Shown one piece after another: positions 1 to 64,000 of a stretch of 64,000 nt of DNA (positions within the stretch are counted from its first letter, which is position 1; each line of letters starts with the position of its first letter). The position numbers and the translations under genes were made by a program. This DNA is from Candidatus Marinacidobacterales bacterium (lineage in GTDB: Bacteria > Acidobacteriota > Vicinamibacteria > Marinacidobacterales > DATDRI01): positions 4,672,001 to 4,736,000 of the forward strand of contig OZ245365.1 of assembly GCA_965226495.1 (NCBI GenBank). The letters run 5' to 3'. The notes beneath the pieces were generated by a model. The model worked only from the letters and a program-made list of their open reading frames with translations. It searched no databases and was not told where the DNA came from.

Positions 1-1151
1 AGATTGGGAGTACCGTTGCTCGCCTTGCTCCAGGAATCGGGCATCACCTGACCGTAGAGGTTGTAGGAGGTGACATAGATGTCGGTCCACCCGTCTCCAT
101 TTACATCCGCCGCCGCGGCGCTGAAACCAACCGCTCGGTGGTCGACGCCCGCCTCGCTGGACACATCCAAGAAGCGCAGCTCGCCGGTGGGCCGCAGCTG
201 GTTTTGAAGCAAGCTCTGCTCTCCGACGGCGGCGAAGAAAATATCCAGGTCCCCATCGTTGTCGTAGTCGAGGAGTAGCGTTCCTGTTCCGTCCCGGCTG
301 TAGCCCACGAGCGTTTCCTCAGAGGCATCGCGAAACGGACCCTCCCACTCATTCAGAAACAGTCGATTCCCCAGCACCCCGCTGGTCACGATGTCGAGCA
401 ACCCGTCGTCGTTGACATCGCCCACCGCCGCACCATGAGCCTTGAAGCCGTCGTTGGGAGGCTCGCCGAAAGCAGGCACGTCCTCCCACAGCCCGGCGGG
501 TCGGGTCACATCGGAAAACAGGTCCTCCTCGGACAGCATGCTTTCAAGCGACTCGAACGACCAACTCCGCACTCTCCAAAGTTCTTCAGGCACTCTCTCG
601 ACACGAACCTGAATCCACCCCCGTACCCATTCGCGCCGTCCCTTCCCGTCGCGGCCTACGACAAAGAAGAAGACGCGGCTTTCGCCGCGCGTCGGCGTAC
701 CACCATCGAAGTCTGCCCCTTTCACCTTGAGGCGGACATCCTCGATTTCGGTGAAATGAGACAGAAACCCTTCGACACTCTGAAGGAAGTCGGCACGTTC
801 GGTCACTTTGGGAGCCACGTTCAGATCCCAGCCGTGCCGACGGATCCATTTAATGTCGTGCTGCACAGCATCCGGTCGAGTGGGAAACAAAGTGGCCTCG
901 AACTCCTCGGGGAAGTATTTTGCAGCCTTCCCGAGGTCTTGTCGGCGAAGCTCGACCGACAAGTCCAAGAGCTGGTTTGCCAGCGACTCTGAATCGTCTT
1001 CTATCTGCTCGAGCGCGGCGCGATCGAGCTCGAGAGAAGACCGTTCCTGGGCCAAGGCCTCATCGGGTAAGGTGCTAACTAGCAGGACGAGCGCCAGGGC
1101 TGTCGGCAGATGGGTGCGACCCCAGCCAACCCAAGAGACATTTAGTGACAT
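1..1151 (-). CDS. Secreted CRTAC1/ASPIC-UnbV-like FG-GAP repeat protein (runs off the window start; absent from the ORF track)
   Basis: Manual translation from ATG 1151: MSLNVSWVGWGRTHLPTALALVLLVSTLPDEALAQ (signal peptide), then repeats GDVNDDGLLDI, LDYDNDGDLDIF, ADVNGDGWTDIYV; open to position 1. Confidence 0.85.
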   Translation of the reverse strand, partial: MSLNVSWVGWGRTHLPTALALVLLVSTLPDEALAQERSSLELDRAALEQIEDDSESLANQLLDLSVELRRQDLGKAAKYFPEEFEATLFPTRPDAVQHDIKWIRRHGWDLNVAPKVTERADFLQSVEGFLSHFTEIEDVRLKVKGADFDGGTPTRGESRVFFFVVGRDGKGRREWVRGWIQVRVERVPEELWRVRSWSFESLESMLSEEDLFSDVTRPAGLWEDVPAFGEPPNDGFKAHGAAVGDVNDDGLLDIVTSGVLGNRLFLNEWEGPFRDASEETLVGYSRDGTGTLLLDYDNDGDLDIFFAAVGEQSLLQNQLRPTGELRFLDVSSEAGVDHRAVGFSAAAADVNGDGWTDIYVTSYNLYGQVMPDSWSKASNGTPN

Positions 1152-1298
1152 CAGCGAGTAAGAGCTTAGACAATCCCCACGGCGTTTCCAAATCTGCCGC
1201 CCTCAGTATTGTAGTCACCGGCGCCCGAGACGTGAGACAATCCGCGGACTTGGATTGTGGTGGGACGCAGATCCAGCGACTAGCAATGGAGGGTCACG

Positions 1299-2546
1299 AT
1301 GAGCTCGGAACCTAAGACAGATGCGGTTAGCTTTCGTTGGGTCATTATCTTTCTGATCTGGCTCGCCAATACCTGCGGAGCGCTCACCCAATTATCAGGT
1401 GGCCCGGTCCAGCTCTCCGTGGCGAAAGAATTCGGGCTAAACGCTGCCCAGTTAGCCACCTGGATCAACCTACCCCTGCTAGCTATTGGCCTCTTCTCGA
1501 TCCCCGCAGGCATCCTGGTGGACCGGTTTGGAGCTCGCGCCGGAGTGGCGTTCGCGTTGCTCCTCATGTCCGTATTCGCGCTCGGACGAGGAATCGCTCC
1601 TAGCTTTGCGTGGCTTTGTTTCGCGACTTTCTCCTTCGGAATCGGTTACGCTTTTCTGCTGAGCGGGATGCCCAAGGCGGTGTCCGAGTGGTTTCCATCC
1701 CACGAACTGGGACGAGCGGTCGGATTCTATACGTCCGGAGCTTCTGTCGGAGTGCTCACCGTCTTTTGGTTTGCGATACCTGTGTTCGGCGATAATTGGA
1801 GAGACCTCTTCTTAGCCTCGGGTGGCACCGTGACGGTCGCCTTTCTCGCCTGGCTCGTCCTCGGCAAAAAATCTTCCCGTGCTTCGTCCGGGCATGGCGC
1901 TCCCGGGGGAGTCGGCGACATGCTCCGAAGCTTTCGATCGGTCGCGAGTCAGCGCGACGTGAGGCTATTGGTAGGACTGTGCGCCATGACGCAGGTCGGG
2001 GTCTTCGGCTGGCTGGCTTTCGGTTTTCCGTACTTGGTGATCGCCAAAGGCGCTCCGGAGGAAACGGCTGGCCAGGTGGTCGCGTTCACGATGGTGGGCT
2101 TCCTCTTTGGGGCACTCTCCGTATCCGGACTTTCAGATCGGCTCGGCAAACGGCGGCCATTCCTGATCGGGCCGGCCTTCGTCACTTGCCTGTTGTTCTT
2201 CGGCCTGATCGTGGTTCCTCTGGGGTGGCTCTTCTGGGCCATGGTGCTCTTGATCGGATTCTGCCTCGCCGCGATTCAAGTTCTGCTATTCGCCCTACCG
2301 CTCGAGCTTCCGGGGGTTTCGAAGGATCAGGTCGGTGCCTGCGAAGGTCTTATCATTTCTATCGGCTACTTCTTCGGGATCGCAGCCTCTCCCGTCTTGG
2401 GATCGCTACTGGGAAGCTACGATACAACGACGCCCCAGCAGTTCTTTGTCGTGGTGGGTTGCATGGGAGCGGCACTGGGCGTCGGGACCGTCCTATCGTT
2501 CTTGATGAGTGAGACTGGACCCGCCGGTCGAAAGGCCTCCGCCTAA
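1299..2546 (+). CDS. MFS transporter
   Basis: About 12 hydrophobic segments; motif A GILVDRFGAR and its repeat GLSDRLGKRR; GGAGG upstream. Confidence 0.9.
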   Translation: MSSEPKTDAVSFRWVIIFLIWLANTCGALTQLSGGPVQLSVAKEFGLNAAQLATWINLPLLAIGLFSIPAGILVDRFGARAGVAFALLLMSVFALGRGIAPSFAWLCFATFSFGIGYAFLLSGMPKAVSEWFPSHELGRAVGFYTSGASVGVLTVFWFAIPVFGDNWRDLFLASGGTVTVAFLAWLVLGKKSSRASSGHGAPGGVGDMLRSFRSVASQRDVRLLVGLCAMTQVGVFGWLAFGFPYLVIAKGAPEETAGQVVAFTMVGFLFGALSVSGLSDRLGKRRPFLIGPAFVTCLLFFGLIVVPLGWLFWAMVLLIGFCLAAIQVLLFALPLELPGVSKDQVGACEGLIISIGYFFGIAASPVLGSLLGSYDTTTPQQFFVVVGCMGAALGVGTVLSFLMSETGPAGRKASA

Positions 2547-2553
2547 GGCCCCC

Positions 2554-3735
2554 ATGGACCGTAGGCAGTTCCTGAAGGCCGGCGCTCTCGCCGGGGCAGG
2601 AGCCGCGTACTTCGGAGCTGCTCACCTTTACCTCTCGGACGAGAGGTGGACGCCCAATCGTTCCTATTGGGTCGCGCGGGGACGCGCGCCCGTGAACCCT
2701 CCTCTGCAAGGTAACCACTCAGTAGACCTCGCGGTGATCGGTGGTGGCGTCACCGGTCTCTCCACCGCGATCCACGCCCGGGAAATGATGCCGGGACTCC
2801 AGGTGGCGCTCCTCGAAGCCGAATACGTCGGCTACGGGGCCACCGGGCGCAGCGGCGGCATCCTCGCAAACGGCACCGAGATGGGAATCCAGGAAGGCAC
2901 CGAATACAACACGACCTTTGCTATCTCCTTCATTGATCGCCTCGGTATCGAATGCGATCTCGATCGAGAGAACGAAGAGTTGGATCCCTACAAATACGCC
3001 GTGGGATTGAAGGCGGCGGCGGAACGCGCAGGCGTTCGAGTCTACGAGGGCACGCGAGTCGTCGAAATCGACAAGGGGAATCCCGTTAGGCTCGCGGGCG
3101 ACGGTTTCACTCTTCAAGCGCCGCGCGTGATCGTCGCCACCAACGGCTACATGCCGAAGCTCGGTGTCGCCGCCGAGCGTATCTTCCCGGTGCACACCGG
3201 TGTGGCGGTCACCACTCCGATGCCGGACGAGGTGCTTTCCGGCTTTCCCGCGAGCCTCCACATCATGACCAACCGAGAGATGTACGTGTGGGGTCGAAAG
3301 GTTCCTGGGAAGCGCATGCTCATGGGGTCCGGCGCGGAGTACTACTACGATAACGGCCTTTGCGACACGAGTGAGCGCTACGTATTCGCGGCGCTAGAAC
3401 GATTCATGAAAGAGAGCCATCCCGAGCTGACTGATTATCCGTTCGAGTACACGTGGACCGGTCCGATGGGAGTGACCGAGGATCAAGAGCCCGTGATGGG
3501 AACGGAAGGCAAGGACGGCAACATCTTCTACTGTGGTGGCTACGCGGGTCTCGGGATCGCGATGGGTACGCGCGCCGGCCAGTGGCTGGCCGGGATGCTG
3601 GAAGGCGCGGCTCCTCCCGACTGGCTGTTCCGTGATACGTTCCGCTTTCCCGGTGAGCCCCTGCGCTTCATTGGTGTGAACAGTGCCATCAATCTCATGA
3701 ATCTAAGCCTCCTGAGCATGAAGAAACATGAGTAG
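2554..3735 (+). CDS. FAD-dependent oxidoreductase (DAO/PuuB-like) with twin-arginine leader
   Basis: MDRRQFLKAGALAG Tat motif; VIGGGVTGLS, GATGRSGG, GYAGLGIA; ATG 2554 lies 7 nt after the MFS stop. Confidence 0.85.
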   Translation: MDRRQFLKAGALAGAGAAYFGAAHLYLSDERWTPNRSYWVARGRAPVNPPLQGNHSVDLAVIGGGVTGLSTAIHAREMMPGLQVALLEAEYVGYGATGRSGGILANGTEMGIQEGTEYNTTFAISFIDRLGIECDLDRENEELDPYKYAVGLKAAAERAGVRVYEGTRVVEIDKGNPVRLAGDGFTLQAPRVIVATNGYMPKLGVAAERIFPVHTGVAVTTPMPDEVLSGFPASLHIMTNREMYVWGRKVPGKRMLMGSGAEYYYDNGLCDTSERYVFAALERFMKESHPELTDYPFEYTWTGPMGVTEDQEPVMGTEGKDGNIFYCGGYAGLGIAMGTRAGQWLAGMLEGAAPPDWLFRDTFRFPGEPLRFIGVNSAINLMNLSLLSMKKHE

Positions 3736-3988
3736 CGAAGAAAGCGTCCTTCGCAATTGGCAGGTTCCGCTCGTGGGTCCGACTTCGCTCGTTGTTCTCG
3801 GAGTCCTGTCTATTCTGTTTTTTTGGGTACCGTTGGTTGCGCCATTGATTCAGCTCGTCGCTTTGGTTCAGTGTCTTCGCACCGCGCGATGGGGATTGGC
3901 CGAACCGTGGAGCCTGGTCATCGGAGTCGGCGGAGCGTTCGTCGGGTTCGGTCTGTTTCTTGCGCTCCAGTACCGGTGGGTGATCTAG
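3728..3988 (+). CDS. Small multi-pass membrane protein
   Basis: 86 aa, about 3 TM segments; overlaps the oxidoreductase stop. Confidence 0.65.
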   Translation: MSSEESVLRNWQVPLVGPTSLVVLGVLSILFFWVPLVAPLIQLVALVQCLRTARWGLAEPWSLVIGVGGAFVGFGLFLALQYRWVI

Positions 3989-4075
3989 GCGTCCGGTTCT
4001 CGAGTCGCAACCGACCGACCTGTGGCGTAAGATACGCCCAAGATTGAGGGCAAGCCTCAGATAGGAGGGTAAGCC

Positions 4076-5005
4076 ATGCCAGTTCGCGACCCCAGTGAAG
4101 CAGATACTGCCGAGCACCGGCCGATCGGTGATGATGCCGAGGCCGTCGAAGCCGGGCAACCTCCCCTCTCTTCATTGGTCCACATCGATTTCGGGGCGGT
4201 TACCGACCGCGGCAAGAAGCGGTCCAACAACGAAGACAGCTACCTGGTAGCCCGCTGCGGCCGGGCCTTGGAGGCCCTGCTGACCAATCTCCCCAAAGAA
4301 GAAATGCCGACCGAATTCCGTGAGACCGGCTACGGGATGATCGTGGCCGATGGCATGGGTGGTGCGGCGGCCGGAGAAGTCGCGAGCCGTATGGCCATCA
4401 GCACCCTGGTGAAACTGGTCACCGAAATCCCTGATTGGATCCTCCAGTTCGACGAGGATCGAGAGAAGGAGGCCTTAAAGCGCGCCGACCATCACTACCG
4501 CCGGGTGCACGAGGCCCTTACCAAGCGCGCCGAGTCCGATCCCAAGCTCGCCGGTATGGGTACCACGATGACCGTGGCGACGGTCATCGGCGCCGACGGG
4601 GTCGTCGCCCACGTGGGAGATTCACGGGCCTACCTCTATCGCGACGGCAAGCTCCACCAGCTGACCAAGGATCAAACCCAGGCTCAGCTACTCCTCGACG
4701 CCGGCGTCATTAATAAGGAAGAATTCTCCAAGCACCGGTACCGCCATGTGCTGCTCCAGGCAATCGGGGGGCGCGGTGGACTGGTGGACGTCGAGATTCA
4801 GAGGATGCGCTTCCGCAACGACGATCGCTTGTTGCTTTGTACCGACGGTCTGACCGACATGGTCGACGACACCCAGATCGCCGAGGTTCTCGGTCGCGGA
4901 GCGTCGTCCCAGGAAGGATGTCAGGCTCTTGTCGATCTAGCCTTGGAGGCCGGGGGGAAAGACAACGTCACCGTCGTCGCGGCGCATTTGAGTATTCCGG
5001 ATTAG
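4076..5005 (+). CDS. PP2C-family Ser/Thr protein phosphatase
   Basis: NNEDS, VADGMGG, GTTMT, HVGDSRAY, LLCTDGL, GGKDNVTV motifs. Confidence 0.93.
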   Translation: MPVRDPSEADTAEHRPIGDDAEAVEAGQPPLSSLVHIDFGAVTDRGKKRSNNEDSYLVARCGRALEALLTNLPKEEMPTEFRETGYGMIVADGMGGAAAGEVASRMAISTLVKLVTEIPDWILQFDEDREKEALKRADHHYRRVHEALTKRAESDPKLAGMGTTMTVATVIGADGVVAHVGDSRAYLYRDGKLHQLTKDQTQAQLLLDAGVINKEEFSKHRYRHVLLQAIGGRGGLVDVEIQRMRFRNDDRLLLCTDGLTDMVDDTQIAEVLGRGASSQEGCQALVDLALEAGGKDNVTVVAAHLSIPD

Positions 5006-5097
5006 CTAGCCGCCCGATTCGAGGCGTTCCCAATTTAGAATCAGAAGCACCTCTCGGCGTTCTGTGCTAACTTGGGCCCGTTCTGGAGGTGTGGGCC

Positions 5098-6009
5098 ATG
5101 AAATCTTCTCTCAGTATCTTCTTACTACTGTTCGTTCTCCTACCGAGCGCAAGCAACGCGCAGGATAAGTCCACCTATTACACCGTGATACATCCCGACG
5201 AGTTCACGATTGATTGGGAGGGCTGGTACGAAAAATGGGAGCAGCGGACCGCGGAAGTGCGCGCGGAGTTCCCGCATCATTTGAATCTTGCGTACGGAGA
5301 AGATCCCAAGCAGAAGCTGGATCTCTATCTCCCCAAGGGTAGCCCGAAAGATGCCCCCGTCTTCTTGTTTCTTCACGGTGGCGGGATGCGCGAAGGTGAC
5401 CGGGCTCAGTACGGGTACCTAGCGCGACCTTTTCTGGAGAACGGCATCGTGGTGGCCCTCGCCAGCTACCGTCTCACACCCAAAAATACCTACCCCGATC
5501 AACCGAACGATTCCCGAGACGCTGCGGCCTGGCTCTACAAGAACGTCGCATCCTACGGAGGCAATCCCCGAGCCCTCTATGTGGGCGGCCACTCAGCCGG
5601 GGGGCATCTTTCGGGCCTCATCTGCGCCAACACCGACTGGCTCGCCGAGCGATCGGTTCCGAGGGACGCACTTCAGGGCTGCGTCCCGATGAGCTCAGAC
5701 TACGGGTTCGAGGCGATCCAGAAGCGAACGACTTACCTTCCGGATGCCTCGGATCACAAAGGCGCTACACCGATTCTCAACATCAAGAATCCCCCGCCCT
5801 ATTTCGTCATTGCCGCGGGGGGTGACGAAGAGCATTTGATCGAGCCGAGCAAGGAGTTCGCCGCGGCGCTCCGCGAGGCTGGGAGCACTGCAGTGGTCGT
5901 GTTCGGCGAGGACATGGACCACGCCGAGATAGTGGCCGTTTTGGGAGACGGCAATAGCAAGCTCTTCAAAGCAGCCCTCGAGATGATCCGATCGGAACCG
6001 GGGACTTAG
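5098..6009 (+). CDS. Secreted alpha/beta hydrolase (HSL/arylformamidase-like esterase)
   Basis: Signal peptide; HGGG oxyanion motif, GHSAGG nucleophile, C-terminal DH. Confidence 0.88.
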   Translation: MKSSLSIFLLLFVLLPSASNAQDKSTYYTVIHPDEFTIDWEGWYEKWEQRTAEVRAEFPHHLNLAYGEDPKQKLDLYLPKGSPKDAPVFLFLHGGGMREGDRAQYGYLARPFLENGIVVALASYRLTPKNTYPDQPNDSRDAAAWLYKNVASYGGNPRALYVGGHSAGGHLSGLICANTDWLAERSVPRDALQGCVPMSSDYGFEAIQKRTTYLPDASDHKGATPILNIKNPPPYFVIAAGGDEEHLIEPSKEFAAALREAGSTAVVVFGEDMDHAEIVAVLGDGNSKLFKAALEMIRSEPGT

Positions 6010-6036
6010 TGTTCCGTATCTAATTCGAACGCCAGC

Positions 6037-6345
6037 TCAACCTGCGAGCTCGAAAAGCCGCGTGAATTTCTTCAGGGCGGTCGCCGAGCCGGTCACTTTC
6101 CACTTTCCGGTCTTCTCCAGATCGGCCGGGTCCTCCCCGGATTCGAAGCGACGAAAGATCTCGGATGTGGTCGTGACCACGACGTCCGGATCGGACGCTG
6201 ACCCGGCGGCGCTGGACAACTTCCCGTCTCGGACGAGCGCGTGCAACACCTCGTCGCCCACGCGGAACTCACAGCAAACCTTCACTCCCTGAGCCCGTTC
6301 GGGACGAAAAAAGGCCCTCATCGCCACGGCAGTCCAGGTAGCACG
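6037..6345 (-). pseudogene. SCP2 sterol-binding domain, probably the 5'-truncated C-terminus of an HxlR-wHTH/SCP2 regulator
   Basis: WTAVAMRAFFRPERA...EFRVGDEVLH...DPDVVVTT...VTGSATALKKFTRLF; the in-frame upstream sequence is just antisense of the next gene. Confidence 0.5.
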
Positions 6346-6380
6346 GTAACGATCTATATTGGTTTTGTCGGAGGTGAAAC

Positions 6381-6734
6381 ATGACTTGGCAGAAAGCGGT
6401 TCTAGGCTTGGTTTTGATTCTTTTCCTGGCCATGACGGGAGAGGTGCTTTACGAGCATGGCTACTTGGGCTTCTTCGCCATCGCGAGCTCCAATTCCGGC
6501 ACCCAACTGATGATGTTCGATCTGGTGGTCGCGCTGACACTCATCACGACCTGGATGGTTGGAGACGCCAGCGAGAAAGGAAAGGCCGTCGTTCCTTTCG
6601 TCCTTATCACCCTATTCTTCGGCGTCGCGAGCCCGCTGCTCTATCTCATCACTCGCAGCGAGGGAAAGGTTTTTCAGCGTATCGCGGGTACTGCCGTGCT
6701 GGTGCTTCTCATGGTCGCGGGCGTGGCGCTATGA
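6381..6734 (+). CDS. DUF2834-like membrane protein
   Basis: GGAGGTG RBS; 4 TM segments; pattern QLMMFDLVVALTL...WMVGDA...GVASPLLYL. Confidence 0.75.
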   Translation: MTWQKAVLGLVLILFLAMTGEVLYEHGYLGFFAIASSNSGTQLMMFDLVVALTLITTWMVGDASEKGKAVVPFVLITLFFGVASPLLYLITRSEGKVFQRIAGTAVLVLLMVAGVAL

Positions 6735-7151
6735 GTTGACGCCAATGACGGGCAGCCCAAATGCGCGCGCGGCAGTAGTTAGTGCACCGTCGTGGGTCGC
6801 CATGACAAGCTCTTCGCCTCGCTGCTCACGCCAGAGTAGCGCCGTCGCTAGGTGAACGGCATCGAGTGTTCCTAGAGGAGTGGGAAAAGGCTGAGATGCG
6901 CGATTCAACACCAGCTTCGTGAGATCGACTAGGTGAAGCTCGGCAAGGAGTTGAAACATGGTCTCTCGCCTAAGCGCTAGGTCCTGATCCGACAGCCCCA
7001 CCGTGTGTCGGAGCCGATCGAGAGTGCGCAGACATTCGACCTCTACCAAGTGACTCGCAACGCCTACCTTGATGGATGCCCACTCTTTCAGGCTGTCCGG
7101 CTGACCAAGGACGACCCGCAGAAGCACGGACGAGTCAAGATAAGCGATCAC
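6729..7151 (-). CDS. vapC: VapC-type PIN-domain toxin
   Basis: AYLDSSVL, EVE, TLDAVHLATA, ATHD acidic PIN residues; overlaps the antitoxin stop. Confidence 0.9.
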   Translation of the reverse strand: MIAYLDSSVLLRVVLGQPDSLKEWASIKVGVASHLVEVECLRTLDRLRHTVGLSDQDLALRRETMFQLLAELHLVDLTKLVLNRASQPFPTPLGTLDAVHLATALLWREQRGEELVMATHDGALTTAARAFGLPVIGVNS

Positions 7152-7411
7152 CGCTCGAGCTGTCGCTCCTCAAGTAGAAGACTGACAATGTCGATATCTA
7201 GTCTCAGGGGAGGAGGCAGCGGCACTTTCTGCAGAGATGGATATTTACCCAGTGGCGCCCGGACCTTCAGTGGCTCATCGCCTTCGGTATAGGGGACGAC
7301 CTTTGCCACAGGCTTATCCCGATCCAGAACCACGACAGAATGACCACGCCGCACGCGACGCAAGTGTTCGCTCAAGCGCGCCTTCAGATCCGCGATCTTC
7401 ACGCCCTTCAT
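7148..7411 (-). CDS. Phd/YefM-family antitoxin
   Basis: [40 protein letters not shown]. Confidence 0.88.
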   Translation of the reverse strand: MKGVKIADLKARLSEHLRRVRRGHSVVVLDRDKPVAKVVPYTEGDEPLKVRAPLGKYPSLQKVPLPPPLRLDIDIVSLLLEERQLER

Positions 7412-7446
7412 GACTATAAGATAGTCATGAATGGTCATATTGTCAA
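7407..7446 (-). promoter_or_regulatory. Sigma70 promoter and palindromic operator of the TA operon
   Basis: TTGACA-17 nt-TATCTT-6 nt-ATG; inverted repeat TTCATGACTAT-AAG-ATAGTCATGAA at 7407-7431. Confidence 0.8.
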
Positions 7447-7517
7447 GGAGTGGATCTGCCGCCTGGGAACGAGAGTACGAAAGCGGACTCGTCATGCCGA
7501 AGCTTGAAGATGCCTGC

Positions 7518-7887
7518 TCGAGCCGTCCGTAAGCCGAGTTCTGTTCCCCCCTTTGGTTGCCCGTAGGAGGGCGACGATCATTTATCTAGCCGCGACGATT
7601 GCTCGCCGCAGTCGAGCGACCTACCCGGAAGCTTCGGACGGGCCGCCCTCGAACGCTTCCCTATTTGGTCTTGCTCCGTGCGGGGTTTGCCGTGCCTCGG
7701 ATGTCACCACCCGAGCGGTGCGCTCTTACCGCACCATTTCACCCTTACCTCCCCCGAAGGAAGAGGCGGTATATTTTCTGTGGCACTTTCCTTCCCGTCA
7801 CCGGGACTGGGGGTTGCCCAGCGCACTGCCCTGGGGAGTTCGGACTTTCCTCCGACCCGAAAGCCGGCGATCATCTGGTCGACTCGA
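7518..7887 (-). ncRNA. rnpB: RNase P RNA (class A)
   Basis: Minus strand GAGGAAAGTCCGAACTCC, GTGCCACAGAAAA, GGGTGAAATGGTGCGGTAAGAGCGCACC, ACAGAACTCGGCTTAC; TATAAT upstream at 7900-7905. Confidence 0.96.
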
Positions 7888-7928
7888 ACAGGCAGGGCCA
7901 TTATACGACACGCGGCAAAACGGGGCGG

Positions 7929-10508
7929 CTATTGAACGTAACCGAGCGAGCGTAGCTGCTGAAGCTGATCGGGAGAAAGCGCGACGCCTTCCGCCGCTTG
8001 GAACTGCGTAGCCAGCGCCTGATGGGCCTCCCACTGAGCTTGGAGTCGCTTGCGGTATTCCTCGACGAGCTCGGGGTAGCGTTCGTTGACGTTGTGCAAA
8101 GCGTAGGGGTCGGAGAACAAATCGTACAGCAGCAGCCGCGGGGTCTCGGCAAAATAAGGATGAGTGGCACCCCAGCGTCCTCCCGCCGGGATCGCATGAC
8201 GGCCGAGGTCGGGATCGGCGCCTTCCTTCACGGGACTGATCTCTAAAGACGCGCCCCAGCGGCCATCGATCATCTCGATGTTGCCGAACCATTCACCGGT
8301 TTCTGCATCGACGCGGAACTCGTCGAAGATGACGGGACGTTGTTCCCACCCATCGTCCCCAGCAGGTCCAGCAGATCCGGCAGGCCCACGCGTCTCCATC
8401 AGCAGGGGCGCCAGCGATTGCCCTTGCAAAACCTCCGGCTGTGGCAAGCCCACCAAATCAAGCACGGTGGGCAGCACGTCGATCATCGATACCGGCTCCG
8501 CAAAGCGTTGACCGCCCGCGATGCGGCCAGGCCAAATGAAGATGAGCGGGATGCGGCTATTGAATGCCCCGAGGAGTGCTCCTTCCCAATCGGGGGGCTC
8601 CTCTTCGAGCATGCCTCTTCCGAAGCGGGAGTAGCTTCCGGCCGGATGGCCGTGGTCAGCGGCAATGATGAGCAGGGTCCGCTCCCATTCGCCGATCGCC
8701 TTGAGTCGCTCGACCAGGCGCCCGAGCTGATATTCCTGGTGCGCCATCGTCTCATCGTAAAGGCCACGGTGGCGCTCGTAAAAGGTTTGGCGAGGAATGC
8801 TCTCGCGTTCCAGAGCATGGCGATACGCGGCGAAGATGCTGGTCAGCTCCAATTGCTTGCTGAACATCTTCCCCTCCCACTGGGAGAGCTCGGCACTTTG
8901 CTCCGGCGAGACGTACAAACCAGCGAAGGGAGGCACCGGGCGATAGGGCCAGTGGACGTCGGTCGTTTGAAAGTGCGCCCAGTACGGCTCGGCGCCGTAC
9001 TGTTCGCGAAACCGCCAGAAGTCTTCGTGAAGCTCTTTCGAGGATTCCGAATGGTGACCGCCCAAGTGCTCGACAAGAACGTCCATCCCGCGCTCTATGC
9101 CGATAAGCCGGCCGGCGTTGGGGTTGGTGGTAAAAGAGGACGTCAAGTATCCGGCGTCGTGCAAGTGCTCCGCCATGGTCTTGGCGCTCAGCGGCACTGG
9201 TGAAGAGTAGACGCCGCGGCTCAGCCCACCCAGGACGCTGTGCTGGAGCGATGTCATGAACGATGCGGTCGACGGTTGCGTCCAGGTCGAGTTGCTGTAG
9301 GCGCGCTCGAACACCGCTCCTTCCTCGGCCAACCGCTCCATGTTCGGCGTGGTGCGGCGGTTGTATCCGTAAACACTCATGAAGTCCGCACCGGCCCCAT
9401 CGATCACATAGAAGATGACGTTCGGCTTGTCGGATCGGTGATCGCCGCCCAGCGTCGGGGCGCCCCAAAGAGCTACCGTCCCTTCGCGCTCCGCGTCGGC
9501 TTCGAGAGAAAGTGTTATCGGTTTTCCTTCATAGGCTTCGTAGCTCGAAAGATCGACGCTGACTGGTCTCCAACCAGCGGGGTCGCCGTAGGAGTCTTCG
9601 AAAACGACCTCGGCCTCTTCTCCATCGACTTCCGCGGTGATCTTGAAATCGACCGGAATGTCAGACCGCACGACTCCCAGCTCGAGATCTAATCGACCCC
9701 CTGGTGGTACGTTCACGTGATAGCTCATGCGGGCCGGTGTGTGCGCAAAGAGTGTCCGTCGCACCGAGTTCTCCCGCGCCACGCTCTTGACACCGTAGGG
9801 GTCTCGGAAGGCGCTGCCCGAAGGGACGGCACTTATTGAAACGATCTCGAAGCTCGCTTCTTCGAGCGCGCCGACGGCAATGCCCAAATGCTTCCAGGGC
9901 TTGTCTTTGCCCACGGATTCGGGGCTCATGGCTTCGGGGCGCGTCACAGGGAAGACATATGTCTGCAACTCCCCGTCACTGAATACCGGTGTCCTCGACC
10001 ATGCCAGCCAAGTGGGAAACCATGTCGGAGGGCATGACGCCACCTTCAAACTCGAAGCCGATCACCATGCCCCAAACCGGATCCGACGTGCGGGCGCGCA
10101 GCACGATCGCTTCCCAATCATCGAAATCCCAATCGTCGAGCTCGGTGTAGAGTCCCCCGATGACCAGCATGCCGGCTCGACCCAACTCGAGGAGGGATAG
10201 GCTCAAAGCGCCGTCTATACTCGCGAGCTCCGTCGAGTTGCGTTTCCCGACCGGCCCGGAATCGACAATGGCCTCCATTCTGGCCGCGGCTCGTCGAACT
10301 TCCACTCGACTTCTCGGAGAGCCTCGGTGGCAGGCCCGGCACTCTCGATCTCCGCCGCCTCGAGATGCTGCTCGAGATGGAGGGCGGTATCCGAATCGAG
10401 AGGGCCAGGCGGGCGTCCGCATCCACCACTGCCCCAACAGGCAAAGACCGGCAATAGGCCGGACAGGATCAACGGCGCAACGTACCGGTGGTAGCGCTTC
10501 AATTTCAT
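7929..10508 (-). pseudogene. Sulfatase-like (alkaline phosphatase superfamily) lipoprotein with two apparent frameshifts (~10250, ~10010); catalytic part 7929-10049 intact
   Basis: Lipobox leader in ORF 10215-10508, middle part in ORF 9976-10437, catalytic domain KPNVIFYVID..RRTTPNM..ADHG..LRSLGYVQ in ORF 7929-10049. Confidence 0.72.
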
Positions 10509-10520
10509 CAGCGGCGGGAG

Positions 10521-11885
10521 CTAACCGTCGGTCTCTTGTGCGATCTTATACTGCTCGAGCTTCTTGTAGAGATTGCTTCGGGGGGTTCCGATGACTTGAG
10601 CGGTTTGGGAGATGTTCCAGTCGTTTCCCCTGAGCTTCGCAACGAGAAACGCTCTCTCGCTTACTTCTTTGAACTCCTTCAGGGTTCCGACGCCGAGGTG
10701 GTCAACCTGAACGAGCTCGCTGGGGTAACGGATGCTCTCGGGAAGATCCTCGACTCCGATGACATCGCTGTCGGACATAATGAGCATGCGCTCTACCGTG
10801 TTGCGCAGCTCGCGGATGTTTCCTTTCCAAGAGTACTTCTGGAGTCTCTCCAACGCCTCGGTGGAGAACTTTTTCTTCCGTAGGTGATCCTCTGTCGAGA
10901 ACACCTCGATGAAATGTGCCACCAAAGCAGGGATGTCTTCGCCCCGCTCTCGCAGGGAAGACATCTCGATGGGGATGACCGACAGGCGGAAAAAAAGATC
11001 TTCGCGGAAGTTTCCGGCGGCGATCTCATCCTCCAGTCTCTTGTTGGTGGCGGCGATCACTCGCACATCGACTTTGTTCGTCGCCGCGGAGCCCACGCGC
11101 TCGACTTCGCCTTCCTGCAACACTCGAAGCACCTTGGCTTGCGTGCGGGCGCTCATGTCCCCAATTTCGTCGAGGAAGATCGTGCCGCGATGGGCCTGCT
11201 CGAATTTCCCTACCTGTTTGGTGGTGGCTCCGGTGAACGATCCCTTCTCATGCCCAAAGAGCTCGCTCTCGATGAGGTCTTCGGGAATGGCGGCGCAGTT
11301 GACTTGAACGAAGGGGGCGCGGGCTCGATTACTGTTGCCGTGGATCGCGCGCGCCACCAGCTCTTTTCCGGTCCCCGACTCGCCGGTGATGAGAACGGTC
11401 GCATTGGTGGGTGCCGAGCGGCGAATGGCCTCTCCGACTTTGTCCATGGCTTTGCTGGAACCGACCATCCGGTAACGGCGCTCGAAACGAAGCCGTAACC
11501 GGCCGACTTCTTCCTCCAGCTCCTTCCGCTCGGCGGCATTTCGCACCGCGAGCAGCACCCGCTCGGTCTCCAAAGGCTTTTCGATGAAATCGAACGCCCC
11601 GAGCCTGGTGGCTTGGACTGCCGTCTCGACGTTTCCGTGCCCGCTTATAATGATGACCTGGGTCGAAGGTGACTTCTCTTTGAGCTGCTCCAGGACTTCC
11701 AGCCCGTCGATCCCAGGCATCTTGATATCGAGGAAGATCAGATCGGGAGGATCTTGTTCGACGGCCTTGATTGCTTCGACCCCGGACGGAGCCTCGGTGA
11801 CCTCGAAGCCCTCGTACTCGAGGGTCATGCGCATCGTTTTTCGGATGGGCTCCTCGTCGTCTACAACGAGTATTCGGGCCTTCAC
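10521..11885 (-). CDS. NtrC/NtrX-family response regulator (REC-AAA+-HTH)
   Basis: LVVDDE, DIKMP, GESGTGKE, ESELFGHEKGSFTGA, FLDEIG, Fis-type HTH. Confidence 0.93.
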   Translation of the reverse strand: MKARILVVDDEEPIRKTMRMTLEYEGFEVTEAPSGVEAIKAVEQDPPDLIFLDIKMPGIDGLEVLEQLKEKSPSTQVIIISGHGNVETAVQATRLGAFDFIEKPLETERVLLAVRNAAERKELEEEVGRLRLRFERRYRMVGSSKAMDKVGEAIRRSAPTNATVLITGESGTGKELVARAIHGNSNRARAPFVQVNCAAIPEDLIESELFGHEKGSFTGATTKQVGKFEQAHRGTIFLDEIGDMSARTQAKVLRVLQEGEVERVGSAATNKVDVRVIAATNKRLEDEIAAGNFREDLFFRLSVIPIEMSSLRERGEDIPALVAHFIEVFSTEDHLRKKKFSTEALERLQKYSWKGNIRELRNTVERMLIMSDSDVIGVEDLPESIRYPSELVQVDHLGVGTLKEFKEVSERAFLVAKLRGNDWNISQTAQVIGTPRSNLYKKLEQYKIAQETDG

Positions 11886-11985
11886 AACTTCCTACCTCTG
11901 AGCGCGGCCCCCACGGAAAGGGATGCCGAATACGGTTCGCCGGACGCGTGGCGTGAAATCAAACCGGACCTACTAGTCCAATCTG

Positions 11986-13521
11986 TCAAAACCTGTCAGG
12001 CCTGACAGGCCTGGCAGGCCGGTCTTCGGGCTGGTCAGTTCTTTCGGGGCGAACCTTCGCAATGAACGCGAAGTTTGCGCTCCGCACGACGTACAGCAGC
12101 AGCAGCTCTCCCGGACCGGCCTGCCCGATCGCTTCCCGGTAGCCACTCGGATCCGAAACGGCTCGGCGGTTGACCTCGGTGATGACGTCGCCGCGTTGTA
12201 CCCCCTCGTCCGCGGCCGGGCTTAGGGGTTTGACCCGCGCCACCATCACCCCCTGGACGTCTTCCGGCAAGCCATATCGTTGTACCGCAGCGGGAGACAG
12301 CGGCTGCACGGTGAGGCCCAACTCGTCGACGGTGTCTGGTTCATCCCTCGTCGGTTCGGGCTCCGGTCTGGCTCCTGCCATGGCTCGCTCGTCCAGAGTG
12401 GCCCGGAGTTCTAACCGTTTGCCGTCGCGATAGACGGTAACCTCGACCGGAGTCTCCGGAGCCGAAGAGCTAATCGCTCTCACCAGATCCGCTCCAGTCA
12501 ATACCGGTTCCCCGTTCACGGCCACGATCACGTCGTAACGCTTGAAGCCCCCCTTGTGTGCCGGGGAGTCCACGGTGACACGCGTGACGACCGCGCCACG
12601 CGCCTCGGGAAGCCCGAGCTGTTCTTGGTAGTCCTCATCCACGTCGTCGAGACTGACTCCCAGATAGCCACGCGACACGGCGCCGCGCTCTCTCAGTTGA
12701 GTCAAGATGTCTCTCGCGGTGTTGATAGGGATGGCGAAACCGATACCATGCCCTTGTTGGCTTACCGCGGTGTTGATCCCTACCACCTCACCTTGCGAGT
12801 TGAGTAACGGTCCACCCGAGTTTCCGAAATTAATGGCGGCATCGGTCTGAATGAAGTTATCGAAACTCGGATTCCAGAGCACCCGGCCTTTGTAGCTCAC
12901 GACGCCAACGGTAACCGTATGATCATACATGCGCAGCGGATTCCCAATGGCGACAACCCACTCGCCTACGCGTAGAGCGTCGGAGTCGCCGAGAGGGATG
13001 GCAGGGTACTCTCCAGGCTCCTCCACTTTGAGAAGCGCCAAGTCAGTCTCCCGGTCACTCCCGATCACCTTCGCACGCAGGGTCCGCGAGTCGAAGAGCG
13101 ATACATCGACGCGGTCAGCATCTTCGATGACATGATGATTGGTCAAGAGATAGCCTTCCTTATCGATGAAAAAACCCGAGCCGGAGCCTCGCCTCGGCAA
13201 CTCCAACCCTTCGTGGGGATCGGTCTCACCGAACAAATCGAAGGGATTCCTGGATGAGTCGCCGCCTCTGAGCCCCATGGTGTCGGTGCCGGTGGCGACG
13301 ATGTTCAAGACCGCGGGATTGACCTTCTCCACGACGTTGGCGAAGTCGACCAGACCGGAGAGTCCGGACGTTTTGGACTGGCCGGGGTCGGGAAACGAAG
13401 GCCGGTTGTCGGAAGAGGATCGGGCGGCGTTGGGAGCAATCGCCCCTGCCAAGATGAGGCCGAGCATGAAAGCGAAGGCGGCGGCAACGGCCGCGGCGAT
13501 CAGAAGCTCTTGTTTTTTCAT
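11986..13521 (-). CDS. HtrA/DegQ serine protease with two PDZ domains
   Basis: TNHHV, DLALLKV, QTDAAINFGNSGGPL; N-terminal TM; start may extend to 13560. Confidence 0.93.
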   Translation of the reverse strand: MKKQELLIAAAVAAAFAFMLGLILAGAIAPNAARSSSDNRPSFPDPGQSKTSGLSGLVDFANVVEKVNPAVLNIVATGTDTMGLRGGDSSRNPFDLFGETDPHEGLELPRRGSGSGFFIDKEGYLLTNHHVIEDADRVDVSLFDSRTLRAKVIGSDRETDLALLKVEEPGEYPAIPLGDSDALRVGEWVVAIGNPLRMYDHTVTVGVVSYKGRVLWNPSFDNFIQTDAAINFGNSGGPLLNSQGEVVGINTAVSQQGHGIGFAIPINTARDILTQLRERGAVSRGYLGVSLDDVDEDYQEQLGLPEARGAVVTRVTVDSPAHKGGFKRYDVIVAVNGEPVLTGADLVRAISSSAPETPVEVTVYRDGKRLELRATLDERAMAGARPEPEPTRDEPDTVDELGLTVQPLSPAAVQRYGLPEDVQGVMVARVKPLSPAADEGVQRGDVITEVNRRAVSDPSGYREAIGQAGPGELLLLYVVRSANFAFIAKVRPERTDQPEDRPARPVRPDRF

Positions 13522-13571
13522 GAACAGGCGGAGTATAGCACTCAGCCCCTTGCCGCCCAAAACGCCTTTGG

Positions 13572-14084
13572 TTAGTGTGTTTTCTGGTTGATCGCGAGCT
13601 CGAGAACAGGTGGGTTTCCGGATTCCAGAAAAGACTCAATGGCATCGACGAACGCGGAGACATCGACACCCATGAAGCGTCCGTCGACTCGGCGCAGTCT
13701 TGCGACCCCCTTTGTTGCAAGTTTCCTAGCTCCTTCGTCCCGACCAGCACGATGTTGGACGAGAGCGGCGGCAATTTGGATGAGACCTTGAAGAAACGCC
13801 CCAACGGTATCGTTGCGGCCAGTGGCTTGCCAGAGCATCTCCCACTCGGCGTGGGCTTCCCACCAGTAACCGTAATTGAACAAGTCCACTCCGTAAAGAT
13901 AAAGCTCACTCTCCCGCCAGCCTTCGGGATCGAAGGATTTCGGCGGGCATTCTGTTCTTCCATACATATGCCCCGCCGGATCGCGCTCCGGATGGGGCGT
14001 TTGGCCTGGTTGGTGTTGGTAGGGAGGGAACGCTCGTTCGGAATAGCGCCGAGCAGCGCGACGAGGCAATTTGACCACCCTCAC
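13572..14084 (-). CDS. DUF309 family protein
   Basis: GVDLFNYGYWWEAHAEWEMLW...LQGLIQIAAA; start uncertain because it falls in a repeat. Confidence 0.82.
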   Translation of the reverse strand: MRVVKLPRRAARRYSERAFPPYQHQPGQTPHPERDPAGHMYGRTECPPKSFDPEGWRESELYLYGVDLFNYGYWWEAHAEWEMLWQATGRNDTVGAFLQGLIQIAAALVQHRAGRDEGARKLATKGVARLRRVDGRFMGVDVSAFVDAIESFLESGNPPVLELAINQKTH

Positions 14085-14164
14085 CCCGGCCCTCTCCCTG
14101 AGGGAGAGGGAGTAACGGATGAAGAAACCAAAATTACCACCCTCACCCGCCGTCTGACCACCCT
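14074..14164. repeat. REP-like palindrome with degenerate copies
   Basis: CCCTCACCCCGGCCCTCTCCC-TGA-GGGAGAGGG at 14078-14110; ACCACCCT at 14074, 14136, 14157. Confidence 0.65.
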
Positions 14165-14243
14165 GTTAGGCGGGCAAACCACATTTTGACGGCTGGATCA
14201 TTCTCCAAAGAGGGAGGGAGAGCCAAAGGAGGAGGCCACCAAT

Positions 14244-15254
14244 TTACAGATTTCGCTCGATGACGTAGTCGGCCAAGGCGATGAGCGATTCCTTGTGGGC
14301 CGAGTCGGGCAGAGGAACGAGGGTCTGCTTCGCCTGCCTAGAATAGTTCTCCGCCACGCTTCGCGCCTTGTCGAGCGCCCGGTGCCGGTGCACCAGTTCC
14401 AAGACCTCTTTCCCACTCGCGTCGTCGACCGCCTTGTTGTCGATGACCGCTTGCACGATCGGTGTCGCTCGAGGCTCGGCCTGCAAGGCATAGAGAATCG
14501 GCAAGGTGACGTGCCCCTCCTTGAGGTCGGCCAGGACGGGTTTCCCTAGGACTTTTTCGTCGGCCATGAAATCCAACATGTCGTCGACGACTTGGAACGC
14601 CATTCCCAAGTTGAGCCCATATTCCGTCAGGATGCGCTCCTGCTCGTCTCCCGCCTCGGCGAGCACGGCCCCGATCCGGGAACACCCGCTGAACAGGTAG
14701 GCCGTCTTCAACCTGAGGATCTCGAGATGCTCTTCCTCGGTGATCTTCAGATCTCCTCCCCGATTCAATTCCAGGATCATGCCTTCGATCATTCTGAGCG
14801 TGACGTCGCAGATCACCTGCAGGATATTTAGGTTACCGAGCTCGATGGCCAGGCCCATCGAGCGTATATAGAGGTAGTCGCCCAGAAGTACGGTCACATC
14901 GTTCCCGAGCAGCGAGTTCACCGAAGTTTTCCCGCGTCGCAGCGTCGCCTCGTCGATGATGTCGTCGTGTATCAAGGTCGCGGTATGGATGAACTCCATG
15001 ACCGCCGCGTAGTAATGACCCTTGCCGCCCCGGTAGCCACAGAGCTTGCCCGCGAGCAGCAACAGCGCAGGGCGGATCCGCTTGCCTCCGCTCTGATAGA
15101 CGTAGCGGCTGCTCTGCTGGATTAACTCAACGTTGCTGTTGATGTTTTCTTCGATGAACTCGTCTACCTGCGTCAGCTCCTCTTGCACCTCCGCGAAGAT
15201 GTCGTCGAGGTCAATCTGAGGCCAGGCGGGTCGGCTGGGTTCGGGAGCCTGCAT
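14244..15254 (-). CDS. ispB: Polyprenyl diphosphate synthase
   Basis: GGKRIRP, HDDIID, RRG, FQVVDDMLD. Confidence 0.9.
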   Translation of the reverse strand: MQAPEPSRPAWPQIDLDDIFAEVQEELTQVDEFIEENINSNVELIQQSSRYVYQSGGKRIRPALLLLAGKLCGYRGGKGHYYAAVMEFIHTATLIHDDIIDEATLRRGKTSVNSLLGNDVTVLLGDYLYIRSMGLAIELGNLNILQVICDVTLRMIEGMILELNRGGDLKITEEEHLEILRLKTAYLFSGCSRIGAVLAEAGDEQERILTEYGLNLGMAFQVVDDMLDFMADEKVLGKPVLADLKEGHVTLPILYALQAEPRATPIVQAVIDNKAVDDASGKEVLELVHRHRALDKARSVAENYSRQAKQTLVPLPDSAHKESLIALADYVIERNL

Positions 15255-15262
15255 GGGTCGTC

Positions 15263-15754
15263 CTAGCGGTAGTTCGTGAACTCCATGTGAATGTCCATGT
15301 CGGTATCACGTAGTAGTTGAATGATTTTCTGCAGATCGTCTCTATTTTTGCCAGTCACTCTCAACTGCTCGCCCTGAATCGAGGCTTGCACCTTGAGTTT
15401 GGTGCCCTTGACCACCTTCACGATCTCCCGTGCCTTCTCAATAGGGATGCCACTTTGGAGCTCGACGCGCTGCTTGACCGTCCCCCCGAGGGCAGACTCG
15501 ATCTCACCGGGTTGAAGCGCCTTGAGAGAAACCTTCCGCTTGATCAGCTTCCCCTTCAAGACCTCCATCGCACTTTTCAATTTGTACTCATCGCTGGAGG
15601 TCAAAGCGAGATGGCCTTCCTCCAGCTGTATCTCCGTCTTAGACCCTTTGAAATCGAAACGGTTCTGGATCTCTTTGCCCGCCTGCAGGACGGCGTTTTT
15701 CACCTCCTGCAGGTCCACTTCGGAAACAACATCAAAAGAATGGTCAGGTGGCAT
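15263..15754 (-). CDS. yajQ: YajQ family c-di-GMP-binding protein
   Basis: SFDVVSEVDLQEV, RFDFKG, IQGEQLRVTGKNRDDLQ, FTNYR. Confidence 0.95.
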   Translation of the reverse strand: MPPDHSFDVVSEVDLQEVKNAVLQAGKEIQNRFDFKGSKTEIQLEEGHLALTSSDEYKLKSAMEVLKGKLIKRKVSLKALQPGEIESALGGTVKQRVELQSGIPIEKAREIVKVVKGTKLKVQASIQGEQLRVTGKNRDDLQKIIQLLRDTDMDIHMEFTNYR

Positions 15755-15852
15755 AGGGCACCCATTATTACGGAAATCGCTCTGTCAATCAATTCAGCGG
15801 GCGATTCGAGGAGCGGGCAGACAGGGCGCAAGCAATTGAAGGCAAAGGGGGT

Positions 15853-16620
15853 TTAGCAGCGGAAGAAACCGCGAAAGTTAGCGTCAGTCGCAGCCTCGAG
15901 CTCATCGAGAGTGATTCCTTTGAGCTTCGCCAACGCGGCGGCCGTATCCTTTACGAAGGCAGGCTCGTTTCGTTTCCCTCGATGGGGCACCGGCGCGAGA
16001 TAGGGCGAATCCGTCTCCACGAGGAGCTTGTCCATCGGGAGATCCTTAGCGACCTCGCGCAGGGACTCGGCGTTCTTGAAGGTCAGGATGCCGGAGAAGG
16101 AGATGAGGAAGCCCAGCTCGATCGCCGCCTTGGCGGTCGCGAGATCGGCCGTGAAAGAGTGCAGGATCCCGCCGACTTCACGGGCGTTTTCCTCCCTCAG
16201 GATGGCGACCAGGTCCTCCTCCGACTGCCGCTGATGGATGATGATCGGGAGACCCCGTTTTTTCGCGACCCGTATCTGCCGTCGAAAGACATCTCGCTGG
16301 GTCTCGGGTGGGGACAAATTGTAGTGGTAGTCCAAACCGATCTCTCCGATGGCCACTAATCGAGGACGTTGACTCAGCCTCTCGAGCGTCGTCTCACCAT
16401 CGGGTCCGAACCCCTTGGCATCGTGGGGGTGACAACCTATCGCGGTCAGAAGCTCCGGATGCTCGTCTACGAGCTCGAAGGCTTTAGTGTACGTGGCCCC
16501 TTCATCCATGAGGCCCAAGGAGAGGATGGTGTCGATCCCCGCCGCTTTGGCCCGTCGTAAGACGCCGGCGCGATCGTGATCGAAGGCTTCCATCTCCAGG
16601 TGGGCATGTGAGTCAATCAT
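15853..16620 (-). CDS. tatD: TatD family hydrolase
   Basis: MIDSHAHL, GCHPH, GEIGLDY, ETDSPYLAP. Confidence 0.93.
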   Translation of the reverse strand: MIDSHAHLEMEAFDHDRAGVLRRAKAAGIDTILSLGLMDEGATYTKAFELVDEHPELLTAIGCHPHDAKGFGPDGETTLERLSQRPRLVAIGEIGLDYHYNLSPPETQRDVFRRQIRVAKKRGLPIIIHQRQSEEDLVAILREENAREVGGILHSFTADLATAKAAIELGFLISFSGILTFKNAESLREVAKDLPMDKLLVETDSPYLAPVPHRGKRNEPAFVKDTAAALAKLKGITLDELEAATDANFRGFFRC

Positions 16621-18913
16621 TCTTTTCCTTCTTGCCCTCCATGTATTGCAGATAGCCCACACCGCCAAGATAGCGCCCCAAGTCTTCTGGGACTAGCGCG
16701 TCTTCCGGCGGCGGAGCGCCGGCCCGCAGGTGCTCTTGCTCCCGGAGCCAATGAAATATCTGTTGACGCCAAAATCCGGATAGGGCGCTTCGTTCGGAGG
16801 CTATGTTGACCTTTTCTCTTGGATCGCTCGAGCGATCGTAAAGCTCTTCTGCCCCGGTTCGACTGTCCCAGATAAACTTATCGCGGCGATCTTGAACCGA
16901 ATAGCGCGGCTTGTTCCACAACGTCCGTGAGAAGGCCGGGCGTGGAGGAAGACTCTCCCCGAACAGAAGCGGTACGACGCTCCGACCCTGCATTTCCTCT
17001 ACCGCAGGGCCCTCACCCAACCCGACCAACCCCAAGATAGTAGGCGCCAAATCAATGAGCTCCACGACTTGCGACACCTTGCGCGGCGCCACTCCCGGCA
17101 CACGCATCATGAGCGGCACCCGTACACTTTCGTCGTAGAGCTGTGTGTTGTGACCGATGAAACGGTGCTCGAACAAAGCCTCGCCATGATCGGCGGTCAG
17201 AACGACAATCGTGCGCTCGGAAAGCCTGAGCAAGTCCAACTCCTCGAGAATCATTCCGACGAGATGATCCGCGAAGGCCATGTTTCCATCGTAGAGGGCC
17301 CGGATCCGTGAGAGCACTTGGGCCGGCACTTCCTGGCCGCGAGCCGCGGCGTCGTTGTAGACGTCCACGTCTTTCCACTCGCTGAGCCCTTTTGGAAAAA
17401 GGTCGCCGGGACCGAAGCGCGTATCGAACGGCGGCGGCGGATCATAAGGAAAGTGAGGCTCCCGAAAATGCACGTAGGCGAAAAAACGCCGCTCGGCGTT
17501 TTCCTGCAACCAGCTCGAAAAAGATTGCAGCACCGAATCCCCGTGTCCGGTGTAGTCGTCGCGCTCCCGCGCCAGCTGGAACTCCTCGTATCCGCGATCC
17601 AACCCGAAGGTCGACGATACGACCGCGTTTCCAGAGAAGCCTGCGGTGGTGAAGCCGGAGAGTGTCAGAAGACCCGGCAACGTCACCGCAGACGAAGGAA
17701 GCCGATCGGCGAAGGAAACGCTCTGGTGCCTTTCCGGATACTGCCCCGTTAGCACCGAGCCAATTGACGCGATCGTGTAAACCGCTTGGCTTACGGCGCT
17801 TTCGAAAACGACACTCTGCGCGGCGAGTCTCTCGATCTCGGGCGTCGTTGGCTTATCATAACCGTAGGCACTCATGCGACCCGCGCTCGCGCCGTCGAGG
17901 ACGATCAGAAGGACATTGAGCTCTTCGGAGAGCTCGTCGGGGACTTGCGGGGGAGACGGAGCGAGGGACGCGTCGGCCGTATAAGTAAGGACCGGCCTCG
18001 CGAAGAGATCCGCCGACTCCGCCAGCAACGAAATCTCCACCCGTTCACCGCTCAAAGAATCGAGCGCCAGCTCGTGGCGGATAACTTCGCCTCTGGGAGC
18101 TGTCGCTTCTGCGAGTCCTTCTGTCTCGCTATGGCTATCCGCGGAGCGCACGTGAATACGAAGTCTCGCACCGGCGGGAGCCAAGAGGCGTTGAGGTTCG
18201 TGAGCCCCCACATCGACCGTGAGGCGGGCCTCCTCGGGAACTCGCAAGAAAAAAGAGAGTCGCCCCCCTGCCGGCAGGAAGACTCCGGGAGATTCCGAGT
18301 GAGGCTCGACCAAGGCGAAGGGGCCCGGCTTGCCCTCGACCGGCGGCGTCCCGAGTGGAGGCACATCGAAACGATAGAAGGCTACCGCGAGCTCACGGCG
18401 ATCCCGACCATCCCCGCCGGTGTCCCTTGGAGAGCGTGCGTAACGAAATCGAATCTGGACCGTGTTCTCTCCCTCGACCAGAGCAAGCTCGAGAGGATAG
18501 CGGCCCCTACCCTCGCGTAGGTGGAGAGTGGGTAGCACCCGACCGTTGTGAGCGATCTCGAGAACCTGGGCCGGTGCACCCTCGAAGCGATGGGGCTGAC
18601 ATTCGATCCAGGCCAGGCGCTCGCCCGCGGCGTCGCTCTCGAAACGAAAGGACGCTTGGTCGCCGACCGCCCAACGAAACGCGTTGCCGTCCGGCGCCGT
18701 CTCCCCAAAGGACCACCCGTCGCCGAGAAGTGGAATCGCAGAGGGCACGCCGAACTCGACGAGGATCCCCTCCCAGTCCTTCGAAGCCACGGGCGTCTCG
18801 CTAGCGAGAGCGAGGGTCGCGCGGTTCCCGTCATTCCCAACGGGGGGATCCTGGCAAGCGAAGCAAGCCAACCATGCCGCGACCCAGACCGCGTGGCGTC
18901 CGGGCTGGTTCAC
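16613..18913 (-). CDS. Sulfatase-like lipoprotein with N-terminal beta-sandwich region
   Basis: Lipobox-like ..CFAC; NVLLIVLD, TTPEI, EPHFPY, TADHGE, YLGGVGYL. Confidence 0.82.
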   Translation of the reverse strand: MNQPGRHAVWVAAWLACFACQDPPVGNDGNRATLALASETPVASKDWEGILVEFGVPSAIPLLGDGWSFGETAPDGNAFRWAVGDQASFRFESDAAGERLAWIECQPHRFEGAPAQVLEIAHNGRVLPTLHLREGRGRYPLELALVEGENTVQIRFRYARSPRDTGGDGRDRRELAVAFYRFDVPPLGTPPVEGKPGPFALVEPHSESPGVFLPAGGRLSFFLRVPEEARLTVDVGAHEPQRLLAPAGARLRIHVRSADSHSETEGLAEATAPRGEVIRHELALDSLSGERVEISLLAESADLFARPVLTYTADASLAPSPPQVPDELSEELNVLLIVLDGASAGRMSAYGYDKPTTPEIERLAAQSVVFESAVSQAVYTIASIGSVLTGQYPERHQSVSFADRLPSSAVTLPGLLTLSGFTTAGFSGNAVVSSTFGLDRGYEEFQLARERDDYTGHGDSVLQSFSSWLQENAERRFFAYVHFREPHFPYDPPPPFDTRFGPGDLFPKGLSEWKDVDVYNDAAARGQEVPAQVLSRIRALYDGNMAFADHLVGMILEELDLLRLSERTIVVLTADHGEALFEHRFIGHNTQLYDESVRVPLMMRVPGVAPRKVSQVVELIDLAPTILGLVGLGEGPAVEEMQGRSVVPLLFGESLPPRPAFSRTLWNKPRYSVQDRRDKFIWDSRTGAEELYDRSSDPREKVNIASERSALSGFWRQQIFHWLREQEHLRAGAPPPEDALVPEDLGRYLGGVGYLQYMEGKKEKND

Positions 18914-18916
18914 GGC

Positions 18917-19312
18917 TTATCGGACCTTGCTTCCAGGAGGAACGCTTTCGTCGAAGGTCGCGAGAACGGGTTTCCCGTCGGGGGGTTGTGCCGCGAGGAG
19001 CATGCCGTCGGATTCGACGCCCCGGAGGCGGACCGGCTTGAGGTTGGCCACCACGATAATCGTGCGGCCCACGAGCGATTCCGGTTGGTAGACCTCGGCG
19101 ATGCCGGCAACGAGTTGCCTCTTCTCGCTACCCAGATCCACGATGAGCTTCAAGAGTCGAGTCGCCCCGGGGATCGCCTCCGCTTCGAGCACCTTCGCTA
19201 CGCGAAGATCTAAACGACCGAACTCGTCAATTGAGATCTTCTCCTGGGAGACCTTCTCCGGCGACGCAGAGTCATTCTCCGCAGCTTTGTTATCGTCACT
19301 CGTTTCCGTCAT
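18917..19312 (-). CDS. Stand-alone tRNA-binding OB-fold (MetRS beta subunit/Trbp111/CsaA family)
   Basis: ISIDEFGRLDLRVAKV, RQLVAGI, VANLKPVRLRGVESDGMLLA. Confidence 0.88.
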   Translation of the reverse strand: MTETSDDNKAAENDSASPEKVSQEKISIDEFGRLDLRVAKVLEAEAIPGATRLLKLIVDLGSEKRQLVAGIAEVYQPESLVGRTIIVVANLKPVRLRGVESDGMLLAAQPPDGKPVLATFDESVPPGSKVR

Positions 19313-19330
19313 GAACTTGCCTCCGAGTCG

Positions 19331-20527
19331 TTACTTCTGAGCTCGCTTGCCCAAGTGGCGCCAGGCTGAAATTGCAGCGTGTTGCACTTCCTTGAGCGAA
19401 ACACGCTTTCGCGCCGCGATGCGTCGGCAGTCTTCGAACTCGGGTGCAACGTTCAGAACGCGGCCGCCGCTCAAGCCCAGCTTGACCGCTACCTTCCCAA
19501 AGCGCGTCGATACTTGAACGACCTTGCGCTCGAGCACCTGTCTCTCGACCTCGTGGCACCTCAGACCCAAAGTCGTGCTCTCGGCAAAAAGGATCGCCAC
19601 CATTTCTTGACGTAGAGACAACGGAGCGATGGCCGTTACGTTCACACCCGGCCGGCTCTTCTTCATCGTAGCCGGAGTCAGAAACACGTCGAGTGCGCCA
19701 GCCGCGAGCAGCCTTTCGAGGAGATAGCCGGCAAGCTCCGCGCTCATGTCGTCGATAGTGGCCTCCATGACGAGCACCGTCTGGTTGGCACCTCTCCTCT
19801 GTTCGGTTTCACCTAGGATGAGCCTTAGTGCATTGGGGCGTCCATCTCCAGGATCCTTCGTCCCCAATCCGTAGCCGATCTGTTTTACGGTCATCGCCGG
19901 CCAGGGACCGAATCGCCCGGCCAGCGACGTGACCAAAAGGGCCCCGGTGGGAGTGGTTCGCTCGAAGCTCGAGTCATCCGAAAAAACCGATGCGCCGCGG
20001 AGCAGCAGGGCCGTTGCCGGTGCCGGAACCGACATCCGTCCGTGCTCGATCACCAATTCTCCTCCGCCGACGTTTACCGGTGAGCTCTCCACCGTCTTGA
20101 TGTCGAGGAGCTCCAGACCGATGAGCGTACCGACCACGTCGATGAGAGTATCGAGCGAACCGAGCTCGTGAAGATGGATCTTGTCTATCCGCTTGCCATG
20201 AACCCGCGCCTCGGCGGCGTAGATGCGACGGATGAGCTCCAGTCCACGCTCCTTGAGCTCCGACGAGAGCCGGCTCGCCTCGATGATCTCGGAGAATTCA
20301 GAGAAATGACGGTGCCCTTTGTCTCCTGGCGTCAGGACTTGGACGCGAGTGCCCCGAATTCCTTGCCGTGTCGCCTTGGACGCCTTCAGCTGAAACCGGC
20401 CCATCCGAAGCTTCTTGAGCTCCGCGGTCAACGTCGCGAGCGGCAGACCGAGATCGACGAGCGCACCGAGAGTCATGTCACCGCTCACTCCGGCCGAGCA
20501 ATCGAAGTAGAGGATTCGCTCCGCCAT
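19331..20527 (-). CDS. larC: Nickel-pincer cofactor nickel insertase LarC
   Basis: YFDCSAGVSGDMTLGAL, AEARVHG, HELG, HG..VPAPAT, TPTGA, MKKSRPG, PEFEDC. Confidence 0.93.
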   Translation of the reverse strand: MAERILYFDCSAGVSGDMTLGALVDLGLPLATLTAELKKLRMGRFQLKASKATRQGIRGTRVQVLTPGDKGHRHFSEFSEIIEASRLSSELKERGLELIRRIYAAEARVHGKRIDKIHLHELGSLDTLIDVVGTLIGLELLDIKTVESSPVNVGGGELVIEHGRMSVPAPATALLLRGASVFSDDSSFERTTPTGALLVTSLAGRFGPWPAMTVKQIGYGLGTKDPGDGRPNALRLILGETEQRRGANQTVLVMEATIDDMSAELAGYLLERLLAAGALDVFLTPATMKKSRPGVNVTAIAPLSLRQEMVAILFAESTTLGLRCHEVERQVLERKVVQVSTRFGKVAVKLGLSGGRVLNVAPEFEDCRRIAARKRVSLKEVQHAAISAWRHLGKRAQK

Positions 20528-20530
20528 GCG

Positions 20531-20697
20531 CTAAGTGTCTCGTCTCGGAAGTGATGTTAGCATCGAGAGCGTCGAGGCGCCCGGATCGCAAGGCGCGGCG
20601 AGGGCGACATACCTGGTGTATTCAACCGAGCCGCAACGCAGGGAGGCGGGATGCATCGGCGCACGAATGCAACATGACCTCCGGGACGGGACACTAG
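20531..20697. mobile_element. MITE-like long hairpin element, copy A
   Basis: Imperfect terminal IRs CTAAGTGTCTCGTCTCGGAAGTGATGTTAGCAT and (revcomp) CTAGTGTCCCGTCCCGGAGGTCATGTTGCAT; right end coincides with the radC TAG. Confidence 0.75.
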
Positions 20698-21368
20698 AGG
20701 ATTCCTTTCTCTTTGAGACTCGTGTAACGGCCCTGTCCAAGAATCATATGGTCGAGAACTTCGATACCCATGATGCTGCCCGCCTTCTTGAGTCTTCGGG
20801 TCAGCTCGAGATCTTCCCGGGAGGGCGTGGGATCACCGGAGGGATGATTGTGAAACAGAATCAAACCCGCGGCCTGAAGTGACACCGCCTCCCTGAAGAC
20901 CTCGCGGGGGTGGACGAGGCTGCCGTTCAAGCTTCCACGAGAGATGACTGTGAGACGCTTCAAGCGGTTGCGCGTATCCAGTACCAGCACCCCGAACTCT
21001 TCCACCGGCTTCGCGCCGAATCGGGGCAAGAGATACCTCCCCGCGTCGTCTGGAGTCCGGAAGACAGGACGGCGCTCGGGCGGTTCGGCGACGGCGCGCC
21101 TTCCCAACTCGAGCGCCGCCATTAGACGAGCCGTGCGCGCCGATTTGAGTCCTCTCAATCTCGCTAAGCTGTCCGGGGTCGATCGGGCAAGCCCTTCCAG
21201 TCCGCCGGCAGAAGTCAATATCTGGTTGGCAAGCTCGAGCGCGGAGAGACTTCGAGTGCCGGTCCCCAGAACCACGGCCACGAGCTCATTGGTCCCGAGC
21301 ACTTCAGCGCCCCGTGCGAGGAGCTTTTCCCGCGGGCGATCTTCGGGAGCCAGGCCATTCATAATCAA
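20694..21368 (-). CDS. radC: RadC family JAB/MPN protein
   Basis: DRPREKL, VHPREVF, HNHPSGDPTPSRED, LDH. Confidence 0.95.
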   Translation of the reverse strand: MIMNGLAPEDRPREKLLARGAEVLGTNELVAVVLGTGTRSLSALELANQILTSAGGLEGLARSTPDSLARLRGLKSARTARLMAALELGRRAVAEPPERRPVFRTPDDAGRYLLPRFGAKPVEEFGVLVLDTRNRLKRLTVISRGSLNGSLVHPREVFREAVSLQAAGLILFHNHPSGDPTPSREDLELTRRLKKAGSIMGIEVLDHMILGQGRYTSLKEKGIL

Positions 21369-21384
21369 TCCTTCTATAACGATG

Positions 21385-22131
21385 TCAGGCGATCCCCGCC
21401 GCTTGCATGAGCTCCGGGAGACGAACCGCCGAGGGACCCAGCAGGGTCACATCGGCCATCGAGCTGATGGGTGTTTCTTCCATGTTGACTTCGATCACCA
21501 AGGCGCCGGCTTGCTTCGCCAACACCGGCAAGGAGGCCGCGGGATGGACCAAGGCCGAGGTCCCAACGACCAGTACCGCGTCACTGCTGGACATCGCGCT
21601 CACCGATCGACTGAGAGGCTCTTGAGGCAACATTTCTCCAAACCAAACCACGTCGGGCCGGAGCAAGCTGCCACAGGTACATCGCGGAGGGATCTCGGGC
21701 AAGGGCACCCGGAAATCCTCAGCGTTGTGCGAGCAGCTCGTGCAACGAAGCCGCCAAACGTTGCCGTGAAGCTCCTGCACGTTGCGGCTTCCCGCGGCAC
21801 GGTGCAGCCCGTCGACGTTCTGGGTCACGAGCGTGAACTCGTTCACGCTTTGCTCGAGTCTTACCAAGGCGTCGTGCCCGGCGTTCGGTTTGCAGACCGC
21901 CAACTTTTGTCGCCTCCAGTCATACCACTCCCAACTCATCTTGGGATCGCGCGCGAAGGCCTCCGGCGTGGCCAATTCCTCCGGCCGATGTGTCTTCCAT
22001 AGCCCCTGGGGCCCTCTAAAGGTCGGCACGCCGCTTTCGGCCGATACGCCGGCACCGGTCAATACGCTGACCCGCTCGGCGTCGGCGAGTTTCTTCGCCA
22101 ATTCCCGGACGCCTTGCTCATCGTGTTGCAC
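21385..22131 (-). CDS. cobB: NAD-dependent protein deacylase, class III sirtuin
   Basis: GAGVSAESGVPTFRG, WYDWRR (Tyr/Arg desuccinylase pair), TQNVDGLH, ELHG, RPDVVWFGE. Confidence 0.92.
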   Translation of the reverse strand: MQHDEQGVRELAKKLADAERVSVLTGAGVSAESGVPTFRGPQGLWKTHRPEELATPEAFARDPKMSWEWYDWRRQKLAVCKPNAGHDALVRLEQSVNEFTLVTQNVDGLHRAAGSRNVQELHGNVWRLRCTSCSHNAEDFRVPLPEIPPRCTCGSLLRPDVVWFGEMLPQEPLSRSVSAMSSSDAVLVVGTSALVHPAASLPVLAKQAGALVIEVNMEETPISSMADVTLLGPSAVRLPELMQAAGIA

Positions 22132-22412
22132 CGTCAGAGTTTATTCCACCGCCCCCGTCGAGGCAACGGAACTCTCCTAATAAGGACGAAAAACAAGCCT
22201 CACCTCCGCCTTAGAGCTGCGCTTCTGGCGCAATGAGCTGGAGTTAGCAAGGATCTCGCCTGGACAAGATTCTTTCCTCGGAGCTAAAACCGGAGATGCA
22301 GCGATTTCTCTCTATCGGTGCCTGGAACAAGAAAGGAGACATATCTCAAGAAAAATCGTCTCTATTCAGTGGCTGCGGACTCTTTTTTGAGTTGGTGCCA
22401 AGCGTGGTCCAT

Positions 22413-22447
22413 TTGACATCATGATGACATCACTATAACATCACGAT
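22413..22447 (+). promoter_or_regulatory. Sigma70 promoter with phased operator repeats for the second TA operon
   Basis: TTGACA(22413)-17 nt-TAACAT(22436)-6 nt-ATG; ACATCA at 22416, 22427, 22438. Confidence 0.78.
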
Positions 22448-22690
22448 ATGGTTCGCACTCAGATTTACTTGGCGAAATCACAGCACCGTGCCCTGCGCCG
22501 TGCTGCAGCCCGCGAAGGAGTCAGCATGACGGAGCTTTTACGCCGGATGATCGACCGGGACTTGCTGAGCAAACCCGGAAAGCCGGAATTCACGAAAGAA
22601 GCCGTCATTTCCTTCATTGGATTAGGAGAAAGCGGCCGCACCGATACTTCCGAGCGGCACGACGACGCACTCGACGAAGCCTTCCGATGA
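22448..22690 (+). CDS. RHH/CopG-family antitoxin
   Basis: MVRTQIYL...LRRAAAREGVSMTELLRRMID; C-terminal SERHDDAL. Confidence 0.87.
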   Translation: MVRTQIYLAKSQHRALRRAAAREGVSMTELLRRMIDRDLLSKPGKPEFTKEAVISFIGLGESGRTDTSERHDDALDEAFR

Positions 22691-23115
22691 GAAAGCTCTT
22701 CGTGGACACCGGTGCTTTCTACGCGATGGCGGACCGCTCCGATCGTCATCACCGGGAAGCGGCGAGGACCTTCCAAAGCCGGGCGGGCGAAGACGAGCTC
22801 ACTACCACGGACCACGTGTTTGTGGAGGCTTGGTTCTTGATCCGCGCGCGACTCGGCCGCCCGGCGGCGATGGGATTCTGGGACGCCATCGAAACGGGCT
22901 TGGTGACGATATTGGGTGTAACGGCGCGGGACTTATTGCGAGGCCACTGGATTGCACGTGAATGGGCCGATCAAGACTTCAGCATCGTCGACTGCACGAG
23001 CTTTGCGATCATGGAGCGTTTGGGCATCGACCAAGCCTTTGCATTCGATGTTCACTTTCGCGTGGTTCGGTTGGGATCCCGGCGCACCCACGCTCTGACG
23101 ATCCTGCCCGGTTGA
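22687..23115 (+). CDS. vapC: VapC-type PIN-domain toxin
   Basis: FVDTGAFYA, DRHH, FSIVDCTSFAIMERLG, AFDVHF; ATGA overlap with the antitoxin. Confidence 0.9.
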   Translation: MRKLFVDTGAFYAMADRSDRHHREAARTFQSRAGEDELTTTDHVFVEAWFLIRARLGRPAAMGFWDAIETGLVTILGVTARDLLRGHWIAREWADQDFSIVDCTSFAIMERLGIDQAFAFDVHFRVVRLGSRRTHALTILPG

Positions 23116-23247
23116 GATGGAATGCTGACAGTCTCCTCCAGACGAGATGGTCCGTCGTCTACCTTGAGGTTTTATCGGGCGTTTTAGCTCACCAGGTTCT
23201 GGCGCGCGCCACCAAAACTTAAAGCGGTAAATCAGAAGCCGGCGCTC

Positions 23248-24750
23248 CTAGAACTGGAGCTGCAGCGACTCCTCGAGCTCCTTTTCTGCGTGATCCTGCC
23301 CGTCGAAACCCAGTAGGCGCCGGGTTCCCCCCACCATCGTTTCGAGATGCACTGGGCGTGTCCACACCTTGTGGATGTTGCTCAGAACGTCTTGGGCGTA
23401 GTCGAGGCGCAAGTCGATGCCCTCGTGCCGATGGTAGAGAAATAGCTCTCCGCGATTTTCGTAGTTGGAGTCCACCACGTAGATGAAGGGATCGCCCATA
23501 TTGGTCAGCTGAAAAAGTAGCTTCTCCTTCACCTTCTGGTAATCACGGTCCAGGATCACATAGCGGCCGGTGGAGGAGTCATACCCGTAGTTGAACAGGC
23601 GATGCTCTTCACAGAACTCGGGAGTGAGAAACGTATCGATGAAAGAGATATCGTTGTAGATCTTCCGGACTTCGAATATTTTCTTCCTGCCGCCGCCGAG
23701 AGATGAGTCCCACTTTCGTTTAGCCTCGACGTCCGAGCACTCTTCATAATCTTTCCCGAATTTCCCTTTGTTCCATCGCTCTTCGATATCGCGAAATAGC
23801 TCGAGACCGAGCTTATACGGATTAATCACTCCGGGCCGTGTGCCTAGCGTCCCGGAATGATGATCGGCGTAGTCGATGACCTCGGAATCAGTTAGCTGGC
23901 GCTCGGTCATGATCTTCGAGTGCCAGTAGCTGGCCCAACCTTCGTTCATGATCTTGGTCATCCCCTGAGGCGCGAAGTAGTAGCTTTCGGCGCGCACGAT
24001 CGCGAGAAGATCCTGCTGCCAATCTTCCAGGGGTGCGTTCTCGATGAGGAAGAGCAAGATATCCCTCTCGGGGGACTCCGGATTGCGGCGTTTCCGCATC
24101 CGCTCGGCCTCGATTTGGTTCTTTTGTTGCTCCAGGAACTCCGCCGGGTTGATGTACTGATCCATGTACTCCTTGCTGCGGAGCTTAGGTACCGCGACTC
24201 GGTCTCCGGGAACGAACTCCTCTTGCGTCTCTTTCTCGCGGCGACGGATGTAGGGGGAGTGCTGATCGATGAGATTCTCCAGTGAGAGTATCGAGTCGAG
24301 GAACTCCTCGACCACCTCGTACCCGAACCGGTCGATATAGCGGCGGACCCGCGTCGCATGGTTTGCCATTCGGTCGATCATCTTACGGTTGGTGTGGCTG
24401 AACCACAGATTGTTCTTGAAGAAATCGCAGTGGCCGTATACGTGAGCGATGACCAGCTTTTGATCGGTCTCGCTGTTGCTCTTCATCAAGTAGGCGTAAC
24501 AAGGATCGTTGTTGATCACGAGCTCGTAAATCTTGGATAGACCGTACGTATAGCCTTTGGCGAGCTTTTCGTACTCCATTCCGAAGCGCCAGTGCGGATA
24601 TCGGGTGGGGAAGCCGAGATAGGCGGCGACCTCGTTCAGCTGGTCGTAGTCGACGAGCTCAAAGATAGTGTCGAAGAAATCGAGGCCATAGTTCTTGGCG
24701 TCTTCGTGGACTGACTGCCTGATGGCTTCGAGATTCGGTGGTAGATTCAT
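23248..24750 (-). CDS. SpoVR family protein
   Basis: GFPTRYPHWRFG, IYELVINNDPCYAYL, HVYGHCDFFKNN, TKIMNEGWASYWH. Confidence 0.95.
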   Translation of the reverse strand: MNLPPNLEAIRQSVHEDAKNYGLDFFDTIFELVDYDQLNEVAAYLGFPTRYPHWRFGMEYEKLAKGYTYGLSKIYELVINNDPCYAYLMKSNSETDQKLVIAHVYGHCDFFKNNLWFSHTNRKMIDRMANHATRVRRYIDRFGYEVVEEFLDSILSLENLIDQHSPYIRRREKETQEEFVPGDRVAVPKLRSKEYMDQYINPAEFLEQQKNQIEAERMRKRRNPESPERDILLFLIENAPLEDWQQDLLAIVRAESYYFAPQGMTKIMNEGWASYWHSKIMTERQLTDSEVIDYADHHSGTLGTRPGVINPYKLGLELFRDIEERWNKGKFGKDYEECSDVEAKRKWDSSLGGGRKKIFEVRKIYNDISFIDTFLTPEFCEEHRLFNYGYDSSTGRYVILDRDYQKVKEKLLFQLTNMGDPFIYVVDSNYENRGELFLYHRHEGIDLRLDYAQDVLSNIHKVWTRPVHLETMVGGTRRLLGFDGQDHAEKELEESLQLQF

Positions 24751-24765
24751 CTTGGCTCGCGCTTC

Positions 24766-25869
24766 CTAACGTCCTTTGCCGAGGAAGGCCTTGATGGAGT
24801 TGAAAATGTGCTCCCGACCTTCAATACGGGAAAGTCCCAGATTATCGGTGCCTTCGAACCGGTCGGCTAGCATATCGAGAAACTTCCCGCTCCCATACCG
24901 ACCCTCGACCTGTCCGTAGCAAAACAGATTCGCTCGCGGGAGGATGCGGTTGGTTATCAGGTCGACGCACAATTCATCGTCCCCGTCGGAGAGGTTGTCA
25001 CCGTCCGAAAAGTGAAAGAGGTAGACATTCCAATCGTCGAACGGAAAATGTTTTTGCATCATGTTGGCTGCCAGCTGGTAGGCGGAAGAGATTCGTGTGC
25101 CGCCCGACTCCCGCAAATGGTAGAAGACATCGGCATCGACTTCCTTGGCCTCCGTATCGTGAACAATGTACCGGCTTTCGATCCCTCGATACTGTGAGCG
25201 CAGCCACGTGTCGATCCAGAAGGATTCGATGCGCACGATCTCCTTCTGCTCGTCTTCCATCGACCCAGACACGTCCATCATATAGATGATCACCGCATTC
25301 GCTGTGGGTCCGGGCACTTTCTTGCGAGCCCGATAACGGAAATCTTCCCGGATGGGAACGATGACCGGCCGTTCCGGCGAGTAAGTTCCGGATGCGATCT
25401 GGCGTTTGAGGGCCTGCTTGTAAGTTCGTTTGAAGTGGCGCAGCGATTCGGGTCCCACCCGGTTGATGCCGACGTAGCGGTCTTCCTCTTGGATGATGTT
25501 CTTCTTGCCCCGAGGTTCGATGCGGGGAAGCTCTAATTCCTCGCCCAGGATCGTGGCCAATTCGGAAAGCTGAACGTCCACCTCGAGCAGATGCTCGCCA
25601 GGCATATCACCGGCCCCTTGGGCCCCCTCGCCGGGTGCCGCCCCAATCGGCGTGCCTGCCTCGCCCTCTCCCTGCCCCACACCGCCGGTGCTGCGGGGGT
25701 CGTAACGAAACGTGGGAATCTCGACTTGGGGAACGGGGATAGAAACGAAGTCCTTGCCGCGGCGGCCGATGAACTCCCCGCGGGTGATGTACTTTTTCAG
25801 ATTGCGGCGGATGGCGCCACGGACGATCTGCTTAAAGCGGTTTTGGTCGCGCTCGATGCTGAGGACCAT
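24766..25869 (-). CDS. DUF444 (YeaH/YhbH) vWA-like protein
   Basis: [32 protein letters not shown]. Confidence 0.93.
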
Positions 25870-25881
25870 TACAAGAGTGCC

Positions 25882-27945
<2,064 letters not shown>

Positions 27946-28012
27946 GAGGCTGTGACCTCCATGTTCAGATCGAAGTGGTCCGTCTCTACTGTTGAAAGGT
28001 TGCTTAGTATCT

Positions 28013-28041
28013 ATGATAGGAACGCAGAGCGGGATTGTCAA
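28013..28041 (-). promoter_or_regulatory. Sigma70 promoter of the prkA operon
   Basis: TTGACA-17 nt-TATCAT on the minus strand. Confidence 0.7.
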
Positions 28042-28150
28042 TTGAAACCAAGGGGATACGGCCGGCGTGGGGAGCGGGCGAATAAAGCCAACCGGCGCGG
28101 CTGAGGAATGCGCCGTCAGCCCACGCGAGAGCTAGAACTGATTGTCGCTG

Positions 28151-28371
28151 CTAGTGTCCTGTCTCAGTAGTTCGTTGCACAAAGCTCGAGGCCATTTTGT
28201 GTGCTGGCGAGGCGTGCCGACGAAGTCATATCTGGATATTTCCCGCCTTCCGCAGCGAGCCTGCCGAGCGGAGGGCTAGGCCGAAGGCCGAACTGCAATG
28301 AATGCCGCAACGAAGCCAGCGCGCAAAAGGGGCCGAGATTTATATGACGAACTACTCGGACGGGGCACTAG
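28151..28371. mobile_element. MITE-like long hairpin element, copy B, bounded by CTAG
   Basis: IRs CTAGTGTCCTGTCTCAGTAGTTCGTTGCACAAAGCTCG and (revcomp) CTAGTGCCCCGTCCGAGTAGTTCGTCATATAAATCTCG. Confidence 0.8.
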
Positions 28372-30004
28372 GTCGAGGGTGGCTCTCGGGCGCGACGTAC
28401 CAATTGAAGTCGCAGGAAGGAACGATAGTCCCCTCCTCGGCGACGTGCTCGATCAATAGGTTTCTGACTTCTTCTGAGGAGCGCCACAGGATTTCCGCGT
28501 CGGTGAGCATTTTGTAGCCCCCGCCGCCTGCCGCACGATAGTTCGTCGTCACCAACGTGAACTCTTGCTCGGGATCCATCTTCCTTCCTTGGTAACTGAG
28601 CTCTCGAATCCGATCGCCCACCGGCCGCGTGGGATCGATTCGATAATCGGCGCCTGCCAACATGTCGAAGTTGTATGCACGCACGAGAGGATCGAGCTCG
28701 ATCACGAGTCGCCCGGTCTCGGCGTCGAGCACGGCGTGTTCGTAGTATCGGGCCGAGTGCTCGAGAGCTTCTTTCACGTCACGTCCCTTCACTTTCAGAA
28801 CCACGAGGGTGTTGTCGTATGGATAGAAGGACAGAAGCTGCTGTACGGTTACCGGTCCTGCCGGGATTCCTTCGAAACGATAGGGTAAAAGAGCGGCCAG
28901 AGATAATTGCGCTCCACTTTCCTCGAGCATGACTCTCTGGAGAAGATCCATGAGCGCCGTATCTCGAAAACGTGCTCGCTCGGCGCCGAGCGGCTCGAGC
29001 GCCTCGCCGAGGACACTACTGATATAGGCCATCGTCCTCTCGTGATAGGGCCGACCGAGCTCTAGCACTTTTTCGTCGGACTCGAAGTCCGATGCCGATA
29101 GGAGCTCTCCATCCCAGCGGCTCAGCCGCAACTTTCCGGAAGAATCTTTCTCGAAATGCAGATCGACGCGGCACAAAGAATCTCCCCAACGGCCCGGCTC
29201 ACAGAGGATCACTCCGTTCAACTCTTGCGGAGGGACCTTCTGGTGGGCGTGGCCCATGAGAATGACGTCGATCCCCGGCACTTCTTTCGTCAACCGATAG
29301 ACTTGGTTCTCATACTCCGACTTGTTGGATTCACCACTCTCGAGGTCGCGCTCGAGCGCTTGATGGGTCACGACCACGACAGTATCGACCCCTTCCTTCT
29401 CGAGGAGTATCGGTACGTATTGCTTCGCAGCCTCCACCGTGTCCACGAACTCGAGGCCGGCATAGTTCTCGGGCGTCTCCCACGTCGGGACGGCGCGCGT
29501 TGTGAGGCCCAGGATCCCCACCTTGACGCCGTTCAATTCTTTCACGAGATAGGGCTCGAAGAGCGTCCCTCCCTCTTCGGTCACGACGTTGGCCGAGAGC
29601 CAAGGGAAAGACGCGTCGTTCCTTGCGCGCTGGAGAACTTCGAGACCAAAGTTGAATTCATGATTACCGACCGCCATTGCGTCGAATCCGACCCGGTTCA
29701 TGGCCAGCATGGTCGGCTCGTGTGGACCGGGGTGCTTCCGTTGATGAACGTAGGCGAGGGCCGATCCTTGGATCGTGTCTCCGGCGTCGAGCAAGAGCAC
29801 CGGTCGTCCTTCCGAGCGGACGGACTCGACCATCGTGGCAACTCTCGCCACCCCGATATCGGCATCTCGGTTTCGGAAGTAGTCGAAGGGGTAGATGTAT
29901 CCATGCAGATCGGACGTCTGAAGCAAGGTGATCTGCTGAGCGTGGAGTGGGAGGGCGAGGAGGTGAAGGGCAGCGACAGCGGTGGCAGTTCGCATCATCT
30001 TCAT
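28352..30004 (-). CDS. Secreted bifunctional 5'-nucleotidase / 2',3'-cyclic phosphodiesterase
   Basis: Signal peptide; TSDLHG, DAGDTIQGS, GNHEFNFG, GHAH, TNYRAAGGGGY. Confidence 0.92.
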   Translation of the reverse strand: MKMMRTATAVAALHLLALPLHAQQITLLQTSDLHGYIYPFDYFRNRDADIGVARVATMVESVRSEGRPVLLLDAGDTIQGSALAYVHQRKHPGPHEPTMLAMNRVGFDAMAVGNHEFNFGLEVLQRARNDASFPWLSANVVTEEGGTLFEPYLVKELNGVKVGILGLTTRAVPTWETPENYAGLEFVDTVEAAKQYVPILLEKEGVDTVVVVTHQALERDLESGESNKSEYENQVYRLTKEVPGIDVILMGHAHQKVPPQELNGVILCEPGRWGDSLCRVDLHFEKDSSGKLRLSRWDGELLSASDFESDEKVLELGRPYHERTMAYISSVLGEALEPLGAERARFRDTALMDLLQRVMLEESGAQLSLAALLPYRFEGIPAGPVTVQQLLSFYPYDNTLVVLKVKGRDVKEALEHSARYYEHAVLDAETGRLVIELDPLVRAYNFDMLAGADYRIDPTRPVGDRIRELSYQGRKMDPEQEFTLVTTNYRAAGGGGYKMLTDAEILWRSSEEVRNLLIEHVAEEGTIVPSCDFNWYVAPESHPRPSAPSE

Positions 30005-30107
30005 TAGTAACCTCGCTTAACTGGTACTATACATCGATGCCGATGACCGGGCCTCTGGTGGAACGCCAAAATACGGAGCTGCCAACGGTCAAAGTGGCCA
30101 GGCGTCC

Positions 30108-31073
30108 ATGAAATATCGTCGGCTTGGAAGAACCAACCTCCAGATCTCCGAGGTCGGTTTCGGCGCCTGGGCCATTGGCGGCCCCGTCGACATTGCCGGG
30201 AAGCCTTTCGGCTGGGGTCCGGCGGACGAAACGCAAACGACCACCGCCATCCGGCGGGCGCTCGATCTGGGAGTCAATTTTTTCGACACTGCTGACGTTT
30301 ACGGTCTCGGCCGCAGCGAAGAAATCCTGGGACGCGTCCTCAAGGGCCGAGACGTCATCATCGCCACCAAAGCTGGCAACATCCGCACCGAGTCCGGGCA
30401 GACCGGCAAAGACTTCAGCAAGGACTATCTGCTCGAAGCGGTAGAAGGAAGCTTGAAGCGGCTTCGACGGGAGACTCTCGACCTCTTCCAGCTCCACAAT
30501 CCTTCCGAAGAGGAACTACGGCGGGGAGATTGTCTCGAAGCGTTGGAGCAGATTCGCCAAACGGGGAAGGTTCGCCACACCGGCGTCTCCATCAACAACC
30601 CCGAAGAAGGGCTCGCAGTGCTCAACGGTCCCCTTCCAGTGGATAGCCTTCAGCTTGTTTACAACTTGCTCAAGACCCGGATGGCGGAACGCGTGCTACC
30701 GCTGGCCCTCGAAGAGGACGTGGGGGTCATTGCGCGGGTGCCTTTTCAATACGGCCTGCTAACCGGGAAATTCGAGCGTGACGTCAGCTTTCGAAAAGAC
30801 GACCATCGAAGCTGGACCCTCGCTCCAGAGCTCATCGAGAAAGGCGTCGACTTGCTGGAAGCGCTTTCCCCCCACCTCGAGCAACATAGCCTGTCGGCGG
30901 CCCAGTACGCGCTGAAATTCGTCCTCGCCCATCCGGCCGTGTCACTCACCATTCCCGGGGCACGAACACCGGATCAAGTCGAGTCGAACGTGTCGGCCTC
31001 CGATGGCGCTCCCCTGCCGCCCTCTCTGCTACGCGCCACCGCAGAAGCGCAGCGGCTCGAAGCACCTAGCTGA
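30108..31073 (+). CDS. Aldo/keto reductase
   Basis: MKYRRLGRTNL, FFDTADVYG, SLKRL, LFQLHN, IPGART. Confidence 0.93.
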   Translation: MKYRRLGRTNLQISEVGFGAWAIGGPVDIAGKPFGWGPADETQTTTAIRRALDLGVNFFDTADVYGLGRSEEILGRVLKGRDVIIATKAGNIRTESGQTGKDFSKDYLLEAVEGSLKRLRRETLDLFQLHNPSEEELRRGDCLEALEQIRQTGKVRHTGVSINNPEEGLAVLNGPLPVDSLQLVYNLLKTRMAERVLPLALEEDVGVIARVPFQYGLLTGKFERDVSFRKDDHRSWTLAPELIEKGVDLLEALSPHLEQHSLSAAQYALKFVLAHPAVSLTIPGARTPDQVESNVSASDGAPLPPSLLRATAEAQRLEAPS

Positions 31074-31156
31074 AGCAACAGTTTGCACGCGCCGTCTGAA
31101 TTGGGCTAGTGTCGTCCCAGCTTCCTTGCCCAGACTTCCTAAAACTCGGTAGTCAT

Positions 31157-31417
31157 ATGTCCGAAAACGACGCCCCAAAGGAGTTGGCCGCGAAGGAAGC
31201 CTTCGCCCTATCGCTGCTCGTGATCGTAGTGGGGGGTCTCCTCTTTGCCGCGTTCTCATTCATTACTTTTGGAGTGCCCCTACTGGTCGTTGCCATCGCG
31301 GGCATCCTTTGGATGTACGTCGGCATCATGAAGTGGGTCGACCGCACACTGACGAAACGGACCGCCTCTCGGGGGACTCCTGCTGACGGGGCCGAGGGGG
31401 GCGGCGACTCTCGGTGA
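31157..31417 (+). CDS. Small two-TM membrane protein
   Basis: Two hydrophobic helices; overlaps the next start (GTGA). Confidence 0.6.
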   Translation: MSENDAPKELAAKEAFALSLLVIVVGGLLFAAFSFITFGVPLLVVAIAGILWMYVGIMKWVDRTLTKRTASRGTPADGAEGGGDSR

Positions 31418-31848
31418 GCCTCAAAGATATTCTTGCCGGGCGGCCTAAGATCATCGCCCGGACCCGAACCGGCAAATGCTTCAAGGGCTACCTTCGGGAC
31501 GGCCGATTCTTATCCCGTGGTCGGCTGCGCATGACCACCCTCGAAGGCGAAGAGCTGCCGGTGGATCTTAGTCAACTGAAGGGTGTGTTCTTCGTGCGCG
31601 ATTTCAAGGGCAACGAGAACTACCTGGAGACTAAGGTCTTGATGGCTGATCCCGAACAGCTCGGCCTGAGGGTACGACTGCGGTTCGAAGACAACGAGAC
31701 GATGGAAGGTATCGCCGAGAACCAGCTAGAGCTACTCGAGTCGGCCGGTTTTTTCTTTTGGCCCGCCGATCCGGAGGCCAACAACAGCTTGATCTTCGTG
31801 GTCACGTCGGCCTTGTTGGGTTTCCGCGTCCTCAGCGTCAAGGGTTGA
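31414..31848 (+). CDS. DUF6982-like conserved protein
   Basis: LKGVFFVRDF, GLRVRLRFEDNETMEG, GFFFWPADPEANN pattern. Confidence 0.7.
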   Translation: MSLKDILAGRPKIIARTRTGKCFKGYLRDGRFLSRGRLRMTTLEGEELPVDLSQLKGVFFVRDFKGNENYLETKVLMADPEQLGLRVRLRFEDNETMEGIAENQLELLESAGFFFWPADPEANNSLIFVVTSALLGFRVLSVKG

Positions 31849-31954
31849 GGGACGCCTGCCTAACTCGATCGTGGCAACGTGTTATTCTGGCGCCCTTCAG
31901 TAACCTCCTCCTTCATTAGTAAGGACCCGAACAGGAGAGCAAAGGAGAGAAATT

Positions 31955-32317
31955 GTGAAAGAACCGAAAGTGATACGTCTTCAGCCGGACGGCCCCATGA
32001 AGGAAGTGCTCGAAGGCTCGGCGTCGATGAAGCACGTCTTGCTCGACAAGATGAGCATTGCGCTCTTCAAGGTCCCCAAAGGCAAAGGCAGCCAGATTCC
32101 CGAACATTTCCACCGACACGCGGAAGAGATTGGGATCCAGTTGAAAGGAACGGCGAAGGTCTTCGCAGGCGGCGAGGAGTACGTGGTCAAGGAGGGAGAG
32201 GCCATCATTATTCCGGCGGGTGTCGAGCATACGGGGGTTTTCAGTGATGATGAGGAGTGCTGGCTCCTCGCGATCGCAAGCCCGCCGCGCACCGACTACG
32301 GCCCGCCCAACTGGTAA
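31955..32317 (+). CDS. Cupin domain protein
   Basis: PEHFHRHAEE and IIPAGVEH metal-binding motifs. Confidence 0.87.
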   Translation: MKEPKVIRLQPDGPMKEVLEGSASMKHVLLDKMSIALFKVPKGKGSQIPEHFHRHAEEIGIQLKGTAKVFAGGEEYVVKEGEAIIIPAGVEHTGVFSDDEECWLLAIASPPRTDYGPPNW

Positions 32318-32324
32318 GTCGGAC

Positions 32325-33773
32325 TCAGTTCAGCAAGGATCGATACTCTTCTCGCTTGGAATCGAGTCCCTTAGCGTTAGTCGAGAGTGAGACGACAACG
32401 AAGACGGCCAACGAGACCAGGAACGCCCATGACGCCGCGCCGAGTGGCGTCGGAAAGAGCCTGCCCCAAGGAGAGAACTCCTTGACCAGCAGAACGAAAA
32501 GTCCGAGGAATAGCGACCAAAAGGCCGCCACCGCGCTCGACCTCTTCCAGTAAAACATCCCCAAAACGCTGGGGACGAAGATTACGTTGACACCGATACC
32601 CAACATTATTAATGACAGGACCGACCGCCACTCGAGCAAGAGGCTCCAGGAGTAGATGCCTAGAAGGAGCGCCACCGTTGCCAGCCGTGCGAACCGGAGA
32701 TCCGAGCCCGCTTCTGTTTTTCGGGGAAAGAGCGGCCTCAGGTCCACGGAAATGATCGAGCCGGCGGTCAACATCTGGCTGTCCACGGTCGACATACCGC
32801 CTGCAAAGGCAGCCACCAATACGAACGCGCCAAAGACCGGCGCGTGTCGATTGAAAATGGCGCCGAGCACGCTATCTCCATCGGCTAATCCATCGGGGAA
32901 GATCGTAATGCCCGCCGTGCCAATGACCCAGGCCACGAAGAAAAGAACGAGGTAGATGACAGGAAGCACCACGACGATTCTCGCTACCGACAGCGCCGAC
33001 CTGGCCATGTACATACGCTGCCAGACGTAGGGGAGAAACGGAAGGCCGAGGGCGATGATTAGGTACTCGTAGTAACCGATCCCGACGCTTACGAACCCCG
33101 CCTTCTCCGGAGCGCGCGCCACGAGATTCTCCATGAGCACATCCCAACCCCCCGCCCAGTGAACTACGAGGAACCCGGATACCAAGAGGAACGTCCCGAG
33201 AATCGTGCCCTGCACCACGTCGGTCCAAATGACGGCACGGGCACCACCGAAGTAGACGTAGAGTCCGATCGCCAAACAGGCCAAGGACACGCCGACGGAA
33301 TACGGTATGGCTCCACCGGTCAGAGCTTCGAACGTTTTGCCCACCGCCACCATCTGAGCAGCGGCGTGGGGGATCATGCTGAGCAAGCCGGCGACGGCGG
33401 TGACGATCAACACCCTCTTGCTCCCGTAGAAATCTTCGAGCAGTTGTGCGGGCGTTACGAACCGCTTAACCTTTCCGAGCTTCCAGAATTTGTCGACGAC
33501 GAGCATCATTATTACTGGAACCAAAATGAAGAAAAATACCCAGAAATAACCGCTTCCCATGGTGAAGAACGCAGACGGCGAGGAAACGATCGTGCCCGTC
33601 GAGAACAAGCTCGCCATCGTGGTGAACACGAGCGCCAGCATCGGCACCTCGCGCTTCGATAGGAAGTAGTCCTCGGTATCGGTCCCCGAGCGTCGGTAGG
33701 CGAAGAGCCCTATGAGCCTCAAGAACGCCAGATAAACGACGAGAATGAGGATGGTGAAAGACGTGATGCTCAT
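32325..33773 (-). CDS. Sodium:solute symporter family protein
   Basis: EDYFL, GGARAVIWTDVVQG, AGGMSTVDS; about 13 TM. Confidence 0.9.
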   Translation of the reverse strand: MSITSFTILILVVYLAFLRLIGLFAYRRSGTDTEDYFLSKREVPMLALVFTTMASLFSTGTIVSSPSAFFTMGSGYFWVFFFILVPVIMMLVVDKFWKLGKVKRFVTPAQLLEDFYGSKRVLIVTAVAGLLSMIPHAAAQMVAVGKTFEALTGGAIPYSVGVSLACLAIGLYVYFGGARAVIWTDVVQGTILGTFLLVSGFLVVHWAGGWDVLMENLVARAPEKAGFVSVGIGYYEYLIIALGLPFLPYVWQRMYMARSALSVARIVVVLPVIYLVLFFVAWVIGTAGITIFPDGLADGDSVLGAIFNRHAPVFGAFVLVAAFAGGMSTVDSQMLTAGSIISVDLRPLFPRKTEAGSDLRFARLATVALLLGIYSWSLLLEWRSVLSLIMLGIGVNVIFVPSVLGMFYWKRSSAVAAFWSLFLGLFVLLVKEFSPWGRLFPTPLGAASWAFLVSLAVFVVVSLSTNAKGLDSKREEYRSLLN

Positions 33774-34021
33774 CGAGGCCCCTCGGGCCTATCGAGACTG
33801 TCGAGCCTGTCGAGATTGACAGCGCGATTCTTGTACCAGAAAAGGTAGATGAAGAGGATTCCGGCGACCATCGCAACCGAAGCGAACAGAATCCCCAGCA
33901 GGGGGGCCGGGATCCCCCAGAGCGCCCACCCGTTGAGCCCGCTTAGATCGACGACGTTGAGGGGTATCAGGAGCTGGAGCAGAAAGCCGACCCCAACGAG
34001 AGTCCATCCCAGTCTCGTCAT
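33770..34021 (-). CDS. Small membrane accessory protein of the SSS transporter
   Basis: Two TM segments, LWGIP motif, overlaps the SSS start. Confidence 0.6.
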   Translation of the reverse strand: MTRLGWTLVGVGFLLQLLIPLNVVDLSGLNGWALWGIPAPLLGILFASVAMVAGILFIYLFWYKNRAVNLDRLDSLDRPEGPR

Positions 34022-34056
34022 ACCGGAAGTCTAATAGCGGGGGGTGGTCGCCGGCG

Positions 34057-35964
34057 TCAAAGAATCACTCGCTCGCTTCCCACTCTCCGCGTCACGTGCT
34101 CTCGATCCAGCCACTCCAAGAGTGGAATGGCGTGCTTTCGAGTGACGCCGGCCAGATCCTTGAAGAAGGCGACGTCGATCTTGGGTCTCTTTTCTTTCTG
34201 CTGCCGCACAGATTGCTTCAACTCGTCGAGGGCATCGCGATGAAACACCATGCCTTCGGTCAACTTGACCAGAGTTCCCTCCTGGATGAGCAGGCGCTCG
34301 ATACGCTGCAGAAGTTTCAGATCGCGGCGGTTCTTGGTGGCGATCTCGGCCAGCGCGGCCGGTTGATAGCGGGCCTTCAGAAACGTCTCGCCGAGAAACG
34401 AGCGGGCGTCCGCTTCCTCCGATGACAGCTCGATACGGTGGTCGCTCGTTGCCACCCAATCCTTGACGGTCCGGAGCCTTCCGTCTTGGACCAGACGACC
34501 GAGCGACCATTCGAATATCTCCAATGGTGCGCGGGCGGTCGCCTTTTCTCGGAGCTCGCCGCGAGGCATGCCCTCGCGCAGTGGGTTCGCCGTTTGAAAC
34601 GACTTCAGCTCCAGCAGTATTTGCTCCGAGACTTGCTCAGCCGTCTCCGGTGCTAGGAGCAACAGCGGTTTCTCCGAGATCCGAAAGACACGTTCGTTCG
34701 AAAGCAGAACCTCGACGAGCTTCGCGAGGGTGGCGCCGTCGATACCGAGCCGTCGCGCCAACTCGGAACCCTCGAGACCGCCGAGACCCGCCTCGGCTAC
34801 AAACGATGCGGCGGTTTCGACTCGATCGCCCGACCGCAGCGCGGCGAGTCGTTCTACCACTTCGCGGCTGGTCACAGAGTGCTTCGGAGGAGACGGGTCG
34901 AGAACTCTACCTCCCCCCAACGTCTCGAGGGGTGAGTAGCGTCGAATGATGAATCGATCCGAAGCGGTGGCGACCACTGGCGTCTCGAGACGGAATTGAA
35001 CGAGTCCGCGCATCCCTGGAGCGACGGCACCTTGGTTCCCCAAGACCCTGACCCGGGCGACGGCGACGGCGGTCCCGATGTGGAGATGTACCCGCGCTAG
35101 ATCTTTGATGGGGGTCGGAGACGATACCAAGACCTCGAGCTCCGCATCCAGCATCATGCTGGGGAGCAGGGTGCTCGAACGCGCTAAGGTGTCCCCTCGA
35201 ACAACCTCACTCATCTCGATGCCCTGTAGATTGACGGCGGTTCGTTGACCGGCGAGCGCGCGTTCTACGGCTTCACCGTGAACCTGCAACCCGCGCACGC
35301 GAGCCTTGGCACCACGGGGCAAAACTTCCACTTCCTCATCCACCGCGATGGTGCCCGACGTCAACGTCCCGGTAACGACCGCCCCGAATCCCTTCATCGT
35401 GAAGACCCTATCCACCGGTAGACGGAAGAGACCGTCGCTGGGTCGGGCGTCGACTCCGGCGGCGATGTCCAACAAGATCCGTTTCAGCTCGTCGACGCCC
35501 TCACCGGTTTTCGAAGAGACGTAAACCGTCTGGGCTCCCTCGAGGAAGCTACCCTTGGTCAGCTCACTCACCTCCATCGCCGCAATCTCCCGAAGCTCCG
35601 GTTCAACCAAGTCCGCCTTGGTAATCACCACCACGCCCTGTTTCACACGTAGGAGACGGCAAATCTCGAAGTGCTCGCGAGTCTGAGGCATTACCGACTC
35701 GTCGGCCGCCACGATGAGCATCACCATGTCGATGCCCCCGGCGCCCGCCAACATGTTTTTCACGAATCGCTCATGCCCCGGAACATCGACGAACCCCAGG
35801 GTAAGCCGCTCGGGGTAGGTCAAGAACGCGAACCCCAAGTCGATAGTGATTCCCCTTTCCTTTTCCTCCTTCAGCCGATCGGGATCGGTGCCGGTGAGAG
35901 CGCGTACCAAGGCGCTCTTCCCGTGATCGATGTGTCCGGCTGTACCGACGATGACATGCTTCAT
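34057..35964 (-). CDS. selB: Selenocysteine-specific elongation factor
   Basis: [37 protein letters not shown]-terminal winged helix [13 protein letters not shown]. Confidence 0.96.
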
Positions 35965-36041
35965 GGCGAGTCCCCGATATGATAGCCGACCGGAAGAAGC
36001 GGTAAAACCGTGTGCTATCATGGAATCACAAAGAGGTGTTC

Positions 36042-36845
36042 ATGACCCGATCCAATCTCCTGTTCGTGCTTCTGTTCGCTTTCTCCACTTCCGCGGCTGC
36101 GACAACCGGCGCGGGAACCGTTCAAAACACCAGCAGCGAAAAAGAAGAATCGGAAGAGAGCACGATCCTTAGAGAGCTCCTCGAGATTCGCAAGGAGATC
36201 GAAACCTTGCGGAGAGAAATAGGAGATTTGCGGAGCAAGGTAGGCGATATCCACCGGGTTGCGGTGCGCCCGGCCCCGACCGCCCCACCGCCGCCGGAAA
36301 AGGTTAGCCTGGACGAGAGCCGCGCCCTCGGGAGTGCGGACGCGCAGATCGCGATCGTGGAGTTCTCCGATTACCAGTGTCCCTATTGCGCGCGTTTCTT
36401 CCAGCAAACGTTCCCCGCACTCAAGAAAAACTATATCGAGACGGGTAAGGTGCGCTTTTACTTTCGAGACTTCCCTCTCGAAAAGATCCACCCTCAGGCA
36501 AAGCCGTCGGCCATCGCCGCCAATTGCGCGGCGCGGCAAGGCGCCTACTGGGACATGCACCATGGATTGTTCGAGAATCAAAAGAGACTGGGCCCTGAGC
36601 TCTACCAGGAGTTAGCGAAGGAAATGGGGCTGGACGTCGCCGCCTTCGAAGCTTGTCTCGAAGAGCCGGCCGAGGACAAGCGAGTCGATCAGGAGCTCGC
36701 CTACGGCCAAAGCCTTACTGTTCAGGGAACGCCACATTATTTCGTGGGCCGTATCGAGGACGGTCAATTGATCGACGTGAAGCGCTTGAACGGCGCACAA
36801 CCGTTCGAGGCTTTTTCGCAAATCATCGAGCCGTATCTCAAGTAA
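36042..36845 (+). CDS. DsbA/BdbD-type thioredoxin-fold protein
   Basis: Signal peptide, coiled coil, EFSDYQCPYC, RDFPL, GTP. Confidence 0.9.
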   Translation: MTRSNLLFVLLFAFSTSAAATTGAGTVQNTSSEKEESEESTILRELLEIRKEIETLRREIGDLRSKVGDIHRVAVRPAPTAPPPPEKVSLDESRALGSADAQIAIVEFSDYQCPYCARFFQQTFPALKKNYIETGKVRFYFRDFPLEKIHPQAKPSAIAANCAARQGAYWDMHHGLFENQKRLGPELYQELAKEMGLDVAAFEACLEEPAEDKRVDQELAYGQSLTVQGTPHYFVGRIEDGQLIDVKRLNGAQPFEAFSQIIEPYLK

Positions 36846-36850
36846 ACCGA

Positions 36851-37807
36851 GTGCACCACCGCACGAAATCCTCCACCATCGACCGCAGAACGTTTCTAAC
36901 CGTTACCGCTGGCGTCGCCCTTACCGGTGCCACGAAGCGAGAGGTCGGCGTCGAAGTAGAAGTTCTGGGTACGGCGCAGGACGCGGGACTCCCCCATCTT
37001 GGCTGTCAAGAGGATCGCTGCCGGCGCGCTTTTGCCGATCCTTCTTTGCGCAAGCGCGTCGCGTCGATCGGGATCCGGGCTGGCGGAATCCCAGGCGATT
37101 CCTTGTTCTTGGTAGACGCCACCCCCGACATCGTCTCGCAGATAACGGATTTGCAAAGAGGCGTGGACCGTGGACGGAGACCGGTGGATGGGATTCTGCT
37201 CACCCACGCCCACATCGGGCATTACTTGGGTCTGGCCTTACTCGGCAAAGAGTCGATCGCCGCCGATCGGGTCCCTGTTTATTGCACGCAGTCCATGGCC
37301 GACTATTTGTCGAAGAATGGCCCATGGAGTCTTTTGGTGCCCTCGGAGCAGATCGTGCTCCGACCGATTGGCGAACGTAAGCTGCAGCTCACGGACCACC
37401 TCGAGGTCGAGGCCCTGGAGGTTCCTCACCGAGAAGAATTCACCGACACCATCGGTTTCATCTTCACTGGCCCCAAGGAGAGTCTTCTCTACATTCCAGA
37501 CATCGATCGGTGGGAAGAGCTCGAGCCGTCGATCGAGGAGCTGGCCGAGCGAGTGGATATTCTGCTCTTGGATGGTTCTTTTTGGGATCCGGGTCGGGAA
37601 TTATCGGCCCGAGATCCTTCCAAGATCCCGCACCCGCCCATGCCGGAGACGATGCGACGCTTGGGTTCCTACTCCAATACGCGAAAGATCTTCTTCACCC
37701 ACCTCAACCACACCAACCCGGCCTGGGATAAAGACTCTCCGGAACGCGCAAAGATCGAAGCATCGGGATTCGGAATCGCTGAGGAGGGCGACCGATTCGA
37801 GCTCTAG
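36851..37807 (+). CDS. MBL-fold metallohydrolase, PqqB-like
   Basis: LGTAQDAGLPHLGC, DATPD, LLTHAHIGHY, VPHREE, HLNHTNP; RRTFL Tat-like leader after GTG 36851. Confidence 0.82.
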   Translation: MHHRTKSSTIDRRTFLTVTAGVALTGATKREVGVEVEVLGTAQDAGLPHLGCQEDRCRRAFADPSLRKRVASIGIRAGGIPGDSLFLVDATPDIVSQITDLQRGVDRGRRPVDGILLTHAHIGHYLGLALLGKESIAADRVPVYCTQSMADYLSKNGPWSLLVPSEQIVLRPIGERKLQLTDHLEVEALEVPHREEFTDTIGFIFTGPKESLLYIPDIDRWEELEPSIEELAERVDILLLDGSFWDPGRELSARDPSKIPHPPMPETMRRLGSYSNTRKIFFTHLNHTNPAWDKDSPERAKIEASGFGIAEEGDRFEL

Positions 37808-37837
37808 CCCCGATCCGATAACGATCGTGCGCTGCCG

Positions 37838-40135
37838 CTAGCGACGCCTTCTCTTCTTTCCCCGCGGGCCGCGCGGAGGTCTCGAGCTCGGCGCCTTCAC
37901 GTGGCTAGATCGAGAACTGCCGCGCACAGGTTTCGGCCTCAATCCTTCAATGGCTAGATCGATCTTTCGCTTCTCCTGATCGACCCGCACGACTTGCACC
38001 TCTAATTGATCACCAAGGCGGTACATTTTGCCCGTGGACTCGCCTCGCAGCGTATGGGTTTTTTCGTTGAATCGGTAATAGTCATCGGCCAGCGTGCTGA
38101 TATGAACCAACCCTTCGACGAAAAACTCTTCCAGCTCGACGAAGAGACCGAAGTTCAACACCCCGGTGACATAACCGACGAAAACATCCCCCAACTTGTC
38201 GGCCATGAAGCGTACCTTTTTCCATTCCACGAGCTCGCGCCCGGCATTCTCCGCCCTCCGCTCGGTACGCGAGGAGTGCTCGGCGATCTCGGGAAGACTC
38301 CCCTCTCTCTTCGCTTGCGTGGCGGCAGAGGGTACGCCCTTGGTTCGCACCTCGCGAAGCAGACGATGGATCACCAGGTCGGGATAACGTCGAATGGGCG
38401 ACGTGAAGTGCGTGTAGATGGGGGCCGCCAAGGCGTAGTGGCCCGTGTTCTCCATGGCATAGCGAGCTTTCTTCATCGTTCTCAGCATCAAGAAAGAAAT
38501 GAGACGCTCCTCCGGCTTTCCATCGATTCTCTTGAGCAGCGCCTGAAAACTCTTGGGCTTCAATGCCTCGGAGCTCGCCCGCAACCGATAGCCCAATCCG
38601 GAGATGAAATTCTCGAAATCCTCAACTCTATCTTCCTCGGGTTTGTCGTGGACCCGGTACAAGCTCGGCACATCGAGTCCCGACAGGTGCCCCGCCACAA
38701 CATCGTTCGCCAGCAACATGAACTCTTCAATGATGTGGTGGGCGACGTTTCGCTCCGCGGCCACGATCCCGGTGACCAACCCCTCTACGTCGAGGAGGAC
38801 CAACGGCTCCGGGAGATCGAAATCGATGGAGCCTCGCTTCTCGCGACGAGCACGAAGGACCTGATAGAGGCCAAGCATCCGTTCGATGAGAGGAACGAGC
38901 TTGTTGTAGCGCCGTGTGACCTCGGGATCTCGGTCGACCAAGATCTGCCGTACCTCGGTGTATGTCATACGGGCGGCGCTCCGAATCACACCGTCATAGA
39001 GCTCGTAATTCTCGACGCGGCCCTTGGGACTCACCTCGATACGCACCGACTGCACCAGACGGTCCACGCCGGGATTGAGACTGCAGATCCCGTTCGAGAG
39101 CCGCTCCGGGAGCATGGGCACGGCGCGCTCGGGGAAGTAAACGGAGGTGCCGCGCTCGAAGGCTTCTCGGTCGAGGGGGCTCTTCTCGACAACGTAGTGA
39201 GCCACGTCGGCGATATGGACTCCCAAGAGAAAATTCCCGTTGTCGAGAATCTCAACTTGCACCGCATCGTCGAAGTCACGGGCCGTCTCGCCGTCGATGG
39301 TGACGATGTCTTCGTTTCGGAAATCGGTACGGCCCACGATCGCTTGCTCGGGCACCTCGGTTGGAGTGTTCTTTGCTTCTCGCAGAACGTCTTCGGGAAA
39401 AGAATCAGGGATTTGGTACTTGGCGATAATGACCTGCACGTCGACACCGGGAGCATTCGCGGGCCCCAGAACCTCGGTCACTTTTCCCAAAGGCGCACGA
39501 AAGGGACTCGGATAACGAACGATCTCGACGACCACCATTTCCCCTGGTTGAGCTCCCGCCTCGTCTCCGTGGGTCACGAACACTTCGTAATGAAAGTTCG
39601 GGTCGAACGGAACGACGCGGGCCCCCTCGTGGTCTTTTTCGAAGCGGCCCACGACACGCGTCGACGCCCGTTCGAGCACCTCGACGATGCGACCCTCCGG
39701 CTTCCCGAAACGCCCCTGTCGCTCGATATGGACCAACACACGATCGCCGTGCAACGCATCAGCAAGCGCGGCGCCGGCGACATAAATGTCCGGCTCCGGC
39801 TTTTTACTCTTGGTCTTTGCAGTCTTTTCGGACGGATCGGGCGGGCGGTCCGGGCGCACGAAACCGAAGCCGCCCGGCTTGCACTCAAGCCGTCCCGCCA
39901 CCAAATCCATTTTCTCGGGCAGTCCAAGACGATCGGCGCGCGTTCGCGCCAACTTTCCGTCGGCCAGCATTTGACCAAGAACGCGTTTGGCGGCGAGGCG
40001 AGCGTCTCCCTTGACCCGGAGCATCTTGAGAATGTCTTTTTCGGTGGTGGGACGGCCGAGCCGGGTCAGAACCTCCAGGACCCGGGTTCGAATACCGTGA
40101 TCGGTCTTTTCTGTAGAGGGGGGCACCGGCGGCAT
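37838..40135 (-). CDS. rnr: Ribonuclease R
   Basis: TIDGETARDFDDAV, HIADV, THFTSPIRRYPDL, S1 domain, basic tail. Confidence 0.96.
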   Translation of the reverse strand: MPPVPPSTEKTDHGIRTRVLEVLTRLGRPTTEKDILKMLRVKGDARLAAKRVLGQMLADGKLARTRADRLGLPEKMDLVAGRLECKPGGFGFVRPDRPPDPSEKTAKTKSKKPEPDIYVAGAALADALHGDRVLVHIERQGRFGKPEGRIVEVLERASTRVVGRFEKDHEGARVVPFDPNFHYEVFVTHGDEAGAQPGEMVVVEIVRYPSPFRAPLGKVTEVLGPANAPGVDVQVIIAKYQIPDSFPEDVLREAKNTPTEVPEQAIVGRTDFRNEDIVTIDGETARDFDDAVQVEILDNGNFLLGVHIADVAHYVVEKSPLDREAFERGTSVYFPERAVPMLPERLSNGICSLNPGVDRLVQSVRIEVSPKGRVENYELYDGVIRSAARMTYTEVRQILVDRDPEVTRRYNKLVPLIERMLGLYQVLRARREKRGSIDFDLPEPLVLLDVEGLVTGIVAAERNVAHHIIEEFMLLANDVVAGHLSGLDVPSLYRVHDKPEEDRVEDFENFISGLGYRLRASSEALKPKSFQALLKRIDGKPEERLISFLMLRTMKKARYAMENTGHYALAAPIYTHFTSPIRRYPDLVIHRLLREVRTKGVPSAATQAKREGSLPEIAEHSSRTERRAENAGRELVEWKKVRFMADKLGDVFVGYVTGVLNFGLFVELEEFFVEGLVHISTLADDYYRFNEKTHTLRGESTGKMYRLGDQLEVQVVRVDQEKRKIDLAIEGLRPKPVRGSSRSSHVKAPSSRPPRGPRGKKRRRR

Positions 40136-40180
40136 CTTAGCCCTGTTCTAATTCGAAATCGACTCGTATTTACGATCACA

Positions 40181-40209
40181 TTGACAGGGCCAGACCGCCC
40201 TCCTATCAT
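40181..40209 (+). promoter_or_regulatory. Sigma70 promoter of tRNA-Leu(CAG)
   Basis: TTGACA-17 nt-TATCAT. Confidence 0.75.
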
Positions 40210-40236
40210 GGGCCTTCAAATATTGCCTTCCCATGT

Positions 40237-40322
40237 GCCGAAGTGGCGGAACGGCAGACGCGCTGCGTTCAGGGCGCAGTTCTCTTCGGGGAGTGGGGGT
40301 TCGAATCCCCCCTTCGGCACCA
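40237..40322 (+). tRNA. tRNA-Leu(CAG)
   Basis: Acceptor GCCGAAG/CTTCGGC, anticodon arm CTGCG-TTCAGGG-CGCAG, long variable arm, GGTTCGAATCC, ACCA end. Confidence 0.96.
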
Positions 40323-40361
40323 AAGGATTCTATATGTAACCGAGTCAGTTATTTACGACGA

Positions 40362-41615
40362 ATGGGGACACCCATGACCAACGGACAGCCAACTGGAGTG
40401 CGACCTTTGCCAGATCTGGCGGGCCGGATCGCTTTCCTCGGAACTTGCGACAATGCTGCTCACGTCCTCGATCGGGCGGGCGTCCCGGTCGTTAACATCC
40501 TCGGCCTGAAGTTAGAAGTGGTGTCGTGTGTTTATCCTCTCCCTCTCAACAAATTCTCGTTCTGCGTCGCGTTTCGCGACGCTGCTTCGCTTCCCAAACT
40601 GCGTATCGCGCTCAAAGACAGGAACGACGTGCAGCTCCTAGGCTTCGATGTCAGCTTTGAATCGAAGGACAGGGCGACAGTCACACCAGGAGACGTGCAC
40701 CTCCGCGGCTACCTACCAGTCAGTTCGTCCTGGATGGTCGCGATCTTGCGCCCGGAGGAACTCAAGAAGAACGTACTGTCATTGATGTCGGAACCGGGCG
40801 TTTTGCGAGTGACTGCGATTTCGGAAGGTTTCAGTGAAGAAATTGGATCGCTGAACTTCTCTTACGAGAAGGCCCTACCCTTAACGCAAGAGCGCATTGC
40901 TGCAATAAGGAGTCAGCCTCAAGCGAGCCGTTTCATTCGGTTCGTAATGAAGTGCCAAACTTGCGGAGATGGCATCACGCCTTACGCAGCTCTTGAGAGA
41001 AACTCTAAGATGGAGAGCGAAGGGCACCATTGGTACAGCGACGTGCCGGACTTCTTCACGTGTAAGTGCGGAAAGAAAATCGACTTGAAATACGTAAGGG
41101 AGAGCCTTCATGGGCTGCTGGGCCAGCCGACGGGTATCTTCGAGGAAGAAGCCTCCTTTGGGCAGCTATACACTGTTGAATCGCTGGCCGCTACGGTTCA
41201 GCGGTTTCAGGTCTTCTTGGACGAATCACCAGAGGAACCGGAGGTTCAACAGTTCTTGGGAGCGAATCCAATCTTCTGGACTGTTCTCGCCCCCGAGCTC
41301 ATTCTTGAGAAAGCGCCAGTTCTTCACAAATACCAGACGGATTTCGCGATCCTGAGCAAGACGGGCACGCTTTACCTTGTTGAGATCGAAAAGCCAGAAA
41401 AGAAACTGCTAAAGAAAGACGGCGCGCCCACACAGCTCTTTCACCATCCTTTCCATCAGGTCACTGACTGGCTACGTGAGTTCGACAAGAACAGGCCCGC
41501 GTGCATCGATGGAATGAAACTGAAGCCCGAAAGCGTCAGCGCAGTCAAGGGCGTCGTCATCATCGGCAGAGATAAGGGTTACGACCCGGATGCCCTTGTC
41601 ATTCATCATTATTGA
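40362..41615 (+). pseudogene. Shedu (SduA/DUF4263)-type nuclease with unusual N-terminal region, C-terminally truncated by an IS
   Basis: EPEVQQFLGANP, TDF, LVEIEKP, QVTDW, VVIIGR; the last codons (VIHHY*) are read from the IS end starting at 41597; start 40362 or 40374. Confidence 0.78.
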
Positions 41616-42922
41616 TCCGGACGGGACTGCAGGCCCACGCGGCCCGGCGACGAACGACGAAAGCGGGGTCGACGCGCGCGAGCAGTTGGCGGAATCACGC
41701 GATCGGCGGGTTCAGGCGGTTGAGAACGCAATTGTCGAGGGCTCCAGCCAAGCGACGCGCGGCGACGAAAACCGTCTTAGGCAGCCTCACGCCATTCGTA
41801 CCGGTGGTGAAGCCCACGCACCCGCGGCAGTGCAACGACCTTCGCCGTGGGTGACGGTCTCGGCGTGATTGCTCTTGCGCTCGGGGTGTCTTTGCTGAGC
41901 CCCAAGTGGCAGCGATCCTCGTGATAGTAGCTGATGTAAGAACGAACGAGTCGGACGAGATGGCGCTCGCCGAGGACGACGACGTGCTCAAGGAGCTCTC
42001 GACGGCAGCTGCCGATCCAGCGCTCGGCCGTCCCGTTCTGCCAAGGGCTGCGAAAAGAAATGCGAACAGGCTTCGTGCCCATCGCCTTGATGAACTCGAC
42101 CACGGCGAAGCTGAATATAGAGTCGCGGTCAAAGATCAGGTATCTCGGCGCGCTGTCGTAGGGAAACGCCTCGCGTAATTGCTGAATCACCCACGCCGCC
42201 GTCGGGTGGAACGTGGCGCGAAAGTGCAAGATATGGCGACGGCCGTGCTCGATGACGAACAAGCCGTACAGGAGCCGCAGCGACGCCGTCGGCACTGTGA
42301 ACAAATCCATCGCGGCGATTTCGTCCTTGTGGTTACGCAAGAAAGCGACCCAGCGCTTTATCTGATCGGGTTCGGCAGGCCGGCGCGGCAGGTAACGCGA
42401 CACCGTCATCTCCGAGACCAAGAATCCGAGCTTCGTGAGTTCCGCGTGGATACGCGGTGCACCCCAGCCGTCTTGCGCCATCATCCGGATGAGCCGACGA
42501 ATCTCGGCGTCGACGCGAGGCCGCCCCGGATGACGTCGCTGCGAGATCTTTGCCCAGTAACGTCGGAATCGATCCCGATTCCACCGCGCGACCGTGTCGG
42601 CGTTAACGATGAGTAAGCGGCTCGCCCACCCGGGCCACGATTTGCGAAGTGCCACCCAGAATGCTCGGTCCGTGTCCTCGAGCGGTGGCCGGGGGCGCTC
42701 CTTCTTGAGCGCCGTAACTTGCTGCCGCAAGGCAAGGTTTTCAATCACGAGATCGGCTCGGCGCCGACACATCGCCCGGATCGCACGGGCGCCGAGAGAG
42801 ACGAGGAAGATGAGAGCACGGAGCATAGCCGCGCAGTTTGGCGATCTTCCTCCGTAATCTCAAGCGGCGGAACGCGCAGTAAGTCTCTGATTTCACACGC
42901 GGACCGATTTTGATGAGGCACA
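41597..42922. mobile_element. IS481-like insertion sequence (TGT...ACA ends)
   Basis: 23-bp imperfect IRs TGTCATTCATCATTATTGATCCG and (revcomp) TGTGCCTCATCAAAATCGGTCCG; no target duplication. Confidence 0.8.
41777..42826 (-). CDS. Integrase-core (rve) DDE transposase
   Basis: ENLALRQQ, PGRP, WGAPRIHAEL, AMDLF, FDRD, SPWQNGTAERW, HLGL. Confidence 0.92.
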   Translation of the reverse strand: MLRALIFLVSLGARAIRAMCRRRADLVIENLALRQQVTALKKERPRPPLEDTDRAFWVALRKSWPGWASRLLIVNADTVARWNRDRFRRYWAKISQRRHPGRPRVDAEIRRLIRMMAQDGWGAPRIHAELTKLGFLVSEMTVSRYLPRRPAEPDQIKRWVAFLRNHKDEIAAMDLFTVPTASLRLLYGLFVIEHGRRHILHFRATFHPTAAWVIQQLREAFPYDSAPRYLIFDRDSIFSFAVVEFIKAMGTKPVRISFRSPWQNGTAERWIGSCRRELLEHVVVLGERHLVRLVRSYISYYHEDRCHLGLSKDTPSARAITPRPSPTAKVVALPRVRGLHHRYEWREAA

Positions 42923-44111
42923 ACTCAACCTCCAGGCTCTCGGCGACCGCAACAACACCGAAGCCAATGGCTCGAGCATTCGCGGCGGCGCGGGGCTCCC
43001 CGACTCTCTCGACTCAGTGCTTCCGGCCAACCGTGTCGGCGTCTGGCTTCAGGACCAAGTGCTCCTCAACCCGTCATGGACTCTGGAGCCCGGTATTCGA
43101 TTCGACTGGAGTGAGGCGAACGGACGGGGAACGGTGTCGCCGCGTTTTACCGCACTCTACCGCATCAAACCGTCGACGCTGCTGAAGGGTGCTTTCGGCC
43201 TGTACACCCAGAGCCCGGGGTATGAGAAGTTGATCCAATCGGACTTCTTCATTGACCTCACCGACGCCAGCGCCCTCGACCTCGCGCACCAGCGATCGAC
43301 GCACTTTATCGCGGGGCTCGAGCGCGAGGTGACTGCGGGCGTGACCGCTCGCGTCGAGGGTTTTTACAAAATGTACGGCGACCTCATCGTCGGCCGGCTC
43401 GAAACCAATGAGGAACGGCTCCAGCGCGTCTCTCGGTACGACTTCCCCCCCGATCTCCGGGACAGCATTCCGACGGCGCCGATCATCACCAGCAATCCCT
43501 CGAACGGCGCGCGCGGAAACGCGTACGGTTTCGACTTCTATCTCTCAAAGACCGCGACCACTCGCGAGTCGCGGCTCGCCGGCTGGCTCTCCTACACGTG
43601 GACTCGTGCCGAACGCGACGCGTATTCGCGCCTGTATCCATTCGACTACGACCGCCGTCACTCGCTGAACCTTGTCGCAAGTTACCAATTGAGCCGCAAG
43701 TGGACGCTGGCGTTGACCGGTCGTGTAGCGTCCGGGTTCCCCTACACGCCGCCTCTAGGTGTGCGGGTGGCCGCGATCGAGGATCCGGACGATCCTGAAC
43801 GGTTGATCCCAGAAACCGATATCAATGGTTTGCTCGTTTACGAAGCGGACCTCGGTGATACGCAAAACCTCAATACGGGGCGGCTTCCGTTCTACGCGCG
43901 CTTCGACGTGCGAGCGAGTTGGCGGCCCGGAGGCGACACCGGCAACTTCGAGCTCTTCTTCGAAGTGATCAACATGCTGAACCGCGATAACGCGGTGTCC
44001 CTCGAACCACGACTCGAGTTCGATCCGACCTCGGACGTTCCCAGCATCAACGAAACCCCTTCGGAGGGCTTTCCGCTTCTGCCGTCGTTCGGCATCCGCT
44101 GGCGATTCTAG
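42923..44111 (+). pseudogene. C-terminal part of a TonB-dependent receptor; 5' end removed at the IS boundary
   Basis: Frame is open back to the IS end; beta-barrel motifs SPRF, GWLSYTW, YDRRHSLN, RFDVR, INMLNR, terminal FGIRWRF. Confidence 0.85.
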
Positions 44112-44117
44112 ACGCCG

Positions 44118-45824
44118 TCACGCCGATAGCTCGTGGCCGGTTCCGGCTCTGCGCGGAATCCGAATGTCTTCGACGAGCTGCTGCACCTCAGGAGGGGGAG
44201 GGGGAGTGAAGCGAGCCACGCTTCCTGCGACCACGAAGTTGATGACCATTCCAAGGGTTCCAATCCCTTCCGGCGACACACCGAACCACCAGTGGTCCAC
44301 GTTGTTGAGCTCGGGGTAGAGGAACTTGAAGTAAATGATATAGCCAAGCGTGAAACCGATCCCGGCAATCATGCCGGACACCGCCCCATAATGGTTCATG
44401 CGCTTCGTGAAGATGCCGAGCAGAATAGCCGGAAAGAACGACGCGGCAGCCAACCCAAAGGCAAGAGCAACCACCTGGGCCACAAAGCCGGGCGGGTTGA
44501 TGCCGAAGTAACCGGCGACGACCACCGCGAGTCCGGCGGCGATGCGGGCCGCACGGAGCTCACCTTTCTCGGTGATCGAAGGGCGAATGCATTTTTTCAG
44601 CAGGTCGTGGGCGACCGAGCTCGAGATCACGAGCAACAGCCCCGCTGCCGTCGAAAGCGCGGCGGCGAGCCCCCCCGCCGCCACCAGACCCACGACCCAG
44701 TTCGGTAGCTGGGCAATTTCGGGATTGGCGAGCACCATGATGTCTCGGTCGATCACCAGCTCGTTAGGAACGGACGATTGAGGCCCGGTGTATTGAATGA
44801 GACCATCGCCGTTTTTGTCCTCGAAGCGAATGAGGCCGGTCGCTTCCCAGTTGCGAAACCATTCGGGCGCATCGGCATAAGGTTGATTCGACAGAGTGGT
44901 CAGTAGGTTGGTGCGGGCGAACGCCGCCACCGCTGGCGCCGTAGTGTAGAGAAACGCAATAAACAGGAGCGCCCATCCAGCCGAGCTGCGGGCTTGCCGG
45001 ACCAGGGGCACGGTGTAAAAGCGTACGATCACGTGAGGCAATCCCGCGGTGCCCACCATGAGCGCGGCGGTGATGAAGAAAACGTCGAGTGTCTCCTTCC
45101 GTCCCGCGGTATAGACTCCGAAACCCAACTCCTGGGTGAGACCGTCGAGTCTGTCGAGCAGGAAAACACCGGAGCCGTCCGCCATTGTCGAGCCGAAACC
45201 AAGCTGAGGGATGACGGTGCCGGTCATCAAAATGGAAATAAAGATGGCCGGGACCAGGTAGGCGAAGATGAGTACGCAATACTGAGCGACCTGGGTATAG
45301 GTGATTCCTTTCATCCCGCCCAACACTGCGTACGAGAACACGATCATCATCCCGATCAAGACACCGATGTTTATGTCCACTCCGAGGAAACGAGAGAAAA
45401 CGATCCCAACGCCCCGCATCTGGCCGGCCACGTAAGTAAAGGAGATGAACAGAGCGCAGACGACCGCGACGACCCTAGCCGTTTGCGAGTAGTAACGATC
45501 TCCAACGAAGTCGGGCACGGTGTACTTACCGAACTTCCTTAGGTAGGGGGCGAGCAAAAGCGCTAATAGAACGTAGCCGCCGGTCCATCCCATGAGGTAC
45601 ACCGAACCGTCACGGCCCATGAACGCAATGAGACCCGCCATGGAGATGAATGAGGCGGCGCTCATCCAGTCAGCGGCGGTGGCCATTCCATTGAGAACCG
45701 GGGGCACTTGGGCCGCGGCCACGTAGAACTCGCCCGTCGAACGGGCACGCGACCAGATGGCGACGCCGATGTAGATGGCGAACGACAGGGCCACCAAGAC
45801 AAACGTCCACGCCTGGACGGTCAT
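44118..45824 (-). CDS. Cation/acetate symporter (ActP-like SSS family)
   Basis: ATAADWMSAASF, GDRY, GTAGLPHVIVRF, AAALSTAAGLL. Confidence 0.92.
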   Translation of the reverse strand: MTVQAWTFVLVALSFAIYIGVAIWSRARSTGEFYVAAAQVPPVLNGMATAADWMSAASFISMAGLIAFMGRDGSVYLMGWTGGYVLLALLLAPYLRKFGKYTVPDFVGDRYYSQTARVVAVVCALFISFTYVAGQMRGVGIVFSRFLGVDINIGVLIGMMIVFSYAVLGGMKGITYTQVAQYCVLIFAYLVPAIFISILMTGTVIPQLGFGSTMADGSGVFLLDRLDGLTQELGFGVYTAGRKETLDVFFITAALMVGTAGLPHVIVRFYTVPLVRQARSSAGWALLFIAFLYTTAPAVAAFARTNLLTTLSNQPYADAPEWFRNWEATGLIRFEDKNGDGLIQYTGPQSSVPNELVIDRDIMVLANPEIAQLPNWVVGLVAAGGLAAALSTAAGLLLVISSSVAHDLLKKCIRPSITEKGELRAARIAAGLAVVVAGYFGINPPGFVAQVVALAFGLAAASFFPAILLGIFTKRMNHYGAVSGMIAGIGFTLGYIIYFKFLYPELNNVDHWWFGVSPEGIGTLGMVINFVVAGSVARFTPPPPPEVQQLVEDIRIPRRAGTGHELSA

Positions 45825-46090
45825 CGGTCTTCCCTTTCATGCATGTTGAACTTGTGATCCAGGCGGTTCATGAGCCGGACGTAAACGAAGATGAGAACCA
45901 CGAAGACGTAAATCGATCCCTGTTGGGCAAACCAAAAACCCAACTGGAATCCCCCGACCCGGATTCGATTGAGCGGCTCGACGAGAAGGATCCCGAACCC
46001 GTAGGACACCGTAAACCAGATCGCCAACAACACGAACACGTAACGGAGGTTGCTTCGCCAGTACTTGGTTTTGTCGCTCAGCTCGGTCAT
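45821..46090 (-). CDS. DUF4212 membrane partner of the ActP-like symporter
   Basis: YWRSNL, IWFTVSYG, GFQLGFWFAQQGSI. Confidence 0.9.
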   Translation of the reverse strand: MTELSDKTKYWRSNLRYVFVLLAIWFTVSYGFGILLVEPLNRIRVGGFQLGFWFAQQGSIYVFVVLIFVYVRLMNRLDHKFNMHEREDR

Positions 46091-46349
46091 CTTTTCCTCG
46101 TTAGCCCTCAACTTCCTTTCAATCCGGAACGCGGCCATAAAAACTTACTCGCGCCCCAAGCGCGTCGAAACATAGCAGATCCTCGCAATCGTGTCGCCCC
46201 CTCCGACCCGAAGTGTTCGCCTTGCCCGGAAAGAGTGGGAGTGGAGATGCGGACACATCATCTCTTGATATCAAATATATATGATGTATTATCTCTATTA
46301 TATGACTATCAGAGATGAACCGTTCACATCCATCTCGCTACTGGCCTTA

Positions 46350-46673
46350 GTCGGCGTGCGTCGAACGGGCCAAGAGGGAGCGCCCGCCGCCGCGAGGGAT
46401 GCGTTGCTTCATCTGGAGAGCCGATCGGACGCGATCCTCGTCCACTTCGACGTCGACGTGATGGACTTCCCCGCCGCCGACGTGCCACACGCTAACGGGC
46501 TCGACCTCGAATCGACATTTGCAGCGCTCCGGGTCTTCGTCACAGCTCCGACGTGCCTTGGCGTCGTGGTGACGGAGTTCAACCCGGAGCAGGATCCGGA
46601 CGGCTCCCATGCCGAGCGCCTGGTCGACAGCCTTGTAGAAGCCCTCGGCGCACGAAAGGAACAAGCGGCATGA
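46350..46673 (+). pseudogene. Arginase/ureohydrolase C-terminal fragment
   Basis: LVHFDVDVMD...GL...VTEFNPEQDPDG; no N-terminal metal motifs and no credible start. Confidence 0.72.
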
Positions 46674-47164
46674 AGACCGCCGCCGTGCCGTCGCTGGACC
46701 CGGTCGACCTGCAGATCCTGGCTGTGCTCCAGAAGAACGCCCGGACCCCGAACGCAGAGATCGGCCGGCGCGTTGGGCTCGTCGCCTCGGCCATCTTCCA
46801 GCGCCTGCGCAAGTTGGAGAAACTGGGTGTCATCCAGGGACACGAAACTCGGATCGACCCGCGTGCGGTCGGCCTGGACCTGGCCGCTTTCATCTTCGTG
46901 AAGGCGGACGAGCGGGTCGGGAGTCTCGAAACGGCTCTCCTCCTCGCCAAGCTGCCCGAGGTGCAGGAGCTGCACCATGTCGCCGGCGAAGATTGCTACC
47001 TTGTTAAGGTCCGGGTGGCGGACGCGGCGGAGCTAGGGCGACTCCTTCGGGAAAAAGTCGGCGTCATCGGGTCGGTGCAGTCGACTCGGACTACGATCGT
47101 GCTCGAGACGATCAAGGAAACCGGCACCCTGCCACTCCGCCCGGCAGAACCGCAAGAAGCTTAG
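46670..47164 (+). CDS. Lrp/AsnC family transcriptional regulator
   Basis: LDPVDLQILAVLQKNAR, RLRKLEKLGVI, VAGEDCYLVKV; ATGA overlap at 46670. Confidence 0.93.
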   Translation: MKTAAVPSLDPVDLQILAVLQKNARTPNAEIGRRVGLVASAIFQRLRKLEKLGVIQGHETRIDPRAVGLDLAAFIFVKADERVGSLETALLLAKLPEVQELHHVAGEDCYLVKVRVADAAELGRLLREKVGVIGSVQSTRTTIVLETIKETGTLPLRPAEPQEA

Positions 47165-47179
47165 GAGCTAGGAGGCGGC

Positions 47180-47806
47180 GTGGACTGGACGGTGTGGACG
47201 ATGTTCGCCCTCACGGAAGTGACCTTGTCCGCGACTCCCGGTGTCGCGGTCATGTTCGTTGACTCGCAAGGGCTGCGCTCTCGATCGACCGACCCGCTTT
47301 GGGCAGCGGCGGGCATCCTCGCGGCCAACGCTCTGTATTTCGCGGCCTCGGGAACAGGGGTCGGAACGTTGTTGTTCGCCTCCAGCCCCCTCTTCACGGG
47401 CATCAAGTGGGCCGGTGCCGCGTACCTGCTTTACCTAGGAGCGGGGACTCTGCTTCGAACACCGCCGAAAACGGGAGGCGCAGGGACCGGCGGCGACGTC
47501 AACCTCGGACGCCGGGCCCTTTTCCTCAGGGGCTTCGTCGTGCAGCTCTCGAATCCCAAGGCGCTGCTTTTCTTCGTGGCCATCTTGCCCCAATTCATCG
47601 ATCGGAGCCGGCCGATCGTCTTTCAGATCCTCGTCCTCGGAGTCACCTCGATCGTGCTGGAGTTCGGTGTGCTCGCCGCTTACGCCACCGCCGCATGCCG
47701 AACCGGGCGGATCGCGATGCAGCCACGCTTCGCGACGTTAACAAGGCGGCTCAGTGGCGCCCTGCTCGTGGGTGCGGCCCTCGGCTTGGCGCGCCTCGAG
47801 CGCTAG
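47180..47806 (+). CDS. LysE/RhtB family exporter
   Basis: ATPG, KWAGAAYLLYLG, GFVVQLSNPKALLFF..LPQF. Confidence 0.9.
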   Translation: MDWTVWTMFALTEVTLSATPGVAVMFVDSQGLRSRSTDPLWAAAGILAANALYFAASGTGVGTLLFASSPLFTGIKWAGAAYLLYLGAGTLLRTPPKTGGAGTGGDVNLGRRALFLRGFVVQLSNPKALLFFVAILPQFIDRSRPIVFQILVLGVTSIVLEFGVLAAYATAACRTGRIAMQPRFATLTRRLSGALLVGAALGLARLER

Positions 47807-47842
47807 GTGGGAGTCCAAGACAAAGGTCGCGACAGCTCCGAT

Positions 47843-48156
47843 CTACCAGCGGCTCATGGAGCCAAGCTCATGGACATCCCCGATGCCGGCTCGCCGTAGG
47901 ATCTCGGCCGCCTTGTGACACCGCGCTCCCGCACTGCAGCAAATCACCAGCGGGTGGTCGATCTGTCGTAGCTCCTCTGTCGTTTGTTCCACTTCATCCA
48001 CCGGGACGTTGAGAGGGCAGCGGGCAGATGGTCGCCAGCAAACTCTTGGGGCGAGCGAAGTCCTCGCTTATTCCGTAGATGTTCAACTCACGGGTGGAAG
48101 CGCCACGTTAAGAAGATCGCGACCGCCACGGCGAGGAGAATGACTTTGCGCCGCAA
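47843..48156 (-). pseudogene. Degraded membrane-anchored rhodanese-domain protein (absent from the ORF track)
   Basis: VILLAVAVAIFLTWRF, in-frame TGA, RSPQEFAGDHLPAAL, frameshift, NVPVDE...PLVICCSAGARCHKAAEILRRAG..VHELGSMSRW*. Confidence 0.75.
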
Positions 48157-48397
48157 ACGAAGATGCCTTTCACGCGGACCCGCCCCATCGTAAGGAAAAA
48201 AGCAGTTCGAGTAAAGTTAACGGGTGACGGACCAGCAACTCGGCCCGGAACGAGTTGTGCCCACCCAGAAGGCTGCGCAGTCTGCTATCCTGAAGGCCTC
48301 CCCAGTCCAATTGAAATAGTAGTCCCGCCGTAACGAAGACGGCCGGCGAGGAAACGCAGCGCGTCCATTGACATACCACGCGCCAGGAGGTTCTTAG

Positions 48398-48617
48398 ATG
48401 GACGAAAAGAACAAGATCGGGTTCACCGTCGGGTTTTTCATCCTCATCGCCATAGGGCTCTATGCCGTTTTGGATCACGGCCACCGAGGGCTATACCGCC
48501 TTCGGGGCACGAAGTGGCCTCAAGCAACTCGTCGCCGACTACTGGGGCCGCAATTTGGGGATAGGCATGATGGTTCTCGGGGCACTGGCGTTGGTCGGCC
48601 TGCACACCGCCGAGTGA
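48398..48617 (+). pseudogene. Small two-TM membrane protein with a probable frameshift near 48468
   Basis: AGGAGG RBS; TM1 in one frame, GLKQLVADYWGRNLGIGMMVLGALALVGL in the +1 frame. Confidence 0.45.
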
Positions 48618-48679
48618 CAGATTAGTAGTTGCTGACCCGCAGAATCCGGTCCCTGGCTCGACTCAGCGAGCAAGACCCG

Positions 48680-48708
48680 TTGACGCGGCTCTTCCCCCTC
48701 GCTAGAAT
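48680..48708 (+). promoter_or_regulatory. Sigma70 promoter of tRNA-Leu(TAG) and the tig operon
   Basis: TTGACG-17 nt-TAGAAT. Confidence 0.72.
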
Positions 48709-48791
48709 GGCTCTTCTGTTCAATGATTTACTTAAGACTGGCCCTTTCGGGAGGTAACCGAGCTACCAGCGATAGCGCTGACTCGTCACAC

Positions 48792-48875
48792 GCGAAAGTG
48801 GCGGAACGGCAGACGCGCTGGACTTAGGATCCAGTGGGGCAACCCGTGGGGGTTCGAATCCCCCCTTTCGCACCA
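48792..48875 (+). tRNA. tRNA-Leu(TAG)
   Basis: Acceptor GCGAAAG/CTTTCGC, anticodon arm CTGGA-CTTAGGA-TCCAG, variable arm, T-loop, ACCA end. Confidence 0.96.
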
Positions 48876-49025
48876 CCGCCTGGCGAGGTTTGGTCGAAGC
48901 AACGCGACGGTTTGGCGGTCGCTAATAAAGTCCCGGGCCAGCCCCGGGAGGCGCCTGGCCAGCTGGTTACTGGTACCGCGGTGGTTTGGCGCCGACTAAC
49001 ATAGAACCCGAAGGAGTTTCGTTCC

Positions 49026-50306
49026 TTGAAAGTCGAATGTACTGAAGAGAGTCTGTCCCGCCGTCGATTGGACGTCGAGGTTCCCGCGGAGACGCTCTCC
49101 GAAGCCTTCGAACAGAAGGTGACTCGGTTCAGCCGTACCTTGAAGCTGCCAGGCTTCCGAAAAGGCAAGATTCCAAAGAACCTGGTGAAGACCCGCTTCC
49201 ACTCCGAGATCCTCAATCAAGTTCTTCAAGATCTGCTCCCGAATGTGCTGAACCAAGCCTTGAACCAGCATGCGCTGAACCCAGTAGGCGACCCGAAGAT
49301 CGAAGACTTGAAGGCGGAGTTGGGCGAGCCGCTTCGATTCAAGGCGACCGTCGAGGTCATGCCCGAGATCGAAGTCAAGAAGTTCAAGGGCCTCAAAGTC
49401 ACCGCCAAGAGTGCCGATGTAGCAGATAAAGAGATCGAAGAACGTCTAGACTCCTTGCGCGAGCGCGCGGCGCGATTCGATCCGGTCGAAGGACGAAGCG
49501 CCAAGGATGGAGACTTCGTTACCGGAACACTCCACGAAACTGCAGCCGACGGAAAGGGACCGACCAACAAACAGGAAGGCGTCACGATAGAGGTCGGATC
49601 CGATATCTACCTCCCGGCACTTCACGAGAAGCTTCAAGGTGCCAAGTCGGGCGACTCGATCTCTTTCGAGGCCGACTTTCCCAAGGAGCATGCGGACCCC
49701 GTTCGCGCCGGTAAGAAGCTAGCCGTCCGGTTCGATCAGATCGAGGTCAAGGAGAAGATCGTTCCAGACCTAGACGATGAGTTCGCGAAAGACCTAGGTG
49801 ACTTCGAGGACCTCAAGGAGCTCCGAGATCAGGTTCAGAAACAGGCCGAAGAGGAAGCAAAGCATCATGCCGAGCAAGATCTCCGCAACCAGCTCCTCGA
49901 GAAGGTGATCGAGGCGAACCCCGTCGAGCCACCACAGGCCCTGATCGAGCACGAGCTCGACCAACGGGTGGAGGATATGGCTCGCAGCCTCATCGACCGG
50001 GGGATCGATCCCTCTCAAGCAAACGTGGATTGGCGCGGTCTGCGTGAAGGACAGACGGAGGCGGTCACTCGAAGCGTCGGTGCTACGATCCTGCTCGACC
50101 GGATCGTCACTCAAGAAGGGTTGCAAGAGACCGAGGAAGCGGTGAACCAGGAGATCGAACGGGGGGCGGCCGCGGTCAAAAAGAGTCCTGAGGCGGTGCG
50201 CGCCCAACTGATGAAAGACGGAGGCCTAGAACGCCTTAAACAACGCTTGCGGAGGGAGTTGGCGGTTGACTTACTTCGCGAAAATGCTAGAATCAAAGGG
50301 GGTTAA
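49026..50306 (+). CDS. tig: Trigger factor
   Basis: [10 protein letters not shown] ribosome-binding motif; TTG start with AAGGAG; tig-clpP-clpX synteny. Confidence 0.95.
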
Positions 50307-50311
50307 AGTCT

Positions 50312-50893
50312 ATGTTGGTCCCGATGGTGGTCGAGCAGACCAACCGAGGCGAGCGTGCCTACGACATCTATTCGCGCTTACTCAAAGACAACATCATCTT
50401 CATTGGCACTCCTATTGAGGACAATCTCGCCAACCTGGTGGTCGCCCAACTCCTCTTCCTCGAGGCCGAGGATCCGGAGAAGGAAATCTCGATCTACATC
50501 AATAGTCCGGGGGGATCGGTGACGGCGGGTCTAGCCATCTACGACACGATCCAATTCATTCGCCCGGACGTGACTACCTACTGTCTCGGCCAGGCGGCCA
50601 GCATGGCCGCGGTGCTGCTTGCGGCCGGCACGCCGGGCAAACGTTTCGCGCTTCCTAATGCTCGAGTCATCATCCACCAACCGTCGGGCGGCTTTTCTGG
50701 GCAAGCCACCGACATCAATATTCAGGCGAAAGAGATCTTACGGACTCGGCAGCGGCTCAACGAAATCCTCTCGATGCACACCGGCCAAAGCCTTTCCAAA
50801 ATCGAGCAAGACGTCGAACGTGACTTCATCTTGACCGCCGAGTCGGCCAAGGAATACGGAATCATCGACCAAGTCATTTCGAGGCGGGTCTAA
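50312..50893 (+). CDS. clpP: Clp protease proteolytic subunit
   Basis: [29 protein letters not shown]. Confidence 0.97.
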
Positions 50894-50914
50894 ACTTCCA
50901 TAACCGGGGGGAGC

Positions 50915-52156
50915 GTGTCCAAGAAAAACGGCGATCCTGAGGTCCTACGCTGTTCGTTCTGCAACAAAGACCAGAGCGACGTGCGTAAGCTAATCGCGGG
51001 GCCTACTGTCTTCATCTGCGACGAGTGCGTCGAGGTCTGCAACGACATCATCGCCGACGATAATCGGTTCGAGACGCGCTCACAGCGGTCCACCCTTCCC
51101 ATCCCGATGGAGATCAAGGAGTTCCTGGAAGAGTTCGTCATCGGTCAAGAGCAAGCCAAGAAGAAACTAGCGGTCGCCGTCTACAACCACTACAAGCGGG
51201 TTCAGATAATGAAGTCCAAGACCCGCCAGGACGTCGAGCTCACCAAGAGCAACATCCTGCTCGTCGGTGCCACCGGAACCGGCAAGACGCTCATGGCTCA
51301 AACGCTGGCCAAGTTGCTATCGGTTCCTTTCTCGATCGTCGACGCCACGACTCTCACCGAAGCGGGCTACGTCGGCGAGGACGTAGAGAACATCATCTTA
51401 AAGCTCTTGCAGGCGGCGGGTGGCGACATCGAGAAGTGCCAGGAAGGCATCATCTATATAGACGAGATCGACAAGATTTGCCGCAAGGACGAAAACCCCT
51501 CCATCACCAGGGACGTTTCGGGTGAAGGGGTGCAACAAGCGTTGCTCAAGATCCTCGAGGGGACGGTAGCCAACGTGCCGCCGCAGGGAGGCCGCAAGCA
51601 TCCCCACCAGGAGTTCTACCAGATCGACACCACCAACATTTTGTTCATCTGTGGTGGGGCGTTCGTGGGGCTGGACAAAGTGATCGAGCGCCGGATCGGA
51701 AAGAAGTCCCTCGGTTTCCGGGCCGACCTCGGTAGCCAGAAGGAACGCGCGGATGACATCATGACCCTCGTTCAGCCCACGGACTTGATCAAGTACGGGC
51801 TCATACCCGAGTTCGTGGGAAGACTACCGGTCATTGGTACACTGCACGAGTTGGACCGGGCGGCTTTGATTCGGATCATGACCGAGCCGCGCAATGCCAT
51901 TGTTAAGCAGTATCAGCGACTCTTCGAGTACGAGAACGTGAAGTTGAGATTCACTGATGATGCTTTAGAGGCAATTGCCGACTTGGCCTGCGAACGCAAG
52001 ATCGGGGCTCGCGGCCTACGTATGATTATCGAAGACCTCATGCTCGACCTTATGTACCATCTACCCTCGCAAAAGAAGGTCCGAGAATGCGTCGTCACCA
52101 AGGAGGTCGTCGAGAACCGTGAGAAACCAGTAACGCTGATCGAGAAGGCAGGCTAG
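50915..52156 (+). CDS. clpX: Clp protease ATP-binding subunit
   Basis: CSFC...ICDECV Zn finger, [19 protein letters not shown]. Confidence 0.97.
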
Positions 52157-52315
52157 CTCACTTTTCCCGAGGGTTCCGCACCACCCGCGGGGTCGTTTTC
52201 CCAAAAATTCAAACTTCGAACGGGTCCTGGACCGTAGAATGCGCCGTTGAATGAACGGTTCTGGCCGAAGCCGAGCGAACGGACAGTCAATTGGCGGAAG
52301 GACGAAGCGATAACG

Positions 52316-54745
52316 ATGTTCGGAAACAAACCTAGAGAGAGAGCCGAAATCTACGAAACGCTGGCCATGGTCCCGCTACGGGACGTGGTGATCTTTCCTT
52401 ACATGATGATGCCCTTCGTCATCGGGCGCGCTTCCTCGGTGAGGGCCTTGGAGTACTCGCTCGCCCACGACCGTCGTATCTTCCTGGCCGCCCAGCACGA
52501 CGCCACCACCGACGATCCGCAAGCCTCCGACATCTATACCGTAGGGACGATCTCGAACATCGTGCAGTCGGTCAAGCTACCCGATGGCAACATCAAGGTT
52601 CTCGTGGAGGGGCTAGACCGAGGCCGCACGATCGAATGTCGAGAGGAAGAGGGCTTCTTCCAAATCGTCGCCAAGACGATCCCGAAAGTCTCGAAGACCT
52701 CGCCGGAGCTCGAAAGCCTAATGGGCAAGGTGGTCTCGCTCTTCGAGCAATACGTCAAGCTGGCGAATACGGTGCAGGCGGAGGTGAAAAACGCTGCCGT
52801 TCAGGTCGACGACGCCGGCAAGCTCGCCGATACGATCGCCAGCCATCTCCTCCTACCGGTCGAGGAAAAACAGAACCTCCTCGAGACTTGGAACCCGCTC
52901 GAGCGACTGACCCGTATCGCAGGAGTCCTCGAGCAAGAGGTGGACAAGCTTCAGGTGGAACGTCGGCTACAAGGCCGAGTCCGCAAACAAATGGAGCGGG
53001 CGCAAAAAGAGTACTACCTCAACGAGAAAATGAAGGCCATCCAAAAAGAGCTCGGGCGAAAGGACGACAAGTCCAACGAGCTCGACGAGCTCCGCAAGAA
53101 GCTGGCCGCCGCGAAAATGAGCAAGGAGGCCGAGGAGAAGGCGCTTCAGGAGCTCAAGCGGCTCGAGGCAATGCCTCCGATGTCGGCGGAGGCAACCGTA
53201 TCCCGCAACTACCTGGATTGGATGCTCGCCGTTCCCTGGTACAAGCGAACGAGGGAGAGCCGCGATCTGCAGCGGGCAGAGCGAATCCTTGACGAAGACC
53301 ATTACGGGCTGGAGAAGGTCAAGGAACGTGTACTGGAGTTTCTCGCCGTCAGGCAACTGGTACGCAAGCAGAAGGGGCCCATAGTCTGTTTCGTAGGGCC
53401 GCCAGGAGTCGGGAAAACCTCTCTCGCTAAATCGATTGCGAGGGCGACCAATCGCAAGTTCGTTCGACTGTCGCTCGGCGGGGTACGCGACGAGGCGGAA
53501 GTCCGTGGTCACAGGCGCACCTACATCGGAGCCTTCCCCGGCCAGATCATTCAGATGATGAAGAAGGCCGGCACCGTGAACCCACTCATCTTGTTGGATG
53601 AGGTCGACAAGATGAGCATGGATTTCCGCGGTGACCCATCGGCGGCGCTGCTGGAGGTTCTGGACCCAGAACAAAACCACTGCTTCCAAGATCACTATCT
53701 GGACGTCGAGTACGACCTCTCGAACGTGATGTTCATCGCCACCGCCAACGTCCTACACACGATGCCGCAGGCGCTCCACGACCGACTGGAAGTGCTCCGA
53801 CTACCTGGGTACACCGAGGAAGAGAAAGTCGAAATTGCCACGCGGTTTTTGGTGCCCAAACAAATCGAATCCAACGGGCTCAAGAAGAAGGCGGTCACCT
53901 TCCAGGTCGACGCCCTGAAGGAAGTCCTGTCGCGTTACACCCGCGAGGCAGGAGTCCGCAATCTGGAAAGGGAGATCGCATCTATCTGCCGCAAGATCGC
54001 TCGCAAACTGGTCACCGGGGGGACGGATCATCAGCTCGACGTGACTGAAAAATCCATCGCCAACTACCTGGGAATTCCGAAGTTCCGACACCGCAAAAGG
54101 GATGGAAAGAGCGAAATCGGGACGGCTACCGGACTGGCTTGGACCGAGGTCGGAGGAGAGCTCCTCGTCACCGAGGCCTCGCTCATGTTCGGGAAGGGTA
54201 GCTTGACCTTGACTGGCAAGTTGGGCGACGTTATGCAAGAATCTGCTCAAACGGCCCTGTCGTTCATCCGCTCCCGAGCAGAGGAGCTTGGCATTGCAAG
54301 AGATTTCAATCGACGCATCGACGTGCATATCCACGTGCCCGAGGGCGCTATCCCCAAGGATGGCCCCTCGGCGGGAATCACCATGTGCACGGCGCTGGTT
54401 TCTGCTTTGACGAACATCAAGGTTCGGAGTGATGTAGCCATGACCGGCGAGATCACCCTCCGTGGAAAGATCCTCCCGATTGGAGGAGTGAAGGAAAAGC
54501 TCCTCGCTGCGCACCGCGCGGGCATCAACAACATAATCCTCCCCCGGGACAACGAAAAGGACCTGGCCGATATTCCGGAGAACGTACTCAGCCAGTTGAG
54601 TGTAAAGATGGTCGATTCGATGAACGAGGTTTTCGAGACGGCTTTGACGGCTCCGCTTCCGAAACTCGAGGCGGAGGAGGATTCATCTGAACCCGAGCCC
54701 GACAAGCTGGACGAGGGTATCCAAGGCGAATCGATTACGCATTAG
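52316..54745 (+). CDS. lon: Lon protease
   Basis: [33 protein letters not shown]. Confidence 0.97.
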
Positions 54746-54969
54746 GATTAGCTGGGGGTGCCCAGACAACGCCAGACAACAGGCGGCAAGGGTACTTCCT
54801 GCAAGACGCTTCCGAAAGAAATTCTTCCCCAGAGGGAAACCAGTAGTGGGCGTAACGAGGCTCCCCGCGCAATGTGAACGCGGGCCTCACCACTGTCGAA
54901 GTAACCAATCATATTAGGAGTCAATCAGCTGGCAACGGTGAGAGTCGCACCGGAGAGAACTTATGCATC

Positions 54970-55584
54970 ATGACCAAGCTGCCGCGTGCCGAGTTTATTC
55001 TGAGTGCCGCGGCGCCCTCCGATTTCCCCGCCGATGGGCTTCCGGAAGTAGCCGTGGTCGGAAGGTCGAATGTAGGAAAGTCGAGTCTGCTCAATCAGCT
55101 CGCAGGCATCAAGAAACTGGCGGCGGTATCGCGGACTCCCGGCCGGACCCAGCTCATCAATTTTTTTCGCGTCGAGGAGCGTTTCTATCTGGTCGACCTG
55201 CCCGGCTATGGTTTTGCGCGCGTCCCAGTCGCCGTGCGACGTCGCTGGGAGGCTCTCGTCAGCGAGTACCTCTTCGAGCGGAGCGAGCTTCGACTGGTCC
55301 TGCTCCTCGTCGACGCCCGCCGGGAGCCGATGGCCAACGACCAGCAGGTATTGGAGCTCCTAAATAACAGCGGAATGTCCTATGCTCTCATTGCAACCAA
55401 GTCAGACAAACTCTCCCGAGCGGCAATGGCTAGACAAAGGGCCCGGCTCCATTCGGCCTTTGTTGCGAACGGGGAGATTCCCTTCATCACCTTTTCCGCT
55501 GTTACGGGGGAAGGAAGGAAACAAATATGGAACGTGATCGAGAAACAAGCACAAGCGCCGAAACGCCGACCGAGAACGAAGTAA
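54970..55584 (+). CDS. engB: Ribosome biogenesis GTPase YihA/EngB
   Basis: [24 protein letters not shown]. Confidence 0.95.
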
Positions 55585-56903
55585 CCGAGAAGGCGCCGCG
55601 TAGCGAAACAGCTGAAAAACCCTCGCGGAGCGATGGGAAGGCAAAAACCCTCAACATCGCCGAGCTGAAGGATATGAATATTTCAACTCTAACGAAGGTG
55701 GCCAAGGACCTCAGCGTCGCCGGTGCGACCGGGATGCGCAAGCAAGAACTCATCTTCAAAATCCTGCAAGCGCAAACCGAGCAAAGCGGACTCATATTCT
55801 CCGAGGGCGTATTGGAATGCTTACCCGACGGCTTTGGGTTCCTGCGCGCCCCTGAGTACAACTATCTGCCTGGTCCTGATGACATCTACGTCTCGCCATC
55901 GCAGATACGAAAATTCGATCTACGTACTGGAGATACGATTTCGGGTCAGATCCGACCACCGAAGGAAGGCGAGCGCTACTTCGCGCTCATCAAGGTGGAG
56001 GCGGTCAATTTCGAGTCGCCCGAAGCCTCCCGTGAGCGGATCTTCTTCGACAACCTGACTCCTCTCTATCCGCAGGAGCGGATCCAGTTGGAGACATCGA
56101 AGGACAACCTGTCCGCGCGGGTGATGGACCTGATGACCCCGGTCGGAAAGGGACAACGCGGACTCATCGTCGCGGCCCCGCGTACCGGCAAGACGATGCT
56201 GCTGCAGAACATGGCCAACAGCATTACCACCAACCAGCCGGAAGTCATCCTCATCGTCCTGCTGATCGACGAGCGCCCGGAAGAAGTCACCGACATGCAG
56301 CGTTCGGTGCAGGGCGAGGTCATCAGCTCGACTTTCGACGAGCCGGCCTCTCGCCACGTGCAGGTCGCGGAAATGGTTATGGAGAAGGCGAAACGACTGA
56401 TCGAGCACAAACGGGACGTCGTTATATTGCTCGACTCGATAACGCGCCTCGCCCGCGCCTACAACACCGTGGTGCCACCCTCCGGAAAGGTGCTCTCCGG
56501 CGGTGTGGACAGTAACGCCTTGCAACGACCGAAGCGGTTCTTCGGCGCGGCCCGAAATATAGAAGAGGGCGGTTCGCTCACCATTATCGCCACCGCTCTC
56601 ATCGAGACCGGCAGCAGGATGGACGACGTCATCTTCGAGGAATTCAAGGGTACCGGCAACATGGAGATCCACCTCGACCGCAAGCTGGTCGACAAACGCG
56701 TTTTCCCGTCGATAGACATCAACAAGAGCGGCACTCGGAAGGAAGAGTTGCTCCTGGCCAAGGACGAGATCAACCGTGTTTTGATCTTGCGCAAAGTGCT
56801 CTCGCCCCTATCACCGGTGGAGGCCATGGAGCTGCTGTTGGACAAGATGAACAAGACAAAGAGCAACTCCGAGTTCCTCGCCTCGATGTCGGGCCAGCCT
56901 TAG
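55527..56903 (+). CDS. rho: Transcription termination factor Rho
   Basis: [36 protein letters not shown]. Confidence 0.97.
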
Positions 56904-57016
56904 TGCCGTAGCCAAAATCACCGCTGTGGCCGCTCTGACGGTCCCGTCACGCTGTAGCCGGCGGACAAGCTGAGCTATAATAGCTTCCCCAGTTTCACTA
57001 CCGAGGAGTAATGGAT

Positions 57017-57310
57017 ATGAAAGAAGGGATTCATCCGAAGTACGAAACAGTGACAGTAAATTGTGCTTGCGGAGAGACTTTTCAGACCCGCACTACCAAG
57101 GGCAGCGCCATCAAGCTGGAGATCTGCTCCAAATGCCATCCTTTTTTCACTGGCAAGCAGAAGCTGATCGACTCGGCCGGGCGCATCGAGCGGTTCAACC
57201 GAAAGTTCGGAAAGCGGAAGCCCGCTGCGCAGGCGACGCCTCCGACGGAGTCAGAACCCGCCCCTGATACAACCGACACCCCGACTACTTCTGAGTCCGC
57301 TGGATCCTAA
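57017..57310 (+). CDS. rpmE: 50S ribosomal protein L31 (Zn-binding type)
   Basis: [24 protein letters not shown]; GAGGAG RBS. Confidence 0.96.
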
Positions 57311-57332
57311 AGCCCCAGACCCCCGCAGTCCC

Positions 57333-58427
57333 ATGCTTGATCTTCAATCCAAGCTCGATTCGCTGGAGGAGCGGTACGAACAGATAACCGCTGAACTCGG
57401 AAAACCCGAGGTCGCATCCGACCCCGCGGTCTATCAGAAAACGGCGAAAGCGAGAGCGGAGCTCGAGCCCGTAGTGAGCAAGTACCGAGAGCTGAAATCG
57501 GTACTGAACCAACTCAACGGCGCCCGGGAGATGATCAATGAAGGCGAGGACCAAGAGCTCAAGGCTTTGGCCCAGGAAGAGTTGGAACAGCTCGAGACCG
57601 AAAGGGAGCGTTTGACGGAGGAGGTGAAGCTCCTGCTTCTTCCGAAGGATCCCAACGACGATCGCAACGTCATCGTCGAGATCCGAGCCGGAACGGGAGG
57701 CAATGAAGCTGCACTCTTCGCTCAGGAAATCTACCGGATGTACTCGCGCTACGCAGAGCAAAAGGGTTGGCGAGTGGAAGTGATCAACGCGAACCCCACC
57801 GGCATCGGCGGATTGAAAGAGATCGTGGCAGTCATCGAAGGCAAGGGCGCCTATAGCCGACTCAAGTACGAAAGCGGCGTGCACCGCGTGCAGCGGGTAC
57901 CGGTGACGGAGGCTTCTGGTCGCATTCACACCTCCGCGATCACAGTTGCTGTATTGCCGGAAGCCAAGGACGTCGAGGTCCAGATCGAGCCCAAGGATAT
58001 TCGTATCGACACTTTTTGTTCCTCCGGTCCCGGAGGACAGAGCGTCAATACCACCTATTCGGCGGTCCGGATCACTCACATCGCGACCGGCCTCGTCGTG
58101 TCGTGCCAGGACGAAAAATCGCAAATCAAGAACAAAGCGAAGGCGATGCGCGTTCTTCGCTCGCGGCTGTACGATTTGGCTCTCCACGAGCAGCAAGAGA
58201 AAATCGCCCGCGAGAGGAAGGGGCAGATCGGCTCCGGCGATCGAAGCGAGAAGATCCGGACCTACAATTTCCATCAGACACGGGTCACGGACCACCGCAT
58301 CAACTTGACGCTGCATCGCCTGGACGTGATTCTCGATGGTGATCTAGAAGAGATCATCGACAGGCTCGCCACGCACTTCCAAGCCGAAAAACTCAAGGAG
58401 GCGGAGGCCACTCCCGTACAACCGTGA
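57333..58427 (+). CDS. prfA: Peptide chain release factor 1
   Basis: PVT recognition motif, [13 protein letters not shown]. Confidence 0.97.
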
Positions 58428-59296
58428 GCACGGCTTCTCCTAGTGCGCGGAGGCTTCTCGAGCGGGGAACGCAGGAGCTGGAACAGGCCGGCGTAGACCG
58501 GAGCCGCTGGGAGGCCGAGGTTCTCCTTCGACAAGCGATCGGTTGCTCTCGCGAAGCTCTTCTCGCCGATCTCGCCGAGCCGGTAGAAGCGGAAGCGGCG
58601 GGTTACTTCTTTCAACTCGTCGACCGGCGGCGGGGGCGCGTTCCCCTGCAATACCTCCTGGGCACCCAGGAGTTTTGGGGTCTCGAGTTCCTGGTAACGC
58701 CTGCCGTCTTCATTCCCCGTCCGGAAACCGAAGGCCTGGTCGAGGAAACTATCGCTCGACTCGGTGACCGCTCCGCACGGGTGGCCGACGTAGGATGTGG
58801 AAGTGGCTGTGTGGCTGTTTCGATCGCATCTGCTCTTCCCAACAGTCGGGTCTACGCGACCGAAATCTCCCCCGCCGCACTTGCGGTGGCCCGAGAGAAC
58901 GCAAACCGACACGGAGTGAATTCACGCATCGATTTCCTCCAAGGCGATTTCTTGGCTCCGCTCCTGGACGAGTCGACACCGCCCGTCTTGGACATGGTCG
59001 TTTCGAATCCACCGTACGTTCCGGAGGTCGACCTAGCCGGGCTTCAACCCGAGGTCAAAGAGCACGAGCCTCGAGTCGCACTGGCGGCAGGACCGGACGG
59101 ACTCGACGCGATGCGTCGCCTGCTGCCTCAGGCAAAATCGCTTCTGGCTCCGGGAGGCCTCGTGCTGCTCGAAATCGGGATGGGTATGGAGCAACGGGTC
59201 AAAAACCTCATTGCCGAGACCGGTCTGGTCTGGGAAAAGACGGTTCCGGATCTGCAGGGGTTTCCGCGCATTGTGGTTGCCGTGAAAGAACATTGA
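58424..59296 (+). CDS. prmC: Release factor glutamine methyltransferase
   Basis: PLQY, IPRPETE, DVGCGSG, SNPPY. Confidence 0.96.
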
Positions 59297-59478
59297 GGGA
59301 CCCCTCAGGCTTCACTCAGCGCTCGCGGGGACGCAATTCCTCAGTCGCACGGGGCCCCACCCCCATGCTCGTCGCTTCGGCAGCCAGCGCCTGCGCGACG
59401 GCTGAAGGCTCCCCCCACTCGCTGCTCGCTTCGCGACTCACTTCGTTCGCGCTCCGCTCGGGCTCAGGGCTGTCCCTC
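59295..59478. repeat. Intergenic structured repeat / MITE-like element
   Basis: Ends GAGGGACCCCTCAG and (revcomp) GAGGGACAGCCCTGAG; interior rich in CGCTCG/CTTCG motifs and GGGGCCCC. Confidence 0.5.
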
Positions 59479-59511
59479 TCCGCGCAGGACGGCAAGCATA
59501 GACTCTAATCT

Positions 59512-60765
59512 ATGGATAAGCTGCGGATCACGGGGGGGCGTAAGCTCTCCGGTCGCGTCGAAATAAGCGGCGCCAAGAACGCTTCGCTTCCCGCCATGGC
59601 GGCGAGCCTACTCACCGACCAAACCGTGGAGCTCGAGAACGTGCCGGAGGTCTGGGACGCATCCACCATGCGGCGTCTACTTTCCGAACTGGGGGCCGAG
59701 GCTGACCACAGCTCACCCCATCGAATGAAGATATCTGTTCCTTCCGTTAGGTCGTTCGAAGCTCCGTACGAATTGGTCAAGACCATGCGGGCCTCCGTGT
59801 TGGTTCTCGGGCCTCTGGTGGCCCGCCACGGGCGTGCACGCGTATCTCTTCCGGGAGGGTGTGCGATCGGTGCGCGGCCTATCGACTTACACCTTAAGGC
59901 CCTCGAGAAGCTCGGAGCGGAAGTCAGGATCGAGCACGGATTCGTCGACGTCACAACGGATGGTCTCCGTGGCGCCGAGATTTACTTCGATAACGTAACG
60001 GTGACCGGGACGGAGAACATTCTCATGGCCGCGTGTTTGGCGAGAGGAGAGACGACCCTCGCCAACTGTGCGCAAGAGCCCGAGGTCGTCGACCTAGCTA
60101 AGCTCCTCGTTGAAATGGGCGCTCGCATCGACGGCGCAGGCACCCAAACGATCCGAGTGTCGGGCGTGGAACGTCTCACGGGAGCGAAGCATCGCATCAT
60201 TCCCGATCGAATCGAAGCCGGGACGTTTCTCACCGCCGGAGCTTTGGTTGGTGGCGAAATGGAGATCGCCCACTGCGAGCCCAATCACTTGACGGCAATT
60301 CTGGAAAAACTGGACGAGATCGGAACCGAGATCGAAGTAGAAGAGGATCTCATTCGATTGCGATCGGGCAGCTTGAAGGCCGCCAATCTGCGAACACTTC
60401 CCTACCCGGGTTTCCCTACCGACATGCAGGCCCAATTCATGACCTTGCTCACGCATGCCGAAGGGACGAGTTTCATCGCTGAAACTATCTTCGAGAACCG
60501 ATTCATGCACGTTGCAGAGCTGATTCGAATGGGCGCCGACATCCGACTGGATGGCCACACCGCGGTCGTCAGGGGTTCCACACCACTTTCCGGTGCTCGA
60601 GTCATGGCAACCGATCTAAGAGCCAGCGCTTGTTTGGTCCTAGCGGGGTTGGCCGCTCACGGTCAAACGGTCATCGATCGTGTTTACCACTTGGACCGTG
60701 GTTACGAGCACATCGAAGCGAAGCTCCTCGGACTGGGCGCTGAGATCGAACGCTTGAAGAAGTAG
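59512..60765 (+). CDS. murA: UDP-N-acetylglucosamine 1-carboxyvinyltransferase
   Basis: SGAKNA, LPGGCAIGARP, PGFPTDMQ, DLRA, HLDRGY. Confidence 0.97.
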   Translation: MDKLRITGGRKLSGRVEISGAKNASLPAMAASLLTDQTVELENVPEVWDASTMRRLLSELGAEADHSSPHRMKISVPSVRSFEAPYELVKTMRASVLVLGPLVARHGRARVSLPGGCAIGARPIDLHLKALEKLGAEVRIEHGFVDVTTDGLRGAEIYFDNVTVTGTENILMAACLARGETTLANCAQEPEVVDLAKLLVEMGARIDGAGTQTIRVSGVERLTGAKHRIIPDRIEAGTFLTAGALVGGEMEIAHCEPNHLTAILEKLDEIGTEIEVEEDLIRLRSGSLKAANLRTLPYPGFPTDMQAQFMTLLTHAEGTSFIAETIFENRFMHVAELIRMGADIRLDGHTAVVRGSTPLSGARVMATDLRASACLVLAGLAAHGQTVIDRVYHLDRGYEHIEAKLLGLGAEIERLKK

Positions 60766-60881
60766 GCCGCCTTGCCACATCCGGCTAATGCAACCACGTG
60801 CTCTTCATCTTGGGCTCTCAGCAGCGCTGCGTCCACGACTACATCTCAAGGTGGTCCAAGCCTAGGACCTCAGGAAGCCAA

Positions 60882-61711
60882 CTAGTTCCGCTTGTCCGGC
60901 ACCGGAGGGACCGGTGGTGTTGGCTCGAGAAGATCGAAAGGCTCCACGGGCTCGACAGGCTCGACAGGCTGCATGGGGAGGACGGGGCGAGCCATGAAAT
61001 CGTGCACGCTTCCCAGATGCGCCAGGCTACGGACGGCTTCGAGCCTGAGGCTTGCTTCGGGATCCGACCCCGCAATCTCCTTCAGCGAAATCCCTCCTTC
61101 AGCTTTGGCGGTGTTCGGACTCACTGTCTTTGCGCCAGTTTCTTGGCCTTGGAATGGAAGAGCGAACGCCGAACGCGCCGGCTGTTCCCGCTCATCCCTA
61201 GCGCATGGATAACAGACTTCTTGAGATCCGTCTCATCAATCTCAATAGAGGCGTCATAGATGTCCAGCAAAGCGTCGACCCCTCGATCGCCGGCGGTGTT
61301 AGCCAAGGTGCCGACCGCCGCCTGCTGCAGCTCCGGATTCCCACTGGTGATCGCGATCTCCCGCAGTTTGGTGATGGCTCCATCTGTGGGCTCCGAGAAG
61401 ATGCCGATGCTCGCGATCAGCGCCCTTTGGAGTCGTGGATCCTGCAAGGAGTCGTAGAGGGCGATCAAGGCGTCCATGGCTTTATCGCTTCCCATTAGTC
61501 CAATAGCACCGAACGCAGCTTCTCGAACTTCCGGATCCGAATCATTCTGAGCAATCTCGAGCATCAGCTCGATGAGCTCGTCTTCACTGATAGGTGGTTG
61601 CTCGGGTTGAGGTCTTCCGCGCATGGCCATGGCATGGGCACGCTCGACCTGGTGGGCTTGCCGCTCGAGCTCCCGCTGTTGTTGCGCGAGGGCCTGCTGT
61701 TGTCTTGTCAC
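60882..61711 (-). pseudogene. HEAT-repeat protein remnant (5'-truncated, disrupted near 61080-61170)
   Basis: DPEVREAAFGAIG, DPRLQRALIASIG, NPELQQAAVGTL, then LKEIAGSDPEASLRLEAVRSL in another frame. Confidence 0.62.
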
Positions 61712-61777
61712 CTGGCGCTCGATCGCTTGCGATCGCCGAGACGCTGAATTGTTATGACGAGAATGCTGTGATACGGG

Positions 61778-62065
61778 TCATGTTTTCACTGGCAGACCCT
61801 TGGCCTGAAGTAGTCGTGTGAGCTTCTCACGAACGTCCACTGGTTTCCCAACGGTTCCGCTGGGGCTGAGTCCCATAGGGTTGATCGCTGAGCTGACCCG
61901 CCAGCCGTCTGCCTCCCATGTGAGCACGACTCGCCCCAGTAACTCCAAACCGACCTCCACAAATGCCTCATACCAAACGGATGTGTCGGCAGGCTTTCTG
62001 TCTGGAGGCATCCACTTGACGACTAGGCCAAAGGGGAATGGGGCTTCTCCGGAACGCTCGGACAT
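61778..62065 (-). CDS. Hypothetical protein
   Basis: About 95-aa ORF with globular-looking composition; no recognised motif. Confidence 0.35.
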   Translation of the reverse strand: MSERSGEAPFPFGLVVKWMPPDRKPADTSVWYEAFVEVGLELLGRVVLTWEADGWRVSSAINPMGLSPSGTVGKPVDVREKLTRLLQAKGLPVKT

Positions 62066-62654
62066 TATCGAACTCAGTGCAAGCCCCAACTGTCCTGCAT
62101 CATGCTAGTGGTCCATATAGTAGGACTGCCTCATCCCTACCTCAAGTATCAATGCGGGTCGCGCTAGGTAGGATCACGTTTGCGCCTCACCTAGCGGGGC
62201 TAGAATCGGTCTCCGGGGCGGAGATGAGCGCGTAGAGCTGTCGCGGCAACGCTTATGGTGCTCATTGGTAAACAATGAGCCCACTTCTTTGACATGAAGC
62301 TCATCCAACGCGCGGCCAGTACATAACTCGGGCGGTGCGAGAAGTCTCTTCTGGATTGGCTAAGCGGATGGCGAGCAGGCTTTCGCAAGTGCTTCGCAAG
62401 GTCATCAAGTAATCCGTTCGGCGATATTAATGATGCCGGCCCCTTCCGAACTGTTTCCCCTCTGCTTCCCCAAGCGACGTAGAGTCAGACAAGCCTTTTG
62501 AATCCACAAACTTAAGGACTCTGTCAACTATAAATTTAATACTTCGAGGGGTCCGAGCCCGGTCTCGGTGGCGCTTGAGACATGGTAGGATGCGAACGGC
62601 CTCCACGGGTTGACTCGCGCGGAGAGCCAAAACCTGTAGGGACAAGGGATTGCC

Positions 62655-64000
62655 ATGATCTACCTTTGGGTCGTTGGCCTGTATCTGGTTTTCCTGATTG
62701 CGGTTAGTGTATTCCGGAGTCGCGCCGTCAAGACGCAGGACGACTTCATGGTGGCGGGGCGCAACGTGCCCTGGCACCTCTTGGTGGGAACGCTGGTCTG
62801 CACCTGGATCGGATCGGGAAGCCTGTTCGGAGGAGCCGGACGCGCGTTTCGTGAAGGCTTTTCCGCGCTCTGGATAAGCGCAGGCGCCTGGGTCGGGATC
62901 GTCATCGTCTATTTCCTCGCAGGACGGGTTAGACGGATCGCCCAATACACCGTGCCCGACATCTTGGAAATGCGCTACCACCCAGCGGCGCGGCTTCTGG
63001 GAACCTTGGCCATCATCATCGCCTACCTGACCATCGCCAGTTATCAGTTCATCGGCGGGGGAAGACTCCTCAGCATTTTGAATCCCGACATCGATCCGGC
63101 GGCCGGGAAGGCGATCATCTGCCTCCTCGTCGTCCTCTACACGGTCATGGCGGGAATGATGTCGATCGTGGCCGTCGACGTCTTCAACGGGGTCATCATT
63201 CTCGTGAGCATCCTCATCGCTGCGCCGCTCGCGTTGGAGGGGGCCGGTGGATGGACCCAGCTTACCAACACCTTGCCGGATACCCACTTCACGACTTTCG
63301 GTAGGCTCGGCATTCTTCCCGCGTTCGGGCTCTTCCTCCCTGCGATGCTGCTCTTGTTGGGCGAGAGCAGCATGTATCAGAAGTTCTTCTCTGCGAAGAA
63401 CGAAGCTTCCGCGCGCAAGGCAGTCATCGGCATGATCCTGGGCGTCGTCTTGGTGGAAGTCTTGCTCGTCAGCACTGCCGTTTTCGGCGCCGGGATGTAC
63501 TGGAACGATCCCGCGATGGTCGGAGCGGGAGCAACCTTTTCTCCCGCACAGCAGAAGGCGTCCGAGACCATTCTCTTGACGTTGGCTCGCTTCAATCTGC
63601 CACTCATCGCCGGTTGTCTGCTGCTAGCGGGGGCCGTCGCTATCGTGTTCTCGACCGCCAACACCTTTCTCATGGTGCCTTCGACGAATCTGGCTCGCGA
63701 TGTCTATCAGCGTTTCGTGAATCCCAACGTGAGTGAAAAACGCATCATCCTGTTCCAGCGGGTGATGATCGTCGCTTTGGCATTAGTTGCCTATGTCGTG
63801 TCTTCGTTCTTCGTGAGCATTCTGGACATGGCCCTTTACGCCTACACCATGGTGGGAGCCGCCGTGACACCGGCGCTACTTGCCGCCTTCCTATGGAAGC
63901 GCGTGACGCCGGCCGGCGGCGTGGCGTCCATCGCCGCGGGTATGCTGGTAACGATCGTTTTCGGGCTATTGAATACGCTCGGCGTAACAGAATTAGATTA
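62655..64000 (+). CDS. Sodium:solute symporter (runs off the window end; absent from the ORF track)
   Basis: MIYLWVVGLYLVFLIAV..DDFMVAGR..TWIGSGS..YTVPDILEMRY..STANTFL. Confidence 0.9.
   Translation, partial: MIYLWVVGLYLVFLIAVSVFRSRAVKTQDDFMVAGRNVPWHLLVGTLVCTWIGSGSLFGGAGRAFREGFSALWISAGAWVGIVIVYFLAGRVRRIAQYTVPDILEMRYHPAARLLGTLAIIIAYLTIASYQFIGGGRLLSILNPDIDPAAGKAIICLLVVLYTVMAGMMSIVAVDVFNGVIILVSILIAAPLALEGAGGWTQLTNTLPDTHFTTFGRLGILPAFGLFLPAMLLLLGESSMYQKFFSAKNEASARKAVIGMILGVVLVEVLLVSTAVFGAGMYWNDPAMVGAGATFSPAQQKASETILLTLARFNLPLIAGCLLLAGAVAIVFSTANTFLMVPSTNLARDVYQRFVNPNVSEKRIILFQRVMIVALALVAYVVSSFFVSILDMALYAYTMVGAAVTPALLAAFLWKRVTPAGGVASIAAGMLVTIVFGLLNTLGVTELD

Follow-up and report, generated by a model that had tools for sequence, protein, structure and literature searches.

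An insertion-sequence-truncated Shedu nuclease gene beside a tRNA in a Candidatus Marinacidobacterales genome, and the distantly DUF6941-like N-terminal module of its family

The open reading frame at positions 40362 to 41615 of the window (the whole 64,000-nucleotide stretch of DNA analysed here) is best read as the first 1236 nt of a Shedu anti-phage nuclease gene of type I, a single-gene system acquired by horizontal transfer, that an insertion sequence has broken and that is most likely a non-functional remnant, a reading to which we assign a probability of roughly 0.85. The family, architecture, truncation point and insertion-sequence ends of this gene are directly visible. Its intact relatives, of about 425-440 aa, consist of a DUF6941-like beta-sandwich, a conserved helix with a four-cysteine zinc ribbon, a helical linker, and a PD-(D/E)xK nuclease of the DUF4263 family. 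The features of the locus are as follows.

40237..40322, plus strand: tRNA-Leu(CAG), found by ARAGORN; left boundary of DNA that varies between related genomes
40362..41615, plus strand: truncated Shedu (SduA) gene, with 412 native codons followed by 5 codons and a stop from the insertion sequence
40419..40871, plus strand: N-terminal Ig-like beta-sandwich (residues ~20-170), distantly DUF6941-like, with a predicted homodimer interface (structure model, hhalign, ESM Atlas, dimer prediction)
40881..41111, plus strand: conserved helix (PLT.ERIAAIRS.P) and four-cysteine zinc ribbon (C198, C201, C234, C236), from alignments
41124..41231, plus strand: flexible stretch and helical linker from the N-terminal module to the nuclease (in the full-length homolog model, residues 244-253 at low confidence and helices at 257-294)
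41232..41597, plus strand: PD-(D/E)xK nuclease domain SduA_C, incomplete, its last strand and C-terminal helix absent (Pfam profile, alignment to EcSduA 8ps4, family conservation)
41597..42922, minus strand: insertion sequence of 1326 bp with imperfect terminal inverted repeats starting TGT and no target-site duplication, its ends common to five diverged genomic copies
41777..42826, minus strand: transposase of the insertion sequence, 349 aa, rve-type DDE (Pfam rve_3)
43017..44111, plus strand: 3' fragment of a TonB-dependent receptor gene abutting the far side of the insertion sequence (Pfam TonB_dep_Rec_b-barrel positions 169-435 of 436 only)

The open frame extends from 40233 to 41615 and contains an ATG at 40362, giving a product of 417 aa. 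That this product belongs to the Shedu-type (DUF4263) nucleases, as an earlier sequence-only reading had proposed, is borne out by the Pfam profile SduA_C (PF14082), which matches residues 291-405 over profile positions 3-128 of 159 (E 1.9e-12; 48.1 bits, with a cut-off of 27), by nine SduA models of PADLOC, by alignment to Escherichia coli SduA (EcSduA), and by the fold of a homolog; the SduA_C profile is likewise matched by 18/18 aligned homologs. When the model of the intact homolog P0003 (pLDDT 92.5) was searched with Foldseek, the top structure matches were 8ps5, 8ti9, 8ps4 and 8ti8 (E 3.2e-7 to 3e-4, and 3.2e-7 to 1.2e-6 for the best matches to the two enzymes), and its nuclease core superposes on EcSduA and on Bacillus cereus Shedu (BcSduA, 8ti8/8ti9) with a TM by target of up to 0.72 (0.72 for BcSduA) and an rmsd of 3.8 over 189 columns. 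EcSduA (8ps4/8ps5) is the best fold match and the sole solved sequence relative, aligning through D, ExK/ExE, GRD and TYDDL (E 9.4e-4).

The motifs singled out in the sequence-only reading (E..VQQFL, TDF, VEIEKP, Q..DW and IIGR) are all present and fall on invariant or near-invariant columns of the family alignments. With catalytic residues assigned as Loeff et al. and Gu et al. describe them, the window copy carries E292/Q296 (motif I), D327 (motif II), E341-x-E343-K344 (motif III) and Q366 (motif IV). Across the 105-row family alignment the Glu of motif I is invariant, as are the Asp of motif II and the leading Glu of motif III (105/105), and the partner Gln of motif I and the Gln of motif IV are kept in 98/105 and 104/105. 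Where both solved Shedu enzymes carry the catalytic Lys of motif III (E283-x-K285 in EcSduA, and E264/K266 in the published description of BcSduA), the family studied here has Glu, found in 104/105 homologs and followed by K or R in 96/105; motifs I, II and IV, by contrast, align with those of EcSduA. An E-x-E motif III is no hallmark of this subtype, since 6/15 other Shedu nuclease domains sampled also have it, and it is therefore a common variant within the Shedu family. BamHI is an active enzyme with E-x-E.

Homology to the full-length relatives (424-440 aa), which cover 94% of the query and extend 33 aa beyond residue 412, stops at ...DKGYDPDAL (residue 412, nt 41597). The left end of the insertion sequence, TGT, lies at 41597 inside codon 412, and the element supplies VIHHY-stop in place of the last 33 residues, which include LRKLK...TYDDL. 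The loss of some 30-40 terminal residues with a TYDDL-like motif had already been noticed; its cause, which had gone unmentioned, is that the insertion sequence starts at this point. A search for intact homologs, proposed at the same time, did find them, at ~425-440 aa and with the complete 3' nuclease segment that the window copy lacks. Because the window copy ends at profile position 128 (residue 412), it is on this comparison a fragment of a Shedu SduA member rather than a whole member.

Five further diverged copies in the same genome share the ends of the insertion sequence. Its transposase best matches the NCBIfam family IS481 (83.6 bits, with a cut-off of 224) and then IS3 (79.5 bits, with a cut-off of 160), and the element is best called an rve-type insertion sequence nearest IS481/IS3. 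The flanks differ (GATGCCCT on the left versus ACTCAACC on the right), so that there is no target-site duplication. A 3' remnant of the gene was not found by genome-wide tblastn with three homologs or by a six-frame motif scan, both of which a low-identity piece of 33 aa could escape. A relative of the TonB-dependent receptor on the far side lies, in the related genome G005, within an 836-aa open frame. All the DNA formerly 3' of the Shedu gene, together with its last 33 residues, has gone, probably through a deletion or rearrangement associated with the insertion sequence.

With its four catalytic motifs and entire N-terminal module intact, and an in-frame stop arriving after just 5 codons of the insertion sequence, the truncated gene might be thought still to encode a defence nuclease with full or partial activity, for which the C-terminal strand and helix are not essential. 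We consider this very unlikely: the lost segment comprises Pfam profile positions 129-159, is predicted in the P0003 model to form a strand (408-411) and a helix (413-429), and carries the near-invariant T-Y-D-D-L (kept in 100, 92, 100, 102 and 83 of 105 homologs), which is conserved in EcSduA too. A PD-(D/E)xK domain usually unfolds on loss of a core strand. Judged by its missing C-terminal part, the window copy has probably lost nuclease activity. On the 5' side of the break the frame is otherwise undamaged and retains all invariant residues; the break may thus have happened recently, or the cell may still make the fragment.

The N-terminal module is, by the breadth of its sequence conservation, a real and conserved unit. 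At E<=1e-3 its profile matches 497 cluster representatives, of which 257 remain at E<=1e-30; among 112 representatives scanned, SduA_C is present in 91, in every one of which the module precedes it, and the 21 without SduA_C are all <=361 aa. The sequence-only reading had described a beta-rich region of ~160 aa followed by a CQTC...CKC zinc ribbon, and both parts stand: a structure model of residues 1-262 (pLDDT 84.2) places eight strands across residues 23-168 and short hairpins at residues 191-241, in the zinc-ribbon part, where C198, C201, C234 and C236 are kept in 105, 105, 105 and 104 of 105 homologs. Neither P0001 nor P0003 matched any NCBIfam family. The suggested structural comparison, once run, returned generic Ig-like matches only, apart from DUF6941. 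A Foldseek search of the N-terminal model against pdb gave no match at E<=1e-3; VIA-align wide gave generic beta-sandwich matches with Z up to 8.8 (AglB/STT3 C-terminal domains at 8.8 and 8.3, macroglobulin domains at 6-6.7, and the Pycsar AGS-C domain at 5.4); and the full model matched sandwiches of the UNC119/PDE6D type at E ~3e-4 to 3e-3. We draw no function from these generic matches, which concern the sandwich part.

The likeness to DUF6941 (PF22091) that had been remarked on holds as a distant relation. In hhalign the family (105 sequences) matches 17 DUF6941 sequences at 91.1% probability (E 1e-6, 107 columns), a value that falls to 17.7% with just 9 family sequences, and the top two rows of an ESM Atlas structure search are DUF6941 clusters (TM 0.72 and 0.67). 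The window protein has no match to Pfam DUF6941 at E<=1, and among the weak matches of homologs (8/112 and 1/18) only that of P0069 (30.0 bits) exceeds the cut-off of 27, so that the sandwich, on present profiles, is a distant relative rather than a member by Pfam's rule. The two share a common beta-sandwich and the N-terminal pattern L-C-D ... G-K ... L-x-G-x-F ... L-P, whereas DUF6941 proteins stand alone, at ~125-150 aa. Such proteins occur in 83/401 genomes of the phylum, the unpublished genome G192 among them, and one stand-alone gene adjoins uroporphyrinogen-decarboxylase-like and HslV-like frames, both named from translation alone.

In a two-copy model, the dimer prediction scored 0.62 (runs 0.63, 0.62 and 0.57) versus 0.00 for the best control, with contact agreement between runs of at least 84% and partner pLDDT of at least 77. 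In calibration the pass mark was reached by 20/30 solved one-chain pairs and 1/23 single chains, a standard that holds roughly here, the alignment being custom-made. The sandwich is thus predicted to homodimerise, through residues 4-60, 105-114 and 144-153 of P0003, an interface unlike those of solved Shedu proteins, which are described as lying in the nuclease and the linker.

The sequence-only reading had gone further and seen in this module a possible undescribed class of Shedu sensor, and in this it was probably wrong. Supplemental Table S3 of Gu et al. 2023 (PMC10441436) enters 17 proteins as '4263N42+4263N43+DUF4263', with N-lengths mostly of 266-287 and C-lengths mostly of 12-15; N43 is classed there as Type 1G 'DNA binding' and N42 as Type 1X 'Unclassified', and the main text names 'zinc finger' among the Type 1G domains. 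In the family studied here two N-terminal domains likewise precede DUF4263, and SduA_C begins at ~258-305, with 12-14 residues remaining beyond its end (for example 272-414 of 427, 281-423 of 436 and 276-416 of 430), which fits the tabulated lengths. Compared by species label and lengths alone, the Candidatus Kaiserbacteria row (271/13) fits P0031 (427 aa, named at NCBI 'DUF4263 domain-containing protein [Candidatus Kaiserbacteria bacterium]'), and the Proteobacteria bacterium row (281/13) fits P0054 (436 aa, SduA_C 281-423). Asgard and DPANN archaea, candidate phyla and Planctomycetes appear both among the table rows and among our homologs. The window copy departs from the catalogued architecture in being cut at residue 412.

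It could be argued that the N42+N43 rows are some other family of chance-similar lengths and that the module is a sensor class never described: the row matches are of species label and lengths, neither the paper nor its two supplementary files contains the words 'DUF6941', 'ribbon' or 'sandwich', and none of the papers searched mentions DUF6941 or PF22091. We hold this to be unlikely, given the coincidence of domain count, N- and C-lengths, two species rows and taxa, and the filing of N43 in the type that includes a zinc finger. Among the papers listed by a literature search from 2024 on, none dealt with this Shedu subtype, and in the text and tables of Gu et al. cited here N42+N43 comes without a DUF6941 link, a dimer model or an experiment. 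Taking the family as this catalogued subtype, what is new here is the DUF6941 link and the dimer prediction, which are small additions to it.

The gene is set apart from its surroundings by composition and distribution. Its lower GC content, an impression formed from the letters, was confirmed by computation: GC is 0.542, whereas the genome averages 0.591 (sd 0.022), which puts the gene at the 1.8th percentile of equally sized genome windows, and GC3 is 0.641 versus 0.71-0.76 for adjacent genes. The family gene occurs in 1/41 related genomes, this one (G000) itself; in the related genome G002 the only Shedu nuclease domain is an unrelated one. Counting every kind of Shedu domain, 14/301 genomes of the phylum have one. 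Presence in 1/41 relatives and the GC percentile together point to a foreign origin. The ATG follows tRNA-Leu(CAG) after 39 nt (40 had been counted), and in both G002 and G003 the same tRNA comes after RNase R, with other DNA beyond it. The proposal of a tRNA-Leu integration site therefore survives in part: the segment after the tRNA does vary between relatives, but a search of the locus found neither an integrase nor any att-like repeat matching the 3' end of the tRNA. Adjacency to a tRNA is not a family trait, as no tRNA was present in 10 related loci (up to 10 kb each side, three shortened by a contig end).

The PADLOC check for a defence-island context, also proposed, found no island in the window around the gene, which sits among RNase R, SelB, trigger factor, ClpP, ClpX and Lon; PADLOC matches at ClpX and Lon were rejected as AAA/Lon cross-hits. 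In G002 the same tRNA is followed by a MerR-type regulator, a CopZ-type zinc-binding domain and small open frames, and thus not by a shared defence island. The position of the window copy amid core genes, and the housekeeping surroundings of 3/9 homolog loci (L003, L004, L008), could suggest a housekeeping or mobile-element nuclease that shares the DUF4263 fold and is not immune. This seems to us scarcely plausible, because the distribution is patchy (as in the counts above) and yet spans very distant phyla and archaea, and because 4/9 homolog loci have conflict-type neighbours: a TOTE primase at L001, a ResIII/DEAD helicase at L005, an Eco57I/MmeI-type methylase with a PD-(D/E)xK nuclease at L006, and a CAP12/Pycsar TIR, zeta toxin and PIN at L010. 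Two more (L002, L007) have other nuclease-like or unknown neighbours, and no neighbour gene is conserved across the 9 loci, as expected for single-gene Shedu.

Taking the family as an immune one, we can sketch how intact members may work by analogy with the two solved enzymes, from which the sensing mode and oligomer state of this subtype are likely, in outline, to be transferable. EcSduA (10.1101/2023.08.10.552762) has the same type I layout of N-terminal domain, helical linker and C-terminal DUF4263, but differs in having no zinc ribbon and, as that structure is described, an unrelated DNA-end clamp as N-terminal domain. In BcSduA (Type 1A), according to the account of Gu et al. (PMC10441436), the N-terminal domains dimerise and hold the nuclease off, although their fold is sPC4/Whirly rather than a beta-sandwich with a zinc ribbon. 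By this analogy, the nuclease domains would assemble an oligomer, a homotetramer in SduA, and pairing of the N-terminal modules would hold the enzyme inactive until infection is sensed. In this subtype the trigger would most likely be DNA bound by the zinc-ribbon part, going by the entry of N43 under 'DNA binding' in the classification of Gu et al. The activated enzyme would then nick or cut invading DNA. A bolder proposal, which we advance as rather doubtful, is that the DUF6941-like sandwich and zinc ribbon together form a self-pairing sensor unlike the EcSduA clamp or the BcSduA Whirly domain, with stand-alone DUF6941 proteins as its free-living relatives. If true, this would offer a first functional handle on the DUF6941 family and on a Shedu subtype spanning Asgard archaea to Acidobacteria.

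For the Shedu family, these results suggest an identity for N42, the domain left 'unclassified' when its subtype was catalogued: a beta-sandwich distantly like DUF6941, predicted to self-pair by way of its best-conserved strands and always followed by the four-cysteine zinc ribbon. Metagenomes contain far more of the subtype (257 cluster representatives at E<=1e-30) than the 17 proteins catalogued in 2023, and its intact relatives are reasonable candidates for a first biochemical study. In this genome, the broken defence gene at a variable, tRNA-adjacent spot would be a small record of the gain and loss of immunity.

The window carries a gene for a Shedu (SduA) nuclease whose 3' end is missing at an insertion sequence. 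The features concerned are the following.

40237-40322: tRNA-Leu(CAG), 39 nt before the Shedu ATG at 40362
40233-41615, + strand: open frame holding the Shedu gene (ATG at 40362; 417-aa product, P0001)
41597-42922: insertion sequence of 1326 bp, with imperfect terminal repeats starting with TGT
41777-42826, - strand: transposase of 349 aa with an rve_3 domain, within the insertion sequence
43017-44111: remaining 3' part of the gene for a TonB-dependent receptor (169-435 of 436 profile positions), right flank of the insertion sequence
48792-48875: tRNA-Leu(TAG), the second tRNA-Leu of the window

Residues 291-405 of P0001 match the Shedu nuclease domain SduA_C (DUF4263, PF14082) in Pfam at 48.1 bits against a cut-off of 27, covering only profile positions 3-128 of 159, and nine SduA models of PADLOC match the same C-terminal region; an NCBIfam scan of P0001 gave no match. 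The sequence-only reading had called the gene a Shedu/DUF4263 nuclease, which these matches confirm, and all the motifs it quoted are found in P0001. Its impression of a lower G+C than in the neighbouring genes is borne out as well: GC3 is 0.641 versus 0.71-0.76, and the G+C of the gene is 54.2% versus 59.1% for the genome (1.8th percentile among genome windows of the same size).

A first protein search returned 30 relatives of P0001 at 29-46% identity, most of them 424-440 aa long and most covering about 94% of the query. In the alignment, homology stops at residue 412 of P0001 (...DKGYDPDAL) and the relatives extend a further 33 residues (L-R-K-L-K ... T-Y-D-D-L, then a final helix), so that the predicted loss of some 30-40 C-terminal residues proves correct; the five-residue end of P0001 (VIHHY) and the stop codon after it derive from the insertion sequence. 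Five further, diverged copies of this element are present in the 6.34-Mb source genome (six in all), 81-90% identical over the transposase gene, and by their flanks the match to the window begins at 41596/41597 on the left and ends near 42922 on the right. The best NCBIfam families for the transposase are IS481 and IS3, with scores far under both cut-offs. Comparison of the two flanks revealed no target duplication, and on the right the element borders the 3' part of the receptor gene; therefore more than a simple insertion of the element took place, and the DNA that once ran from the Shedu 3' end to the receptor gene's middle has been lost or relocated. Besides the Shedu gene, the receptor gene is broken at this element too, being without its N-terminal half or more. 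Neither a tblastn search with three homologs nor a six-frame motif scan recovered the missing Shedu 3' end in the genome, though a 33-aa piece could be overlooked by both. In a model of the intact homolog P0003, the segment absent from the window copy comprises the end of helix 394-402, strand 408-411 and helix 413-429; lacking a core strand and the terminal helix, the window copy is most likely dead.

The sole solved sequence relative of the nuclease domain is E. coli SduA (EcSduA, 8ps4/8ps5; E 9.4e-4), and the P0003 model (pLDDT 92.5) best matches EcSduA and B. cereus Shedu (BcSduA), with a TM by target of 0.72. The catalytic residues reported are E226/Q230, D269, E283/K285 and Q314 in EcSduA (Loeff et al., 10.1101/2023.08.10.552762) and E204, D249, E264/K266 and Q295 in BcSduA (Gu et al., PMC10441436); their equivalents in the window copy are E292/Q296, D327, E341 and Q366. 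At the motif III lysine (K285, K266), however, the window copy has a glutamate (E343) followed by K344; in the family this position is E in 104 of 105 sequences, and the next residue is K or R in 96 of them all. None of the solved structures returned by our searches is an E-x-E Shedu, both solved Shedu enzymes being E-x-K. As a special mark of the subtype, E-x-E is ruled out by its presence in 6 of 15 other Shedu nuclease domains from a sample of the phylum plus the congeneric genome G002 (outside the family, it was seen at loci L036, L027, L029, L037, L032 and L012 of other genomes).

The beta-rich N-terminus described from the sequence takes the form of a predicted eight-stranded sandwich (residues 23-168), followed by a helix (176-184) and short hairpins (191-241), in a model of P0001 residues 1-262 (pLDDT 84.2, pTM 0.78); against solved structures it gives generic Ig-like matches only. 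The Zn ribbon of that description also stands, its four cysteines being conserved in 105, 105, 105 and 104 of 105 homologs. Pfam finds no DUF6941 in P0001 itself and weak matches in 1/18 and 8/112 homologs, one of them above the cut-off (P0069, 30.0 bits). Comparison of the family profile with DUF6941 (17 sequences collected from genomes of the phylum) scored 17.7% with 9 family sequences and 91.1% (E 1e-6, 107 columns) with 105, and the nearest structures in the ESM Atlas are two DUF6941 clusters (TM 0.72 and 0.67). The proposed resemblance to DUF6941 thus exists, as a distant one. DUF6941 itself stands alone, in proteins of about 125-150 aa, whereas in the Shedu family the module is joined to SduA_C. 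It occurs in 83 of 401 genomes of the phylum (82/400 without the unpublished genome G192), was not found in the source genome, and had no mention in the literature searched. At loci L038-L067 of the phylum it is a common small protein, usually single-copy, and one example adjoins ORFs that read in translation as uroporphyrinogen-decarboxylase-like and HslV-like.

A 238-position N-terminal profile, built from the window and eight loci of other phyla, was searched against 1.84 billion cluster representatives and matched 497 at E<=1e-3, 405 at E<=1e-10 and 257 at E<=1e-30. The module is N-terminal in every one of the best 150 of the 497 matches. Among 112 of these 150 scanned with Pfam, 91 carry SduA_C and the remaining 21 are all of 361 aa or less, consistent with fragments; module and nuclease therefore travel together. 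Hosts include Firmicutes, Verrucomicrobia, Acidobacteria, candidate phyla and one Asgard archaeon. Only one of 41 related genomes, the source genome itself, encodes a P0001-type protein, and the only Shedu sequence of G002 is an unrelated nuclease domain. A Peregrinibacteria homolog (L006, 9986-11296) lies in two open frames (9986-10270 and 10322-11296), for which a break, a sequencing error or an alternative genetic code could account.

The proposal of an undescribed sensor class probably does not hold up. Gu et al. (PMC10441436) divided 7,687 Shedu proteins among 79 clusters of N-terminal domains, and their supplementary table lists 17 proteins as '4263N42+4263N43+DUF4263', with N-lengths mostly of 266-287, C-lengths mostly of 12-15, and hosts including Lokiarchaeota, Woesearchaeota, Kaiserbacteria, Planctomycetes and Proteobacteria; three more are '4263N43+DUF4263'. 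Two homologs fit individual rows: P0031 (427 aa; in NCBI a DUF4263 protein of Candidatus Kaiserbacteria) the Kaiserbacteria row 271/13, and P0054 (436 aa, SduA_C at 281-423) the row Proteobacteria bacterium 281/13. On species labels and lengths, evidence that is strong but indirect, we put at about 0.9 the probability that the window family is N42+N43+DUF4263. The summary sheet gives N43 as Type 1G 'DNA binding' and N42 as Type 1X 'Unclassified', and the main text has 'zinc finger' as one Type 1G domain; the term 'DUF6941' is absent from the text and supplements, whose figures may depict these domains.

In the window the Shedu gene lies among core genes (SelB, RNase R, trigger factor, ClpP, ClpX, Lon), and the suggested PADLOC check for a defence island near it returned just AAA/Lon cross-hits and a methyltransferase-like ORF 17 kb off (58424-59296; mad2 4.5e-24, MTase_II 9.2e-11). 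A 777-aa open frame (38006-40339) antisense to the RNase R gene (37838-40135, - strand), and longer than it, is most likely a high-G+C artefact. G002 also has RNase R and tRNA-Leu(CAG), and there 6.1 kb of unrelated DNA, with a MerR-type regulator, a CopZ-type zinc-binding domain and small ORFs, separates the tRNA from the sodium:solute symporter gene found at 44118-45824 in the window; in a second relative, G003, a 2.6-kb stretch with a PIN gene lies between tRNA-Leu(CAG) and tRNA-Leu(TAG). Since the DNA after the tRNA differs in both, the spot is variable. The proposed tRNA-Leu integration site is only partly supported, as neither an integrase nor a tRNA-end repeat was found. The two tRNAs bracket a segment (40237-48875) varying among relatives, G003 having no symporter/DUF4212/AsnC block (about 44118-48700 in the window) between them and G002 keeping the symporter block. 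No tRNA was seen near the homologs of ten loci, in flanks reaching up to 10 kb to either side (shorter at three loci, where the contig ends). Nine loci have the full architecture, and four of them have conflict-type neighbours.

L001: TOTE primase
L005: ResIII/DEAD helicase
L006: Eco57I/MmeI-type methylase and PD-(D/E)xK nuclease
L010: CAP12/Pycsar TIR, zeta toxin and PIN

Two others (L002, L007) have other nuclease-like or unknown neighbours and three (L003, L004, L008) housekeeping ones, with no partner gene conserved across the nine.

Two copies of P0003, modelled jointly from a custom alignment, gave a pairing score of 0.62 (runs 0.63, 0.62, 0.57; best control 0.00), the runs sharing at least 84% of contacts with a partner pLDDT of at least 77. 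In the calibration, 20 of 30 solved same-chain pairs and 1 of 23 single chains reached the pass mark, counts that apply only roughly to a custom alignment. The confidently predicted interface is a symmetric one within the sandwich (residues 4-60, 105-114 and 144-153), on strands bearing the conserved A-F-L-G and N-I-L-G-L motifs. The model thus supports a putative self-pairing of the N-terminal sandwich. By analogy with the two solved enzymes, the intact protein would form an oligomer via its nuclease domains, the paired N-terminal modules may keep the enzyme inactive until an infection cue is met, and the enzyme would then cleave DNA, with the zinc ribbon as the likeliest candidate for nucleic-acid contact.
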